From NCBI RefSeq assembly GCF_001447785.1, contig NW_015172027.1, forward strand, positions 339,843 through 403,842: a DNA stretch of 64,000 bases, in the 5' to 3' direction. The translations under genes and the position numbers were made by a program. This document shows, piece by piece, positions 1 through 64,000 of this stretch. The stretch comes from Gekko japonicus. Its lineage: Eukaryota. The notes under the pieces were generated by a model. That model was not told the DNA's origin. It did not search any database and worked only from the letters and a program-made list of their open reading frames with translations. The stretch's first letter is position 1. Each line of letters begins with the position of its first letter.

Positions 1-129
1 GATTGGCACCTAACGCCTAACCACGGGACCTCAACAGGACATCTGATTGGGCTGCCGCGTGTTTCTTTGTTTCAAGGCAAACAGCCATGCCCCCCCCGCA
101 TTTTCCAGACCATGTGACCGGGGCCTAAG

Positions 130-736
130 TACAGTTTAAATTGTGGAAAAAAGATTGCTCTTCTGTGTTGTAGTTAGTAAGTGACCTTAATAAGGTGTAG
201 ACTATATGGAATATCTATAAAAGCTACATTTCAAAACTTTTAAGTAAAATCTGGTCATCTTATAATTAATGAATTAACATGGGTGTAATTGGGTGTATTG
301 TGATAATTGTGATAATAATTTGTAGTCATAATTTGATTTTTAAAAATTAATTGTATCTTTATTGCATATTTATAGTTCGTTGATTGAGATAAATGTTTAA
401 ATGGCAAAGAAAAGAAGGAATATTAATGGTCTCGCTCTTAAGGAATTTCAATAGAAATTGGATAGTGATTACTTTAAATAATAACAGTGTCAGGTAAGGG
501 GATAATTAATTGTCTAGGTTTCTTGTTTTTGGCTCTGTGCTAGATAATCTGAAAAAATTATTAAATATAATACGGGAGTAAAAAGGTATGAAATGCGCGA
601 TTTGAAACTTTATTGGAATAATATTATTTTTAAGAGATTAATTAATCTACCAACAACTATTTGTAGATGTTCCTAAAATATGTATATGTATTTCTCTCTC
701 TCTTTTTTTGGAAATATAATAAAAAGATTAAAAAAT
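130..736 (+). mobile_element. Decayed L1-like 3' end/3' UTR
   Basis: AT-rich tract ending in AATAAA (~718) and an A-rich tail; composition resembles the other L1 3' ends in the window. No intact ORF. Confidence 0.35.
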
Positions 737-3650
737 GCTAATAGGACTAGTCAGAGATTATGGGATCATCAGGATCTTTATCCCTCTATCTAGAAATGTA
801 GCATCTAGCAGTGAACAGAGTTTTGGAGGTTGAAAATCCTATAGAATCTTTTCCTGGAGACTTCAGGAAAAGCTTCTTTGATGTGTCCTGCCTTGGCCAG
901 GGGTGGGCAAACAGAGATGTTAAAACTCCTTAGAAGGGACTCTTTGGTGCTGATTCCATCTGCGAGGCAGGAGATCTTTTACCTGAGCTTCTGCTGAAGG
1001 TGGCCATTGTCATGAGGAGGGCTGCAGGCGTCAGCAGAGGCTCTGAGTTAACAGGAACCCTTTAGAACCATTGTAACGTTTAAAGTAAGGCGCCTGAATA
1101 GATTAACATCAGCTAGGGCATGTACAGAAAGAGGAGCTGTGTGTTTATAATGTTCTTTTGGATCCTTTTGGATCCCTTGCTCACTCTGTTGCTGTGCTGA
1201 GAGTATGTGTGTGGGAATTTCATTTTTAACGTTTTATAACTTTTCATGCTGGGAGCTGTTTTCTGTACCACATAGATCTCCAATGTTTTGGGCAGCTATT
1301 TTTTTAAAAGCACCAGGAGAAGTTGCTACTCCCCCAGTGGTGGGCAAGTGCAATAAGCTGTCTGTGTGGTAAGGAGACACTGAGTCAAAATAAAAACAGA
1401 CATGAAGGTGATACTTGTAAAAAAGGCATTGCTTTGAACTATTTTTAAATCTTTCATTTTTCAATTCAATACATCCCATTTCAGACTCAGAAATTTATTA
1501 TGATCATAGATGAGAATAAAACATAAACATAGCAATCATAAAAGTAAATACAAAATGGTATTATAGTTATTTAAAATCATTATATAAATTAATAATACTA
1601 TATCACCCTATAATACAAAGTTTTATCTTTTAAAAGGGGGAGAAACCAAAATATTGGGAGGAGCACACATGAACGTAATACTTGCCCTGTCTACCTTACC
1701 ACGCCCATCCTCAGCACTCTACTCACCCCCCCATCCTTGGGGCTTTACCACCCTCACCCTCCATGCTCTACCTCCCTACTCCCACCCTCACTGCTCTGCC
1801 TAACCACTGTGCCCTCATCCCTTCTCTTACTTAGTTACTGCGGTAGCACTGCAGTAACTCTCCTATCTGGCTGGCCATCTAGATACCTGTCACATTAATC
1901 TAGATACCTGTCACATTAATTCACAGCCTCAACTATGGAAGTTCCCAGCCTTCTTGGCTGCTTCTCCACTCAGTGGTGGTAGTGCCACTGCCAGCCCACA
2001 CGTCCAGCTGCCTGTCTAGCTGGGTTGTCACCTTGAAGCAGCAACATGAACTCCCCTGCCTGCCTATTATGTTACCCAAAAGGGGCTGTCTCCTATTTTT
2101 GATTGGTGGAATTAGCAACTGAGACAGTGCAAGAGGGGGCAACCGAGATCTTCACCTATGTCTATGGGGATTGGTCCCTAGGGAAAACTCTCAAAAATGA
2201 ATCAGGCTGAAATTCAACCAGAAAAGTTTTTTTTAATTGTTATTGGAAAATAATTTAAAGAGAAGAACACATGCACAAGACACACCGAAAAAATACACAA
2301 GCTATCTAAGAGGGAAATAAAGTAAGGGGTGGGGAGAAAGTGATTTTGGGCCGATTCCGCACCAGTGCTTTACTTTCCTTCCCCCCTAGGTCTAATTGGC
2401 CCGATTCTATGTGCGCACTTCCACATTATGGAAATCTGACATGGGTTTATCCTGGGTGTTCATTTCTGCATGTGCCTTGCCCCGAATCTAGTGCCCCCTC
2501 CCCTGTCTTCCCCCTCCTTTTTTAAATGGAGGCGGGGTTGCATTGTAACACACCCGCCCACTGGGAAACTGGCATGCTTTACACATGCGTCGGTGCGTTG
2601 TGATGTATCCACCCACTGAAACAACCGTTGATCACGTAGGTGTTTGTTTGCGCAAGCGTGGCCGCGTCACAATGCAACCAACCCACAATTGGTTCCGTAG
2701 ATTTTTGAAATTAAAACCCCGGGAAAATAAGATAAAAAGAAATACCACCAACATCGATTGTGCATGCGTGGTTGCGTGTGTGGTTGCATTGTAACACAAC
2801 CAAAATTGGTCCCTTTAATTCTTGAACCTCAATGCCCGTGAAAAGCATCCATTGAATCTAGGTGCCACCAGCAACCTTCGTCGCCATCATGTCTTCTAGG
2901 TGAGTGAGAGTGGTAGGAGTTCTCCTGTCTCTGTTGAAGGTGATTATGCTCAGCCTGACTTCCTCAATCTATTTTTCACTGTTGTCAGAAGATCACGGTG
3001 GAGTAGAAGATATCTCCATGATCTGCAGTCTTCTGCCTTGTACAGATGTGTTTGTGATCTAGGCCATCATTTATTAGCATCTCGTTGCCAGTGTCAGAGA
3101 TGGCATGCGCTTGCTGGGATGCAGTTTCCCTGGCGTTACTGGGTTTCCCCAAGGAATTCGGACTGGTGGGCAAACTTTGTTGCCCCCCAAGTCGGAATAA
3201 CGAGGCAGACACTAGTGCTGGGTTTAACTATTGGGCCACTTTATTAAATAACAACTTTAAATAAACCACCAACGGCAAGGGCAAGACAGTTTAGCGGTAT
3301 GGACAAGGCCAGAGGTCTGTGACCCCTCCCTTATCTCGTGACATTGGGCGAGCCACCCTGCCCCAAGCGTTAGCCATCAGCAATGGCTTTCCCCCGGCGG
3401 CTGCCATTACTGGACAACCCCGCAGACCCAACCCCCGAGCCGCTAGGCTCAAAGAGCTGACTCAATCAGGGCGTTCCCGAAGGCAGTCAGTTTTCCCCGC
3501 CCCGTGCCGCAAGGCACAAAGACTGTACTCACCGACTCCTTCATCTCCAAATAATGGGTATCGGCTGGTGCTCACCGTACCGCAAACTGAATTCCGCCTA
3601 TAACCCTGCCACCGCTGAGGCCAAGCCTCTGCTTAGGCCTCCGCGCCCAT

Positions 3651-4225
3651 CTAGATACCTAGGGCCCCTCGCAGCCCTTGCCGTAAATCTTCCAAAAAGA
3701 TGTCCATCCCTTTTTCAGACAAATGGACCCCATCCTGTCTATAAAATGCATCACACCCTGCGTGTAAAACCGGGTGTGGCAAAAAGGCACCAAGGCCGCC
3801 CTCCAATGCGCGCTGTATCTCTCTGTTGGCCTTCCGGCGAGCCTTATCAATTGCTAATGGACTCAATGCTCCACGCCATACCTGGTGGGGTATCATGGCC
3901 GACCACACTATTTTAGTATGCGGCCATCGTCGAAGGATAAACTTAAAGTCCTCGCATGCCTGCAGGACCAACGCCTTGCCCTTTATCAAGCCTAAATCAT
4001 TCCCCCCCAAATGTATAACTAAAACGTGGGGTGGAAGCCCAGTCCTCTAGTGAAACAGCAACTTCAACAGGCCATGCCACTGTAGGCCACGACGACCCAG
4101 CCATTCCACAGTGGCCCATTGGCTAAGGCCCAACTGGGAACCAATCGTCGTCCGTCTGGCGCGGTGGGCTGCCCAAAAAACAAAACTGTGCCCGCAGACT
4201 AGAACCGTCTTCCTCCCCTGCCGGG
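3651..4225 (-). CDS. SGNH/GDSL hydrolase exon of the Ngaro element, with one in-frame TAG at 4049-4047
   Basis: ORFs 4047-4262 and 3651-4010 share a frame. Blocks VCGHS (Ser), WLGRRG (Gly), LGGND (Asn), DGVH (Asp/His). No ATG; preceded by branch point CTAAC (4256-4252), a pyrimidine tract and TAG acceptor (AG 4227-4226). Confidence 0.85.
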
Positions 4226-4320
4226 CTAGAACACATAAAACAGAAAACACAGTTAGAACCACAAAAGGTGAGGGGAGGGATCAATGAAAGCCCCCCCCAT
4301 GCACAACCTGCTGGATGGAG

Positions 4321-5238
4321 TTAATTATCCCCCAAAGGGCGCACATATGATTTATAGGCAGCAGAATGCCACCTCCCCAGCCGTTGAATGTCACGCGCTG
4401 GGTACCCCATTGCTGCAGCTGTAGAAGCAGCCCCAATACGGAAAGAGTGGGTGCAGAAACGCCTCCCAGACAGCCCCAACCTGACTAAAGCCCTTGTGGT
4501 GACAGACCAAAATTGGTGTTTTGTTAGGGGCGTGCCGTCCTGATGTTGAAACAACTCACCAGCCCGTAACCCCCTCACAGAAAGGTAAGATGCCACCGCC
4601 GCCACTGGGCACAGCTCCTTCTCCGCACAAGCACCCAGCTCTACAACCTTCCCCCGCTGCTGGTGGTCTGTTTTGGAACGCCTTAGCGTAATAGAGACCA
4701 TGACCGCGCTCAGCCTCACATCTTGAACCTGCAAAGCCCTTCTTGTAACATCATTTTTCGATTGGGCGACTAGTTCGCTAATGCGGAATGCCCCAAAGAA
4801 AGCCAAGAGGGCCGCCGCATGAAACAGCGATTCCTCAAAATCAGATGAACAAACTGTGTTCCAAGTGGCCTGCAGTCCCCTAAGAACATCCGGAGAGATG
4901 GGCTCCCAACGATCAACCTGTAATCCAGCCTCATGTGACCAACCCTCCAGGGTTTTGCGGATTTGAAAATTGCCCGTATAATCAGCACACCCTCTCGCTT
5001 TGCTGGCATAAGCAACTGCCGCTAACTTCCCTTTTATCGAGCTGATTGACAAGCCCTTACCTTTTGCCGTCACACAGAAGTGTAAAAGATGATCCACAGG
5101 AACAGGCCATAAGCAAGGATACCCTACCTCCTGTCTAATGTCAGAAAATTGAGCGACCGCACGGTCGTAAGCCCTCTTGGTACTTGGCGCAATGGCTATT
5201 CCTATCGCCCTGTTCACTTCCGCCTTCCAACCAACCAT
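4321..5238 (-). CDS. Tyrosine recombinase (305 aa)
   Basis: Catalytic motifs FFGAFRISEL (R), SKTD (K), HSFRIGAA (HxxR), LGRW...YKSY (Y); overlaps the RT/RNase H 3' end. Confidence 0.95.
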   Translation of the reverse strand: MVGWKAEVNRAIGIAIAPSTKRAYDRAVAQFSDIRQEVGYPCLWPVPVDHLLHFCVTAKGKGLSISSIKGKLAAVAYASKARGCADYTGNFQIRKTLEGWSHEAGLQVDRWEPISPDVLRGLQATWNTVCSSDFEESLFHAAALLAFFGAFRISELVAQSKNDVTRRALQVQDVRLSAVMVSITLRRSKTDHQQRGKVVELGACAEKELCPVAAVASYLSVRGLRAGELFQHQDGTPLTKHQFWSVTTRALVRLGLSGRRFCTHSFRIGAASTAAAMGYPARDIQRLGRWHSAAYKSYVRPLGDN

Positions 5239-7037
5239 AGCCCTGGTGGCATCCGCACCGGATGGAGGTCGGCGTCTGGGGCCAGCTGACGAAACCTCTC
5301 CATCTGTTTACGAAAGAGAGCGTCAGCCACCCCATTGTCAACCCCGGGTACCTGCCTGGCAAAAAACAGAATGTTCAGCTGGAGGCAATGAAGTGTAAAG
5401 GCCCTAACTAACTGCATAACCCGCGGGGACCTAGAAGATAGGGAATTAATGACCTGCACCACCACCAGGTTGTCGCACCAAAAGTGCACAGTGTGGTTGG
5501 CCAAATCCTCCCCCCACAGGTGAACCGCAACCAGTATGGGAAAAAACTCCAGGAAGGTGAGATCAGCTGTCAGCCCTTCGGCCGCCCAGGACACTGGCCA
5601 ATCTTCAGCGCACCAGTGCCCCCGGAAAAAGACACCAAAGCCCGATGACCCGGCCGAGTCCGAGTGAACTTGCAGTTCAGCTTCCAACTTAAGGTCATCC
5701 CTCCAAAAAGAAATGCCATTGAAGGAATTAAGAAATTCCAGCCACACTTCCAAATCCTGGCGCATGCCCGCAGTAATACGGAGCCTATGATGAGGGAGTT
5801 GTAGCCCTGCCATTGAGACACACAATCTGCGCAAAAAAGCCCGTCCAGGCGCCACCACCCTGCAGGCAAAATTCAAATGGCCTACAAGCTGTTGTAACTC
5901 CTTCAAAGTTGTCTTCCTTTTGCCTAAAAAACTTCCAATACGGCTGCGCAAATCCTCGAGCTTAACCGTTGTCAGCCAGGAAGCCTGCGCTACTGAATCC
6001 AGTTCCACCCCAAGGAAAGTGAGCACTTGTGCAGGGCCCTCTGTCTTTTCTTGCGCTAGTGGTACCCCAAGATCGTCAGCCAACGTCATAAATGCTAATA
6101 ACAACTGCTCACAACAACCCGACCCCTGGGGACCCACAAACAAAAAATCATCCAAATAGTGCGCAACCGAGCTGACTCCAGTACGGGCACGGAGAGCCCA
6201 CTCCAAGAAGGAACTAAATCGCTCAAAGGCAGCGCACGAAATGGAACAACCCATAGGCAATGCCCTATCCATATAAAACTTGCCCTCAAAACAAAACCCC
6301 AAGAGCTCAAAATCAGACGGGTGCACCGGAAGAAGGCGAAATGCTGACTTAATGTCGCATTTTGCCATCTCTGCTCCCATCCCACAACGACGAACAATGC
6401 GCACCGCCTGGTCAAAGGAAGTGTACCGAACCGAGCACAATTCCTCCGGGATGGCATCGTTAACAGAGCCGCCTTTGGGATAAGAGAGATGGTGAATGAG
6501 CCTGAACTCCCCAGGCGTCTTCTTGGGCACAATGCCCAAAGGAGAGACCCTAAAGTTGGGAACAGGAGGGGCAAGGAAAGGCCCCAATACCCTTCCTTCT
6601 TGAAGCTCCTTTGCAATCTTTTTCTTAACTATATGCTCCATACCCTGCACTGACCGGAGATTACTAGCCATGTAAGGAACCCTCTCGCCTTGGTAAGGAA
6701 TATGAAAACCTTGAGAAAAACCTTGCAACAAGTATATCTTATCTGAGCGTCAAGGATAACTGCGCAACAGGCGCTCAAGCACTCTCAACTTTATGGGCGT
6801 TGGCCCCCTTTCCATGCGACTGCCCTTGTCCGCTCCCATCTGGCCTTCTGCGACCCCTACGGGACTTTCCGCGGAAACAAGCGGAGAAGGGGTGGGGCCC
6901 CGAGCACAAGGGACACTCGTGCCGATACTTGCATGGCTGTCTGTTACACACCCCTTGAGCCCCAAATTCCCAGCAGATCTGGCGGGGTTGAACCACCTGC
7001 CCCGCCTGGGGGCGGGGAGTAGAAGACACATGCCCAC
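5214..7037 (-). CDS. Ngaro reverse transcriptase/RNase H, with one in-frame TGA at 6752-6750
   Basis: ORFs 6750-7037 and 5214-6731 share a frame (TPIKL..LL.SYP*..D..YLLQGF..GF.IPY). RT motifs KCDIKSAF, LPMG, YLDD; RNase H acidic residues DSAG, LEFFP, WCDN, VADAL. Confidence 0.92.
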
Positions 7038-8172
7038 GGTTCACCAAATGACCACTATGCGATCTCTCCCCCGTGTTTGGCCTAGAAGAGGCCATAACCT
7101 GTAGCCACAGGTGAGGGTGTATCTGATCCCATCGTAACGTGGGATTCATGGCCGCCCGCATCCTAAACTCCTCATCATACTGGAGCCCGGCGGGTCCCGT
7201 AAAACCTGTGTACCCCTTGTAAATTATATCCAAATACTGGAACAAGGATGCTGCTCTTACTGGCTGTGCTTTTGAAAGTACCCCTGCATATATGATAAAA
7301 CCTGCTACCCAATTAGCCCAGTTTCTATCAACCTTCATCCTTTTATACTTTTCTTTGTCCCTTTCCTCAAGATCCTCCTTCTCCTTTTTTTCCAGCTCTC
7401 GGTATAGAAGCGAAAAGAAATCTACGTATTCACCCCTGCAAATCTTATCTCTGGTAGCAGACAACAGATGATCGCCCAAAGGGAGTGCCAAGTCCCCAAA
7501 TGGGAGGGCCGTGGCAGACGTTGCAGCATAAGAGCCTCCATAAGGTGATGGGCCCCCCCACCAAGGCATTTCCAACAGGTCGCATGGCTGCAGCAATGCC
7601 GCCCTACAAACCGATGGGGAAGAGCCAAGCGATACCGTGCCACCACATGTATGCCCACAAGCCTGGCTACATACCAATGTGTTCTGGGGGAATGTTAATG
7701 AACTGCCCTCTGTTGGGTTGCCCCAGGGCCAACTACCCCTTGTGTGTTGTACCCCTGACTTACCAGCGGCCGACGATGGGCCGGCCATGGCATCCATCAT
7801 CCGTTGTTGCTCCACAGCCACCACTATACCAGCCGCTCCTTGGTCTGGCTGCACCGAAGAACCTTCTCTGCCCTCTACCTGCGTAGCAGTGCGCCTTTCT
7901 ACGAGAGACAAGCGCGTTAAAACTTCCACCTGAAAACGTTTATTGGCAGCAGCACGTGTTTCTTTTTGACCCCGAGTGCCGACACCCGGCGGAACCCGTG
8001 GAGTGGAAACACCTGTGGCCTTTTCAACTGCCAGAAGATGAGCCAAAATGGCTTGCCGCACTTCATCCTCCTCTTCATCACTAGAAGATGGAGCCGGGGC
8101 CGGCCGTTTCGGAGGTGCCTTTGGCGCTGGCTGCTTACCTTTGGACCGGCCTGACCCTTTTTTGGGTGCCAT
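6775..8172 (-). CDS. Ngaro gag-like ORF1 (465 aa)
   Basis: Open frame from ATG; basic N-terminus; C-terminal Cys/His finger CWEFGAQGVCNRQPCKYRHECPLCSGPHPFSAC; YDEEFR motif typical of YR-retrotransposon gag. Confidence 0.88.
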   Translation of the reverse strand: MAPKKGSGRSKGKQPAPKAPPKRPAPAPSSSDEEEDEVRQAILAHLLAVEKATGVSTPRVPPGVGTRGQKETRAAANKRFQVEVLTRLSLVERRTATQVEGREGSSVQPDQGAAGIVVAVEQQRMMDAMAGPSSAAGKSGVQHTRGSWPWGNPTEGSSLTFPQNTLVCSQACGHTCGGTVSLGSSPSVCRAALLQPCDLLEMPWWGGPSPYGGSYAATSATALPFGDLALPLGDHLLSATRDKICRGEYVDFFSLLYRELEKKEKEDLEERDKEKYKRMKVDRNWANWVAGFIIYAGVLSKAQPVRAASLFQYLDIIYKGYTGFTGPAGLQYDEEFRMRAAMNPTLRWDQIHPHLWLQVMASSRPNTGERSHSGHLVNRGHVSSTPRPQAGQVVQPRQICWEFGAQGVCNRQPCKYRHECPLCSGPHPFSACFRGKSRRGRRRPDGSGQGQSHGKGANAHKVESA

Positions 8173-8248
8173 AACTAAGCCTGAGCATGCCCCAACTGTA
8201 GAAAGTCACTCTAGCCCAAAGCAGCTATCCTTAATAATATAGCCAAAA

Positions 8249-8352
8249 CTATGGCTTGCCCAAGGTCATCCAGCAGCTGCAAGTGGAGGCGTGGTGAACC
8301 AAATCCGGTGCTCCCAGGTCAGGGTCCACACACAGACCACTACACCAGTTGG
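8249..8352 (-). mobile_element. tRNA-derived SINE head (Squam3-like) inside the Ngaro leader
   Basis: Aligns by eye to 32443-32546 (ATGGCTTGCCCAAGGTCATCCAG...ACCACTACACCA); box A-like TGGTGTAGTGG on the minus strand. Confidence 0.7.
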
Positions 8353-9424
8353 TGGCAAAGCGAAAGTAAGCTACCTCTCCAACCACAAAATGGCCGCCAC
8401 AAACCAGAAGCAATAAGATGGCCGCCAGTCCCGCCAAAATTGATACCAAGCCTTGCGGGGCAATGTAATTGCAGGCGCCAGCCCAGTCCTACTATGACCT
8501 ACAGGGGCCACTGGGTTCGCACACCCCTCAAAATCCCTCATGCCCCTGTAAAGGAGGGGCACCTCAGGGAAAGGACGAAGGGGGGGTGGATGAGGGGGGG
8601 TGGGCTGAAGCCTGCCGCTGCCCACAGAGACCCTGGCTACCCCCCGCAGAAAGTCCCCGCTGTGCACTGGGCCCCACCGGAACTGGCCGCCGCCCGCAAA
8701 ACAACCGTTCCCCCCTTTTCCCAGGTTAGAGAGAGCCTCCGATTAAAGCCCCCGACAAGACAAAAGAAACGCCCGGCCGCGCTGCCCCCAGCCCGCGCGG
8801 GCCCGGCACTCAAACCGCCTGTCGCCTGAAGGCTATCGCTCCCGTTCCAGAGTGCCTCCTTCTCCACGCCGGTCCCATGCTGCTCCGTTCCGCTCTCAAG
8901 CCGCTGCTCCCGACCTCGCATCCTGCCGGAGGTTCCTCGCCCCCTGAACAGACACCGCACGAGGAGCTCTGTGCTGAAGCCCACCAGCCCCGCTACGGAG
9001 CTCCTCCTTCCCCGAGACCAACGCGGCACTGCTGAAGAGGGACGGAGGGGCCAGCTCTTAACTGCTCGGCCCCGCCTCCCTCTAAAACCCCGGATTAGCG
9101 CTTTTGGCGCCAGAATTGCCCGCCTCGTCCGACAGGGAGGCAAAGGCGCCTCCCCCAGCCCAACGGCCGCAAGGGCCACGGGCTGTTGGATCCGTATTCT
9201 CAGAGTCTGGAGCAATAAGCAGTGGTTGGAGCAATAAGCAGTGGAGCAATTTCAGAATGACCTGTTCAACTTTCATGGGGATTGTCTCTGTCCTGCAACC
9301 CAGGCTTCAATGGCAAACAACAAAGATGTGTTCACCAATTCCCACAGATAAGCGCATGGCTGCAGCCGTTTGGTACTTGGCAAACACAGACACCTACTGT
9401 GAAGTTGGTGAACAATTTGGAATT

Positions 9425-11424
9425 TTATGCTGGTTTATGGCCAGCACTCACCTCTCTTCAAAAACCAACTATGAGGCTGTGGCAAGGAGACTGGCCAGGA
9501 GGGGCTTTAATAGGACTCCAGATCAATGCCGTTCCAAATTTAAGAGACTGAAGTGTGACTTCATGGCCAGCCTGGAAGCCTGGGGGGGGGATCCCTCGTG
9601 CAAGTGGCCAAACACCACACCATGCAAAGATGGTGCAATTGTAGACCGATGGCAGGAGACCATGTTGGGAAGACAGACACCATGAGTGTGAGTCAACACA
9701 GATATCATTGGATTGTGAGAGCAGCAGTGTATAACAATGATTGGGCATAGACCATATATGATTTTAGAAATATTTTGAAGTTTAAATCCACAGCTGCCTT
9801 TAATGGCGAGTTAGGAGTGTTTAGGGTATTAGCTCTCCTACATGAACCTCACTGTTCAAAATACTGATGCTTGTGAAGTAATGTAAGTTGTGCACCCAAG
9901 CTCATACCCAGAACACAACTTGGTTGGTTGAAAGAGTGACTCACAACAGTGATCTACATTTGTTAATCTTCTTCAGACAAACATGGCGATAAAGAAATTG
10001 TCTTTTTAAACTGCTTGTCTAGGGATGAGGTTACATGGGTATACTTTCTAAACCAGATATTGAGTGACACATTGAATTTAATGACACAAGAGGTGGAGGG
10101 GGATGGACATGTATGGACATCCTCAAGAGCAAATTTGATACAGTTATGGTGCAGAGATCCATCAATTGCTATTGGCCACAGGGTTTAATTAGGGAATGTG
10201 TGGAAACTGATGCACTCAATTTTGGGTGCTTGGAGGGTGGTCCACAGTTAGAGGTTCTTGTGTCCAGTCATCCCTGGTGGCTCTGTTGATGGCACTTGGC
10301 AATTTTTGACCACTGTGCCTCATCTTGTGTTATGTTATGAACAAAGGGGGGAAATTAATGCTTCTTCCATTACTCTGAATGATTGCAGTGTGCCTAACTG
10401 CTTGGTATGAGAAGATAAACAAACAGTACACCACAAAATAAACATAACCAGCCCTGTTCTCAGAAGAGAGAAGAGGTAAATCAAATGCGGCCACACAGAT
10501 AGAAATAAATAGAAATAAAGTTTTATTACTGTGCGAATCACTGTCATATACCTAGGTGTTGTTTCCCCCCAAAAAAGGTGCGCTCTGTCCTGTATAAAGT
10601 AAGAGGGAGGTGGGACAGCAATTCTGGGTGAAAGATACCAAAATAGGCCGGGACGGCTTCAAACTTTCTTTCTCCTTGCATCATCACAGTGGCAGGGCAT
10701 TCCACGCCAACGTGACCCTGAGGAAGAACCACCACCACCAGCATCACCAGGGAAACAGGAAGGGGGACATGAAGTGGTGCAGGAAGAGACGGAAGAGGAG
10801 GACCCTGCGGGAGGCACCAGTCCACCAGCAGTGATGGCTGCAGCACCAGCTACTGTGAAATGAACGGCAGCATTACTAATGGCATGCACAGGAAGAACAA
10901 AAAAAGAATACCTGCACAAGAAATGCAGTGCTCATGGGGAAAAAACAGTGCTTCTAGGGCCATAGAGTTAAATAACAGTTAATGGTTGCCTAATTCCTTT
11001 TTTGACATAGATGTTGGAGTTGGAGGAAGACTACACTCTCCATCGGGTGAGGGGCCATCGACATATTTATCTAGTGGGGGGGGCATCTGCTGCGGTGAAT
11101 CCCCAAGAAGAGGAGTGGGCGGTGGTTCCAGAGAGTACGCTGGAAGCCATTCAGCATCTGGGGACATGCTGCCTCTCCACCAGTGAGCTCATGTTGACTT
11201 TTGAAGTAATATTTCTAGACTGCACTTATATCTATCAGTGAAAGCAACATTCATTCTACTTTTCTTTTCTTCTAGTGAGGGCATTTGGCGAACGCCTGGT
11301 CGCAGTTGAAAAAAGGCAAAGAAGAATGGAGTGGGAAAGAAGGGCACTGCGAGCCAGCCAAGCTGCAGAGAGAGGGTCCGGTGGTCCAGCTATGGGCAGT
11401 GCTGAGGGCACTCATAGTGCTTGA
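9425..11424 (+). pseudogene. Harbinger-associated Myb/SANT (trihelix) gene remnant 1, multi-exon
   Basis: NYEAVARRLARRGFNRTPDQCRSKFKRLK matches the trihelix RT..QCR.K.K.LK signature. Downstream exon-like blocks with AG/GT ends lie at ~11011-11182 and 11276-11424 (coiled-coil-like ERLVAVEKRQRRMEWERRAL). Confidence 0.65.
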
Positions 11425-11793
11425 GCACTGAAATGAACACTATTGGGGGGCGTTTGCATTGTATTGCTGTTATTATAAAATCATTTCCTGTTTTCACTGT
11501 TATTGTATTTAAAAAAACCTCAGAAACATTGTTTATCTATTTTTATGGTACTTATAGTGTTTATGGATACAGGGGTGGATCGCCATGCAGCACTGAGGGC
11601 AAACATTAATCTTGACAGAGAAAAGCTTCTTTGTGGCGTCACAGCGCGGAGGTTCCACCGACAATCCTATTCATTGAACATGAAACATTTCTTGGGTACT
11701 CGTGCACGCTTACTTGACCTACACTCATCCCCTGACCGCAGCATGCCAGGTGTCACAGTGGACAGCAGGGTTTGACTACTGCTAGCGGTGCTA

Positions 11794-13383
11794 TTACTTC
11801 CACTCCCATTGCCCTTTGACCTGATCACTTCCAAAAGAAGTCCTCTCAGGTGTTCCTGCCACTTTTGCTACACTTTTCCTACTGCTCTGGGAACGTGGAC
11901 TGGACACAGTGCTTTCCGGCATACCTGTGAGGATATCCCCCAGGCGGTTGAGAACATTCACTGCTGACTTCATCATGGTGACATTCAACTGTATACTTCC
12001 CTGCAGTGCCTGCCTGTCACATTCTCCCTCCTCCAGCATGGCCTTAAATTTTCACTCCTCCATTTTCTTCCAACTTTCAGTGCACTCCATTGCCGCCCTT
12101 GTTCCAGCATCTTCTCATCGATGTCATTCAGTAGGGCCACATGACGTGGCCTTGTTTGTAGGTCAGCAAGCCTGGTTTCTGTAGACTGCTGTGCGACAGT
12201 CCGCAACCGTTGTTCAGGCTCCAACACATATGAAATTATGTAATAAAAAGAGACCTTAGTCCCATACACAGTAGATTAGATTCAACGTGGGGAACAGGAA
12301 ATGTGCTGCATGGCATAATTTCAATTTATGAGCAGTGTGCCTGGGGACACATGTCACGTTTCAGGTCTGACGATGCTGTATCCACCGCAAAGGGCACATC
12401 TGTAAAAGTCGTGGAGTTAGTGTACGGTGTGGTAGCAATCACATGGTGTTATAGATCCCCAGCTGGTGTTACCAAAAGATGTAAGTGACAGGAACACGAA
12501 GGAATAGGAAGCAATCTACAGGGCACATAGGTTAATCAGCACTACAGCGGCAATCGTTTCTGGTATTATTTCTACAGTCTGCAGACAATGAGGGTGCAAT
12601 GTGTGAGCAGTGGTTTGGTTATTGGCATGTCTAGTCCAGGCACTCTGTTGCAATATGGACATCATCAACTGGACTGCAAAGGTTTAGCCCTTTATAAAAC
12701 CCTCTTTATGCAAGGTCACAGTTCATTGTCAGATTCTCAAGTGTTACATTGATGCAGATGCTCTGGTTGTGCATTGTCTACCATTCCAGGGTGTGGTGTT
12801 TTTGGATTCTTTGAGAGGAGGATACCTTTTTTGGGAAGCACAAACCATTTACGGCAGGCACTACCAAACCAACCATATCAAGCATGCTCAGCATGTCAGT
12901 GATACAATTGAGAGCTGACCTCTGACAAAACAGTAAAAAATCTGCCTTAATTAAATTTTTCAGTGACCCAAGTTTTCTTTCTGCCTACCTGGTGGTTATA
13001 AAACCATTTATGGCAATCATACACATCCTTAACTGAGAGCAGTGTAACACAGAGAGAGAGGGGAACATGGCACTTAAGGTGTATTAACTTACCTGCATCC
13101 CGTGGAGTTGCAGGTGCAAGCTCTAGGTCATATCCTTCCATCACTTCCTCTTCCATGGGGCTTCCTTCTTGTGTGCATCTCCCTGCATAGAGTATTTCAA
13201 GAGTAAAGTGTGCCCCAAAGTGTGCATTCACCTAGATATTCCCTCAAATACCTCAATATTTCTATGGCAGGAGGCAAGAGTCTCTTGTACCTTATCCTGG
13301 CCCCAGATTGCTATAAGATCTAGCGTTTCTTTCTCCCTCCATGAGACATCCTGGACTCCGTCCATCTTCGAACTTGCAGACAT
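11794..13383 (-). pseudogene. Harbinger-associated Myb/SANT (trihelix) gene remnant 2, convergent with remnant 1
   Basis: From ATG at 13383 (minus): MSASSKMDGVQDVSWREKETLDLIAIWGQDKVQETLASCHRNIEVFEGISR*MHTLGH, the N-terminal half of a Myb/SANT-like domain with an in-frame stop. GTAAGT donor near 13092; coiled-coil-like exon at ~11794-12230. Confidence 0.7.
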
Positions 13384-13983
13384 TCTAGCACGGCAAAAGG
13401 CAGGAGGCTACCACTGATCAGATTCTGACCTGTTGCCAAAAAATGGTGATTGGTCCTCTACCCAAAATCCTTCTGTGCCTGGCCAGATCAGCCCTCGTAA
13501 CCCTAAAATGTTTTCTGATTGGCCCGTACTAGTACTGGACACTCCATGGGCCATGACAACAGCCAGTGGCATTAAAGGAACAGCCCCCTAGGTGACCCCA
13601 GTTGCAGTTGTGTCCACGCCCCCATGCCACCATTAATGTATCATCTTATCACTGGCACTATTTGTATAGAAATTGGGGAATAGGAATATGGCAACTGTGA
13701 AAACAGCATATGGACATTTAAAGGGATGTTTAAAATGCAGTCAATGATGGGCCATTATTGCATTGCAACAAAACGCAACGCTGGAGGACAAAACTTGTGC
13801 ATGCCAAGGAGGAGGGAGGAGTTTCAGGCGGGAAGGGGGAAAGAATGCAAAGAAGCAACTACTCTAACCCCTATGAAAATTATGCCCGCGCCTCCACAGA
13901 ACCCAGAAAGTAACTTTTTAGCAATGGCACTGCAGCCCCTAGGTCACCCACGATGTAGTTGTGTCCACGTCTCCATGCCACCA

Positions 13984-16205
13984 TTAAAGCAGCCTCATAT
14001 CATCTTTATCTTGCAATATTATATTTAATTTATCCATTTCTGCTAAATTCAAACTTTTATTAATTATTTCCCCTTTACCGGGTGTTTTTTCAGATTTCCA
14101 CTTTTTTGCAAAAAGAATTCTAGCAAATGTAATTATTAAAATTATCAAAAATTTATCAATATATCTTATATCTTCTGGTAAAATATTAAGCAGGTAACAT
14201 TCTGGTTTTAATTTTAATTCTATGTCCGTAATATCCAATATATTTTTTTTATTGTCAACAACTTGTTTTTTTTTCAAGTTAATTTTAAGTCCAGCAATAT
14301 GTTCGTAGTCTAGTATAACTTTCATTAATTGAGCAAATGAATCTTTGGGATTTTCCATTATGCATACCAAGTCATCCGCAAAAGCTAATAATTTAAAATC
14401 TTCACCTGTTATTTTAAGCTCATGAATTTTTTCATCTTGTCTTACTTGCTCATTTAAGGTTTCCATTGCGAATATAAATAATAATGGAGACAAAGGACAT
14501 CCTTTCTGAATTTTTATCTTTTGCATGAAGTCACCATTAACCATAATCTGTGCATATTGTTCTTTATAAATTGCATTAATCTGGAATTTGGTTCCACAAT
14601 CACATATTTCTAATTTTTGAATAAAGAAATTCCATGATAAGTTATCAAATGCTTTTTCCGCATCTAAAAACATCAATGTTAATAGTTTTTCTGGATGGAG
14701 CTCGTGATATTCTAAGACATTTATAATAGTCCTTATGTTATCTCTCATATATCTTTTTGGCAAAAAACCTGCTTGATCTGAATAGATATTTTGCACCAAA
14801 ACTTTTTTCAATCTAGCAGCCAGAATACTTGAAAATGTTTTATAGTCCACATTAAGTAAAGATATCGGTCTATAATTTTGAATTAGGTTTCCCTCCGAGT
14901 TGGGTTTAGGTATCAATGTGATAACTGCTTAGTTCCATGAATCAGGTATTTTACCTGTTGTACTTATATTCTGTAAGACTTCTTTTAATGTAAGCAATAT
15001 CTGATCTTCAAATTTTTGATAAAATTCCTATGGTAAACCATCAGGTCCTGGGGTTTTCTTTTTTATTGTTTTTTATCACCTCTACTATTTCACATGTTGT
15101 TATTGGTTCATTTAGAATCTGGTTTTGGTTTTCATTAAACTTGTTTTTGTTCTTTTTTAATAGATATTTTTAACTTGACATACTTTCTCTTCTTTTTGTT
15201 GATATAAATTTTTATAATTTTTTCCCACAATATCCTTTATTTCTTATAATTTATATTTTTCTTCATCTTTACCATCTTTTAAGGCCAAAATTGTTCTTTT
15301 CTCTCTTTCCTTCCTAAGTCTGTAAGAAAGTCATCTAGATGGTTTATTAGCATTTTCAAAATGATAAAGTTTAGCGTATTCTATACTTTTAGCAATTTCT
15401 TGTGTCAAAATCAAGTTCATTTTGTGTTGTAATAATTTTAGTTTAGTTTTAATTTCTTCATTTTTAGGATATTTTTAAATTTTATCTTCATTTGTTTTGT
15501 TTAAATTTCTTAATTGTTCATATGTTTTCCTCTTTTGTTTTTTATCCAAGCATTTAGATTTATAAACCATCCCCTTATAAATACCTTAAATGAGTCCCAT
15601 ACAGTATATATTGATATATCTGCTTGAATGTTTCAAGTAAAGAATTATTGAATTTCCATATTCATTTTTTATGAATTTCTCATCTTTAAGTAAATAAGTA
15701 TTCAGCTTCCATCTAGTTTTCTTCTGAGTTTCTTTGAATGTCACAATAACAGGATAATGGTCAGCAAAAGTATTAGGGAGAATTTCAGCTTCTATTAAAT
15801 CTGTTACCATTGCTGTTGTTATCCAGGCCATATCAATCCTTGACCATGAATTATGTCTTGGAGTATAAAAGGTATAGTCTCTTTTTGATATGTTCCTAAT
15901 TCCGCATGCGTCTAGAAGACCATATTCCTCTGCCATTTGTAAAAAAGTCTTGGCTAGAATCATTCCGGATCTTTTTGAGTTTTTACTATTTTTACTGTCC
16001 ATCTCTTTATCAAATACTGCATTATAGTCTCCTATAATGCAAATATTTTACAGTCTTTTATTGTTAGAGCTTGTCTTAACTCTTCCATAAATGCATTTTG
16101 GTTTTTGGTTTGGCACATAAATGTTTATAATCAAAGATTCTATCCCTTGTCTATTTATAAGAATGGCTACCATTCTACCATCTTTCGCTGTATAAATCAA
16201 CTCAG
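13984..16205 (-). mobile_element. Decayed L1 ORF2 fragment (endonuclease + RT, internal deletions)
   Basis: WSRID...FADH (endonuclease); NYRPISLLNVDYK, LDAEKAFD, GCPLSPLLF, AFADDL (RT); frameshifts and stops. Confidence 0.9.
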
Positions 16206-16579
16206 GGGTCATTTCATCGAAAAAGAGCTAGGGGAACTCATTAGCTTAACTCATTAGTATATGCCACACCCCCTGACATCACCAGAAGTGTGTCATAAGG
16301 CCACACCCCCTGCTATCATCAGAAGTGTGTCATAAGGCCACACCCACCACTCAGTTAGTCTTAGTCTTAAAGGTGCTATTTGTTAGTCTTAAAGGTGCTA
16401 TTTGAACTCTTGGACTATTTTGCATCAACAGACTAACACAGCTAATTCCTCTGAATCTAAACCCACCACTCAGGCTCCACCCCCAAAATCTCCAAGGTAT
16501 TGCCAACTCAGGGTTGGCGAGCCTATCTGATGGCACATGTGGGGGGAAACAAGCAAACCACCCATGTCAAACTTCTCTG

Positions 16580-16670
16580 TTGGTCCTTTTACCCGGAGAT
16601 GCCAGGGATTGAACCTGGGACCTTCTGCATGCCAAGCAGATGCTCTATCACTGAGCCACGGCCCCTCTCC
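16580..16670 (-). mobile_element. tRNA(Ala)-like SINE head
   Basis: Minus strand GGGGCCGTGGCTCAGTGATAGAGCATCTGCTTGGCATGCAGAAGGTCCCAGGTTCAATCCCTGGCATCTCC with box A/B; stems are imperfect. Confidence 0.65.
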
Positions 16671-17127
16671 AATACACACACAGGGCCCAAGCATCATTTC
16701 TGTGAGCTTGGTACAAGCATGATAGTTAACACCCCTTGCATCAAGGAAAGGCCTACTGTGCTGGAGGAGGGTGCTACAATGAAAGGATCCAGCCCTATTC
16801 ATCTGCTCAGTACCACCTGCTCAGGGGCCATCAGAAGGTCCACCTGCAGGGCCAGAACTCCAGGAGCCCTTCCACTCTTGCCCCCCAAGCACCAAGAATG
16901 CAGAGAATCACTGCCCCAGACATAAGAACATTAGCTTCCAAGATCTGCAGTTCTTGAGCTGATGGGGACCTCTGGACAACCTGGACAGGTGGCATGCTAG
17001 TCTTAGTGGACTATACCTCCCCTCAAAAAAAACAGTGCTTTTTAAAAATATGATGGCCAATGTGGTGGCCAAGGAGCTAACTATTTTTTTGAGGATAGGG
17101 CTCTCAAAGGAGATAACAACAGATTAA

Positions 17128-17275
17128 GAAGAAGAGAAGAAGAGATTGGATTTATACCCCCCCCCTTAACTACCCAGAGGAGTCTCAGAGCGGCTTACAA
17201 ACTCCTTTCCCTTCCCCTCCCCACAACAGACACTCTGTGAGGTAGGTGCTCTTTTTCAAGAACAGCTTGCCAGAA
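17128..17275 (-). mobile_element. Squam3-like SINE, 3' half
   Basis: Near-identical to 32270-32440, with a (TTC)n-type tail. Confidence 0.75.
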
Positions 17276-17369
17276 CAATATGAGCAATATCCTGAGGACA
17301 TTGTGGAACCGGCCAGAAGTGAAACTGAAAACAAATTTCATAAATACACAAGAATGCCAGGTATCTGGA

Positions 17370-17531
17370 ATCCCACATATTTTTCTCTTCACTCAGGAAG
17401 GAGGGCTCCAGAGGCAAACTAACTGATGCAGTAGCCAAATCACTCGCTCACAGCTTTAGTGCCAGTGGCTCACAAAGTAGAAATTTTGCTCACAAGACTC
17501 ACAAGACTCCACAACTTAGAGGGAACATTGG
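17370..17531 (+). mobile_element. Partial hAT MITE (same family as 59164-59369)
   Basis: Shares ...GCTCACAAAGTAGAA...CAACTTAGAGGGAACATTG terminus. Confidence 0.7.
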
Positions 17532-18930
17532 TAGGCAATGTGATTGTTGTCTTTTATGTTTAACTGATTTTTAAACAAATATCTAGCATTTATTATTTTA
17601 CTGTGATCTTTTAAAATTATATTGCTTTGGGGGATCCGTTTCCGGTTTCGTCGAGGGTGGACGTTTGTAGCTTCGCTGCAAAGCCGCCGCATTTCTATTT
17701 GTCTTTTTGGGGGAGAACTATCAAACCCCCGAACTTTTTCGCTTCGGAGGGGGGAAAAGAAAGCAAGGGGCTTCCATTCCAGCTAAAGGGAAAGGCAGGC
17801 AACCTTCCTGGATGCTGGAAAACGCCTCTAAAGCGGGAGACAACAGAACGCCCGACGCTTGATGACGAGCTCAAGACGCTGCCAGAGGAGATGAGGAAGA
17901 GTCGCAATTAGAGAAAGTCCTATATAACCGAAGTTAAGTATCCTGAAAACATTACTAAAGGAATCAATGTGGCAAAGAAATATCTTCTATTAATTATTAG
18001 CTTAAGAACCCACAAGCGTACGTGGTGAAGGGTGGGGACAAGGTCCCTTTAAGTGGCCAGAAATTTAAACCACAGGTGTTTTCAATAAGGTGAAGGGTTA
18101 AACGAAGGGAAAGGGGGGGGAATGTTTCCAAACTACCTTGGTGATGTGGAGTAACGTCGCTCTGTCTTTTAGGTGCTGTGTGCAGCGGATGCGCGGAGGT
18201 GCGGGGCCGGGTGAGGAGAAAGGCGAGAGGACGTGCAGAGGGGGCGTGCCGGGCAGCCGCGGAGCCGCGGAGCCGCGGAGTGACGAAACGACGGAGTGAC
18301 GTGGAGAGCGGGGGCGGAGAAAACGGAGAGCTGTGTGCCGGGTGCCTGTAGCTGTGCGGCGTGGTGTGCGTGCGCAGAGGACTGAACGGACAACGAAGGA
18401 CGCCGGAAAAAGCCGAAAGGGAGTGAAAAGAAAGCGGAGATCGGAGACACAGAGAAGGAGGGGGCCGAGTGCATAGGAGTTGATAGACGCCGGCGCAGTC
18501 GGGTGAAAGGAGTGGAAAGGAGAAGAGCAATTGGGAAAGCAACGTCTTAGGGAGCAGTCCACGCACTGAAGCAAGTGCCGGAAAGTGGAGATTCAAAGTA
18601 GCTGATAAATAAGCTGAGGACTTTGTGTGTGTGAAAAAAAAAGAAAGAAAGAAAAGAACACTTTATTTTTTGATATAATATCAATTAAAGGGATAATGTG
18701 TGGTGTGACGTGAGACTTTGAATAGTGAATAGTGCATAGTATGAGAGCAAAGAGAAAATGTATAAAAGTATAAAAGTATAAATAAACATAAAAAAGAGAA
18801 GTAACTTAGAGAAGAAAGTTAGAGAAGAACCCAAACTTTAAATTATAGCTACAAAATACAAAAAGTGTTACTAGGAGAGTGAGCTGTTAGAAAGAGAACG
18901 CAAAACAAATTATCTCTAAAATAACCATAA

Positions 18931-19861
18931 ATGGCCACAGGAGGGAGCGGACCCAGAAAAGGTTCACTAACATCACCTGGTCAGACTAGTAGTCAAACAC
19001 AACTTAAATTTGGGACGATGAGTTCGGGGCAGGCACAGAGCAAAGAAATGAGAAATCTAATTAAGGAAATTGTGGAACAAACAACTAAACATATAATTGA
19101 AGATTCGTTGCCAATTCTATTGAAAAAAGAAATTGAACCGTTACAGACACAAATCAATGAGATGAGAAAGCAGGAGTTGGAGCCAATCCAGAAGTCCATC
19201 ACTGAAATATCACAACAAATGAAATTAGACATGGAGGAAATCAAAAAGCAAATACATGAAAACAAACAGGAAATATTGAAATTAGCGGCGGATAGCGCAG
19301 GTACTGACAACAGAGTCCAAGAGTTGGATCAAGAGGTTTATGACTTAAAATGCAATATAGGAAAGTTGGAGGAGACACTGATGGGCCTAGAGCTAGACAA
19401 AGCGGCAATGGTAATTAGGTGCCAAAATGTGCCAGAAAGCATAGAAAAAAACTTAAAAGAAGAACTGATTGAGAATATTTCGCAGCAACTGAAAGTGGGA
19501 ACGTGCGAAGAAATTGAAAAAGAAATAGATGCAATTTATAGGAGGAATACTGTTTACTCAAGAAGACATAAAACTCCAAGGGAGGTACAAATAAAATTCA
19601 ATGGAAGACAGATGAGGGACAAAATCTTAAAAGCAGCAAATGAAACATCAGTTAAGATCAATGAAACTGAAATAAAAATTTTGAAAGATGTGCCGTGGAG
19701 AATACGGGAAAAACGACAAACCTACTATGTTCTGACAGATTTATTAAGAAATTCGAATATTCCTTATAGATGGCTCATTCCAGAAGGGATACTTTTCTCA
19801 ATAAAAGGAAGAAGATTTAAAATTGACTCCATATTTAAAGTGCAAAATTTCTTGGAAAACT
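18931..19861 (+). CDS. L1 ORF1p (runs into the gap)
   Basis: Open frame from ATG; heptad coiled coil followed by RRM/CTD-like motifs shared with the other ORF1 copies here. Confidence 0.85.
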
Positions 19862-21287
19862 NNNNNNNNNNNNNNNNNNNNNNNNNNNNNNNNNNNNNNN
19901 NNNNNNNNNNNNNNNNNNNNNNNNNNNNNNNNNNNNNNNNNNNNNNNNNNNNNNNNNNNNNNNNNNNNNNNNNNNNNNNNNNNNNNNNNNNNNNNNNNNN
20001 NNNNNNNNNNNNNNNNNNNNNNNNNNNNNNNNNNNNNNNNNNNNNNNNNNNNNNNNNNNNNNNNNNNNNNNNNNNNNNNNNNNNNNNNNTATGCAGCCGA
20101 CCAAAAGAAAAAGAAAAAAGGAGTAGCAATATATGCTAAAGAAGATCTAAATCCTGAACTAGCATTTGCACAATCAGATGGAAGAGTCGTAGCAATTACG
20201 ATAAATAGGAATAGTAAGAAACTAATGATAATAAATATATATGCACCAAATCAAAACCAGGAAAATTTTTATAAATCATTAAAAGAAGTAATAGCACTAC
20301 AAGATTTTGACGAATTATGTCTTGTTGGTGACTTTAATGCAGTGTTTGAGACAAAATTCGATAGAAAAAACTCTGGGAAGAATAAAAGATGGGGCAATGT
20401 TCTACCAAAACCCTTTTTGGAATTAGTGGACGAACAAAATCTAGTAGATGTTTGGAGAGTAAGAAACTTGGAAAAAAAAGATTTTACTTTTTACTCAAAC
20501 AGTCACAAATCATGGTCAAGAATAGATATGATATGGTCATCAATATCATTACTTAGCGAAGTTGAAGAAATAGAAATCCTTCCACCGACCTTCGCTGACC
20601 ACAATCCCATGTTAATGTCTATACGGGAAATCCCCAAAAAATTGAGATGGTATCTAAACAAAAAACTGATAAATAAAGAAAGCTTTGTGGAAAAAACTAA
20701 ACAGGAAATAAAAGAATTTTTTGAAAATAACACTCGAGTAGAAACATCAAGTTTAACAATTTGGGACACATTTAAGGCATACCTAAGAGGAGTGTTTATA
20801 AATGAAGAAGCATGGGTGCAAAAACAAAGAAAGAAAGAATATAAAGACTTGATAATGCGAATAAAACAAAAAGAAGACAAACTAAAAAAGGGGGAAAACG
20901 AAGATCAATTTAAAGTCGAGCTCAAACTACTCCAACATCGATTAAATCTTATGCTAAGCAAGAACTAGCCAGAAAATTGGAATATACAAAACAATACTTT
21001 TTTGAGAACGCGAATAAACCCACAAGATGGCTGGCCTATAGGATAAAGAAAGAAAAGGCAAAAAAAATCATTACGACGCTTAAAGATGAAAAGCAGCTAG
21101 AAAAGAATAATATTGTGGATTTGAAAGACATAGTCGAAAAATTCTATGGGAAGCTATACCGACAAGAGTATATAAATCCCCAAAAAACAAAAGGAAAAGA
21201 AAAGATCACAACAAAGAAGAGCTTACCCCGCAGCATCTCAAGTAATTACAAGATACAGAGCAAACTTGAAGAAGACAAGTAACCAAT

Positions 21288-24200
21288 ATGGAAAGAAGTA
21301 GAAAGACAAATATCATTTCAGTAAACGTTGAATAGTCCCCAGAAACGTAGATGAATTTACCCGCAAATTAGTAAACTCAAAGCAGGAGTTGTTTGTCTAC
21401 AAGAAACGCATATAAAAGAAAGTGATAACAAATACTTAGACTCAAAAAAAAAAGGAAAATTATTTTATTCAGCCGACCAAAAGAAAAAAGGAGTGGCAAT
21501 ATATGCTAAAGAAGATCTAAATCAGGAACTAGTATTCGCACAATTAGATGGAAGAGCCGTAGCAATTACGATAAATAGGAATAGTAAGAAACTAATAATA
21601 ATAAATATATACACACCAAATCAAAACCAGGAAAATTTTTTATAAATCACTAAAAGAAACAATAGCACTACAAAATTTCGACGAACTGTGTCTTGTTGGC
21701 GACTTTAATGCAGTGTTTGAGACAAAATTCGATAGAAAAAACTCTGGGAAGAATAAAAGATGGGGCAATGTTCTACCAAAACCCTTTTTGGAATTAGTGG
21801 ACGAACAAAATCTAGTAGATGTTTGGAGAGTAAGAAACTTGGAAAAAAAAGATTTTACTTTTTACTCAAACAGTCACATCAAATAGTCATAAATCATGGT
21901 CAAGAATTGATATGATATGGTCGTCAATATCATTAATTAACGAAGTTGAAGAAATAGACATTCTTCCACCGACCTTCGCCGACCACAATCCCATGTTAAT
22001 GTCTTTACGGGAAACCCCCCCAAAATTGAGATGGTATCTAAACAAAAACCTGATAAATAAAGAAAGCTTTGTGGAAAAAACTAAACAGGAAATAAATGAA
22101 TTTTTTGAAAATAACACTCGAGCAGAAACATCAAGTTTAGTAATTTGGGATACATTTAAGGCATACTTAAGAGGACTGTTTATAAATGAAGAAGCATGGA
22201 GGCAAAAACAAAGAAGGAAAGAATATAAAGATTTGATAATGCGAATAAAACAAAAAGAAGACAAATTGAAAAAGGGGAAAAACGAAGATCAATTTAAAGT
22301 CGAGCTCAAACTACTCCAACATCGATTAAATCTTATGCTAAGCAAGAACTAGCCAGAAAATTGGAATACACGAAACAGTATTTTTTTGAGAACGCGAATA
22401 AACCCACAAGATGGTTGACCTATAGGATAAAGAAAGAAAAGGCAAAAAAAATCATTAAGACGCTTAAAGATGAAAAACAACTAGAAAAGAATAATATTGT
22501 GGATTTGAAGGACATAGTTGAAAAATTTTATGGGAAACTATACCAACAAGAGTATATAAATCCCCAAAAAACAAAAGAATATTTACAAAGATGGAACACC
22601 AAGAAATTTGATGAAAAACAGAAAAAGATATTAAATATTCCAATATCAAGTGTAGAGATTTCAGAAGCAATTAGGAAACAAAAAAAGAACAAGACTCCCG
22701 GTCCAGATAATATCCCAACTGAAATATATCAGAAATTTGAAGAACAAATAGCTAAGCCTTTTCAAGAAGTACTATTGGAAATAGCGCAGGGAGGAAGAAT
22801 GCCACAGTCATGGGATGAAGCCCTGATTACTCTAATCCACAAAACAAACACTGATGCAAAAGACATAAAGAATTATAGGCCCATATCACTGCTTAATGTG
22901 GACTATAAAATCTACGCGTCTATAATAGCTGCAAGGTTAAAAAAGGTTCTAGCGGAAATAATACATGAAGATCAGACTGGGTTTCTGCTTAATAGACAAA
23001 TGAAAAGAAATTTAAGAACACTCATGAACGTATTGGAATTCTATGAACTACATCCAAGCGATCAGTTGGCGTTAATCTTCTTAGATGCTGAAAAGGCTTT
23101 TGATAGAGTATCTTGGGACTTTATGCTTCAGAAGCTAGCAAGCTGGGATTGTGGAGAAAGCTTCTACACAATGATAAGAGCGATATATTCAAAGCAAACT
23201 GCTAAAGTAATAATAAATGGAGATACGACAGAAAAGATCCAAATACAAAAAGGTACGAGACAAGGATGTCCACTGTCACCTTTACTATTTATCTTTATGT
23301 TGGAAACACTAACAGACCAAATAAGAAACAACGATAGAATAACAGGGCTCAAGATACAGAAAGAAACGTATAAGTTGCAGGCATTTGCAGATGATTTGGT
23401 TTTTGTGGTTGAAGACCCAGGTAAATCTATACCAGAATTAATGGAAGTAATTGAAAAATACGGAGAAGTGGCAGGATTAAAAATAAACTATAACAAGACA
23501 AATATCTTAACAAAAAACTGTACAATACAACAAACAGAACAGATAGAAAGGGTATCTCAAATGAAGATTGTTACTAAAGTTAAATACTTGGGAATAATAA
23601 TCCTGGGAATAATAATATCCAAAAGAAACAACACGCTAATCGAGGATACTACATTAAGTTATTAAAAGATATAACAAATGACTTAACAAAATGGGGAAAT
23701 CTTCAAATATCTTTCATGGGAAAAATATCTGTATTAAAAATGAACATCCTTCCGAGGTTCTTATTCCTAGCACAGAATATACCGGTCCTGAGAAACGCAA
23801 AAATCTTTAACGAACTTGATAAAATATGCAGAAAATTTGTATGGGCTAATAAAACCCCACGGATAAAATGGAAGATTCTGCAAGATCGAAAAGAAAAAGG
23901 GGGTGTGAACCTCCCAAATTGGAAGCTTTATTATTCTGCAGCCACAATGTCCTGGATAAAAGAATGGATTATTCTAGAAAACAAGAGACTATTAACGTTA
24001 GAAGGTTTCGACTTGGATATGGGATGGCATGCGTATATAGGCTATGATAAAGATAAAACACATAGCAAGTTTAATCGACATACTATTAGAGGGGCATTAA
24101 ATAAAATCTGGAAGGAGATAAAAGACAAACACTATCTCAAAACTCCTAGATGGCTCTCTCCTCTGGAAGCCTTCATTAAGCCATCTTTAATGAAAAATAC

Positions 24201-25032
24201 AGAGTTGTTGACGTACGAAACTCTTTTAGATAAAATGGGTAAAGTAAAAACACAAGAAGTGCTCGAGAAACAAGGAATAAAGCTATCCTGGTGGGAAAAC
24301 ATGCAACTGAGATCATGCTTTGAGAAGGATGAAAAAAAAGGAATTTATGTTGAAAAAAACGAGCTGGATAAACTATGGTTATCCACAAATGACAAATTAA
24401 TCAAAAAACTTTATAACCTATTCCTTACCAATTTTGAACTAGATGAAGAGATTAAATGTACAATGATTATATGGATGCAGGATTTAGGTTATATTATAGA
24501 AGATTGGTCCAAAATTTGGATAACCGCAAAACAAGTAAGAGCAATTCCTTTTAAAGAAAATATATTTAAAATGTTTCATCGGTGGCACTGGTCCCCGGAT
24601 AAAATAGCTAAATGTTATCCGAATGCATCCAGAAACTGTTGGAAGTGTAAAAATAATGTGGGCACCTTCTATCATATGTGGTGGAGATGTCCCAAGGCTC
24701 AATATTATTGGCAGAAGGTACATAAGATGTTAAGGGATATGTATGAAATAGATGTACCTCTTAGACCAGAAATGTTTCTGTTGAATGTAATGCCAGACAA
24801 GTTGAAAAATGAAGAAAAATACGTTATAGGATTTATTCTTACGGCAGCACGTATTTTGTTTGCCAAAAACTGGAAAGCTGAGAGGATACCGTCACGAAGT
24901 GAATTAATTATCAAATTACAAGAGGTAGTTGAAATTGATAAACTGACTACAATTTTAGAAAATAAGAATATGGATATATTTATGAATAGATGGAGAAGGT
25001 TTTACAAGTGGATGAATGAAAATAAGATGTAA
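21288..25032 (+). pseudogene. L1 ORF2 (EN-RT-Cys), frameshifted
   Basis: Pieces 21912-22352, 22361-23665 and 23716-25032 in different frames. Confidence 0.9.
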
Positions 25033-25415
25033 TCTGATAACCAGATGACTCTGTAGAAATACTGAAAACTGTAACATGTTTGCATGTTGTAATGCATCTG
25101 AAAAATGTTATAAATATATTTATTAAAAAAGAAAAAGAAAAAGAAAGAGCCAGTGCACATTCACTTTAAAAACAGAACTGGGGACCAATACTTAGATCAG
25201 TGTGGGGTTTGGATCATACATTCACCTGTACATCTGCTGAATGTATTGTAGGAATGTGCTTCATTGAAAAATAAAGTACACACTGATGGTGCATATGTTC
25301 ATTGGAATGTCTGCATGCCTACAGCAGACCTGGTGATGGACCCATATTTTCACAGTTGATTCTAGGCACAAGAGCCCTGTCAGGGAGAAAGGAAAAAAAC
25401 AGAGCAGCTCTCCTA

Positions 25416-25937
25416 GCCTGTGGTTGGATTAGATGGTTTTGCTTTCCCTCTCTTCCTCCCTCCCCTCCCTAGCTAAATCCGTGCATGCTGCTGCTTTAAG
25501 AAGCCAAGCCTGACTCTGAGATGGGGCTGGGCTAAGAGGCTTGCAACGCAATGCAATGCAATAGCAGGGAAGGAGATCACAACAGACAGACGTGCACCTG
25601 GGAAGGGGGGGGCACCCCGCAAAGCAGAAGCGACTAGAGGCAAAATCTTGAGAGAGTTTGCAAACGCCGTCACTGCACATTTTTTTTTCTCTTTAAGCCT
25701 GTGGTTGGATTAGATGACCCAGGGGCTTTGCTTTCCCTCTCTTCCTCCCTCCCCTCTCCAGCTAAATCTGTGTGTGCTGCCGCTTTAAGAAGCCAAGCCT
25801 GACTCTGAGATAAGGCCGGGCTAAGATGCTTGCAACATAATGTAATGCAATAGCAGGGAAGGAGATCACAACAGACAGACATGCTCCTGGGAAGGGGGGG
25901 CACCCCGCAAAGCGGAATCGACTAGAGGCAAAATCTT
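25416..25937. repeat. Tandem ~270-bp direct duplication; the second unit is completed at 27526-27588 beyond the HAL1-like insert
   Basis: GCCTGTGGTTGGATTAGATG...GCTTTAAGAAGCCAAGCCTGACTCTGAGAT...ACTAGAGGCAAAATCTT occurs twice. Confidence 0.85.
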
Positions 25938-27525
25938 TTTTTTTTTTAATCCCTTGAAGACAGGGTAGCTTTATTATTTTTTTGTTACACCTAGACACTA
26001 CAGAAAAGAAAAAGGGAAGGGAAAAAGTTAACCCAGGATAAAGGACAGCAAATAAAAAACCCACACTATGACTAAAAACCCAAGAGGGAGGGTCCATAAC
26101 TGTTAGTCTCCTGTTAGTATTCAAAATTAATAGCTTTTCGTTTAAGTCAATGTAATCGGAAATTAGTGAGTTCAAATTAGTATTCTCATCATCGCTTTCT
26201 GTATGTGCTCAAAGTTCTTTCATCCTCATCTTTGCTTGCAGATCTCAAGTTTATAAAGAGTTACTTTGGTCTTCTAAGTCGCAGATCATATGCTTCTTTG
26301 GCCTCGCCACCTGTTGCTCTTTGGTCTCCGTCCCCATCTTCAATGGTATCCGCTCCGCCCTCTCCTTCTTGCTGTTCCTCTTCTTTCACTCCAAAAAACC
26401 GCTTCAACCATTCTTCCGCTTTAAAGACTGAGTCAATTTTTTCCCTTTTGTCTCTGTACTTGAACACGACGCCTTCCGGGAAATTCCAGGAATATGGAAT
26501 TTGATTGATCTGCAGGGTTGAAATCAACTCCTTATATGCTTTTCTTTTTTCACGAACCTCAAACGGGATATCTTTTAAAATCCTGATGGTTGTTGCTCCC
26601 AGCTGCAGGGGATTAGCTGCTGTTGCTTTAAGGATGTCGTCCCTCATCTGTCTTTGGAGAAACTTGATGACAACTTCACCCGGCAGGTTATTCCTTTTAA
26701 TATACTTTGGGTATGGTCGATAGATCACCTCGATTTCTGCTTCCACTTCTGCCGATAAACAGCCTGTCGCCGGTGCAATCAGCTCTGCCATCATCTTTTT
26801 CAAGTTTTCTCCTTGCGATTCTGCTATCCCCTGAAATTTGAGTGTTTTGTTTGCTTTTTCCATTTGAAGGTTCAACAATCTACGTTCCTGTAGATCTTGC
26901 CTCTGCTCAAGCAGACCAACTTTCTTTTTGACTTTCTTGGTATCGTGCACTGTCTCTTTAAGTTTTTCATCTGTTTGGATTGACTTTTTGACCAGCTCGG
27001 CAATCTGCTGCTGTTGCTTTGCTAGGCTTTGATTGGATGTGGTCATCTGTTGGTTAATACCATCAAGTCTCTCGTTTATTGGCTTGAGCAGATCCAATAG
27101 CATAGAGTACAGATCTCCTGTCTCCTCAATTCTCGGACTTTGACCGCCCCGCCCAACTTGTCTGCCTGGTTTTCCCCACGCACCGGCCATTTTCTTCTTT
27201 GTTTACACTAGAAGACCTCCTTCACTCTTCCTCGAAAAAGCGCTTAACTTTTTCTGCAAACGCAGCTAAGTCCTTTTTGCACTCTAACAATCTTCTCCCC
27301 CCCCCCTATTTTCTTTAACACAGTTCAGTTTGTTTGCGCCCGGGAAACTTCCCGGATGCCGCTTTCAGATGGGTGGGGGGGGAAACTTACTTTTAAAACT
27401 TTTTCACTGGACTCTTTCTCCGACTCATTGACAGTCTGCATCCAGACACCTTGTAACTTCGATAAATTGCTGACCCTCACTGCTTGTCCCGGCCGGCATC
27501 AGCTATGCTCGGTAGAAACCGAGCC
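25938..27525 (-). mobile_element. HAL1-like (ORF1-only) L1 derivative with poly(A) and 17-bp TSD
   Basis: TSD ACTAGAGGCAAAATCTT at 25921-25937 and 27526-27542. Intact ORF1; AATAAA about 25 nt before the poly(A) (plus-strand T run from 25936); no ORF2 start in the 3' UTR. Confidence 0.85.
26261..27190 (-). CDS. L1-type ORF1p, intact, 309 aa
   Basis: Coiled coil, then IRILKDIPFEVREKRKAY, YSWNFPEGV and KIDSVFKA, homologous to the ORF1 at 18931. Confidence 0.88.
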   Translation of the reverse strand: MAGAWGKPGRQVGRGGQSPRIEETGDLYSMLLDLLKPINERLDGINQQMTTSNQSLAKQQQQIAELVKKSIQTDEKLKETVHDTKKVKKKVGLLEQRQDLQERRLLNLQMEKANKTLKFQGIAESQGENLKKMMAELIAPATGCLSAEVEAEIEVIYRPYPKYIKRNNLPGEVVIKFLQRQMRDDILKATAANPLQLGATTIRILKDIPFEVREKRKAYKELISTLQINQIPYSWNFPEGVVFKYRDKREKIDSVFKAEEWLKRFFGVKEEEQQEGEGGADTIEDGDGDQRATGGEAKEAYDLRLRRPK

Positions 27526-27897
27526 ACTAGAGGCAAAATCTTGAGAGAGTTTGTAAACGCCGTCACTGTACTTTTTTTTTCTCTTTAAATTTTAAAACCA
27601 AACCAATTTCACTTTTGCATCATATTACAGAGCCGGTCCGTATTTAAAAGTTTTTTGGGGGAGGGGAGGAGAGGGGGCTTTTAGCGACTTTGATCTCTGC
27701 CTCAGATTTGCAGCAGACAAAGCTAGACAAAGGCAAGGGGGTGGTTGCCGAGTCAAGAGCGGGGGGTGGGGGTGGCGGCTGGGTGCAGAGGAGAGCAGTG
27801 CGGACCAGGCTCGTTTCCCCCGAACCCCCATTTTCTAATCAGCATCCTCCTGCAAATTGCGTCCCCCCCATGCCTTGCGGCCGATAAAGGAGCCAAG

Positions 27898-27963
27898 ATG
27901 GGGTTTTTGCACCAACTCTACCTCTTGCTGTGGAAGAATGTGACCCTCAAGCGACGGAGTCTG
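27898..27963 (+). pseudogene. ABCA2: ABCA2-like first coding exon, apparently orphaned
   Basis: Kozak [32 protein letters not shown] then GTTAGT donor (66 nt, phase 0). Matches the ABCA2 N-terminus [22 protein letters not shown] as recalled. No next exon (WVLAFEIFIP) found by eye. Confidence 0.8.
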
Positions 27964-28102
27964 GTTAGTGATTGCCTCTTCTCCTGCTTCCTCCTGGCCG
28001 GAAGCGGGGCGGCAGGAAGCAGGGGGTGGGGCTTAGTCGTGTGCCCCGCCCTCACCCGGGGGATCGGCGATCCCCCACATTCCCCCCCAACCGACCTCTG
28101 AA

Positions 28103-29900
28103 TCAACTCTGGATGTAGGTATTCTTTAGCATATATTACTACTACTCTTTTTTTCTTCTCATCTGATGCTGCAAAAGCTGTGCCCAGTTTTTATTCTATA
28201 ATATTTTATTTCATCTTTCCTAATGTGTGTCTCTTGAAGACATGTTATGTCTGCTTGTAGTTTGTGGATTTGGTGAAAAAAAATTCTTCTTTTTTGAGGG
28301 CTATTCAGTCAGTTCATGTTTATTGATAAAATTTGAAAAAAATTATTCTGGCCCATTTTTGTTTCTATAATCTCTGGCCTTGTATCTGGTTAGCATCTGG
28401 TAGGGTATATTTGATCTCTCCCCCCCCCCTTTTAAGATTTCTTTTCATCTTTTTCTTTTTCTTCTTCTTATCTCGATTTTTCTTCTTCTAAATCTGTTTC
28501 TTCTCCCTCCCTATCGTCTCCTTCTTCTTTCTGCCATCCCAGATCCTCCCCAAATTTTTCCAGAAAATTCCCAACTTTGAAAATAGAGTCAATTTTTTGT
28601 CTTCTCCCTCAAATCTCAAAAAGTATTCCTTCAGGTATTAACCACCAAAATTGGATGTTATTTGATCTTAGTAAGTCCGTTAGAATGTAATAATTTTGTC
28701 TCTTTACTCTTACCCTCCAAGGGATTTCTTTCAGTATTTTAATCTCTTCCTCTCAGATTGTAACTTTATTTTGGCTCGCCTGTTTCAAATTTTTTCTTTG
28801 ATTTCTTTTTTATAGAATTTTATATGGACTTCTCCTGGTATTTTATGTTTCTTCACATAGGCCGAGTTTCTTCTGAAAGTTGACTCAATTTCTGAGGCAA
28901 TTTCTTCCTTTGTCCCTATTTCAAGTTGAGAAGCAAAGCTCTGTGCTATTTCTTCTTTCAGATCTTTATCCACACTTTCTGGTATGTTCTGACATCTAAG
29001 TATAAGAGCTGCTTTGTCCATTTCCAGGGATATCAGAGATTCTTCTATCTTATCTCCCTTAATTTTTAATTCCTGAATTTCATAGTCTAATTCACGCACT
29101 TTTTTTGTTAACTCATTACTATTAGATATCGTTAACATTTCTTGTTTATTTTCTAGTATTTGTTTTTTAATTTCATCAGTTTCTGATTTAATTTGATTTG
29201 ACATTTCTTCCATCTTCACTCTTAGAGGTTCAATTTGTGTTGATAAATCCATCTTTTCTCTTATTGGATCAGTTTTTTCTTAATTGCTTGAGTTACACAC
29301 TCTTGGATCATTAGATTTAAATCTTTCATATTCATTTGTGGAAGAGACATTGTGCTTGTTTTGAGTTGGGTTAAATTACCTATTTGACTTGGTGATGTAA
29401 TGATTGTTTCCTAGATCCACTAGATCTTGAGGCCATTAATTACTAATTAGGAATTAATTGATAGTTATTCAATTTATTAGTATGTTTAATATGTCTTTGT
29501 ATAGTCCTGTATGTCTAGTGATTTTCTATTAATATTCTGTAACTTTCCTTATTCCTTAGGTGAGATACTAGCAGGCCTAGTGATAGGGCCGGTCCTGCTG
29601 ATGTTCTTTGGGGGGATTCCCTTATTATGTAGATTAAATTCAAAATCTTGTTTTTGTGTGTCCCTTCTCCCTAATTTGGGTTCAGGTCGTGACCTGTGGC
29701 TGGCCCTGTTTTAGTGCCTTAAGGATATCCAATGTAAACCTCAGCAGGCTGGTTAATATTGCTGTATCCACCACTTGCCCAAGTTAAAGGCTAGATGAGC
29801 AGGAGTCTACTAGAATTCAGGCATATTCCACTGTGTGTGTCTTGAGGAGAGGCCCCTGGTGTGATTAAATACAGAACCATCCAAACCATCCCTGAAAAAG
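28103..29900 (-). mobile_element. Decayed L1 5' part (UTR, broken ORF1, start of ORF2 endonuclease); 5' boundary uncertain
   Basis: ORF 28785-29252 (LEMDKAALILRCQNIPES) is homologous to the 18931 ORF1; CLQETH endonuclease motif near 28230. Confidence 0.8.
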
Positions 29901-30773
29901 AGACTTTGATATTTGAGTGCTTATGTGTTAGGCAATGAAACCGGTCCATGTATCGAGATCAGAGCTTCTGCATAGTTTGGCTACTCTGAATGCATTATTT
30001 TAAAACTTTAAAAAACACATAAGCTCTATAAAGGATGCCTGATGGAGAGCATGTTTATAGCCCTCCAAGAAGGAACAGGATGTGGAATGTCCTTTAAGAA
30101 AGTAAAAAGCAAAAGAGAAAACAATGGGGGAATTGTTCTGCTTGCAGGGTTGCCGGGTCTGGGTTGGAAGATACCTGGAGACTTTGGGGGTAGATCCAGG
30201 AGAGGGCGGGGTTTGGGGAGGGGAGGGGCCTCAGCATGGCACAAGGCCACAGAGTCCACCCGCCAAAGCAGCCATTTTCTCCAGGGGAGCTGATCTCTGT
30301 CAGCTGGAGATCAGTTGTAAATGCGGGAGATCTCCAGGCCCCACCTGGAGGCTGGCAAACCTTTCTGCTTGAGCCTCTGAAAACTTCTTTCAACCTGAAG
30401 CGGAAGTTCTAGGTCAGCATGGGCGGATTTCCTTATGCTTTATCCTTCCATTAATTTCTCACAGCATCCACAAATTGTAATTTATACAGAAATACCATAT
30501 TTTTTGCTCCATAAGACGCACTTTTCCCCATCCTCTACCCTCCCATTAATTTCTCACAGCATCCACAAATTGTAATATTATATAGAAATAAATAAAGGAA
30601 AGGACACCATGTAGACCAGGGTGCACATTTTATCTTTCATCTCCCACCTTATCAAGACATTAAGCCATGGCAAAATTGGATGAATACATGAGAAGATCAG
30701 CTCCAGCCTCCTAAATCACATGCCTGCTCAAAGAGTATGAAAGAAGCCCAGAACTTCAGTATCTTCTGCCATC

Positions 30774-30964
30774 TCAAACCCCTCTGGAAGGCCGGGTACA
30801 GTTAGCAGGAGGGAAAGGAGAAGGGTCTCGTCCATTGCATTTCTCAGTGTGGCAACAAGTGACAATCTGAATCTCATCGATCTTAGGAAACATGTAAAGT
30901 GTGTTACATTCATCGTCATTCCACTCACTGACACATCCATTAGTCACTTCAATAAGGTTTTTAC
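30774..30964 (-). CDS. Three-finger gene 1, terminal exon
   Basis: CCCCCTCACAG acceptor, phase 1; (G)KNLIEVTNGCVSEWNDDECNTLYMFPKIDEIQIVTCCHTEKCNGRDPSPFPPANCTRPSRGV* with the diagnostic CCxxxxCN. Confidence 0.9.
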
Positions 30965-32256
30965 CTGTGAGGGGGAAAAAGACAATATTGTGAGCCTGAC
31001 TATGGGTGGTAATAATGTCACAGAGCAGCTCAAAAGAATATGAGCCGGGGGCAAATATGAGGAACTACTGAGTAAATTGCACATCCTAATCATAGTTTTG
31101 ATTTACTTGAAGTACCAACTTTGGTGGCCTTTATTTCCCGGAAACTACCCAGCACTCGCATCCTAATTGTCTGTGGGAAATTCTGCATCTAGCATTCGCT
31201 TCACATTTTCTCAACTGGGAGGGAAAAGTGCAGCTCAACACCACATTCAAATACCTCAGGGCAATGCCACCATACTGACTGCAAAGCCACCCCTGAACGG
31301 CCCTAAAATGGCCATAAACCTATGCAGAAGGTACCATAAAATCCAACTATCAAAGAACTCAAAAGTGACATGGGGTGTGGAAACTTAAAACCCAATAATC
31401 AAAGGAAGTGAAAGCAGCATGCAATGCAGGGGGGAATTTCTGTTCCAATGTTGGTTTCGTAAAACAACGGAGGGAAAAGCCAATGCAGAATCAGCCTGTA
31501 TCTTCAGAGCACTTCCCCAAAGAGGGAGCTGCTGTACCATCATGCTAGATAGCCACACGGTGGCAGCACTGCAGGAAAATGTAAGGTTCTATTATACCCC
31601 ATGCCAGGGGTCATTTCATAGAAAAAGAGGTGCAGGAGCTCATTAGCATAACCTATTAGCATAACTTATTTGCATATGCCACACCCTCTGACATCACCGG
31701 AAGTGTGTCAGAAGGCAACACCCACCGCTCAGGCTCTACTGGACTGTTTTGGATGGCTAGCTATTGGAGGGGGAGAACATTCAGATCTGTCCTCGCAGAG
31801 GAGGGAAAGCTTGTACCTGGATAAAATTTGGTCTTAAAGGTGCCACTGGACTGTTTTGGACCGGGGGGCCAGGGGGAGCTCTGCAACTTACCTGGCTGCT
31901 TCTTGCTCTGACTGAGGGCTGCTGGGAGCAGGGGGTGTGGCTTGTTGCATGTGCCCGCCCCCTGGGCTCTTTACTGCCGGAGCTCTGCTCCTGTGCACTC
32001 CTGCAGGAAATGACCCCTGCCCCATGCAGTTCAGGCAGCTCAAGATGGGTCATGTGTCTTGTGAGTAAAGACTCTCCCCCCCCCCACCCCGCTGCCGCTA
32101 CTTTAGTTAGCCTGGATTTTTAGGATACCCTTACTGATTTGGTATTCTGATTTGCAGTGTTTTTTTGGTACCCAAATTTCTGCCATTTACAATGCTCATA
32201 GAGGATGGTGGTGGTGAGGGGAAGGTCTGAAATGCATTTCCTAAGCTGCTGACAAT

Positions 32257-32553
32257 GAAGAAGAAGAAGAAGAGGAAGAAGAGATTGGATTTATACCATG
32301 TCCTTCACTACCCAAAGGAGTCTCAGAGCGGCTTACAAACTCCTTTCCTTTCCCCTCCCCACAACAGACACTCTGTGAGGTAGGTGGGGCCGAGAGAACT
32401 CTGACAGAGACTGCTCTTTTTCAAGAACAGCTGTGCCAGAATTATGGCTTGCCCAAGGTCATCCAGTCAGGTGCAAGTGGAGGAGTGGGGAATCAAACCC
32501 GGTTCTCCCAGATTAGAGTCCGCGCATTTAACCACTACACCAAACTGGCTCTC
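32257..32553 (-). mobile_element. Full-length Squam3-like tRNA-derived SINE
   Basis: Box A TGGTGTAGTGG, box B GGTTTGATTCC, body CCTCACAGAGTGTCTGTTGTGGGG, (TTC)n tail. Confidence 0.85.
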
Positions 32554-34312
32554 TGGGCTGCCTGGTTTGGTCATTCCTTTTGTTTTAAAGTGTAAATCAG
32601 TGATACTTAGTATCTTGGGTGCCATCTGTGGCTCTTCTGAGTGTCATTCCCAATGTGGCATTTGCCCCTTGTTCTGGGAGAATGAACAATGCTATTTCCT
32701 GGTTAGACTTGTGGTTAGTGTAGGCTAGGCCCAGAGACCTGAATATGTTATTGTTAAAGATCAATGGTTCATAGGCCTCCATGATCAGAAACCAATGTGT
32801 TTCAAAACGGACACGATTTTTTTTCCTTTGCAAGAGAACTAGCAATCTCAAAGGAATGCACCAACAGGTAACACTGAGAAATGAATAGGTTGTGTGAAAG
32901 TTCTTTCTGTCTGCTAAAATGTTGCAAATGAAGTCTGAAGCAGCGTTTATCACAGGAGAAAAATGGCTCCTGTTTTGAACTGTTTGAAAGCAAAACCATC
33001 TCGGTATTGCAAAGGGATTTAAAATGCTATAGTTTTAAACTCCGTATTTTATAAACATTCATAATGTAAGTGAACTTAATCTTAACATGAGGGTAACCTG
33101 AATTGTTTATAACCAATGTGTTTAATAAGGCAACCTATAATCAAAATGCTTGAAAGCCATGATTAATATCCTATCCTATATATAGAACTGCCCTACATAT
33201 TGGCACTTCCCAGCTCTCCCATTGGCTGTGCTGTGCACTCCATCAGCCATTGGACAATCAACCGCCTCTCAAGAGTACTCATGTGCAGGTGCTGGATCCA
33301 CTTCTCTCCCCCGCCCACTGCCAGCCTCAACACTCTTCCCTGACAGAATAAACTGCCAAAACGGCTGTCTCTCCTGACAAAGATGCTTCTCCTGCTTGTC
33401 TCCTGTGGGATTAACTTTTCCCTCAGTGGCTGTTGCTAGGCAACCAAGCTTGGTTCTGTCAGTAAAAAGGCAAAGGCAGGAGGCCCTTTGTGGGGAACTC
33501 ATTGGGGTAGGTCCTGACTAGGGTTGCCAGCTCCAGGTTGGGAAATTCCTGGAGATTTTGCGGTGGAGTCTATGGAAGCCAGAGTTTGGGGAGGGAGGAG
33601 TCCTTAGCTGAATAGAATGTCATAGATTCCATCCTGCAAAGCAGTTATTTTCTCCCAGGGAACTGTTGCTGCCAATCTCCAGGTGAGGGCTAGAGATCAC
33701 TCAGAATTAAAATTGTTCTCTAGTTGAGAGAGATCAGTTCCCTTGGAGAAAATGTCTGCTTTGCAGGGTAGATTCTGTGTCATACCCTGCTGAGGTTGCT
33801 TCCCACCTTCTTGGGTCCACACTACGGAGAAAGACTGTACTTTTCCTAGGCAGAGGCTGCAGGTGGAGGGGGGAGACGGAAAGCTAAAGTCAGAGGGGCA
33901 GATAATGGTACGTTGTTGGTTGGCTGGGAAGGCGATAGGGTTGCCAACTCCAGGTTGGGAAATTCATGGAGATTTGAGGGGTGGGGCCTGGAGAGGGTAG
34001 GGTTTGAGGAGGGGTGGGACCTCAGACAGGTACAATGCCATAGACTCCACCCTCCAAACCAGCCATTTCCTCCTGGGAATTCCAAAGGGTGGCGGGAGCT
34101 TGGGGAGGCAAACAAATAATGGTCCTTTTAAAAGAAGCCTCATGCTTCTACAAACTTTGAAATTAAGCCATGCAGCCCTAGAAAGGGGGGGGCTATGAAA
34201 TAATTGGCTTATGTGCAGAGTCAGGCATCTTTGAGAACTCCAGAAGGGCACCAGATAGGGTCAACCAGTGTTTCAACTGAAACTTCTACGCTGTAAATAA
34301 TTCTTGATAAGA

Positions 34313-34440
34313 CACCTGCATTCAGCAAGAAATGCAAAAGCCCTTTCTTGTCTAAGATGATGAGAAGCAAGAGAAATGTTGCAACGTGGGTCTCCGTAAG
34401 AAGTCTTTGAGTGCCAATGTAACATTCTAAAGCCTCAAAA
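34313..34440 (-). pseudogene. Possible relic LU exon in intron 2 of gene 1
   Basis: FEALECY, then after a frameshift ..HSKTSYGDPRCNIS; preceded by a pyrimidine tract lacking the expected AG; ends CAG|GT. Confidence 0.3.
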
Positions 34441-35655
34441 TATGGCAGATGGGAGGGGGGACAGTGCAAAGAAGAATGGCTTTTCATAAAACCTTATGCA
34501 GACTTTGAAATTAAGCCTTTAATAAATCATGCAAGCCTCTATATGTTCTAAAATGTCTCTAAATGCCCCAATATGTTGAAACTGATTAGAGTAAGCATAT
34601 CAATTAATTGCATTTAGTTTGATTTGGGAAAAGCTCATAACTAAAGCAATAGATGCCAGCAGAGAAAGCCTGCTGCATTCCTATGGGAGGGGCAAATGGC
34701 AAACGCTATAGCCTACATGAGAACTAATGTTGCTTCTGAATTACACAACACGTATCCCTTGTGTTAGACTCTCTAATGAGAAGGCCTTTGTTTTGTAAAA
34801 GTAATTTCTTTGTCCTAAGGTATAGATGGCTGGCACATTCTAGGGGGGGGGATCTTCAAAGAGTATATGTCTCAAGACTCTCTGTTTGTGTAGCACTCAT
34901 AGCAATGCTTTGTTCACTGAATGATATCTAAATGACTGGGAACAAAACTGAAAAGTACTGAGTTAGGACACGTGGCACAGTAATCAGCTCATAGTTTATT
35001 ATACTCCCAAACCTAAAGGCAATCTGGCCGGTCCTCGACCGGCTTATATCTGTGCACACACACACACACTAACACCCCCCCACTCCAGTAATAGGTTCTA
35101 TTTACACTACTCAGTCCCCATAGGTCCATCCTAGAATCCACACAAGTCCATTGGTCTGTGTTCGGATTCTACCTGTCTATTGTTTCAGACCTGAAGGTCT
35201 GCTTGACCGCATGGCCTCACTAGCACTGGTGTGGCCATCTTAATATATAACAAAACCTTTGAAACATTGGTTTGAAACACTTTATCGCTGGCAAGTGGAA
35301 AACAACATTGTTTAAAAGTGCTGATGGGTATGGTCATTGTCTGTATGTGTAAGGAAAACGAAGAGATTGTAAATAGGCATGCTCCAGATTTCAGACAAAG
35401 GAAACTGAACTGAGCATGCCTGGTTGATGTCATAAGGGGAGGTCTTGACATGTCATGATGGAAGGATTACCAGAAGGTATAAAAGATGTAACCCAATTTT
35501 ACTAAGTTGAACTCTTTGACTTGACACTGAGCTGAATGGGTTCCCTTTATTAATAAAGCTTTCTTTCTTCTTGCTACTCTGCCTCCTCCCTGTTGGTGTG
35601 ACTAACTGGCTTAGGCCACACCAGTCAAAGGACCCCAAAGCTTGGGGCGTGGACT

Positions 35656-35837
35656 CAGGGCTCTTTTTGTAGCAGGAACTCCTTTGCATATTAGGTGACA
35701 CACCCCTAATGTAGCCAATCCTCCAAGAGCTTACAATAGCCCCTGTAAGAAGAGCTCTGCAAGCTCTTGGAGGATTGACTACATTAGGGGTGTGTCACCT
35801 AATATGCAAAGGAGTTCCTGCTACAAAAAGAGCCCAG
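35656..35837. mobile_element. Palindromic MITE (hAT-like CAGGGCT ends); partial copy at ~37775-37870
   Basis: ~75-bp arms GGGCTCTTTTTGTAGCAGGAACTCCTTTGCATATTAGG... are near-perfect reverse complements. Confidence 0.8.
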
Positions 35838-36924
35838 GGTGTGGTTTACATTAGCAGGTGGTTTGGTTCTTGAATAAGCGACTGCTGGAGGATAGGGAGG
35901 ATGGATAAGCAGTGATGTTCCCAGAGCTGATAAAGAGACCAACAGCCGATAACCATCTCACTCCCCACAGCCTTTAAATCAGGGCTGCTTACTACACAAC
36001 TCCCAAAGAGCCTCACTGGCAGTCGTTATCAACTGGAAGAGCCACATAACTCCCACATGCCCTGCTCACCACACTGTCAAACACACACATACAATACAAG
36101 AGAACAATTAATATTAATTTTACACAACAATTAAGATGAAATATATACATTTAGATATATAAAATAAATTTAGGGAGATTGATTGCTGTCACTCCTGGCA
36201 TTTTGGAAATGTTTGGGGGGACTCTGGACAGACTCAAGCCACCACAAGCAAGCTTTTTCTGTTATATGTTAGACTTGGGGAAACCCCAACTTGTATTTAT
36301 TTGTTTAATTTAGACCCCCCCTCCCCTCCCCCAAAGCAGGCTCAGGGCGGTTTTGTCTCCCACATTCACTCTCATGTCCAATATCCTAGTTTCTGGCCCA
36401 ATCACTGGCCAGTTCACTTATCTTCCAAGATAATTCCCCCCCCCTTTATTTGACCTCCTTTTAACTGCCAGCCCAGATATTGCGGGAACTGATGGAACTT
36501 AGCCCAGGGAGGATCTGGGTCTCATGGTATGAGGAGGTTAGTGCCATGAGGAAATGTGTCCAGAAATCAGTATGTATCTGTTCAAACTTCTCCTTAGCTG
36601 GACTCAAGCTCAGGAAGAGATTCTTCTAAGGATGAAACCATAATGAGCTATCAGGGTGGGGCGAGTTTATAGTACTCAGGATTTGCCCAGCATCACAAAA
36701 TTTTCCCTGAGCTCCTGTACTCTGAGTCATCCAGAGCCTGTTCCTGAAGTCTCAGCTCAAAAAGAGGTTGTGAACTCACCAGACGCAGTCAGCTGCCCCT
36801 CTCTATTGTAAGGCCAGATCCCAGACCACCAGCCCCATGTCGCCTCCCAGTACCTGGAAGGAGTGGGGAAAGAAAAGGATCTAGTCCACTTGCAGCTCCA
36901 AGATTTTGTGTTCATTGAGCATAC

Positions 36925-37044
36925 CTGTAGGAGCTTCGTAAATCGTTTTTGTGTAACATCTCCCCATCTTGGATGTGCATGAGTTCTTGGTACGACAGTT
37001 CTCAATAGATGCAGATAGGCATTCATTACAGAGGAGTTCTTGGG
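36925..37044 (-). CDS. Three-finger gene 1, first LU-domain exon
   Basis: CCTCCCAG acceptor; 120 nt, phase 1-1; (A)QELLCNECLSASIENCRTKNSCTSKMGRCYTKTIYEAPT(G) with 5 Cys; donor GTATGC. Confidence 0.9.
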
Positions 37045-38807
37045 CTGGGAGGGGGGAAAGGTATCTTTGAAAATAATATTTCCAGATATTTCAAATTTAT
37101 TGAATACCTCCATTGTTTCCCAACACAACAATACAAGTTAACATTCTATTTTCCCACCTAGTATTTCCTTCGTCAAAAATTAAGATAAGAATAATTTAGG
37201 TATGTTGAGTCTTTGCCAAATGTTTCTAGCGTAGTTTGCATCAAATAAGAAATCTGTTGAGTCAGCAGCTCTTACGTGTTGTTAGAATTTCACTGCTCTT
37301 CCTTGTCAACAATCAAGTATCCAATTTCACATCAAGCTGACCTTTCCATTTTATAAAATAGGAAATAGTGGGTTGGACCCTACCCCTCTCCTACCACTCA
37401 ACTAAGGAAAGTTTATTGATATCCATAAGATGATTGTTAAAATATTTACATCCCAGTGTTCCTCTTGGGATAAGTTTGAAGCCTTCCTCCAGTCTAAGAA
37501 GCCTCCTCCAATGTAAGTGGCTCTTCCTTAACAGAAGGTTCCTGAGGCTGAGAGACAGCTACTTGGGAAATGGTTGGATCTCCTCTGGTATTGCATGCTA
37601 GGTAAAGCTTAATGTAAAACAACCTTGAAATCAAACACTCTGTGATGTCAAAGGCAAATGCATATACACAGGAAAAAACAAGCTGTATGCTGATGCTGTA
37701 CAAAATCAATACTCTAAATATATAGAAAAAGCTTTAAAGTGCTGGTATCAAACCACATGTAAATGAATCGCATGGCTCTCTTTGTAGCAGGACCTCCTTT
37801 GCATATTAGGCGACACACCCCTAATGTAGCCAATCCTCCAAGAGCTTACAGAGCTCTTCTTACAGGGGCTACTGTGAACCCCAGAAAAAAGATGGGGGCT
37901 AAGTGGAAGTGTGCAGCAGGAGGAGGGAAATAGGCAATAATCTCCCACCCTTCTTCCACAAATAGAAATGGAATTCCATCAGAGGAACTGCTGCTACATT
38001 GAAGGAATGGCACCTCAGGATCCAAGCTAAGCAATACAAAAGAAGGGGTAAAAATCCAATACTAAAATGGAGCTAGATACCTTAAAGGTTGAGGTTACAA
38101 GCATAAATAAAAAAGATTAGACAAAATATATACTTCATATTACAGCGCACTTCAGTCTATATATCTAATAGCCACTCTGTGTTTTCTGTGTGGATACTTA
38201 TTTCCACCAACAGAGGGCTCACTCTTCCCCAACAGCTTTTCCTACATACTCAGGAGTCTTCCTGGGGCACAGAAAAATCCAAGGGGGAAAAAAAACCTTC
38301 AGAGATGGTTGAATTCCCCCCAATACCTTTTGAAATGGCCTCCAAAGGGGTCTACTTCAGACATCAACGGTAAGAGATTAGAATACTCGAGGTGGGGAGG
38401 CTTCCAACTGACTGTCATTAAAAGGGAAGGGAAAGGGCCCTTTCCAGGCCTATTTTGGCCTTTGAGGGAGGGAGCCTTTGGCCAGGCCTGACAAGGGTGG
38501 CCAGTGCCAGGTTGGGGAATTCCTAGATTTTTTGTTGTGGACTCTAAGGAGGGTTGTGTTTGGGGAAGGGAGAGGCCTCAGCTGGGTATAATGCCACAGA
38601 GTCCCCCCTCCAAAGCAGCCATTTTCTCCAGGGAGACAGACCTCTGCTGTCTAGAGTCCAGTTGTAATTTTGGGGGGGTCTCCAGGTCCCACTTGGAGGT
38701 TAGCAACCCTAGGTCTGGCAGCAGTCTAGAATTGCCAGGTCCCCCCTGATTTGCATGAATCAACTAGGCCTGACTGCTTGCTACTGTTCATCAGGAGCCA
38801 CCCTATG

Positions 38808-39000
38808 AAAGCTAGCCAGTGAGGTGCAGCAGTTAGTGCTTCAAAGTAGGGTCAGCAAGATCCAGGTTCAGATCCCCATCTTGCGGTGGAAGCTGATTGG
38901 GTGATTTTGGACCAGTCACATACTTTCAGCCTAACCAACCTCACAGGGTTGTTGTGCAGATAAAAAGGAGGAGAGAATAATGTAAGCTGCTTTGGTCCCC
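38808..39000 (+). mobile_element. Older tRNA/CORE-type SINE
   Basis: Box B-like GGTTCAGATCC; CORE-like CAGCCTAACCAACCTCACAGGGTTGTTGTG. Confidence 0.6.
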
Positions 39001-40789
39001 ACTGTGGAGAAAGACTGTAATTTTCCTAGGTAGAGGCTGTGGGAGAGGGGGGTGGAGAGGGAAAGCAGATCAAGGTAGGTTGGCTATTGAATGGGAAGGA
39101 AATAGGTTTGCCAACTCCAGGTCGGGGAATTCATGGGCATTTGAGGGGTGGAGCCTGGAGAGGGTGGGATTTGAGGAGGAGAGGAACTTCAGACTTGTGT
39201 GATGCCATAGACTCCACCCTTCAAACCAGCCATTTCCTCCACGAGAACTGCCATTGCCAGCCTCCAGGTGAGGGCTGGAGGTCACCCAGAATTACAACTG
39301 CTGTCCAGGTGACAGAGACCAGTTCTCCTGGATAAAATGGCTGCTTTGGAGGGTTGAGTATATGACATTATACCCTGCTGAGGCTGCTTGCCTCCCCAAG
39401 TTTCACTGTCCCAAAGCTCCACCCCCAAATCTCCAGGAATTTCCCAACCTGGAGCTGGCAGCCATAAGGTGAATTGATCTCTGTAGCTGGGAGATCCACT
39501 GTGATTCCCAGAGTGCTGCCACTGCTGCTGTGAGGGGAGAGGAAGCAGGTGGGTAGCTGGGAGTACCGCCACCACTGCTGCTGTTGCTGCTATGCAGGGT
39601 GGGGGAGGAATCAGGCAGGAGGCTGGAAGAGTGATGGGGGCAGAAAGAGAGAGTGATGGGGTGAGGAGGCAGAAAAACAAGGAGAATGGTGACAGGTTAG
39701 AAAGAGAGAGGAAGTCACATGCATGGAGGAGAAATAGAAAGTAAGAAAAGGGGGGCAGAGGGGAGAAATAGTGTGAGAGAGGTAGGGGGAGAGGGGAGGA
39801 AGCAAAGGTGTGAGGAATGGGATAACCATCCAGCAAGTTTCTTGCAGGTCTCCACTTGTAGTTCATTAAATACAAAATAACCCTTTGGGTCATACAAGTC
39901 ACACACTGTGCAGTACACATTACCTACAATGCAATAAACTCTTAGTGGCACTGGTTGGAACCAATAAAACTGGATGAGAGATGTTTCTGCCACAAAGGCC
40001 TTCTTCAGTGGTCCCAATTTAATACCACATACACACTATATGAAGGAATCTGTATCGTATTTAGCCATGTAAGGTATTATGGGGGCATTTCAAAATATAT
40101 ACTCTGCCACAGAAATACTCAGTGGGGGTATTACATCTAGCTCCTGATTGTTATAGCCACACCAATGGGAATGAGAGAAGGTATAATCATACTGAAGACA
40201 GCAGTTCCTCCACCCACAGTGTCTGTATATGTGCTGCAGCTGTAAATAAAACCCAATTAAAATTAGTTTCAAAATATACAACAACCTTTAATCTTTTAAA
40301 TATGCATTTTGTCAAAATAATAAGTAGTTTTGAAGGGGTTCTATCACCTTTAAATTGTTGTTTCTATTTTGCAATGGTGCACTTTTCCTGAATCTTACAC
40401 TACAGTGGTATAAATCTATTGGACTTTGAAAGCCCCTCTCATCTTCCAATATTTGCCAGCTTCACAAAAACCAAGGGGGGAAAGACCCCCAAACTACAAA
40501 GCCACCCATTTGATCCCAAAAGAACAGTCAGATGGGGAAGGAACAATGTACCATCAAATAGTGAGTTCATGTCGGTTACACCCACCCTGCAAAGCATGCC
40601 AATATATTAATCCCCTATGGAAAATTGACCATGTGTCTCCGGAACCTGAAGCACATTTCAAAGGTCATTTAATATAATGTCAAAAACATCATATACTGAG
40701 TTGTATTCAGTGCTTGGAAAACAACAAGCTTCTGGAAAGCATTTTCAAATGATGGTATCACTTTACTATGCTCTGATTAGATAGACGTC

Positions 40790-41165
40790 ACCTAGAATAT
40801 TGTGTTCTGTTTGGGGCACCACAATTTAAGAAGGATATAGACAAGCTGGAACATATCCAGAGGAGGGCAATGAATATGGTGAGGGGTCTGGAGACCAAGT
40901 CCTATGAGGAAAGTTTGAAGGAACTGGGTATGCTTAGCCTGGAGAGGAGACCACTGAGAGGTGATATGATAACCATCTTCAAGTACTTGAAGGGCTGTCA
41001 TATAGAGGATGGTGCGAGTTGTTTTCTGTTGCCTCAGAAGGTCGGACCAGAACTAACAGGTTGAAATTAAATTAAAATACTTCCTCGGGAGGTGGTGGGC
41101 TCTCCTTCTTTGGAGGTTTTTAAACAGAGGCTAGATGGCCATCTGATAGTCATGCTGATTCTGCA
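40790..41165 (+). mobile_element. CR1 LINE 3' fragment
   Basis: [31 protein letters not shown] is the typical CR1 ORF2 C-terminus. Confidence 0.85.
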
Positions 41166-41273
41166 AACTTATTTGATGGGCTGTTCATGCTTCTTTAGCA
41201 TGAAGAGGGGATTTCTTTCTGCCTCCCAGCCCTGCAGGGAGTCAGCAAGAACAGAAGCCGATTTTCAACTCAC

Positions 41274-41325
41274 CAACGGTGAAGAGGAACAGACTGGAGA
41301 ATCCAAGGAGTAGAATCGTCTTCAT
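41274..41325 (-). CDS. Three-finger (Ly6/uPAR) gene 1, signal-peptide exon
   Basis: Acceptor TTTTTCTCTTCAG (exon starts 41347); ATG at 41325; MKTILLLGFSSLFLFTV+G; donor GTGAGT at 41273; phase 1. Confidence 0.88.
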
Positions 41326-41572
41326 TCTGTTTCAATTTTTGATGTTGCTGAAGAGAAAAAGACTGAAAGAGGCTGCCGGAATCCACACCACTCTGAAAGT
41401 CTTCAGGTACATCTAAGCAGGTGTACACTTGTTATTTATTCTCTCTGGGATCCGAGGAGTAGCCAATGGGGAGAAGGATGAAGTTGTGTTAATCCCATTT
41501 TGTGGTGCAATATACCCAGTTGCACAAATGCTTTTTTAATTGTTATGTTTTTAGGTTTTGTCATAAACTTAC

Positions 41573-41650
41573 AGGAATCAGAGGACAGTAGTGACAATGA
41601 TATATATACAAAATAGAAAAAAATGTGCAAATTTCTGCAGACAGGTTTTA
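41573..41650 (-). other. Putative non-coding first exon of three-finger gene 1
   Basis: Consensus GTAAGT donor at 41572-41567, about 225 nt upstream of the signal-exon acceptor; start position unknown. Confidence 0.45.
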
Positions 41651-41856
41651 TCAGAGTGTGTTGGCTTCTGAGAAGTGCTTTGTTAGCCAGTTGGACTGCT
41701 ACCTTGTTCTAGGAAAGTACCAGAAATGGTACTTCATGTTTTTTTTAAAATTACCACATTGACTTCATTTCTACATTTCCGTTACCAGAATATATTGGTA
41801 TTTGCTTCAACAGGAATGGTCATTAAAGTCCTTCTGGGAACAAGGTGTACATAAGA

Positions 41857-44357
41857 TATTGTGTAGTGGGTTGCCGCATGGAAGGACGACAGACGACGAC
41901 GTAGTGCATAGCACGCTTTATTAGGTACACAACAAGACAGGGGACAAACGGCCGGCAGGCCAACTATATACACAGCCAGGGGCACACCCCTGGGCCCTAT
42001 TGGCGGGTTTGAATCTCCCGCCACGGTCCCATTGGTTCCCCCAGTGGAGGGACTAGGATCCTAGTCCCCATTGTTGTCCAGGACTGAAGCTCAGGCGTGT
42101 GCGCTGACCTCCGGTGGCGGTCAGTGGACACAACATCCCTCCCCCATAGTCCGGAACCTCCCCTATGTAACATAGTCTTTAAGGTACGATGGTGTCCGTC
42201 GTACCCTCGCGGATCGTCTAGGGCCCTGTTCTGGGGCCCCCTGGGTTCCAACCTCTGGGGCGGAAGCCTGAGGTTGTTGAAACAGTCCGGGCGCCACGCT
42301 TACTCCGAAGCTTAGTCGCTTCACACGGAATGCCCCCCGGTGCGTTACTATGGTTTGCGCCTCCGCCGTTGCCTCACCCACTGGCAACTGCTGGTAAGCT
42401 TGGGCGAGATCCAGTTTGCCAAAGATCTTAGCCCCGCCCAAGGTGGCAAGAACGTGGCTAACTACAGGGACCGGGTAAGCATGGTCCTGCAGCGCCTTGT
42501 TCAGAGTACATTTATAGTCAGCAGAGATGCGGACTGCCCCATTGGGTTTATTAACCACGACTATGAGAGTCTCCCACGCCGCGTGGGAGACTGGCTCCAG
42601 GATGCCTTGCGCTACAAGGTGGTCCAGTTCCACGTCGATTTTTGGCTTTACCGACAACGGAACTGTCCTGGCTCGCATCCTTATGGGGGCCACCGAGGGG
42701 TCTAAGCGCAAGGTCACCGGGGGGCCCGTATACCGGCCCAGAGAATCGTCAAAAACGGCGGGAAACTCGTGGCAGATCCCCTTGAAGTCTTGGGTCGTGC
42801 AGGCCTGTACTCCCTCTACCGTGATGCCCAGGGGTTCAAACCAGGCCCGCCCCAGTAAACTGACTAGGTCGCCTTCGACCACGATCAAGTCCAAGTTCCT
42901 TTTAAAATTCTTGAACTGCACCCGGAAAGTTCCGACTCCCTTGATTGGCACCGGGTTACGCTGGAAGTCCATGAGCGTAACCTGGGCTGGGCACAAGCGG
43001 GGTCCCCCCTTGGGACATAGGTGTCTCAGGGTCGCGGCCGAGATTATTGAGGCCGCGGACCCCGAATCCACCTCCATCTTACAAGGGGACCCTGCTATTG
43101 TCACGGTGGCCATGAACTTAGGGGAGGGCGACTTCCCAGGGAGTTGCAGTACCTGCTGACTCTGGTGGGTGAGGTGGTAGAGGTCCTCGGCGCCGGCGTC
43201 TTTCCCGAAGTAGGTCTCCGCTTTCGGCCGCGTTGCCTTGGAGCGGCAGACCTTCGCGAGGTGCCCGGTGCGGCCGCAGTTGTGGCAGACAGAATTGCGG
43301 AACCTGCAGATCTTGCGGTCATGCGGGTCCCTGCAGCTGGCACACGGGGATGCGTTGGGATGCTGGCGACCGGCGCTCGGGTGCGGCGCTTGAGTGCGGN
43401 NNNNNNNNNNNNNNNNNNNNNNNNNNNNNNNNNNNNNNNNNNNNNNNNNNNNNNNNNNNNNNNNNNNNNNNNNNNNNNNNNNNNNNNNNNNNNNNNNNNN
43501 NNNNNNNNNNNNNNNNNNNNNNNNNNNNNNNNNNNNNNNNNNNNNNNNNNNNNNNNNNNNNNNNNNNNNNNNNNNNNNNNNNNNNNNNNNNNNNNNNNNN
43601 NNNNNNNNNNNNNNNNNNNNNNNNNNNNNNNNNNNNNNNNNNNNNNNNNNNNNNNNNNNNNNNNNNNNNNNNNNNNNNNNNNNNNNNNNNNNNNNNNNNN
43701 NNNNNNNNNNNNNNNNNNNNNNNNNNNNNNNNNNNNNNNNNNNNNNNNNNNNNNNNNNNNNNNNNNNNNNNNNNNNNNNNNNNNNNNNNNNNNNNNNNNN
43801 NNNNNNNNNNNNNNNNNNNNNNNNNNNNNNNNNNNNNNNNNNNNNNNNNNNNNNNNNNNNNNNNNNNNNNNNNNNNNNNNNNNNNNNNNNNNNNNNNNNN
43901 NNNNNNNNNNNNNNNNNNNNNNNNNNNNNNNNNNNNNNNNNNNNNNNNNNNNNNNNNNNNNNNNNNNNNNNNNNNNNNNNNNNNNNNNNNNNNNNNNNNN
44001 NNNNNNNNNNNNNNNNNNNNNNNNNNNNNNNNNNNNNNNNNNNNNNNNNNNNNNNNNNNNNNNNNNNNNNNNNNNNNNNNNNNNNNNNNNNNNNNNNNNN
44101 NNNNNNNNNNNNNNNNNNNNNNNNNNNNNNNNNNNNNNNNNNNNNNNNNNNNNNNNNNNNNNNNNNNNNNNNNNNNNNNNNNNNNNNNNNNNNNNNNNNA
44201 GGGGCACACCCCTGGGTCCTATTGGCAGGTTTGAATCTCCCGCCACGGTCCCATTGGTTCCCCCAGTGGAGGGACTAGGATCCTAGTCCCCATTGTTGTC
44301 CAGGACTGAAGCTCAGGCGTGTGCGCTGACCTCCGGTGGCGGTCAGTGGACACAACA
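41857..44357 (-). mobile_element. Internally deleted Gypsy LTR retrotransposon with 5-bp TSD
   Basis: LTR 41857-42135 is nearly identical to the partial LTR ending at 44357; TSD TAAGA (41852-41856, 44358-44362); polypurine tract at 42136-42146; CCHC knuckle, protease VDSG, RT truncated before YxDD and fused to the integrase tail RRSARVRRTPSYLKDY. Confidence 0.92.
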
Positions 44358-46179
44358 TAAGAACACCTTTGGGCTGGCCAGGGCCCCCCTCAGAATTGTA
44401 TCCCCCCTTGAAAGTTTCCTTCAAAACAACCCTGATCAGTGAGGCCTGCAGGGCATCTTTTTATTTCACAAGGGAAAATGGTCAAGCCATAGCACAGCAT
44501 CATCAGGCAGCAATTTGACAGCAAACAGAAGTACCTTCTTAACTAGCCAGTCCTCCCAGGACCCATCATGGGCCTTTCAGGTGAAGTGAGTGTCCCCCCT
44601 TAGTGCCCCTGTTTCTCTCTTAGACCCAACCCAGACAACATATGACACTTGACTTGCCCTGGTCAGTCAGCCCCCAGTTAGGTGAAGGCAGTTGGTTCTT
44701 ATTTCCCTCAGTCCCACTCCCCTTCAACAGCCCCGGATTGAGCAGATGCTTTGTGGAAACAGGATACTGAGTGAGGCACTGCATAGGACTTGGGACAGGC
44801 AGGCCCATCTAATTTCAGAGACAGTAAGCTGTACTTTTGCAGGGTCCACCACATTCTCTAGATAGATTCTGGGCACTGGAAGTTTATCTTGTTACAAAAG
44901 CTGGTCTCTTGGCCTTACTAGATAACTCCACACCCTTCAAGTTGCACAGCTGAACACAGGGACAAACCTGTTCACAAATGGGTGGAGATATGGGATATGA
45001 GCAGGAGGGCCAACTTAATCCAGGCTTAACAACAGAGGTGTGAAATTCCTGAGCTGGACCATACCACTACCCCTTTTGAGGTTGTTCTATGTATTTACAA
45101 AATGAAGAATGTGAGCCTGAATCAGACCTGTAGCCACATGGATGCATTTGATGGCAACATCCCCTTTCAAATGTGCCATACTCCCTCCCTCCGGGTCCCC
45201 CTTCTCCCCATCCCTCCTGAGCCCACATGAGCTGCTGTGTCTCTTTTTCCCAGCCCGGCTCTCCTAAGTGGCATCTGGCTCTCATAAGTGTGCAGGGAGG
45301 GGGCGGGAGGCTGGATGCTGCTGTGACCACTTTGCCTCAGCTTCTTTTCCCCTGATCAGCTGAGCTCAGCCGCTGCTGCCCTTGATGCCTGCTCTGAGCA
45401 TCGACAGCACCTCCCATTTCCTCCTCCCTTGCACCTTCCAGGAAGCCCCTTTCCAGCCCACCATCTGCTGGGACGTGGAGAAGCAGGGAAGGCAGGGCAA
45501 GGTGGCACCTCGGTGTGGAGCTCTTCCTCATCTTTCCCCCCAGCCGATGGGAAGTGACACAGTCTGCCTGGCCCACACAAAGGAGACTACAGGTTTATTT
45601 ATTTTTATTCAATTATTTCTGTGACATTGTAAGTGACATCATGCCCCCCCCACCTACCCACCCAGTGCCCACAACCAAACATTTTCTGGCTACAGGCCTC
45701 TGAATGTTTTGGGAATCAAGAGAAATTCAACCGGGGAAAAAAAACTTTTAAGGGGAATTTGGGTAGGGGGGTTGTTGTTTGTGGACCTCCTTTGGTGTCT
45801 TATCTCCCCCCCGCTCAATTTTCTGGGCAATGGGATGGAGGGGGTAAAAGCAGACAGTGCTGTCTTCTAATGGCACCTATGGGAGGCATCAGATCAAATG
45901 CTCTTTGTTGTGGATGCCAGACCTCCCCCTCAATGGGGGCAGCTGGCTGGTGGGGGAATTACCCCCTCCAAAAAAAAAACAAGGAAGAAAACCAGAAATT
46001 AATGCAATGTGCCTATGTGACCCAGAAGTGACGTAGGCTTGGGCAGGGATGTCAGGGGGTGACACTCTTGTTTTGAGGCAAATCTCTATAGTAGAAGCTA
46101 ATTCTAGGGCTAGCTTGCCTACCTGATCACTACATCCCCTGACAAAAATAATTCAGATGAAACCCATGGAACTAATGCT

Positions 46180-48680
46180 ATGGTTCTATATTTGGAAGCT
46201 TTTCCCATTAATATGATGATCACAAATGCTGATTTTCCTCTCAGTTTAACTTCCGGTGATTCGGATGAAATATGGTTCAATTTTGATATATATCAGTAAG
46301 AATGGGAGGAACAGTTGTCGTGCAACCCCTGTATAATTGGCTGGGGGTTTTAATGCTCGATCAAGAGCTAGTGATAAGCAATTGTTTAAAATGAATAGTA
46401 CTTTTAGATCGTTAAATCAAGGTCAGTGGTTTTCTGGTATATGCATCTCAGAAGATGATACAGTTGCAGGCATTGCACTCAGAAAATATTCAGATACTCA
46501 TGGGCTGTTTTTAGTCAATGGTAATAATACAGTGGATGGGCCTGCAGATTTTACATTTGTTTCTAAAAATGGTTCTGGTGTGATAGATTTAGTGTTGGCT
46601 TCCTTGGATTTATTTGTTAAGATAACTCATTTTAAAGTATATGAACCTATTGTTAGTGACCATTTTCCTGTTCTTTGGCAGCTAGATATTAAAGTAAATC
46701 AGGTCCCTAGGGAGTTAAACCCTGATCCCGAGTTGCTCTTTTCCCTGATCTCAGGGCAATGGGATGATAAGGTCACAGAGAAAGTGGCTCAATTACTTTA
46801 TTCTGAAGAAATGCTCATAAATAAGAACAAAGTGATGGATTCTACCTCTCTCTAAGGGATTTTAAGGGAATTCCAGGAGATGCAAGACCAAATGAAACAC
46901 TTATTGGTCAGGAGGGGTGGTGGTAATAAACTCAAAAGGAAAAACAAAAAGATTTGGTTTCACGTGGAGTGCAAAAGTAGCAGGAGGCAAGTCAGGAAGG
47001 ACTACTATAAATGTAAGAAATCTAATAATGTTGCTACATGAACAATATACCTTAATTCAAAGCATAGAAATAGGATCCTTTTTAGGCACAAGAAGTATCA
47101 TGGTACCTGACAATCTTGGGCTGATCAGATTGAGGCATCCACCAGTAAGGACTCAAGATGCTTTTGGAGGCTCGTTAACAGGTCATTAGTTCAAAGAAAA
47201 CAAAATACAGATAGTTGTATCTACTGTAACAAGTAGGTCGAACACTTTACATCTTTATACATAGCTGATGCTTCTTTCCTACCATCGACTATTGCGGCTA
47301 TGTTGGATTGTAAAGACAGAGATATTACTTTGTTCCCAGCTACAGAAGCTCACATCTTGAACCTTACTGCTGGTTTAAAGGCAGGCAAGGTGGCAGGGTC
47401 CAAATGGATACCACCTAATTTAATCAAGGATTTTGCCACTTGGTGGTCCCCAATTTTGACATACTTGTTTCAGACCATTGATTACTCTGGACAATTTCCT
47501 GTGACCTGGAAAGAGGCTATAGTAGTTCCTATTTACAAAAAGGGGGATAAACTTGACCTGAAGAATTGCAGACCTATAAGCCTGCTGTTATCTTTTGACA
47601 AACTTTATGCAAGCCATTTGCTCATTAAGTTGATAACTTGGATAGACTCAGAACATCTGTTGGGAAGAGAACAAGCTGGATTTTGAAGGGGGATGTCAAC
47701 AACTGATCTTTGTGTGGCCCTTTCGCATATGGCTGAGAAATATACTAGAACCAAACAGGGGAGGCTATATGTTGCTTTCTTTGACTTAAAATCTGCATGT
47801 GATATAGTCTTTCAGGATAGACTCTGGGAGAAGCTATGCAGGACAAATATACCAGTTCGGTTACTCTTTTTGATTAGTTGTCTTTAATGTTCAGATTAGA
47901 ATCTGTTATGGTGTAAATGGCTGTTTATCTGCTCCCATAGAGGTCAGGAGGGGTGAAATACAAGGTTGTGTCCTTGCTCCTACCGTGTTTAATCTTTGCA
48001 TTTAAGATTTAGCCCCTAGACTGAATATGCTGTCTTTGCAACCACCCCCACCACCCCACAGCTAGGAACTCATCTGATTTAGGTTATGCTGTATGCAGAC
48101 GACATAGCTCTGGTATCAGCAACCAGGGTGGGACCGTGTCAATCACTTGAGATCTTCATCCAGTATTGTGCTGATGAACACCTGGTAATTAATTTTTAAA
48201 AATCCAAGGTTTTAGTTTTTGCTAGATCTTGTAGGCTGAAATTATTATGTTGGAATATCTCAGGTCACATTATGGAAGAAGTCCAATCTTACAAATATCT
48301 GGGAATTACATTACAATATTCACTCTCTTGGGCTTTGCATGCTAAAGAGATATCTATGGAAGCCAAGAGTACAGATGCAATTTTGAGGATTTTTTTACCA
48401 TAGGTGCTCAGTTTGTCCCTGCAGCTTTGGATGCATTTGGGACAAAAATAACCTCACTGTTTTTGTACGCTATTCCGGTGTGGATTGGTTTCCTGGGTAC
48501 AAGCCCAGATACAATCCAGACAAATATATTTTGGTCGATCTTAGCATGTCCTTGATGAATCACCTCATCCTCCTTGTTAAGAGGGCAGAAGAGAATTTCT
48601 CTTATAGCCTGGCTAATCATTATTAAATATTGGTTTGCAATTAATATAGAGAGTAAGGAATCACTAGTTTTACTGTCAGC
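46180..48680 (+). mobile_element. Decayed non-LTR retrotransposon ORF2 (RTE-X-like, clade tentative)
   Basis: Endonuclease GGFNAR, GVIDL, SDHFP; RT WKEAIVVPIYKKG..NCRPISLL, AFFDLKSA, YADD; many stops. Confidence 0.75.
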
Positions 48681-48689
48681 AATATTTTT

Positions 48690-49850
48690 TTAAAAAACCT
48701 GGATGGGTTCACATGCTCTGTTCTGGCCTTAGGGAAGACTGGTGCTTATAGTTTGGTTAGTTCCATCTTTGCTTTTCAATATCTATGTAAAGGTGCTGGG
48801 AGAAGTCATCTGGACATTTGGGCTGAGCTGCCACCAATATGCAAATGACACTCAGCTCTGACTCATTCTGTCAGCAAATCCCAGTGAGGCCATGAAGACA
48901 GGTGTCTGGGGACAGTTTTGGAATGGATGAGGGATAACAAACTTAATCCCAACAAAATGAACCCAGTCCCAAAAGGCAATCTTAGAAGTTTGAGACTGGC
49001 ACCTGTTTATACAACCCTTGCCCTTCCTGGCTGCTTAAATCTGCTGGGGGCTGTTGGATTAGATCCAGGATACAGTGAACACCTCCCTGAGAGACATAAT
49101 GGTCACTCCTGCCTTGAAGTGGGCAGTGGTGCTTCCACTTCCAAAGAAACATACTCTGGATCCAGGAGAGTTAAATAACTACCATCCCATCTCAGATGTA
49201 CCCTTCTTGAGAAAGGCGATTGAATCAGTGGTGACTGGCAACTTCAGAGATCTCCCAATGAAGTGGATTGTTTAGACCCATTCCAACCTGGTTTCAGGCG
49301 TGGTTATGGGACTGAAAGGGCCTTGGTCACCCTAGTGGATGACATGCACCAAGAGATGGACAGGAGGAGTGTGACACTGTTAATTCTCCTGGATTTCTTG
49401 GCAGCTTTTGAAACCATCAATCAAGGTACCTTTCTGGGACTGGGAGTCACTGTTCTGCGGTGGTTCTGGTTCTAGTTCAACAGTAGGTTTCAGAGTGTGG
49501 TGCTGGGAAACTGTGGCTCTGACCTGTGGCCTTTGGCCTGTGGAGTTCCTCAAGGTTCCATCTTTGCTTTTCAATATCTATGTAAAGGTGCTGGGAGAAG
49601 CCATCTGGACATTTGGGCTGAGCTGCCACCAATATGCAGATGACACTCAGCTCTATCAGCAGATCTCAGTGAGGCCATGGAGACAGGTGTCTGGGAACAG
49701 TTTTGGAATGGATCCCAACAAGATGGAGGAGCTACTGGTTTGGGGGAGGTGTGAGGGTTAGCCTCTGTTCTGGATAGAGTTAAACTACCCCTAAAGTAGC
49801 AGATTCCTAGCTTGAGGGTGCTTCTGGATCCAGGCCTCCTGAACTGGTAA
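48690..49850 (+). mobile_element. L2-type LINE fragments
   Basis: NYHPISDVPFL, LDPFQPGFRRGYGTE, LLDFLAAF, HQYADDTQLY. Confidence 0.75.
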
Positions 49851-50131
49851 GAAAAATTCGGGATCACAGAATTCAGAGTCTCCTGTGTATTCCAAGTACA
49901 AATTTTACCAATTTTTTTTTAAATTGCACATCTTTACTCAAAACATGCCATATACTGAAAGCAGGAAATAAAACTGGATTCAGGCCATTGACTCCAAACA
50001 TGGAAGCAGGTAAAATATCGTGATTTCAATTACCAGCCAAACTCTCCTAGTTCAAACTCCTTAACACAAGTGAAGCTTCTTTTCTGGATTGCCTTGATGT
50101 TCCTGTTTGATTGCCATTCCAATGTTGCACA

Positions 50132-50640
50132 TAGGGTTGCCAATCCCCAGTTGGGGGCAGGGGATCCCCTGGTTTGGAGCCCCTCCTCCCACTTCAGGGC
50201 TATCAGAAAGCGGGGGGGGGGGAAGAGAATAGCTGCCGGGTAATCCATTACACCCTACGGAGACCAGTCACCATAGGGTATATGGAGAATCAATCTGTGG
50301 GCATCTGGGACTCGGGGTGTGTGTGTTTTTTGAGGTTGAGGCACCAAATTTTCAGCATATCTGCTGGTGGCTCTCCTCAAAAAAACCTCCCAAGTTTCAG
50401 AAGGATTGGACCAAGGGGTCCAATTTTATGAGCCCCAAAAGAAGGTGCCCCCATCCTCTATTATGTCCAATGGAGGGAAAGCATTTAAAAGGATTGAGGT
50501 CCCTTTAAATGTGATGACCACTCACCTCGAACTCGCTTTGGAGTTCAGTCATGTTTCTTCCTTCCCGGAGCCTCCCTCCCACTTCCTGGAACCTTCTGGT
50601 AAGTCCCCTGCTGGCTTATCTGACTCACCTGGCAACCCTA
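50132..50640. mobile_element. hAT MITE with TAGGGTTGCCA TIRs and 8-bp TSD
   Basis: TAGGGTTGCCA...TGGCAACCCTA; TSD GTTGCACA at 50124-50131 and 50641-50648. Related decayed copies near 30146, 33518, 33936, 38505, 39102 and 56285. Confidence 0.88.
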
Positions 50641-50728
50641 GTTGCACAGAAGAGAATTTCCAGATGGGGGGGACAACCATAAAAAGAGTGGTGAAAGGTT
50701 GTTTTCCCAAGTTTTCTGATTAGGAAAG

Positions 50729-52660
50729 TTTTAGGTATTGAAGGCAGGAGACGATGGTCAAAATAAAAAGCTTAATTCAAACATTGCTCAGCTCAGGACT
50801 GCTCTGCATAGAGCGGCACTCAAACTTATACGATTCCAGTAGTGAACTATATACAATGTAACTATATACTGAAGGTCTGATTGGACCTAAGCAGAGTTCT
50901 GCAATTGGTTACCTTAGGTGGCTTCAGGACCAATTGATGGTCTTTATTAAACAGCCAATCATAATGATGGAACTAGGATACTAGAGGGCAATTCAAACAG
51001 CATAGAATAAACCCAGAACATAACACTCCTCCCCCCTTGGTTCAAACAAGATAGTCCTTAAGATAGGTGGGGGCGCGCCTCATTCGGCCAGATCGTCATG
51101 GTCGTGGCATACCTCTCGGAGAGTACCTTGGGGATGTCCATAATCCCAGTGACCCGGGGGTTCACCAACTCCGGTAAAGTCCTGACTGGGTTCAGAGTCA
51201 GGCGCCACAGTGCCCCGAGCAGGCAACAGTTCTCTGCAGCACACAAGTGGAAACAGATGAGGGGGAGTGACTGCCAGAGATGGCAACTACAGGCCCTTGA
51301 AGGGACGCATCTCCCGAGCACCAATAGTGCGCTGGGACAGGAGATCTCCCAGACAGGGAACAGGAACTGGGGGGCATTGCAAAACCTGGAGTGCATTGCA
51401 AAACCTCACCCAGGCAGGAAACAGGAACTGGCGTGCATTGCAAGGTCTCAGGAACTGGCATGCATTGCAAACTCTCACCTCTCACCAGCCACCGATGTCT
51501 GAGTTGGGCCAGGTGCTGGGGGCGGACTTGCCCTGCATCGTCCTGTCTCTACGAGCGTGCGCGGCCCCGCACCCGGCACACGCCCCCTTTTGCGGGCCTT
51601 TTTGAACCTGGCGCGGCTTCTGTTTGGCTCCTGTTTTGTATACTCCATCATCTGATTATTCTGCTTGGTCATCAGACGAGTTGGTGGTGGAGTCGTAGTA
51701 GACGGCATCGGTGCAGCATGACGTGTGACTCTGCGTGACCAATTTCAGCTCGCGAAGGGAAATGTTAGCGGCTTCCACTCTCAGTGCTTCTTCGAGTGCA
51801 GTTTTATATGTGGGTTTTGGTTTCAATAGAAGCGCTCACCTGATGCTGTCATCTCTGAGGCCACAGAGCAAACAGTCCATCAGGACGGAATCTAGGTTTG
51901 GAAACTTGCAGTCACGAGCAATCTTTCTTAGTGCGGCGACGTAGTCAGTGACAGACTCGCCCTCCTTTTGGCTTTTTTGGTGGAACACACATCGATGTAC
52001 AGTGGCAGACATCTTAGGCTTGAAATACTCATTGAGCTTTGTTTTGATTGTGCTGAGAGGCGTCCCCAGTAGTTTGGATGGAGCCACTAAGTTCCGAACA
52101 ATGTTGAACACTTCCTGGCCACAGGTACTCAAGAGAGTGGTGCAGCAGACATCGTCTCCTTCAATACTGTTTGCTACAAGGAAGCATTCAAAACGGTCGA
52201 GGTAGGATTCCCAGTTCCCAACTTTGGGGTCGAATGGTTTGATATGGCCCTCGGTTGCCATGCCCGTAATGATTTAGCTGTAGGCGCCCTAGTGATTCAG
52301 CGTGGGCAGGCAAAGAGTAAGTTCCCTGTTCAGTTAGTTCTGGGATCCCATCCTCATTGCAAGTTTTAGGTATTGAAGGCAGGAGACGATGGTCAAAATA
52401 AAAAGCTTTATTCAAACATTGCTCAGCTCACGACTGCTCTGCATAGAGCGGCACTCAAACTTATATGATTCCAGTAGTGAACTATATACAATGTAACTAT
52501 ATACCGAAGGTCTGATTGGACCTAAGCAGAGTTCTGTGACTGGTTACCTTAGGTGGCTTCAGGACCAATTGATGGTCTTTATTAGACAGCCAATCATAAT
52601 GATGGAACTAGGATACTAGAGGACAATTCAAATAGCATAGAATAACCCCAGAACATAACA
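50729..52660 (-). mobile_element. Non-autonomous Gypsy LTR element (gag remnant only) with 5-bp TSD
   Basis: 297-bp LTRs at 50729-51025 and 52364-52660; TSD GAAAG; decayed tRNA-Ser-type primer-binding site (CCCATCCTCATTGCAA) next to the 5' LTR; polypurine tract at 51026-51036; gag WESYLDRF...QKEGESVTDYVAALR. Confidence 0.92.
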
Positions 52661-52697
52661 GAAAGCGTTAATGGGAAATCCAAGCTGCTTCTTTTTT

Positions 52698-53145
52698 ATA
52701 ATAATAATATTTATTGCATTAGCAAAAAAGCCATAGCAACTGTACAGGATAAAATAAAATAAATTAAAAAAACAACAACATACACTTAAAAGGTCGACAG
52801 TTATCAGCAATAAACTAATTAAACTCAGGGAGATTTGTTTTCTTAATCACCGCAGCTAGAAAGGAAGCCACTATAGCCGTGGTTTGATTGTCAGGGAAGT
52901 TATCAGACAATAGCACTGAAACTACCCAAGGAAGGAGGGGAAGCTTTTCTTTTCTCATAACGGGAATGATGTATCTCTCTCTTTCCTTAGTCCACTTAGG
53001 ACAAAAAAGCATTATATGATCCATAGTTTCTATCATCTTTTGTCCACAATCGCAAACACGTTCCGAAAACGGAAGTCCCAAGAAACGACTAGAGAGCACC
53101 TTAGAGGGGAAGGAGTTGAGTCTCGCCAAGGTGAACGCTCTGCGT
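52698..53145 (-). mobile_element. 5'-truncated LINE 3' end (RTE-X-like) with 12-bp TSD; related fragment at ~57650-58130
   Basis: RRAFTLARL...ERVCDCG...HIMLFC C-terminal motif; TSD TGCTTCTTTTTT at 52686-52697 and 53146-53157. Confidence 0.7.
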
Positions 53146-53588
53146 TGCTTCTTTTTTGCTAGCCCCAAAGAAGGGTGGTGTGGCTCAGAGGTTCCTTGGC
53201 CTTCTCAGGACAGTTCCCTCCCCCTTGTGATGCCACCACCCACAGGTAAGTAAGCTGAGGAAAGCAGCAGAATTTGCCCTGAGTTGTGGGCCACAAGGTA
53301 GTGTGGGATGACCATCTGAGTTGGTGGTAGATAGGCAGAGGAAGGGCAATGGGGCTCCAGCCAGCAACTGACAAATCACCTCAGAAAGTCTCTTTGTTTG
53401 CAGGCCAGTTCCTGGTTCCACAAACTGACTTTAAAAAAAATAAGGTATTTTTAAAAAATTACCTCTAACGTGACCCAGAGGCATTAACACCAAATGTTAG
53501 CATTTTCTTTCTCTTTTAAAGGTTTATACTAAAAGGGGGTTTATACTAAAGGTTTATACTAAAAAGGTTTATACTAAAAGGCGGGAGA

Positions 53589-53642
53589 TGATCCATGGGG
53601 TCGCGAAGAGTCGGACTAGACTGTGCGACTGAACAACAACAA
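53589..53642 (+). mobile_element. BovB/RTE 3'-tail micro-insertion
   Basis: CCATGGGGTCGCGAAGAGTCGGAC...GACTGAACAACAACAA is near-identical to the 3' end of the element at 60848-60910. Confidence 0.8.
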
Positions 53643-55432
53643 CTAAAAGGGGAAAGAGAANNNNNNNNNNNNNNNNNNNNNNNNNNNNNNNNNNNNNNNN
53701 NNNNNNNNNNNNNNNNNNNNNNNNNNNNNNNNNNNNNNNNNNNNNNNNNNNNNNNNNNNNNNNNNNNNNNNNNNNNNNNNNNNNNNNNNNNNNNNNNNNN
53801 NNNNNNNNNNNNNNNNNNNNNNNNNNNNNNNNNNNNNNNNNNNNNNNNNNNNNNNNNNNNNNNNNNNNNNNNNNNNNNNNNNNNNNNNNNNNNNNNNNNN
53901 NNNNNNNNNNNNNNNNNNNNNNNNNNNNNNNNNNNNNNNNNNNNNNNNNNNNNNNNNNNNNNNNNNNNNNNNNNNNNNNNNNNNNNNNNNNNNNNNNNNN
54001 NNNNNNNNNNNNNNNNNNNNNNNNNNNNNNNNNNNNNNNNNNNNNNNNNNNNNNNNNNNNNNNNNNNNNNNNNNNNNNNNNNNNNNNNNNNNNNNNNNNN
54101 NNNNNNNNNNNNNNNNNNNNNNNNNNNNNNNNNNNNNNNNNNNNNNNNNNNNNNNNNNNNNNNNNNNNNNNNNNNNNNNNNNNNNNNNNNNNNNNNNNNN
54201 NNNNNNNNNNNNNNNNNNNNNNNNNNNNNNNNNNNNNNNNNNNNNNNNNNNNNNNNNNNNNNNNNNNNNNNNNNNNNNNNNNNNNNNNNNNNNNNNNNNN
54301 NNNNNNNNNNNNNNNNNNNNNNNNNNNNNNNNNNNNNNNNNNNNNNNNNNNNNNNNNNNNNNNNNNNNNNNNNNNNNNNNNNNNNNNNNNNNNNNNNNNN
54401 NNNNNNNNNNNNNNNNNNNNNNNNNNNNNNNNNNNNNNNNNNNNNNNNNNNNNNNNNNNNNNNNNNNNNNNNNNNNNNNNNNNNNNNNNNNNNNNNNNNN
54501 CCGAGAAGACCCTTCCAATCTGCAGAGCTGAGGCCTGAAGGCATGGCTGTGCAGGCAGCTGAATAGAGTGGCAAAATGAATTATAACCATTCAGAATGAT
54601 TTCTCAGTGACATATTCTCTTTTTTCTCCCATGGCTCTAATGTCATTGATATGATTTTCTAGAGAACTTCATATCATTTAGTCAATTTTAATATCAGAAA
54701 ACGACTTGAATTTTTAAAATTGAGAGTGCAGTGTTTATTAATATAGTAGAGTGGATCCTGTCTGAGTGGTGCTAGGTGAAGGGGGACCTTCCCAAATTCT
54801 GCTACAGCTTCTTTGCCCTTGTGGGGGGGGGACTGTACACCCCCAAGGAATAGTATCAGGGTGAAGTGGAGTCCGCATTAAGAAGGGGGGGGGAGAATGC
54901 CCCCCCTCATCTTCTGGAGGTGGAAATGCCTGCTGCAAGCAAAACAACAGAAACTTTTGATGCAAGGCATTATGTAAATACGTTTTATTTTTTTTCTTAC
55001 TCAAAGGATTGTATGGCAATGCCAAAAGTGTCTTTAAAAAGTATTTTCATTTCAACATACAATTTAATGGACATAATGAAAATGGTAATTTGTATGCACA
55101 AAGAACTGAAAAAATCCCAATGGAATATATTGACTGCAGATATTACAGTGGAAGGGGGGGGGGAGGTCTAACCTCCTACTTCATCGCAGGTTCTACAGAA
55201 AAATGGGCCATCCATTGGACTCATTCAAAGTTTTATTTTTCTTCTCCTTTAGTATTTAGCATGTGTAGTGCAAACCAAAAAAGGAGGGGGGACAAACAAT
55301 TTGTGCTCAGGAACCCACCCTACCTGAAGTTCCCTTTGGATTTTTTCCCTATAATCTTTACAAGCATAAAGACAAAAACATACAAAAAATGTGGTTATGA
55401 ATACTTCTAAGTAACGACACTCTCCTTCTCAG

Positions 55433-55534
55433 CCCAGAGTTTTTGGTGCTATGACTACTGTACCGGTGTTCCATGCAAGCCTTTTTACTGCTACGCTTGT
55501 GGAGGGGAGCAGTGCTTCACACAAACATGGGAAG
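55433..55534 (+). CDS. Three-finger (Ly6/uPAR) gene 2, first LU-domain exon (gene incomplete in window)
   Basis: CTCTCCTTCTCAG acceptor; 102 nt, phase 1-1; (A)QSFWCYDYCTGVPCKPFYCYACGGEQCFTQTWE(G); donor GTAAGA. Same CAG|CCCA start as the gene 1 exon. Confidence 0.75.
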
Positions 55535-58500
55535 GTAAGACCCAGAAAGCTCCAACGGCAGGGCTAGTATATATCTCTCCCTTATTATAATTGAATAGCA
55601 ACGTTCTATATTAAACATTCTAAATTTGGCCCCTTTAGTGTTTGGCCGGAAGAACTGTCAGTCAGAAGACGCTGGCTGGGTTGACTGGCTGCTTTGTGCA
55701 GTCCCGCCCAGCATTTCAAGGTCTTTTGCATATGGAAGCTGATTGGACTTCACTCCATTCCACACCTCAAACTCCCCCCCCCGGCAAGGCAGTTGGAATT
55801 TTCAGTTGCATAGACAGATACAATGCCATACTCCCCACCCTACTGTATTCTGAGGTAAAATATGTCCTCACTCAGAACACATCACTTCCCCTTCAAAAGA
55901 AACAAACCCAATAACACAATCATGCCACACCACAAAGACAACAGATCACACCACAAGCAGAATACCACAAGGCAAAAAATGATAGGAAAAGGTGCCAGCA
56001 GTCACCCCATTACTGCCACAGAGAGCGCTTCAGAGGATGGTGTGCAGGTCCCAGGTTCATGTTTTAAAAGCAGCCTGGGGAATTATGGACCATTCACACA
56101 CTTTCAACCTTAACATACCTCATAGAGTAGTTGTGTGGATCATATGAGGGAGAGGAGAATGATGTCAGCTGCTTTGGTTCCCACTGCAGGGAAAGACTGC
56201 CCTTTCTGAGGCTGGGCGAGGGGAATGTAAACCTGAAGACAGACAAGCAGATAACGGTAGGCTGATGGTTGCCTGGAAAGGACATAGGGTTGCCAACTCC
56301 AGGTTGGAAACTTCCAGGATATTTTGGGGATGAAGCCTGCTGAGGGTGGGGTCAGAGGAGGAGGAGGAAGAGGGGGACCTCAGACAGATACAATGCCATA
56401 CTCCCCACCCTCCAAACAAGCTGTTGCCAGTCTCCAGGTGACAGCTGGAGAGCTCTTAAAGCTCTGGTGCTAATTCAAAGTGTTGCAATTTTGTGTTTTG
56501 GAAAATCTTTAGGAATTGTTTGGTGCATTTACGATGGGGCACCCACCCAGAGCCTCTGGCATTTTCTCACTCTGCTGGCATCAAAACCAATTTAAGGCAA
56601 AATACAGATATGGAGACACTTCAATCCTCCTTTGCATCAATTTGTCTTTGTTGGCAATGGCAACCCTAGGCCTGCAAGCACTCTCAGGGTGACTTCATGC
56701 CTCCAGACTGGCATGGCATCACTAGCCCTGGCTGCCTATGGAAGCTGCCTGGGTGATTTCGGAGCAGCCACAGACTTTCTGCCAAACCTACCTTACAGTG
56801 TTGTTGTGCAGATCGCAAAGCCGAAGAGAATGAAGTAAGCTGCTTTGCTCCCCCGATAATGAGAAAGACAGATTTTTGCCTAGAAAGAGGCTGCTGAGAG
56901 GGGAGGAGATAAAGTTGCCAGCTTCAGGTATGGTAATTCCTGGAGATTTGAGGAGTGGAGCCCGGAGAGGGGGACCTCAGACAGGTACAGTGCCATAGAC
57001 TCCACCCTCCAAACCAGCCATTTGCTTCTGGGGAACTATTGCTGCCAATCTTGGCCCAGCAGCCATCAAACCATTCTCTTCAACCCCCTGCTGTGCAGCT
57101 GACTTTTCCCTAGGCTTTTCCCTAGGCTTCAATAGAAGTGTGTAACTGTTCTTAGGGTTACTTTGGTTCAGCCCTTCCAACTTGAGAAAGGGAAATGCAT
57201 TTTTGCTATGGATACAGAATTAAAAATGTGAAGCACTTTCATTAGTTTGATGAGGTGTTGTTGCTGTATATTTATTTTATGCACTCATTTAAGTTGAACA
57301 CAAACTTGAAGCAACAAACTGAACTTGTCAAAATTCCCACTGTGGTTACAAACATAAACAAAGGGGAAAGAGACTGACATAGAGACCAAGTAGGAGCAAG
57401 TGAAATACTAGGAGTCATGAAACTAAATGTTTTCATTAGCAGCATCAATATTAACCTTTCCAATAACTCAGGTCAAATCCAATCATTCTAGAAGATGGGG
57501 AAAGCAAAATTTAATCACACTCCACATTATGTTAGTTTTTACAGGACTAAATATGGAGGTAATTGGCCATCTCTCCCGATAGTTAACGAGTATATATAGC
57601 CACTGGGGGATGTTTATTATTATTATTATTGTTGTTGTTGTTGTTATGGCTCATGGCCAGCATAGATGAAACAAACTAGTTTACATGAAATACAGAAAGT
57701 GCACAGCCATTCGTATGGGAATACTATAGTAAAATGTACAAAGACTTAAGAAAGAAGTATTTAAAATAAGTAGGGAACTTATAATATTCTTGAGGGGGAA
57801 AATGCAAAGTCTAGGGGACATTTATATCACTCCTTTATGTAATCTTTGCAGATTCTAGAGGCTGCATCCCAAAATCTGGAGCAAGCAAGTGTAACTTGAG
57901 GATTAGAACCCGCCAAAAGTATATTCCTTAGTTCAGAATCCAGGAGGCCCATAAATTTCGCCAGTATAGGTTGAATAAATCTGGCTCGTATTTCTTTCTA
58001 GAGACGACACCCAAGCAAAGTATAATTTGATTGTTTCTACTTTCCTATGCCACATGGACAAACACGCTCAGCCATAGGCACCTTTTTTGTAACGACCCTC
58101 TATAATTGCAGAAGGGAAAGTGTTACGGCAGGGTTAGTTGGATCCACTAGGCCAGCCAAGGCAATCACCTCAGGTGCCTGAGCTAGAGAGGCACCAAAAA
58201 GTCTGTACTGAGTGGAGGGGGTACTGCCTTAGACTGAGTCAGATCATTGGGCTATCTTGCCCAGAACTGCCAACAACCTGAAGAAAAAATCTCGGGTACT
58301 TTTTAAGAAGATGAGTGTCTCTGTCTTTATGTTGAATCTGGAGTGGGTTTGCCAAAGTCATAGGGTACAAAAAACCCCAGGGAACAAAAAAGCTTTGCCC
58401 CTTCTCTGTCCCATGAGAATTAAAAAACAAACAAACAACCTTTGTCTCCCCTGCCCCTGGTTATACAGGCCATCTTTTCAATAACCATCTATACAGACAT

Positions 58501-58639
58501 TAGACCTAAGGCAAGAAGAAAATGTCTCCATCTTCATGCTGAAAGACAAGTTTGCACTATTGGCAGGCTTACCAGCTGGGCAGGAGAAAATCTATCCTGT
58601 CCCTTTTAATAGGGAAGAAATGCCTGGAAGTGGGCAGCT

Positions 58640-59830
58640 GAAGCTGCTGGGAGATTTGGGCTGAGCTGCCACCAATATGCAGATGACCCTCAGCTCTATG
58701 CCATTCTACCAGCATATCCCAGGGAGGCTTTGGAAACCATGAATGGGTGCCTGGAAGCAGTTTTGTGATGGATGAGGACTCATAAACTGAAGCTTAATCC
58801 CAAGAAAACAGAGGTGCTAGTGGTGGTGGGAAGGTCTGATCTGGAAAATGGGTTTCTGATCTGGTCTGATCTGGAAAATGGGTTTCTGATCTGGTCTGAT
58901 CTGGAAAATGGGTTTCTGAATGAGGTTCCAAGCTCCCTAAAGGAGCAGGTTTGTAGCTTGGGGGTGGTCCTGGACCTAGGCCTCCTGTTGGACAAAACTG
59001 GTAAGCCAGCTACAGCCCTTCCTGGATGGAAAAGATCTTGCCACTGTGGTGCATGCCTGGTAGCATCTAGATTAGATTACTGCAATGTGTTCTAGATAGG
59101 GCTGCCATTGAAGACAGTGCTGAGGCTACAGTTGGTGCAGAAGGCTGAAGCTAGAGTGTTGACCAGTGTTCCCTCTAAGCTGAGTTAGTGTGAGCTAGCT
59201 CACAGTTTTTTAGCCTCTGGCTCACACATTTTTGTCTTCGCTCAGGAAGAAGGGCAACAGAGCAAACTAATTTATACAGCAGCCAAATCGCTCGCTCACA
59301 GCTTTAATGCCAATAGCTCACAAAGTAGAATTTTCACTCACAAGACTCCACAACTTAGAGGGAACATTGGTGTTGACTGGAGTGGGTCATAGAGATCATG
59401 TCATTCGAATCTTTTTCCATCTACACGGGCATTCAAATTGCTTTCAGGCTCAATTCAAGTTTTGACCTTTGAAGCGCTGTATAGCCTGGGACCAACATAC
59501 CTTAAGGACCACCTTCTCCATATAAACTATCCTACTCACTCTGGTCATCCCTGGAGGCTCCCCTCTCTGCCGTCTGTGGCTAGATGGGTGGCAGACCAAG
59601 AAAGCTCTTTATCCATCGTGGCACCAAAAATTTGGAATTTCATCTCCAAGGTGATTTGTTTATCACTATCAGTGTGAAAACCTTTTTGTTTCGTCTGGCA
59701 TACCCCCAATAACTTATATTGACTCTCCTTCTAGTGTTGTTTGTTTATGTGTTTTGAATTGAATATTATAATGCTAACTGAATTTTAAATTGTTTAAATG
59801 TTTATTGTTCCTTATGTTCGCTGCCTACTA
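58640..59830 (+). mobile_element. L2-type LINE 3' fragment with an internal 3x ~30-bp tandem repeat (58833-58919)
   Basis: HQYADD, KLKLNPKKTE, SRLDYCN; GGTCTGATCTGGAAAATGGGTTTCTGA three times. Confidence 0.8.
59164..59369. mobile_element. hAT MITE with 8-bp TSD
   Basis: TIRs CAGTGTTCCCTCTAAG / CTTAGAGGGAACATTG; TSD GTGTTGAC at 59156-59163 and 59370-59377. Confidence 0.9.
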
Positions 59831-60847
59831 AAGATGAGGGGGGACTTCAAAAGAGGAAGCTGGCTTGGCAGTCAGGCCCCCTCTGCTCCCTCCATCCTGC
59901 CTTTGGCGTGGTGGGGCTGAGCTGGGGCATGTAGCCTGTCTCTGCCTCCCTTCTTGGGGGGGGGGGCGATGGGCAATATGGGCCAGGGGCTGGGAGGCTT
60001 TACCAGGCTTCTTTTCTGTCCCAGTCCACCCCCGGCCAGAATACTATCTTATAGGCCATTTCAAACATTTTAAACCAAAGAATCTGTTCCTGCTTCACTC
60101 CCAACTTCTCCTGGGAACCATTCACAGCCTTGATCAAGGCCTTGAAAAGTAGTCATTGTGGGAGACAGGAGTCTCATTTATCATTTTTCTTTGTGGGACT
60201 ATCTTGTTTGTGACAGGGTTATTGTTTGTACTGGTTTGACCAACCCGGGTTAGGGAACGTCTGGCACAAGGCACACACCTAACTCAGTTCATGCTTCTTT
60301 TAATGAGTTGACAGTCCCTGACAAGTGACCACTTGAATCCCTGTCCTAATTGTATGTCTATTGCTTACATTTCTTGATGTCCAGAACTTTTGCTTCTAAA
60401 GAATTCAGATGATCATTTCAGTCAATTTTTCTCCAGTGTGGGTGCTGATGGGGGGGAAAAAAGCACATAAACATCCCTCCTTTACTTCTCCATTCTCTCA
60501 GCACCCAAAAAAGATGCAGACATGATCTCTGGAGAGATGTCTGGTGTAAATAAAAGGCTAAAAAGAAATTAGTTTCTTGAATGCTTTTCTTATGACGTCT
60601 ATTCCCCATTAGCACAATCGGTCTCCCAGACCTGTGAAGGAATGTATGAATAATGGCCTTTCCTTCCTCCCCTCCCTCAGATCCTCCTAGACTGGCAAAT
60701 GAAATGGAGGACCAATTTCTACGTTTCAGTGGTAAGTTTCATTGCTGGGGGAATATGAAAGTTTTTAGCACAGACTCAAAGTCCTTTTTCTGCAAAAAAA
60801 AGAAACATCTGATTTTTTTGCACATTCGGCACTTAAACCCTTCATCT

Positions 60848-62540
60848 GTTGTTGTTGTTGTTGTTGTTCAGTCGCACACTCGAGTCCGACTCTTCGCGAC
60901 CCCATGGACCAGATCCCGCCAGGCCCTCCTGTCTTCCGCTGTCCTCTGAAGTTTGCTCAATTTCATGTTCGTTGCATCGATGACACTGTCTAACCATCTC
61001 ATCCTTTGCCGTCCCCGTCTTCTTTGACCTTCGATCTTTCCCAGCATCAGGGTCTTCTCCAGTGAGTGCTCCCTTCTCATTTGGTGGCCAAAGTATTTGA
61101 GCTTCAGTTTCATTATCTGGCCTTCCAGGGAACAGTCAGGGTTGATTTCTTTGAGGATTGACTGATTTGTTCTTCTTGCAGTCCAAGGGACTCTCAAGAG
61201 TCTCCTCCAGCACCATAGTTCAAAAGAATCTATTCTTCGGCGCTCGGCCTTCCTTATAGTCCAACTCTCACAGCCATACATGACTACTGGGAATACCATT
61301 GCTTTGACCATGCGGACTTTTGTTGGCAGGGTGATGTCTCTACTTTTTATCATGCTGTTTAGGTTCGCCATCGCTTTCCTCCCAAGGAGCAGGCGTCTTT
61401 TAATTTCATGACTGCTGTCACAGTCTGCGGTGATCTGGGATCCCAGGAACGTGAAGTCTGTCACCACTTCCACGACTTCCCCTTCTATTTGCCAAGGAGT
61501 GATGGGGCCGGATGCCATGATCTTAGTTTTTTTGATGTTGAGCTTCAAGCCCACTTTTGCGCTCTCCTCTTTTACCCTGAGCAAGAGGCTCTTTAGGTCC
61601 TCTTCACTTTCTGCCATTAGAGTGGTATCGTCTGCATATCTGAGGTTGTTGATCTTTTCCCCAGCAATCTTAATTCCCGCTTGTGATTCATCCAGGCCAG
61701 CATTTCGCATGATGTACTCTGCATATATATTAAATAAGCAAGGTGACAATATACATCCTTGTCGTACTCCTTTTCCTATGCTGAACCAATCAGTTGTTCC
61801 ATATCCGGTTCTAACTGTCGCTTCTTGGCCCTTATACAGGTTTCTCAAGAGACATGTGAGGTGGTCTGGTCCTCCCATCTCTTTAAGGCCCTGCCATAGT
61901 TTGTTGTGATCCACACAGTCAAAAGCTTTAGCATAGTCAATGAAGCAGAAGTAGATATTTTTCTGGTACTCTCTTGCTTTCTCCATAATCCAGCGAATGT
62001 TGGCAATTTGATCTCTAGTTCCTCTACCTCTTCGAAACCCAGCTTGTACTTCTGGTAGTTCTCTATCCACGTACTGTTGAAGCCTAGCTTGTAGGATCTT
62101 GAGCATGACCTTGCTAGCGTGTGATATGAGTGCAATTGTGCGATAGTTTGAACATTCCTTGGCATTGCCCTTCTTTGGGATTGGAATGTATACTGATCTT
62201 TTCCAATCCTGTGGCCACTGTTGCGTTTTCCAAATTTGCTGGCAAATGGAGTGCAGAACTTTAACAGCATCATCTTCTAAGACTTTGAATAGCTCAGCTG
62301 GAATACCATCACCTCCACTAGCTTTGTTGTTAGCAATGCTTTCTAAGGCCCATTTAACTTCACATTCCAGGATGTCTGGCTCGAGGTCAGTGATTATACC
62401 CCTCTTCTGCATCAGTGGTTGGGGCATAGACTTGGATTACTGTGATGTTGAATGGTTTGCCTTGGAATTGGACAGAAATCATTCTGTCATTTTTGAGATT
62501 GTATCTCAGTACTGACTTTTGCACTCTCTTGTTGACTATA
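60848..62540 (-). mobile_element. BovB/RTE LINE, 5'-truncated, internally deleted, 14-bp TSD
   Basis: Open RT frame of ~510 codons (NYRTIALISHASK, RQGCILSP, YADD, LHGVAKS-type end); (CAA)n tail; TSD TAAACCCTTCATCT at 60834-60847 and 62541-62554; 62400-62540 is an endonuclease piece (NITVIQVYAPTT). Confidence 0.95.
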
Positions 62541-63379
62541 TAAACCCTTCATCTACCGTGCCGGTAATGCCCTTCTGTAATACCTGTTCTGTAAAGGCCA
62601 GTTCATCAAACGGTTTTGGATGGGTTTTTTTTCATGCTCCTTAATTTTTGTTTCACACTTTTTTCCATCTTGAAAAACCTTCTCAACAAACAAACAAACA
62701 AACTTCTCCTCACTGTATAGGAGCATAAGACTTTGCAGGCAAAGCCAGGAACTGTTTCCTGTTGAGACAGAGTATAACAGTGACTTCCAACAACATGTCT
62801 CTCCAGTATCGAACATCCACACAGATGCAGAGAATGACAAATACCATATCAGATAGGTCTATGCTGGAAATTCAATTTTTTCCCCATCTTCATCTGACCA
62901 CTAGGCCAACCAAGGCAATCACCTCAGGTGCTCAAGTTAGAGAGGCACCAAAAAGCCTGTACTGAGTGGAGGGGCATTGCCATATTCTGAGTCAGGTTAT
63001 TGGCCTAACTTGCCTAGAACTGCCAACAAGCTGAAGAAAAAATGTCTGGTACTTTTAAGAGAGGTCCAATCAGATGTCTTCTCAGTCTTCTCTCTGTTGA
63101 ACCTGGAGTGGGTTTTCCAATATCATTGGGTACAAAAAACCTCTGAGCACAAAAAAATAGGAATTGAAATGGGCAGGTTGAATGACTGCTGTAGTTAGAT
63201 GGCTAAGGATAAACAAGCTGAAGCTGAGTCCTTTCAAGTCTGAGGCAGTGCCGTTTGGGAAGGCCGAGGTCCTGAAAGACATGGTGCTCTTCACTTTTGA
63301 TGGGGTCCACCTCTCTCTCACTGACTCAGCTGAGCCTAGGGATTATTACTGGGTTCAAATTTATCGCTGGACAAGGAAA

Positions 63380-63710
63380 TAGTAGGAATAAATGGACTGT
63401 TCACAGAATGGAGGAAAGTAAGCAATGAGGTTCCACAAGGATCAGTATTGGGGCCAGTACTATTGAATTTGTTCATTAAGGATCTGGAAGTAGGGGTGAG
63501 GTATTGTAGGGGCTAAGTTAGCAGAAAATGACACAAAATTATTCAGGATGGTGAAAACCAAGGCTTCAGGGCTTTGTACTAGGTCTAGTACTTTTAAATT
63601 TTTTCTTTAACAATTTGGAGATGGGAGGATGCAGCAAAATGGCTAAGTTTGTGGATGACCCTAAGTTGCTCAGGGCAGTGAGAACCAGGGAGGTCTGCGA
63701 GATGTTGTAA
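63380..63710 (+). mobile_element. CR1 RT fragments
   Basis: VPQGSVLGPVL-like and KFVDD-like degraded segments. Confidence 0.6.
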
Positions 63711-64000
63711 AATAGTCAATAATTGTTTAATACTCAGACTATTTGATGGATCTTGCTCTATTGGAAAGAAGAGAGTTCTTTGCCTTTAAAAATACTTTAT
63801 TCTAAGGGAAAAGGTACACGGGATTGCTACAAATTAACAAAACACTAAGAGCTACATTTCTAAGCTTCCTACAGACAAGACAAGCACACACGTAATGGTG
63901 GAGATTTCCTCCTTCTTCTTGACCCCTGAAAGGAAGTCACCTGAAACAAATGACCAATCTGCATCACAGTAGAAGTTACTTTTCCCGGGCAAATCCCCCA

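What the first reader, a model, noticed from the sequence alone, without database searches (positions are those of the whole stretch)
3651..8172. Ngaro element appears to make a spliced Gag(1-136)-SGNH hydrolase fusion protein
Seen: the hydrolase ORF (GHS / G / GGND / DGVH) has no ATG. It is preceded on the minus strand by a textbook acceptor: CTAAC at 4256-4252, a T-rich tract and TAG| at 4228-4226. Inside gag there is a perfect CTG|GTAAGT donor (exon ends 7764, intron starts 7763). The donor falls 409 nt (136 codons + 1) after the gag ATG, and the acceptor enters the hydrolase at codon position 2, so the join is in frame (...GPSSAA-A-RQGRKTVLVCGHS...). The splice removes the gag C-terminus, RT/RNase H and YR. 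Known: some animal Ngaro elements carry an SGNH ORF; I am not aware of this expression route being described. Inference: a retrovirus-like subgenomic mRNA yields a ~327-aa protein. Its shared Gag N-terminus could co-assemble the esterase into particles, echoing esterase-containing ORF1 proteins of some LINEs. This copy has a TAG at 4049-4047.
Basis: partly seen in the sequence, partly recalled or inferred. Interest (0 to 1): 0.85.

Follow-up and report, generated by a model that had tools for sequence, protein, structure and literature searches.

The report
Spliced Gag-esterase fusion in lizard retrotransposon
A lizard jumping gene appears to cut out its own replication genes by splicing, so that the front end of its structural protein is joined to a lipid-cleaving enzyme (and perhaps also to its integrating enzyme), which would explain how this enzyme gene without a start codon is expressed.

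Summary
The window holds an Ngaro-like element (3178-9188, minus strand) with a phase-1 donor in gag (7764/7763) and an SGNH frame lacking a usable ATG. Of 199 related proteins retrieved, 26 are Gag N-terminus + SGNH fusions, from geckos, Anolis, Elgaria, Pogona and Rhineura. Two match unspliced gags residue for residue up to a Gly-Lys, the donor's footprint.

Correction: relatives join 14 codons before GHS (23 of 23).

Extension: isoform models also splice the gag exon into the recombinase frame at a fixed site (window 5304/5303), so a Gag-recombinase fusion is possible, though no full-length example was seen.

The shared Gag piece has two helices with RhxxhE coiled-coil motifs, echoing ZfL2-1 ORF1p. 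This copy is dead (stops in RT and SGNH, no split repeats). The evidence is gene models, not reads. I found no description in ten literature searches, but the key reviews were unavailable.

The parts
3178..9188 (-). Whole Ngaro-like element, bounded by a 5-nt direct repeat (TGTTG at 3178-3182 and 9184-9188); no split direct repeats
   Evidence: the flanks continue one reading frame across the insertion; no terminal repeats found
8173..9183 (-). 5' non-coding region, 62% GC; presumed promoter and 5' UTR (inferred)
6775..8172 (-). gag-like ORF, 465 aa, intact; no Pfam hit; Cys/His-rich C-terminal part
   Evidence: full-length relatives at 36-51% identity
7764..8172 (-). Shared first coding exon, Gag 1-136 plus one base: basic N-terminus, acidic stretch, two helices with RhxxhE motifs, low-complexity linker
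7758..7766 (-). Phase-1 splice donor CTG|GTAAGT, encoding Gly-Lys-Ser 11 residues before the WPW motif
8133..8141 (-). Second phase-1 donor-like site AAG|GTAAGC in the conserved KGK motif; not used by any model with a recognisable Gag N-terminus
5214..6839 (-). RT/RNase H frame with its own upstream ATGs; broken by TGA at 6752-6750
   Evidence: (RVT_1 E=7e-11)
5303..5326 (-). Phase-1 acceptor into the recombinase frame (CTGAC 5326-5322, pyrimidine tract, CAG| at 5304/5303); overlaps the end of the RNase H coding region
   Evidence: register matches inserted exons of relatives
4321..5303 (-). Tyrosine recombinase frame, open; Gag(N) joined here would give 463 aa
   Evidence: (Phage_integrase E=7e-9)
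4226..4256 (-). Branch-point-like CTAAC, T-rich tract and TAG acceptor (4226/4225); the family junction maps to 4235/4234, which has no AG in this copy
3651..4225 (-). SGNH hydrolase exon, all four catalytic blocks present, premature TAG at 4049-4047
3240..3245 (-). AATAAA polyadenylation-signal match near the 3' end

Best explanation
Squamate Ngaro-like retrotransposons express their SGNH hydrolase from a subgenomic mRNA. A phase-1 donor inside gag (about codon 137-145, at a Gly-Lys) is spliced to an acceptor after the recombinase stop, removing the gag C-terminus, RT/RNase H and YR. The product is an approximately 325-395-aa protein: basic N-terminus, two short coiled-coil helices, flexible linker, catalytically intact esterase. 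Shown here: the signals, the frame, the fusion models, the junction register and the fold. Inferred: that the mRNA is really made (gene models only); that the shared helices let the fusion co-oligomerise with full-length Gag and so load the esterase onto the particle or RNP (about 0.45); and that the esterase binds or cleaves membrane lipids like the ZfL2-1 enzyme (about 0.4). The same donor also reaches an acceptor in the YR frame, which may be how the recombinase is made (about 0.45). This copy is a dead one.
For: (1) 15 of 24 hits of 334-2000 aa, 3 of 36 hits of 104-333 aa and 8 further representatives carry Gag(N) then SGNH: 26 of 199 proteins, none with gag C-terminus, RT or the catalytic part of YR. 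Named ones come from Eublepharis, Heteronotia, Gekko kuhli, Anolis sagrei, Elgaria, Pogona and Rhineura. (2) Unspliced gag P0026 and fusion P0006 share 44 identical residues, and P0027 and P0005 share 49; each pair diverges right after a Gly that is followed by Lys in gag. (3) Gly-Lys sits 11 residues before WPW in 4 of 6 gags and is the only GK within 60 residues. (4) The residue 14 before GHS is G, D or A (codons starting with G) in 23 of 23 fusions, against a 45% background (three long isoforms left out as duplicates); these fall into 13 clusters at 70% identity and 8 at 60%. (5) Three isoform pairs fix that junction exactly. (6) Unspliced ORF calls P0037, P0058 and P0089 have G at -14 preceded by F/L/S/C/Y/V/I in 10 of 10, 8 of 10 and 7 of 9 residues, against 0-4 of 10 in fusions: a translated pyrimidine tract. 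(7) RhxxhE motif in 21 of 27 Gag N-termini, shuffles mean 0.6 and maximum 4. (8) Model of P0001: two helices, disordered linker, SGNH fold with Z 19.7, rmsd 2.9, 182 aligned to PAF-AH.
Against: No reads or relative DNA were seen; junction bases in relatives are inferred from residues. Gene predictors can invent or propagate such joins, and reads from one copy can map to many. None of the 19 Logan/ENA entries is a contiguous fusion, and one search returned no such entries, so no spliced contig was caught. Two of 6 gags (P0025, P0029) lack the Gly-Lys at that place. The KGK site at 8138 is an equally good donor by consensus. Outside the recognised fusions no fixed junction appeared among 77 proteins, so amphibians are not shown. 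In Xenopus all ORFs are reported to overlap (PMC9210276, section 8), which leaves room for another route there. This copy cannot make the enzyme.
Confidence: 0.85

Rival explanations
1. The fusions are annotation artefacts or splicing noise: Gly-Lys codons make donor-like sites, predictors join them to a strong acceptor, and homology propagates the model.
For: Four donor-like sites tie and all are phase 1. Donors inside YR vary from model to model. SGNH exons also appear attached to keratin, V2R, ZNF318-like and POP5 models. No spliced contig among 19 unnamed entries.
Against: One junction register in 23 of 23 fusions over SGNH segments 29-89% identical. It appears in RefSeq models and in a GenBank-submitted Gekko model. 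Numbered isoforms exist, which by recall need transcript support. The ORF keeps catalytic residues yet has no shared start.
Confidence: 0.08
2. The hydrolase is made alone, from its own upstream AUG, a non-AUG start or reinitiation after the YR stop; the spliced form is minor.
For: An in-frame ATG at 4346 overlaps the YR end. Xenopus SGNH ORFs overlap their neighbours. 9 of 19 unnamed ORF calls start before block I.
Against: TGA at 4283-4281 closes that ATG here. Those 9 starts lie at scattered positions (about 2 to 48 codons upstream), and 10 of 19 calls start after the catalytic Ser. A dedicated branch point and T tract sit in the 95-nt gap.
Confidence: 0.04
3. The functional mRNA uses a different donor (8138, or a 5' UTR or host exon), giving a short-leader esterase; the acceptor mainly serves exon capture.
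For: AAG|GTAAGC at 8138 is phase 1 and lies in the nearly invariant KGK. Many models start inside the linker or in unrelated exons. One unnamed protein, P0099, has a short basic leader.
Against: All 26 models with a recognisable Gag N-terminus keep both helices or most of them. Models that start inside the linker still use the same donor position.
Confidence: 0.03

Closest known systems
Hydrolase-bearing Ngaro elements (Xenopus DIRS-53_XT, DIRS-54_XT; PMC9210276, passages and section 8)
   Same: gag, RT/RH, YR, then an SGNH ORF; no methyltransferase; hydrolase described as of no proven function
   Different: Described there as a fourth separate, overlapping ORF in amphibians; 'splic' and 'intron' occur 0 times in that text. 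Here it is a lizard element with a 95-nt gap carrying an acceptor, and this copy lacks split direct repeats.
ZfL2-1 ORF1p and esterase-bearing CR1/RTEX/Penelope ORF1 proteins (PMC3905857, passages)
   Same: N-terminal coiled coil, basic motif and SGNH esterase with Ser/Gly/Asn/Asp/His; similar size (esterase D136-I302 there, from about residue 140 here)
   Different: One unspliced ORF of a non-LTR element with a dimeric coiled coil. Here the layout is assembled by splicing from a gag. Kinship of the two esterases is not shown: 4C1B scored only E=0.23.
MLV SD' RNA and P50/P60 (PMC10496198, passages)
   Same: A donor inside gag joined to a downstream acceptor gives an in-frame Gag N-terminal fusion that is packaged in virions
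   Different: Retrovirus; the partner is the last 116 aa of integrase, not a whole enzyme. Here the partner is a complete esterase with no other route to expression.
Spliced subgenomic gag RNAs of Ty1/Copia and BARE (PMC5580714, PMC3735527; search listing and abstract starts only)
   Same: A retrotransposon uses splicing to make a second mRNA
   Different: By recall those RNAs give Gag alone; here splicing swaps the Gag C-terminus for an enzyme.

Membership tests
Ngaro superfamily | gag-like ORF1, RT/RNase H and tyrosine recombinase, co-oriented | tested here: met
   gag is assigned by position, with no Pfam hit
Ngaro superfamily | No methyltransferase domain; little ORF overlap (PMC3266345, PMC4157794, passages) | tested here: met
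   No MT hit in Pfam at E<=0.1; the RT and YR frames overlap by under 100 nt
Ngaro superfamily | Split direct repeats A1-[ORFs]-B1A2B2 | tested here: not met
   None in this copy. Xenopus copies often lose them, and both ends are present, so loss by recombination is plausible. Filed as Ngaro-like only.
Ngaro superfamily | SGNH ORF after YR (hydrolase-bearing subgroup) | tested here: met
Ngaro superfamily | RT groups with reference Ngaro elements | not tested
   No reference Ngaro RT was retrieved; the tree covers SGNH domains only
DIRS1-like superfamily | Inverted terminal repeats with ICR; MT domain; LAP2alpha-type gag | tested here: not met
   No terminal inverted repeats; no MT or LAP2alpha hit
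SGNH/GDSL hydrolases | Four blocks Ser, Gly, Asn, Asp-x-x-His | tested here: met
   motifs matched in 138, 177 and 141 of 193 hits
SGNH/GDSL hydrolases | SGNH fold | tested here: met
   Model of relative P0001: 124 Foldseek matches at E<=0.001; Z 19.7, rmsd 2.9, 182 aligned to PAF-AH
SGNH/GDSL hydrolases | Esterase activity | not testable with these tools
   Needs an assay
Esterase-bearing LINE ORF1p (ZfL2-1 type) | ORF1 of a non-LTR element | tested here: not met
   The element encodes a tyrosine recombinase; the resemblance is architectural only
Esterase-bearing LINE ORF1p (ZfL2-1 type) | Esterase of the same transposon-borne lineage | tested here: inconclusive
   4C1B at E=0.23; not among the rows shown

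The most novel reading that the evidence does not exclude
Ngaro-like elements run a small splicing programme: one donor in gag feeds two acceptors, so the same basic, coiled-coil Gag N-terminus is placed on full Gag, on the tyrosine recombinase (463 aa here) and on the esterase. That would give a DIRS-order element a way to translate its downstream ORFs and to load both enzymes onto its particle through one oligomerisation tag. Support: inserted exons in P0009, P0012, P0015, P0171 and P0137 enter the YR frame 26, 26, 27, 26 and 26 residues before a conserved Trp, as the window's acceptor would (26). Against: all five leave the YR frame again; no full-length Gag-YR protein was seen and no YR homologue search was run; YR has its own Met at codon 24; and the acceptor overlaps the RNase H end, so its conservation may be a by-product.
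Probability: 0.45. Interest if true: 0.85.

Novelty: new variant of a known kind. Interest (0 to 1): 0.7.

Why it matters
The Ngaro hydrolase has been listed as an orphan ORF of unknown function (PMC9210276, PMC6681497, passages). This gives it an expression route and a defined protein to assay. It also suggests that a YR retrotransposon reached the coiled-coil + esterase layout of ZfL2-1 ORF1p by splicing, which supports a general role for lipids or membranes in retrotransposition. If the YR splice holds, it addresses how downstream ORFs of DIRS-order elements are translated. It further re-labels many 'uncharacterized' lizard gene models as transposon transcripts.

Tried and rejected
Complex prediction of three copies of Gag 34-98 gave no answer (score 0.01, alignment not used); it is not evidence either way. 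The ESM Atlas gave no usable hit for Gag 1-110, and the Gag helices were not searched alone by fold. Split direct repeats and inverted termini were sought and not found. A fixed junction column among 77 other proteins with long N-termini was not found. No second copy of the element lies in the window. The SGNH tree puts the window among gecko sequences without starred support; two rows (P0016, P0071) were dropped by a slicing error. Accession-level look-up of the gene models could not be made, so their transcript support stayed unchecked. No eukaryotic DNA collection was available; viral and metagenome contigs stayed unchecked. The supplement of PMC9210276 (copy coordinates) could not be read and may bear on Xenopus ORF overlaps. 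Goodwin and Poulter 2004 and Poulter and Butler 2015 were not held, and Repbase was not available. The 8138 donor was considered and found unsupported.
Full report
What is there. The minus strand of 3178-9188 holds a retrotransposon with gag (8172-6775), RT/RNase H (to 5214), tyrosine recombinase (to 4321) and an SGNH hydrolase frame (to 3651). Its ends are marked by a 5-nt direct repeat, and the flanks continue one reading frame across it. No split direct repeats, inverted termini or methyltransferase were found, so I file it as Ngaro-like. The closest named relatives are gecko proteins at 64-66% identity. The copy is dead: TGA at 6752-6750 in RT and TAG at 4049-4047 in the hydrolase.

Observation. 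The acceptor is the best on the sense strand by a simple home-made score, applied to the filtered subset of 412 AGs, and sits in the only strongly T-rich AG-ending 30-mer of the coding region. The donor is the only G|GTAAGT of 365 GTs, but three other sites tie with it and all are phase 1, so the window alone could not settle the claim. No ATG can start the hydrolase before its catalytic Ser: 4346 is closed by a TGA and 3896 is too late.

Evidence from relatives. Searches with the hydrolase gave 24 proteins of 334-2000 aa and 36 of 104-333 aa; the gag gave 7; a profile gave 3254 representatives at E<=0.001, of which 150 were listed. Of the 199 distinct proteins, 26 carry the Gag N-terminus followed by SGNH, without gag C-terminus, RT or the catalytic part of YR. 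Two Eublepharis fusions match unspliced gags exactly for 44 and 49 residues, then diverge after a Gly that is followed by Lys in gag. That Gly-Lys is what G|GTAAG encodes, and it lies 11 residues before WPW in 4 of 6 gags, the window included; 2 of 6 lack it. In 23 of 23 fusions (three long isoforms set aside) the residue 14 before GHS is G, D or A, against a 45% background; no other of the 26 columns examined exceeded 15. The 23 form 13 clusters at 70% identity and 8 at 60%, so they are not fully independent. Three isoform pairs fix the same junction. Three unspliced ORF calls show a translated pyrimidine tract just before that position. The 19 Logan/ENA calls share no start, and 10 begin after the catalytic Ser.

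Correction. The family junction maps to window 4235/4234, where this copy has no AG.

Extension. The exons inserted in the longer Anolis and Elgaria isoforms, and in two unnamed proteins, begin in the recombinase frame 26-27 residues before a conserved Trp. In the window that position is a phase-1 acceptor at 5304/5303 with a branch-like CTGAC; it ranks 17th by score and third among sites with a branch motif. Gag(N) joined there would give 463 aa with no stop. All five models leave the YR frame again at different places, no full-length Gag-YR protein was seen, no YR search was run, and the site overlaps the RNase H end. I put the Gag-YR fusion at about 0.45.

Anatomy and mechanism. The model of Eublepharis P0001 (mean pLDDT 71.6) shows helices at 35-54 and 72-94, a disordered linker and an SGNH domain that matches PAF-AH and GDSL esterases. 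An RhxxhE motif, a coiled-coil trimerisation motif as described in PMC5940361 (passages), occurs in 21 of 27 Gag N-termini; 1000 shuffles gave a mean of 0.6 (my pattern allowed V at both hydrophobic positions). ZfL2-1 ORF1p has a coiled coil, an arginine-rich motif and an esterase that binds phospholipids and liposomes (PMC3905857, passages). The most likely reading is that the shared helices let the esterase co-assemble with Gag and target the particle to membranes. This step is inference.

Limits. All support from relatives is protein-level gene models. That numbered RefSeq isoforms need transcript support is recalled, not checked. No spliced contig was caught. A fixed junction was not shown outside squamates, although five named amphibian genera have models with long low-complexity N-termini before SGNH.

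Literature. Ten searches turned up no description of spliced Ngaro or DIRS hydrolase expression. I read passages of PMC9210276 (plus section 8), PMC7192593, PMC9341512, PMC6681497, PMC8547959, PMC3266345, PMC4157794, PMC8498967 and PMC3783388 for splicing, intron or hydrolase terms; none described it. The founding paper and the 2015 review were not held, and Repbase was not available, so prior notice cannot be excluded. The closest mechanistic precedent is MLV SD' RNA, whose gag-internal donor yields the packaged Gag-integrase fusion P50 (PMC10496198, passages).

Verdict. The feature is real and most likely a conserved expression route of squamate Ngaro-like elements (0.85): a new variant of a known kind, interest 0.7, and higher if the recombinase splice proves functional.

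Noticed in passing
window 3002-3182 and 9189-9685 (+): The element interrupts a reading frame that continues across the insertion. It resembles a PIF/Harbinger transposase N-terminus by recalled motifs (no Pfam hit) and runs into a Myb/SANT-like domain (Pfam E=7e-10).
   Followed up: partly
window 8242-8347 and 32435-32542: A 108-nt stretch upstream of the gag ATG matches another site in the window at 83%; probably a SINE fragment inserted in the 5' region.
   Followed up: partly
P0109, P0134, P0141, P0142, P0167: Unnamed proteins of about 2000 aa combine cold-shock (CSDE1-type) domains with a C-terminal Ngaro-type SGNH domain; possibly a domesticated hydrolase exon or another element.
   Followed up: partly
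P0067, P0068, P0069, P0072, P0078, P0093: Long unnamed proteins with four to six SGNH-like stretches.
   Followed up: no
P0003, P0010, P0013, P0065: Host gene models (keratin, V2R, ZNF318-like, POP5) include the hydrolase, suggesting its acceptor captures host exons or misleads annotation.
   Followed up: no
window 5060 and 4559 (-): Two more phase-1 donor-like sites inside YR; relatives' models leave the YR frame at varying positions.
   Followed up: partly
window about 19000-25000 and 27500-30000: AT-rich, strongly skewed segments with a 93-94% identical duplication spaced about 1.37 kb apart (20109-22178); likely LINE remnants.
   Followed up: no
window 30100-39500 and 56200-57050: A family of short dispersed repeats, up to 7 copies, in both orientations; SINE-like.
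   Followed up: no

Follow-up and report, generated by a model that had tools for sequence, protein, structure and literature searches.

An intact gene for a predicted secreted LU protein with a cysteine-bearing tail from the Gekko japonicus MHC class III region

We found that the window (the whole 64,000-nucleotide stretch of Gekko japonicus DNA analysed here) contains an intact three-exon gene predicted to encode a protein that has one LU domain and a signal peptide, lacks a GPI signal, and ends in a tail carrying a PFPP motif and an additional cysteine (PFPP..C). The gene lies on the minus strand, and both of its introns are GT-AG introns in phase 1. Its parts, in window positions, are as follows.

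41325-41274, minus strand: coding part of exon 1, 52 nt (17 codons plus 1 nt), signal peptide
37045..41273, minus strand: intron 1, 4,229 nt, GT-AG, phase 1, polypyrimidine acceptor
37044-36925, minus strand: exon 2, 120 nt, LU cysteines 1-5
30965..36924, minus strand: intron 2, 5,960 nt, GT-AG, phase 1, polypyrimidine acceptor
30964-30774, minus strand: coding part of exon 3, 191 nt including TGA, LU cysteines 6-10 and tail
30857-30834, minus strand: CCxxxxCN in exon 3
30777..30833, minus strand: proline-rich hydrophilic tail of 19 aa, with the PFPP motif and the 11th Cys
30800-30798, minus strand: codon of the 11th Cys, inside NCT

The product is 120 aa long, with a hydrophobic N-terminus, 11 Cys (spacings of 2, 7, 5, 6, 20, 8, 16, 0, 4 and 12) and an NCT sequon at residue 112. 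It has the frame of the LU superfamily, i.e. ten Cys with an N-terminal CxxC and a C-terminal CCxxxxCN, and the gene has the layout of that superfamily, in which a signal exon is followed by two LU exons and the introns are in phase 1. The original prediction took the gene to be complete, with a secreted LU product and no GPI signal, which the hydropathy of the tail supports: every nine-residue window scores -0.3 or less (Kyte-Doolittle), so that there is no hydrophobic C-terminus, compared with maxima of 1.96-2.42 in three of 16 LU last exons on the contig. As for an alternative, GPI-encoding last exon, exon 3 has no consensus donor ahead of the stop and only two weak GT sites there; six short hydrophobic frames preceded by AG sites were found within 8 kb downstream.

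The splice positions, phases and Cys frame are repeated in four further three-exon copies on the same contig. The annotated leopard gecko protein XP_054834644.1, the closest relative in the databases searched, is identical to exon 2 at 21 of 38 residues and to exon 3 at 28 of 57, and it joins the two portions at the identical point. Because the four copies and the leopard gecko protein repeat the splice positions and the joining point, we do not regard the gene model as a product of chance, and the proposed structure, with its 120 aa, ten LU Cys and an 11th, is confirmed. Altogether, at least five open-frame three-exon copies are present, the gene included, along with several broken ones (contig positions 258-260, 329, 406 and 610 kb). 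A search for copies gave 11 matches from 23 candidates at E<=1, and PFPPxNCT was present in eight of the ten loci that it returned. Four of the five three-exon models have 11 mature Cys; in one copy LU Cys4 is gone, and the tail Cys is absent from the copy at 462 kb. It is also absent from a second secreted subfamily on the contig, which comprises six last exons, and there are two further anchorless copies. The cluster is of the birth-and-death type.

We next asked where in the genome this cluster lies. Four markers on the contig (positions in the contig) bear on the question.

98 kb, minus strand: G6B-like Ig exon, score 24.0 against a cut-off of 24.3, i.e. just under
109-129 kb, minus strand: ABHD16A exons
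161 kb, plus strand: V-set Ig exon (LY6G6F-like)
476-490 kb, minus strand: GPI-type LU gene (LY6G6C-like)

These have the order and strands of the class III LY6G6 region of Anolis sagrei, which runs MPIG6B (-), ABHD16A (-), LY6G6F (+), LY6G6C (-) (PMC9679377 Supplementary Table 9). In that species two gene numbers that fall between LY6G6F and LY6G6C (ANOSAGT006247-8) are unlisted. The gene is thus placed by its predicted neighbours in MHC class III, between the ABHD16A and LY6G6F-like genes and the LY6G6C-like gene; the last name is based on position and a GPI tail, and Atlas gave this gene no name. Of 414 long frames, 150 went through the Pfam scans that gave the markers, as did 68 of the 96 candidate exons. 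DDAH2, CLIC1 and CSNK2B were not found on the contig; CLIC matches are on other contigs, and the DDAH search is uninformative because there was no DDAH match anywhere in the genome.

Several named LU genes invite comparison. The LY6G6C/D/E/F genes share the genomic interval, the marker order (as in Anolis sagrei), the three-exon LU layout and a related signal-peptide exon, but LY6G6C/D/E are listed as GPI-anchored in the accessible part of PMC4839075, whereas the gene described here is of the secreted type, multi-copy and tailed with a Cys. LY6G5B and LY6G5C are, like it, secreted single-LU proteins of MHC class III that adjoin ABHD16A. In human, however, ABHD16A separates them from the LY6G6 genes (PMC6957513, in the portion available), so that orthology to them is not implied; in the anole supplement LY6G5 occurs in two places, both in the list of human queries. 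As for the PATE cluster, STT3, which we take to be its neighbour, is on other contigs and not on this one. The PATE family, too, is a tandem cluster, and its products are secreted LU proteins with 10 Cys, with Atlas feature/structure likeness of 0.87 and TM 0.63, but the human locus is 11q24.2 (PMC4839075, available part), whereas class III markers flank the gene here.

The first exon gives a hint of ancestry. It is identical at 42-47 of 52 nt to those of the other four copies, at 36 of 52 to that of the GPI-type LY6G6C-like neighbour, and at 22 of 52 to that of another GPI-type LU gene; across the copies the corresponding ranges are 34-38 and 22-27 of 52 nt. Exon 1 thus resembles that of the LY6G6C-like gene more closely than that of another GPI-type neighbour, and on this ground we consider it probable that the family descends from a GPI-anchored LY6G6C-like neighbour whose anchor signal was replaced by the tail. 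A tree of the exon-3 LU part (18 sequences, none mammalian, root open) does not unite the secreted family with the LY6G6C-like gene. This loss of the anchor would be independent of the one behind snake three-finger toxins (3FTx), making it a separate anchor loss and large expansion in squamate MHC class III, beyond the TOP1MT cluster.

That cluster is where 3FTx and their ancestors are located, according to a survey of 3FTx origin that covered TOP1MT and included no gecko genome (PMC10421932). The gene had been compared with SLURP genes and 3FTx. The comparison holds for exon structure and no further, because the gene belongs to the LY6G6 region of MHC class III rather than to TOP1MT; topoisomerase I (PF02919) matches fell only on contigs C13566 and C504, not on the contig of the gene. 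Snake 3FTx and reptilian LY6 groups 1-7 share with it the exon layout, the 10-Cys plesiotypic frame, anchor loss, expansion and fast loops, but differ in locus and tail, as there was no PFPP tail among 1,427 LY6/3FTx sequences (Koludarov 2023). Its cluster thus appears, on the markers, distinct from the one that gave rise to snake 3FTx. It is therefore very improbable that the gene is a three-finger toxin, or the lizard orthologue of one acting in oral glands, even though it has fast loops and an MKT start, and even though its corn snake relative is labelled a neurotoxin and passes PF00087; the MKT start is treated as possibly convergent (PMC10421932).

A second reading, which we hold unlikely, is a SLURP-like regulator or defence protein of skin or mucosa, i.e. 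a nicotinic modulator or a pathogen- or complement-binding protein diversified by host-pathogen conflict. SLURP-1 and similar secreted proteins with one LU domain act in the epidermis (PMC6600238, available part), the mammalian LY6G6 neighbours are cell-surface proteins, one of which, Ly6g6e, is listed as a potentiator of alpha4beta2 (PMC4839075, available part), and positive selection would fit immune genes. SLURP genes, however, belong to the 8q24/TOP1MT cluster, another locus (PMC10421932; PMC6600238, as far as the accessible text goes), and secreted SLURP-type domains stop at the last disulfide (PMC6600238, same portion), whereas the gene continues into a conserved 19-aa Cys tail, unlike the secreted forms of the TOP1MT cluster.

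We next asked if the family is found in other squamates. A profile search of 1.84 billion representatives returned four matches, of which three have one LU domain, 11 mature Cys and PFPPPxC: XP_054834644.1 (Eublepharis), XP_034277431.1 (Pantherophis) and KAJ6651615.1 (Lerista). The fourth, P0003, is 1,021 aa long with many LU repeats and was excluded from later comparisons. In the three relatives PFPPPxC stands 11 residues past the last LU Cys and there is no GPI signal; the stop comes 15-19 residues past the LU domain, compared with 19 in the gene. They are auto-named or hypothetical records, each the sole member of its cluster. In the exon-3 tree they group with the gecko copies with support of 87/90, which is below the bar of the tree tool for strong support, on long branches. 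The original description of the gene as lineage-specific is thus not upheld: the subfamily with the PFPP..C tail is squamate-wide (gecko, skink, snake), and its expansion alone is local. The prediction had also singled out the 11th Cys within NCT. Here the Cys and PFPP are the conserved features of the tail, whereas the NCT sequon is limited to the gecko copies and protein, the snake and skink proteins having none. That no named orthologue could be assigned still stands; word-based protein searches gave no record of the gene in the databases searched (one returned the query alone, another two of 153 candidates), and no publication describing a PFPP-tail family was found in the literature searched. 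In the databases the family is represented by just three proteins, two of which carry neurotoxin-like names; its annotation is thus sparse and may mislead arguments about lizard toxin genes.

Exon 2 alone matched PF00021 at E 5e-4 (20.9 bits, under the cut-off of 24.8), and exon 3 alone had no match; two of the three relatives (P0001, P0002), the gecko relative among them, passed PF00021. The corn snake relative, whose source label is "neurotoxin 3FTx-LT-like", passed PF00087, and the skink relative passed PF01064 (23.2 against 20.9). Models of the gecko relative were of low confidence (pLDDT 51 and 55); on such a model the best VIA match was the LU domain of LYPD6B (Z 4.4, rmsd 3.7, 76 aligned), and Foldseek returned nothing at E<=0.001. 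The Atlas model matched LU clusters at TM 0.55-0.66, and its likeness to PATE4-like and LY6G5C clusters was 0.86-0.87, tied with CD59 and thus a lead only. Against the PDB, exon 2 matched RNF4 RING fingers, which we take to be a cysteine-pattern artefact.

The exon-3 profile had only four PDB matches, all of them ActRIIA and BMPR2 ectodomains. Together with the FPPP that follows CN in BMPR2 and the PF01064 match of the skink relative, these raise the idea of a soluble BMP/activin decoy mimicking a type II TGF-beta receptor ectodomain. We consider this highly improbable. The matches are not significant (E 0.44-1.7), TGF-beta receptor ectodomains are LU domains anyway (PMC6600238), the N-terminal CxxC and PF00021 in two of three relatives better fit the Ly6 type, and the stop codon comes 19 residues after the LU domain. 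Moreover, a conserved ligand would not predict fast change of the loops.

Such change is concentrated in one part of the gene. Compared with the nearest copy, 23 of 199 LU nonsynonymous sites differ, against 342 of 6,259 intron sites (p 6e-4) and none of 57 tail sites. The LU domain therefore appears to change at about twice the intron rate, with amino-acid change concentrated there and the tail unchanged. Three copy pairs pooled gave p 0.002, with one copy used twice; for the pair to which the gene itself belongs, the excess of dN over dS falls short of significance (one-sided Fisher p 0.11, two-sided 0.18). Two copies are joined by a 1.4-kb block at 97.5% identity, and gene conversion could explain the identical tails.

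What might such a protein do? It is very probably secreted, with a three-finger fold and the five usual disulfides. Free cysteines seldom survive in secreted proteins. For this reason, and because of the covalent-dimer precedent of irditoxin, we lean toward a rigid proline tail that would keep the spare Cys off the core and available for an intermolecular disulfide, yielding a two-headed ligand. In irditoxin an 11th Cys makes the covalent dimer; according to the available part of PMC6600238 it was introduced within the LU domain, whereas here it is within the tail. The partner could be another molecule of the same kind (homodimer), a paralogue (heterodimer), or another secreted protein to which the product would be tethered. 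A two-copy dimer model of the gecko relative scored 0.02 against a mark of 0.32 and is no evidence either way.

Our committed guess at a role, offered tentatively and by analogy with mammals, is that the protein is secreted in the male reproductive tract and would use its variable loops to bind proteins of the sperm surface or the female tract. In role, ancestry aside, the family would then correspond in squamates to mouse Ly6g5b/c and the PATE proteins; Ly6g5b/c are secreted, epididymis-enriched LU proteins of MHC class III, and their double knockout lowers male fertility (PMC10506895). The variable loops could instead be read by vomeronasal or other receptors, the protein being an MHC-linked chemosignal of skin, precloacal or cloacal glands. 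Three-finger pheromones exist in salamanders. Secretion, multiple copies, a fast-changing LU domain with a fixed tail and the MHC class III position all fit, but the sequence gives no pointer to a gland, and the literature searched, including the available part of PMC4231632, yielded no report of such a protein from a lizard gland; we think this role unlikely. The widest version, which we consider quite unlikely, is that squamates have an overlooked family of three-finger proteins in MHC class III, secreted and dimerising covalently, in which the course taken by 3FTx (loss of the anchor, expansion and positive selection) was repeated at a second locus, and which provides a signal for MHC-linked recognition, either in scent or in sperm-female interaction. 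If true, it would open a direct molecular way into how lizards advertise their MHC genotype in mate choice, and it would mean that some proteins annotated as "neurotoxin-like" in non-venomous squamates are, by locus, not related to 3FTx. For the present, going by its sequence, we would call it an unusual gene family rather than a new mechanism.

The transcript ends bear on whether this copy is itself active. The gene had been drawn to 41650; its 5' end is probably near 41410, downstream of a probable core promoter. The relevant elements, in window positions, are as follows.

41434..41467, minus strand: probable core promoter, inverted CCAAT (41467-41463) and TATA-like AATAAAT (41440-41434)
30629..30634, minus strand: variant polyadenylation signal GATAAA, 139 nt past the stop

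The nearest canonical AATAAA for the gene is at 29478, whereas three distal copies have AATAAA 148-159 nt past the stop. This variant signal, the broken copies on the contig and an insertion of 2.5 kb that lies some 0.5 kb upstream of the ATG, and which the nearest copy is without, would suit the reading that this copy is a young duplicate, silent or in decay, within a functional family. We find this improbable: the open frame, the 11 Cys, the splice sites and the promoter motifs are all kept, the nearest copy also has GATAAA, and 21 of 82 LU residues have changed from that copy with no Cys lost and two synonymous changes.

A search with exon 3 plus the 3' UTR listed no RNA record that carries them. 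Four of 17 RNA runs were examined over 29000-42000. Depth was 0 at the exon 1 and exon 2 bins in all four, and the predicted junctions were absent among the 15 joints listed out of 51, neither of which is informative on expression; the one raw RNA run was covered to about 12%. Two contigs over exon 3 have bases like those of the neighbouring copy, and one of them extends into the intron. An upstream untranslated exon, prompted by a CAG 22 nt before the ATG that is kept in all five copies, was set aside: the far-upstream alignment was uninformative, and such an exon is unnecessary because the promoter motifs are conserved. The inverted CCAAT and AATAAAT are invariant in all five aligned copies, whereas a TATATA near 41608 is common to just two of the five.

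The focal locus is a real gene of the LU (Ly6/uPAR, three-finger) superfamily. We re-derived its minus-strand exons, both GT-AG, phase-1 introns and its 120-residue product just as originally predicted:

41325-41274, minus strand: exon 1, 52 nt
37044-36925, minus strand: exon 2, 120 nt
30964-30774, minus strand: exon 3, 191 nt including TGA

The product has a hydrophobic N-terminus and 11 cysteines (spacings 2,7,5,6,20,8,16,0,4,12); the eleventh cysteine and the NCT sequon claimed for it are present, the latter at residue 112. Across the window's six frames there are two CCxxxxCN matches, one of them in the focal gene. Exon 2 alone matched PF00021 under the cut-off (E 5e-4), and exon 3 alone gave no match to it. 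Splice sites and phases are retained in four further copies, and an annotated leopard-gecko protein has exon-2 and exon-3 parts fused at the focal gene's junction point; this conservation provides a true control for the gene model. Since an inverted CCAAT and AATAAAT, 115-140 nt 5' of the ATG, are invariant in five of five copies, the gene probably starts near 41410, and not at 41650, where the interval first given for it ends.

We found that an exon-3 search of the genome gave 11 matches among 23 candidates, eight of them on the window's contig, and that eight of the ten returned exon-3 loci end in PFPPxNCT. This 834-kb contig, to which kb positions refer, carries five three-exon genes with open frames among its copies:

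exon 2 at 297, 377 (the focal gene), 682, 736 and 783 kb: open-frame copies
258-260, 329, 406 and 610 kb: broken copies
455-462 kb: short-tailed copy

The pairing of exons assumes that order and strand identify partners, and this assumption weighs most on the copy whose first intron is 22 kb long. Four of the five open-frame copies encode 11 mature cysteines; the other, at 736 kb, has lost LU Cys4. The copies at 693 and 744 kb have an identical exon 3 within a 1.4-kb block at 97.5% identity, reflecting gene conversion or an assembly effect, and their second exons are separated by 17 nonsynonymous differences and no synonymous ones. A second anchorless LU subfamily is represented by six last exons (328, 405, 627, 699, 760 and 798 kb) with GCTTA..RHLCN-like sequence and cysteine-free tails of 7-16 residues, several of which adjoin last exons of the PFPP type that run in the opposite direction.

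The nearest copy, 79 kb away, duplicates the whole gene and is mostly 89-95% identical to it. It lacks a tandem duplication (period 96 nt, window 30428-30590) in the 3' region of the focal gene, and also an insertion of about 2.5 kb at about 41850-44360, CpG-rich and partly N, near whose ends stand direct repeats, 159 nt or longer and 98.7% identical. This insertion, about 0.5 kb 5' of the ATG, could reduce expression, as could a GATAAA where three distal copies carry AATAAA; we nevertheless consider it improbable that the focal copy is a silent duplicate.

By simple pairwise site counts, the LU domains of the focal gene and its nearest copy differ at 23/199 nonsynonymous and 2/47 synonymous sites, their tails at 0/57 and their introns at 342/6,259. 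The nonsynonymous LU rate exceeds the intron rate (p 6e-4), and an excess of dN over dS is not significant for this pair alone (p 0.11, one-sided). Two other pairs gave nonsynonymous versus synonymous counts of 17/203 versus 0/52 and 59/202 versus 8/53; pooling all three, with one copy counted twice, gave p 0.002. This pattern fits a protein whose binding loops vary and whose tail stays fixed, and the tails may have been homogenised by gene conversion.

A profile from six exon-3 copies, run against 1.84 billion representatives at E<=0.001, had four matches. We set aside one, a 1,021-aa repeat protein; the remaining three each have a single LU domain:

XP_054834644.1: Eublepharis macularius
XP_034277431.1: Pantherophis guttatus, labelled neurotoxin 3FTx-LT-like in its record
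KAJ6651615.1: Lerista edwardsae

Each carries 11 cysteines in its mature part, the last in PFPPPxC 11 residues beyond the LU domain, and none has a hydrophobic tail; the tail sequon is absent from the snake and skink proteins. We built an 18-row tree from the LU portion of exon 3, tail removed, omitting the broken copies and one identical copy; in it the three join the gecko copies at 87/90, a value below the tool's bar, on long branches. The suggestion of a lineage-specific protein thus fails for the tail-bearing subfamily, whose gecko, skink and snake members share PFPP and the tail cysteine. Protein database searches found no record of the focal gene's own protein, and a literature search, mostly without subscription journals, found no paper on the family, which appears undescribed within the literature and databases searched.

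Around the focal gene, the contig carries:

98 kb, minus strand: G6B-like V-set exon (PF15096, 24.0 bits against a cut-off of 24.3)
109-129 kb, minus strand: ABHD16A (PF22990 over cut-off, sole match in the genome, and four exons found by motif search)
161 kb, plus strand: V-set exon
185, 234 and 476 kb, minus strand: last exons of GPI-type LU genes
560 kb: RING exon

Supplementary Table 9 of PMC9679377, a paper whose main text does not contain 'LY6', gives the Anolis sagrei order as MPIG6B(-), ABHD16A(-), LY6G6F(+), LY6G6C(-), the last about 280 kb further along; a listing in PMC6957513 has these genes together in human class III. Assigning the anole names from position and domain rather than sequence, we place the focal gene between the LY6G6F-like and LY6G6C-like positions; by locus it belongs to the MHC class III LY6G cluster. 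DDAH2, CLIC1 and CSNK2B were sought and not found on this contig. Elsewhere, an intronless full-length CK2-beta match (G000:C1225:107126-107677, plus strand) is probably a retrocopy, the spliced gene being on C5607. Inside the LU cluster, a 363-aa uninterrupted frame (L034:765-1853, minus strand; 434.6-435.7 kb) with a PF00071 Ras-family domain (E 3e-29) is either a retrocopy or a gene of one exon. A further frame (L085:649-1053, minus strand; about 61 kb), to the left of the G6B-like exon, has a TRAF BIRC3-binding-domain match under cut-off (E 4e-5).

Topoisomerase I genes lie on other contigs and class III markers on this one, and we therefore rejected membership of the 3FTx/SLURP cluster. 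The original comparison with SLURP and 3FTx stands for exon structure and falls for locus, synteny being that of class III rather than TOP1MT, which defines the 3FTx/LY6 set of Koludarov et al. 2023 (PMC10421932). That survey covers 15 genomes and no gecko; PFPP occurs in none of its 1,427 sequences (control MKTLL, 606 places), and a search of six of its supplementary files met neither the skink genus nor an accession of the gecko or snake relative. The focal protein may still work like a secreted three-finger ligand, though outside that cluster; a three-finger toxin is very improbable, and we give equally little credence to a BMP/activin decoy.

Of the contig's 16 LU last exons, 3 encode hydrophobic tails; the focal one is not among them, which bears out the predicted lack of a GPI signal. 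Because there is also a signal peptide, it follows that the protein would be secreted. Its spare cysteine is retained in gecko, skink and snake, and free thiols seldom survive in secreted proteins. In irditoxin, an eleventh cysteine makes a covalent dimer (PMC6600238), and by this analogy we lean towards an intermolecular disulfide between the tail cysteine and a partner.

PATE4-like and LY6G5C clusters are among the Atlas neighbours, though CD59 ties with them and the likeness is a lead only. STT3 is a neighbour of the PATE cluster. Three-finger pheromones occur in salamanders, yet a gland chemosignal seems unlikely here, as does a skin or immune regulator. Secretion into the male reproductive tract, as the site of action, is our preferred if tentative reading, drawn from the secreted mouse class III genes Ly6g5b/c, which are epididymis-enriched and whose loss reduces both fertility and zona binding, and from the PATE cluster, which behaves like them (PMC10506895).

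Exon 1 resembles that of the LY6G6C-like gene at 34-38 of 52 nt, versus 22-27 of 52 for another GPI-type neighbour. This likeness suggests that the tail-bearing family descends from the LY6G6C-like gene; the exon-3 tree does not join the two. The GPI-type LY6G6C-like gene has a sister at 516.9-543.3 kb (plus strand; tree support 96/97) that lacks the anchor and stops one residue past CN; it is a further, recent anchor loss.

The window also contains retroelement frames:

4324-8205, minus strand: DIRS-like retrotransposon, overlapping long frames with PF00078 reverse transcriptase and PF00589 tyrosine recombinase
13987-14928 (minus), 22298-23662 (plus), 46337-46852 (plus) and 60871-62436 (minus): LINE-type frames, reverse transcriptase or endonuclease
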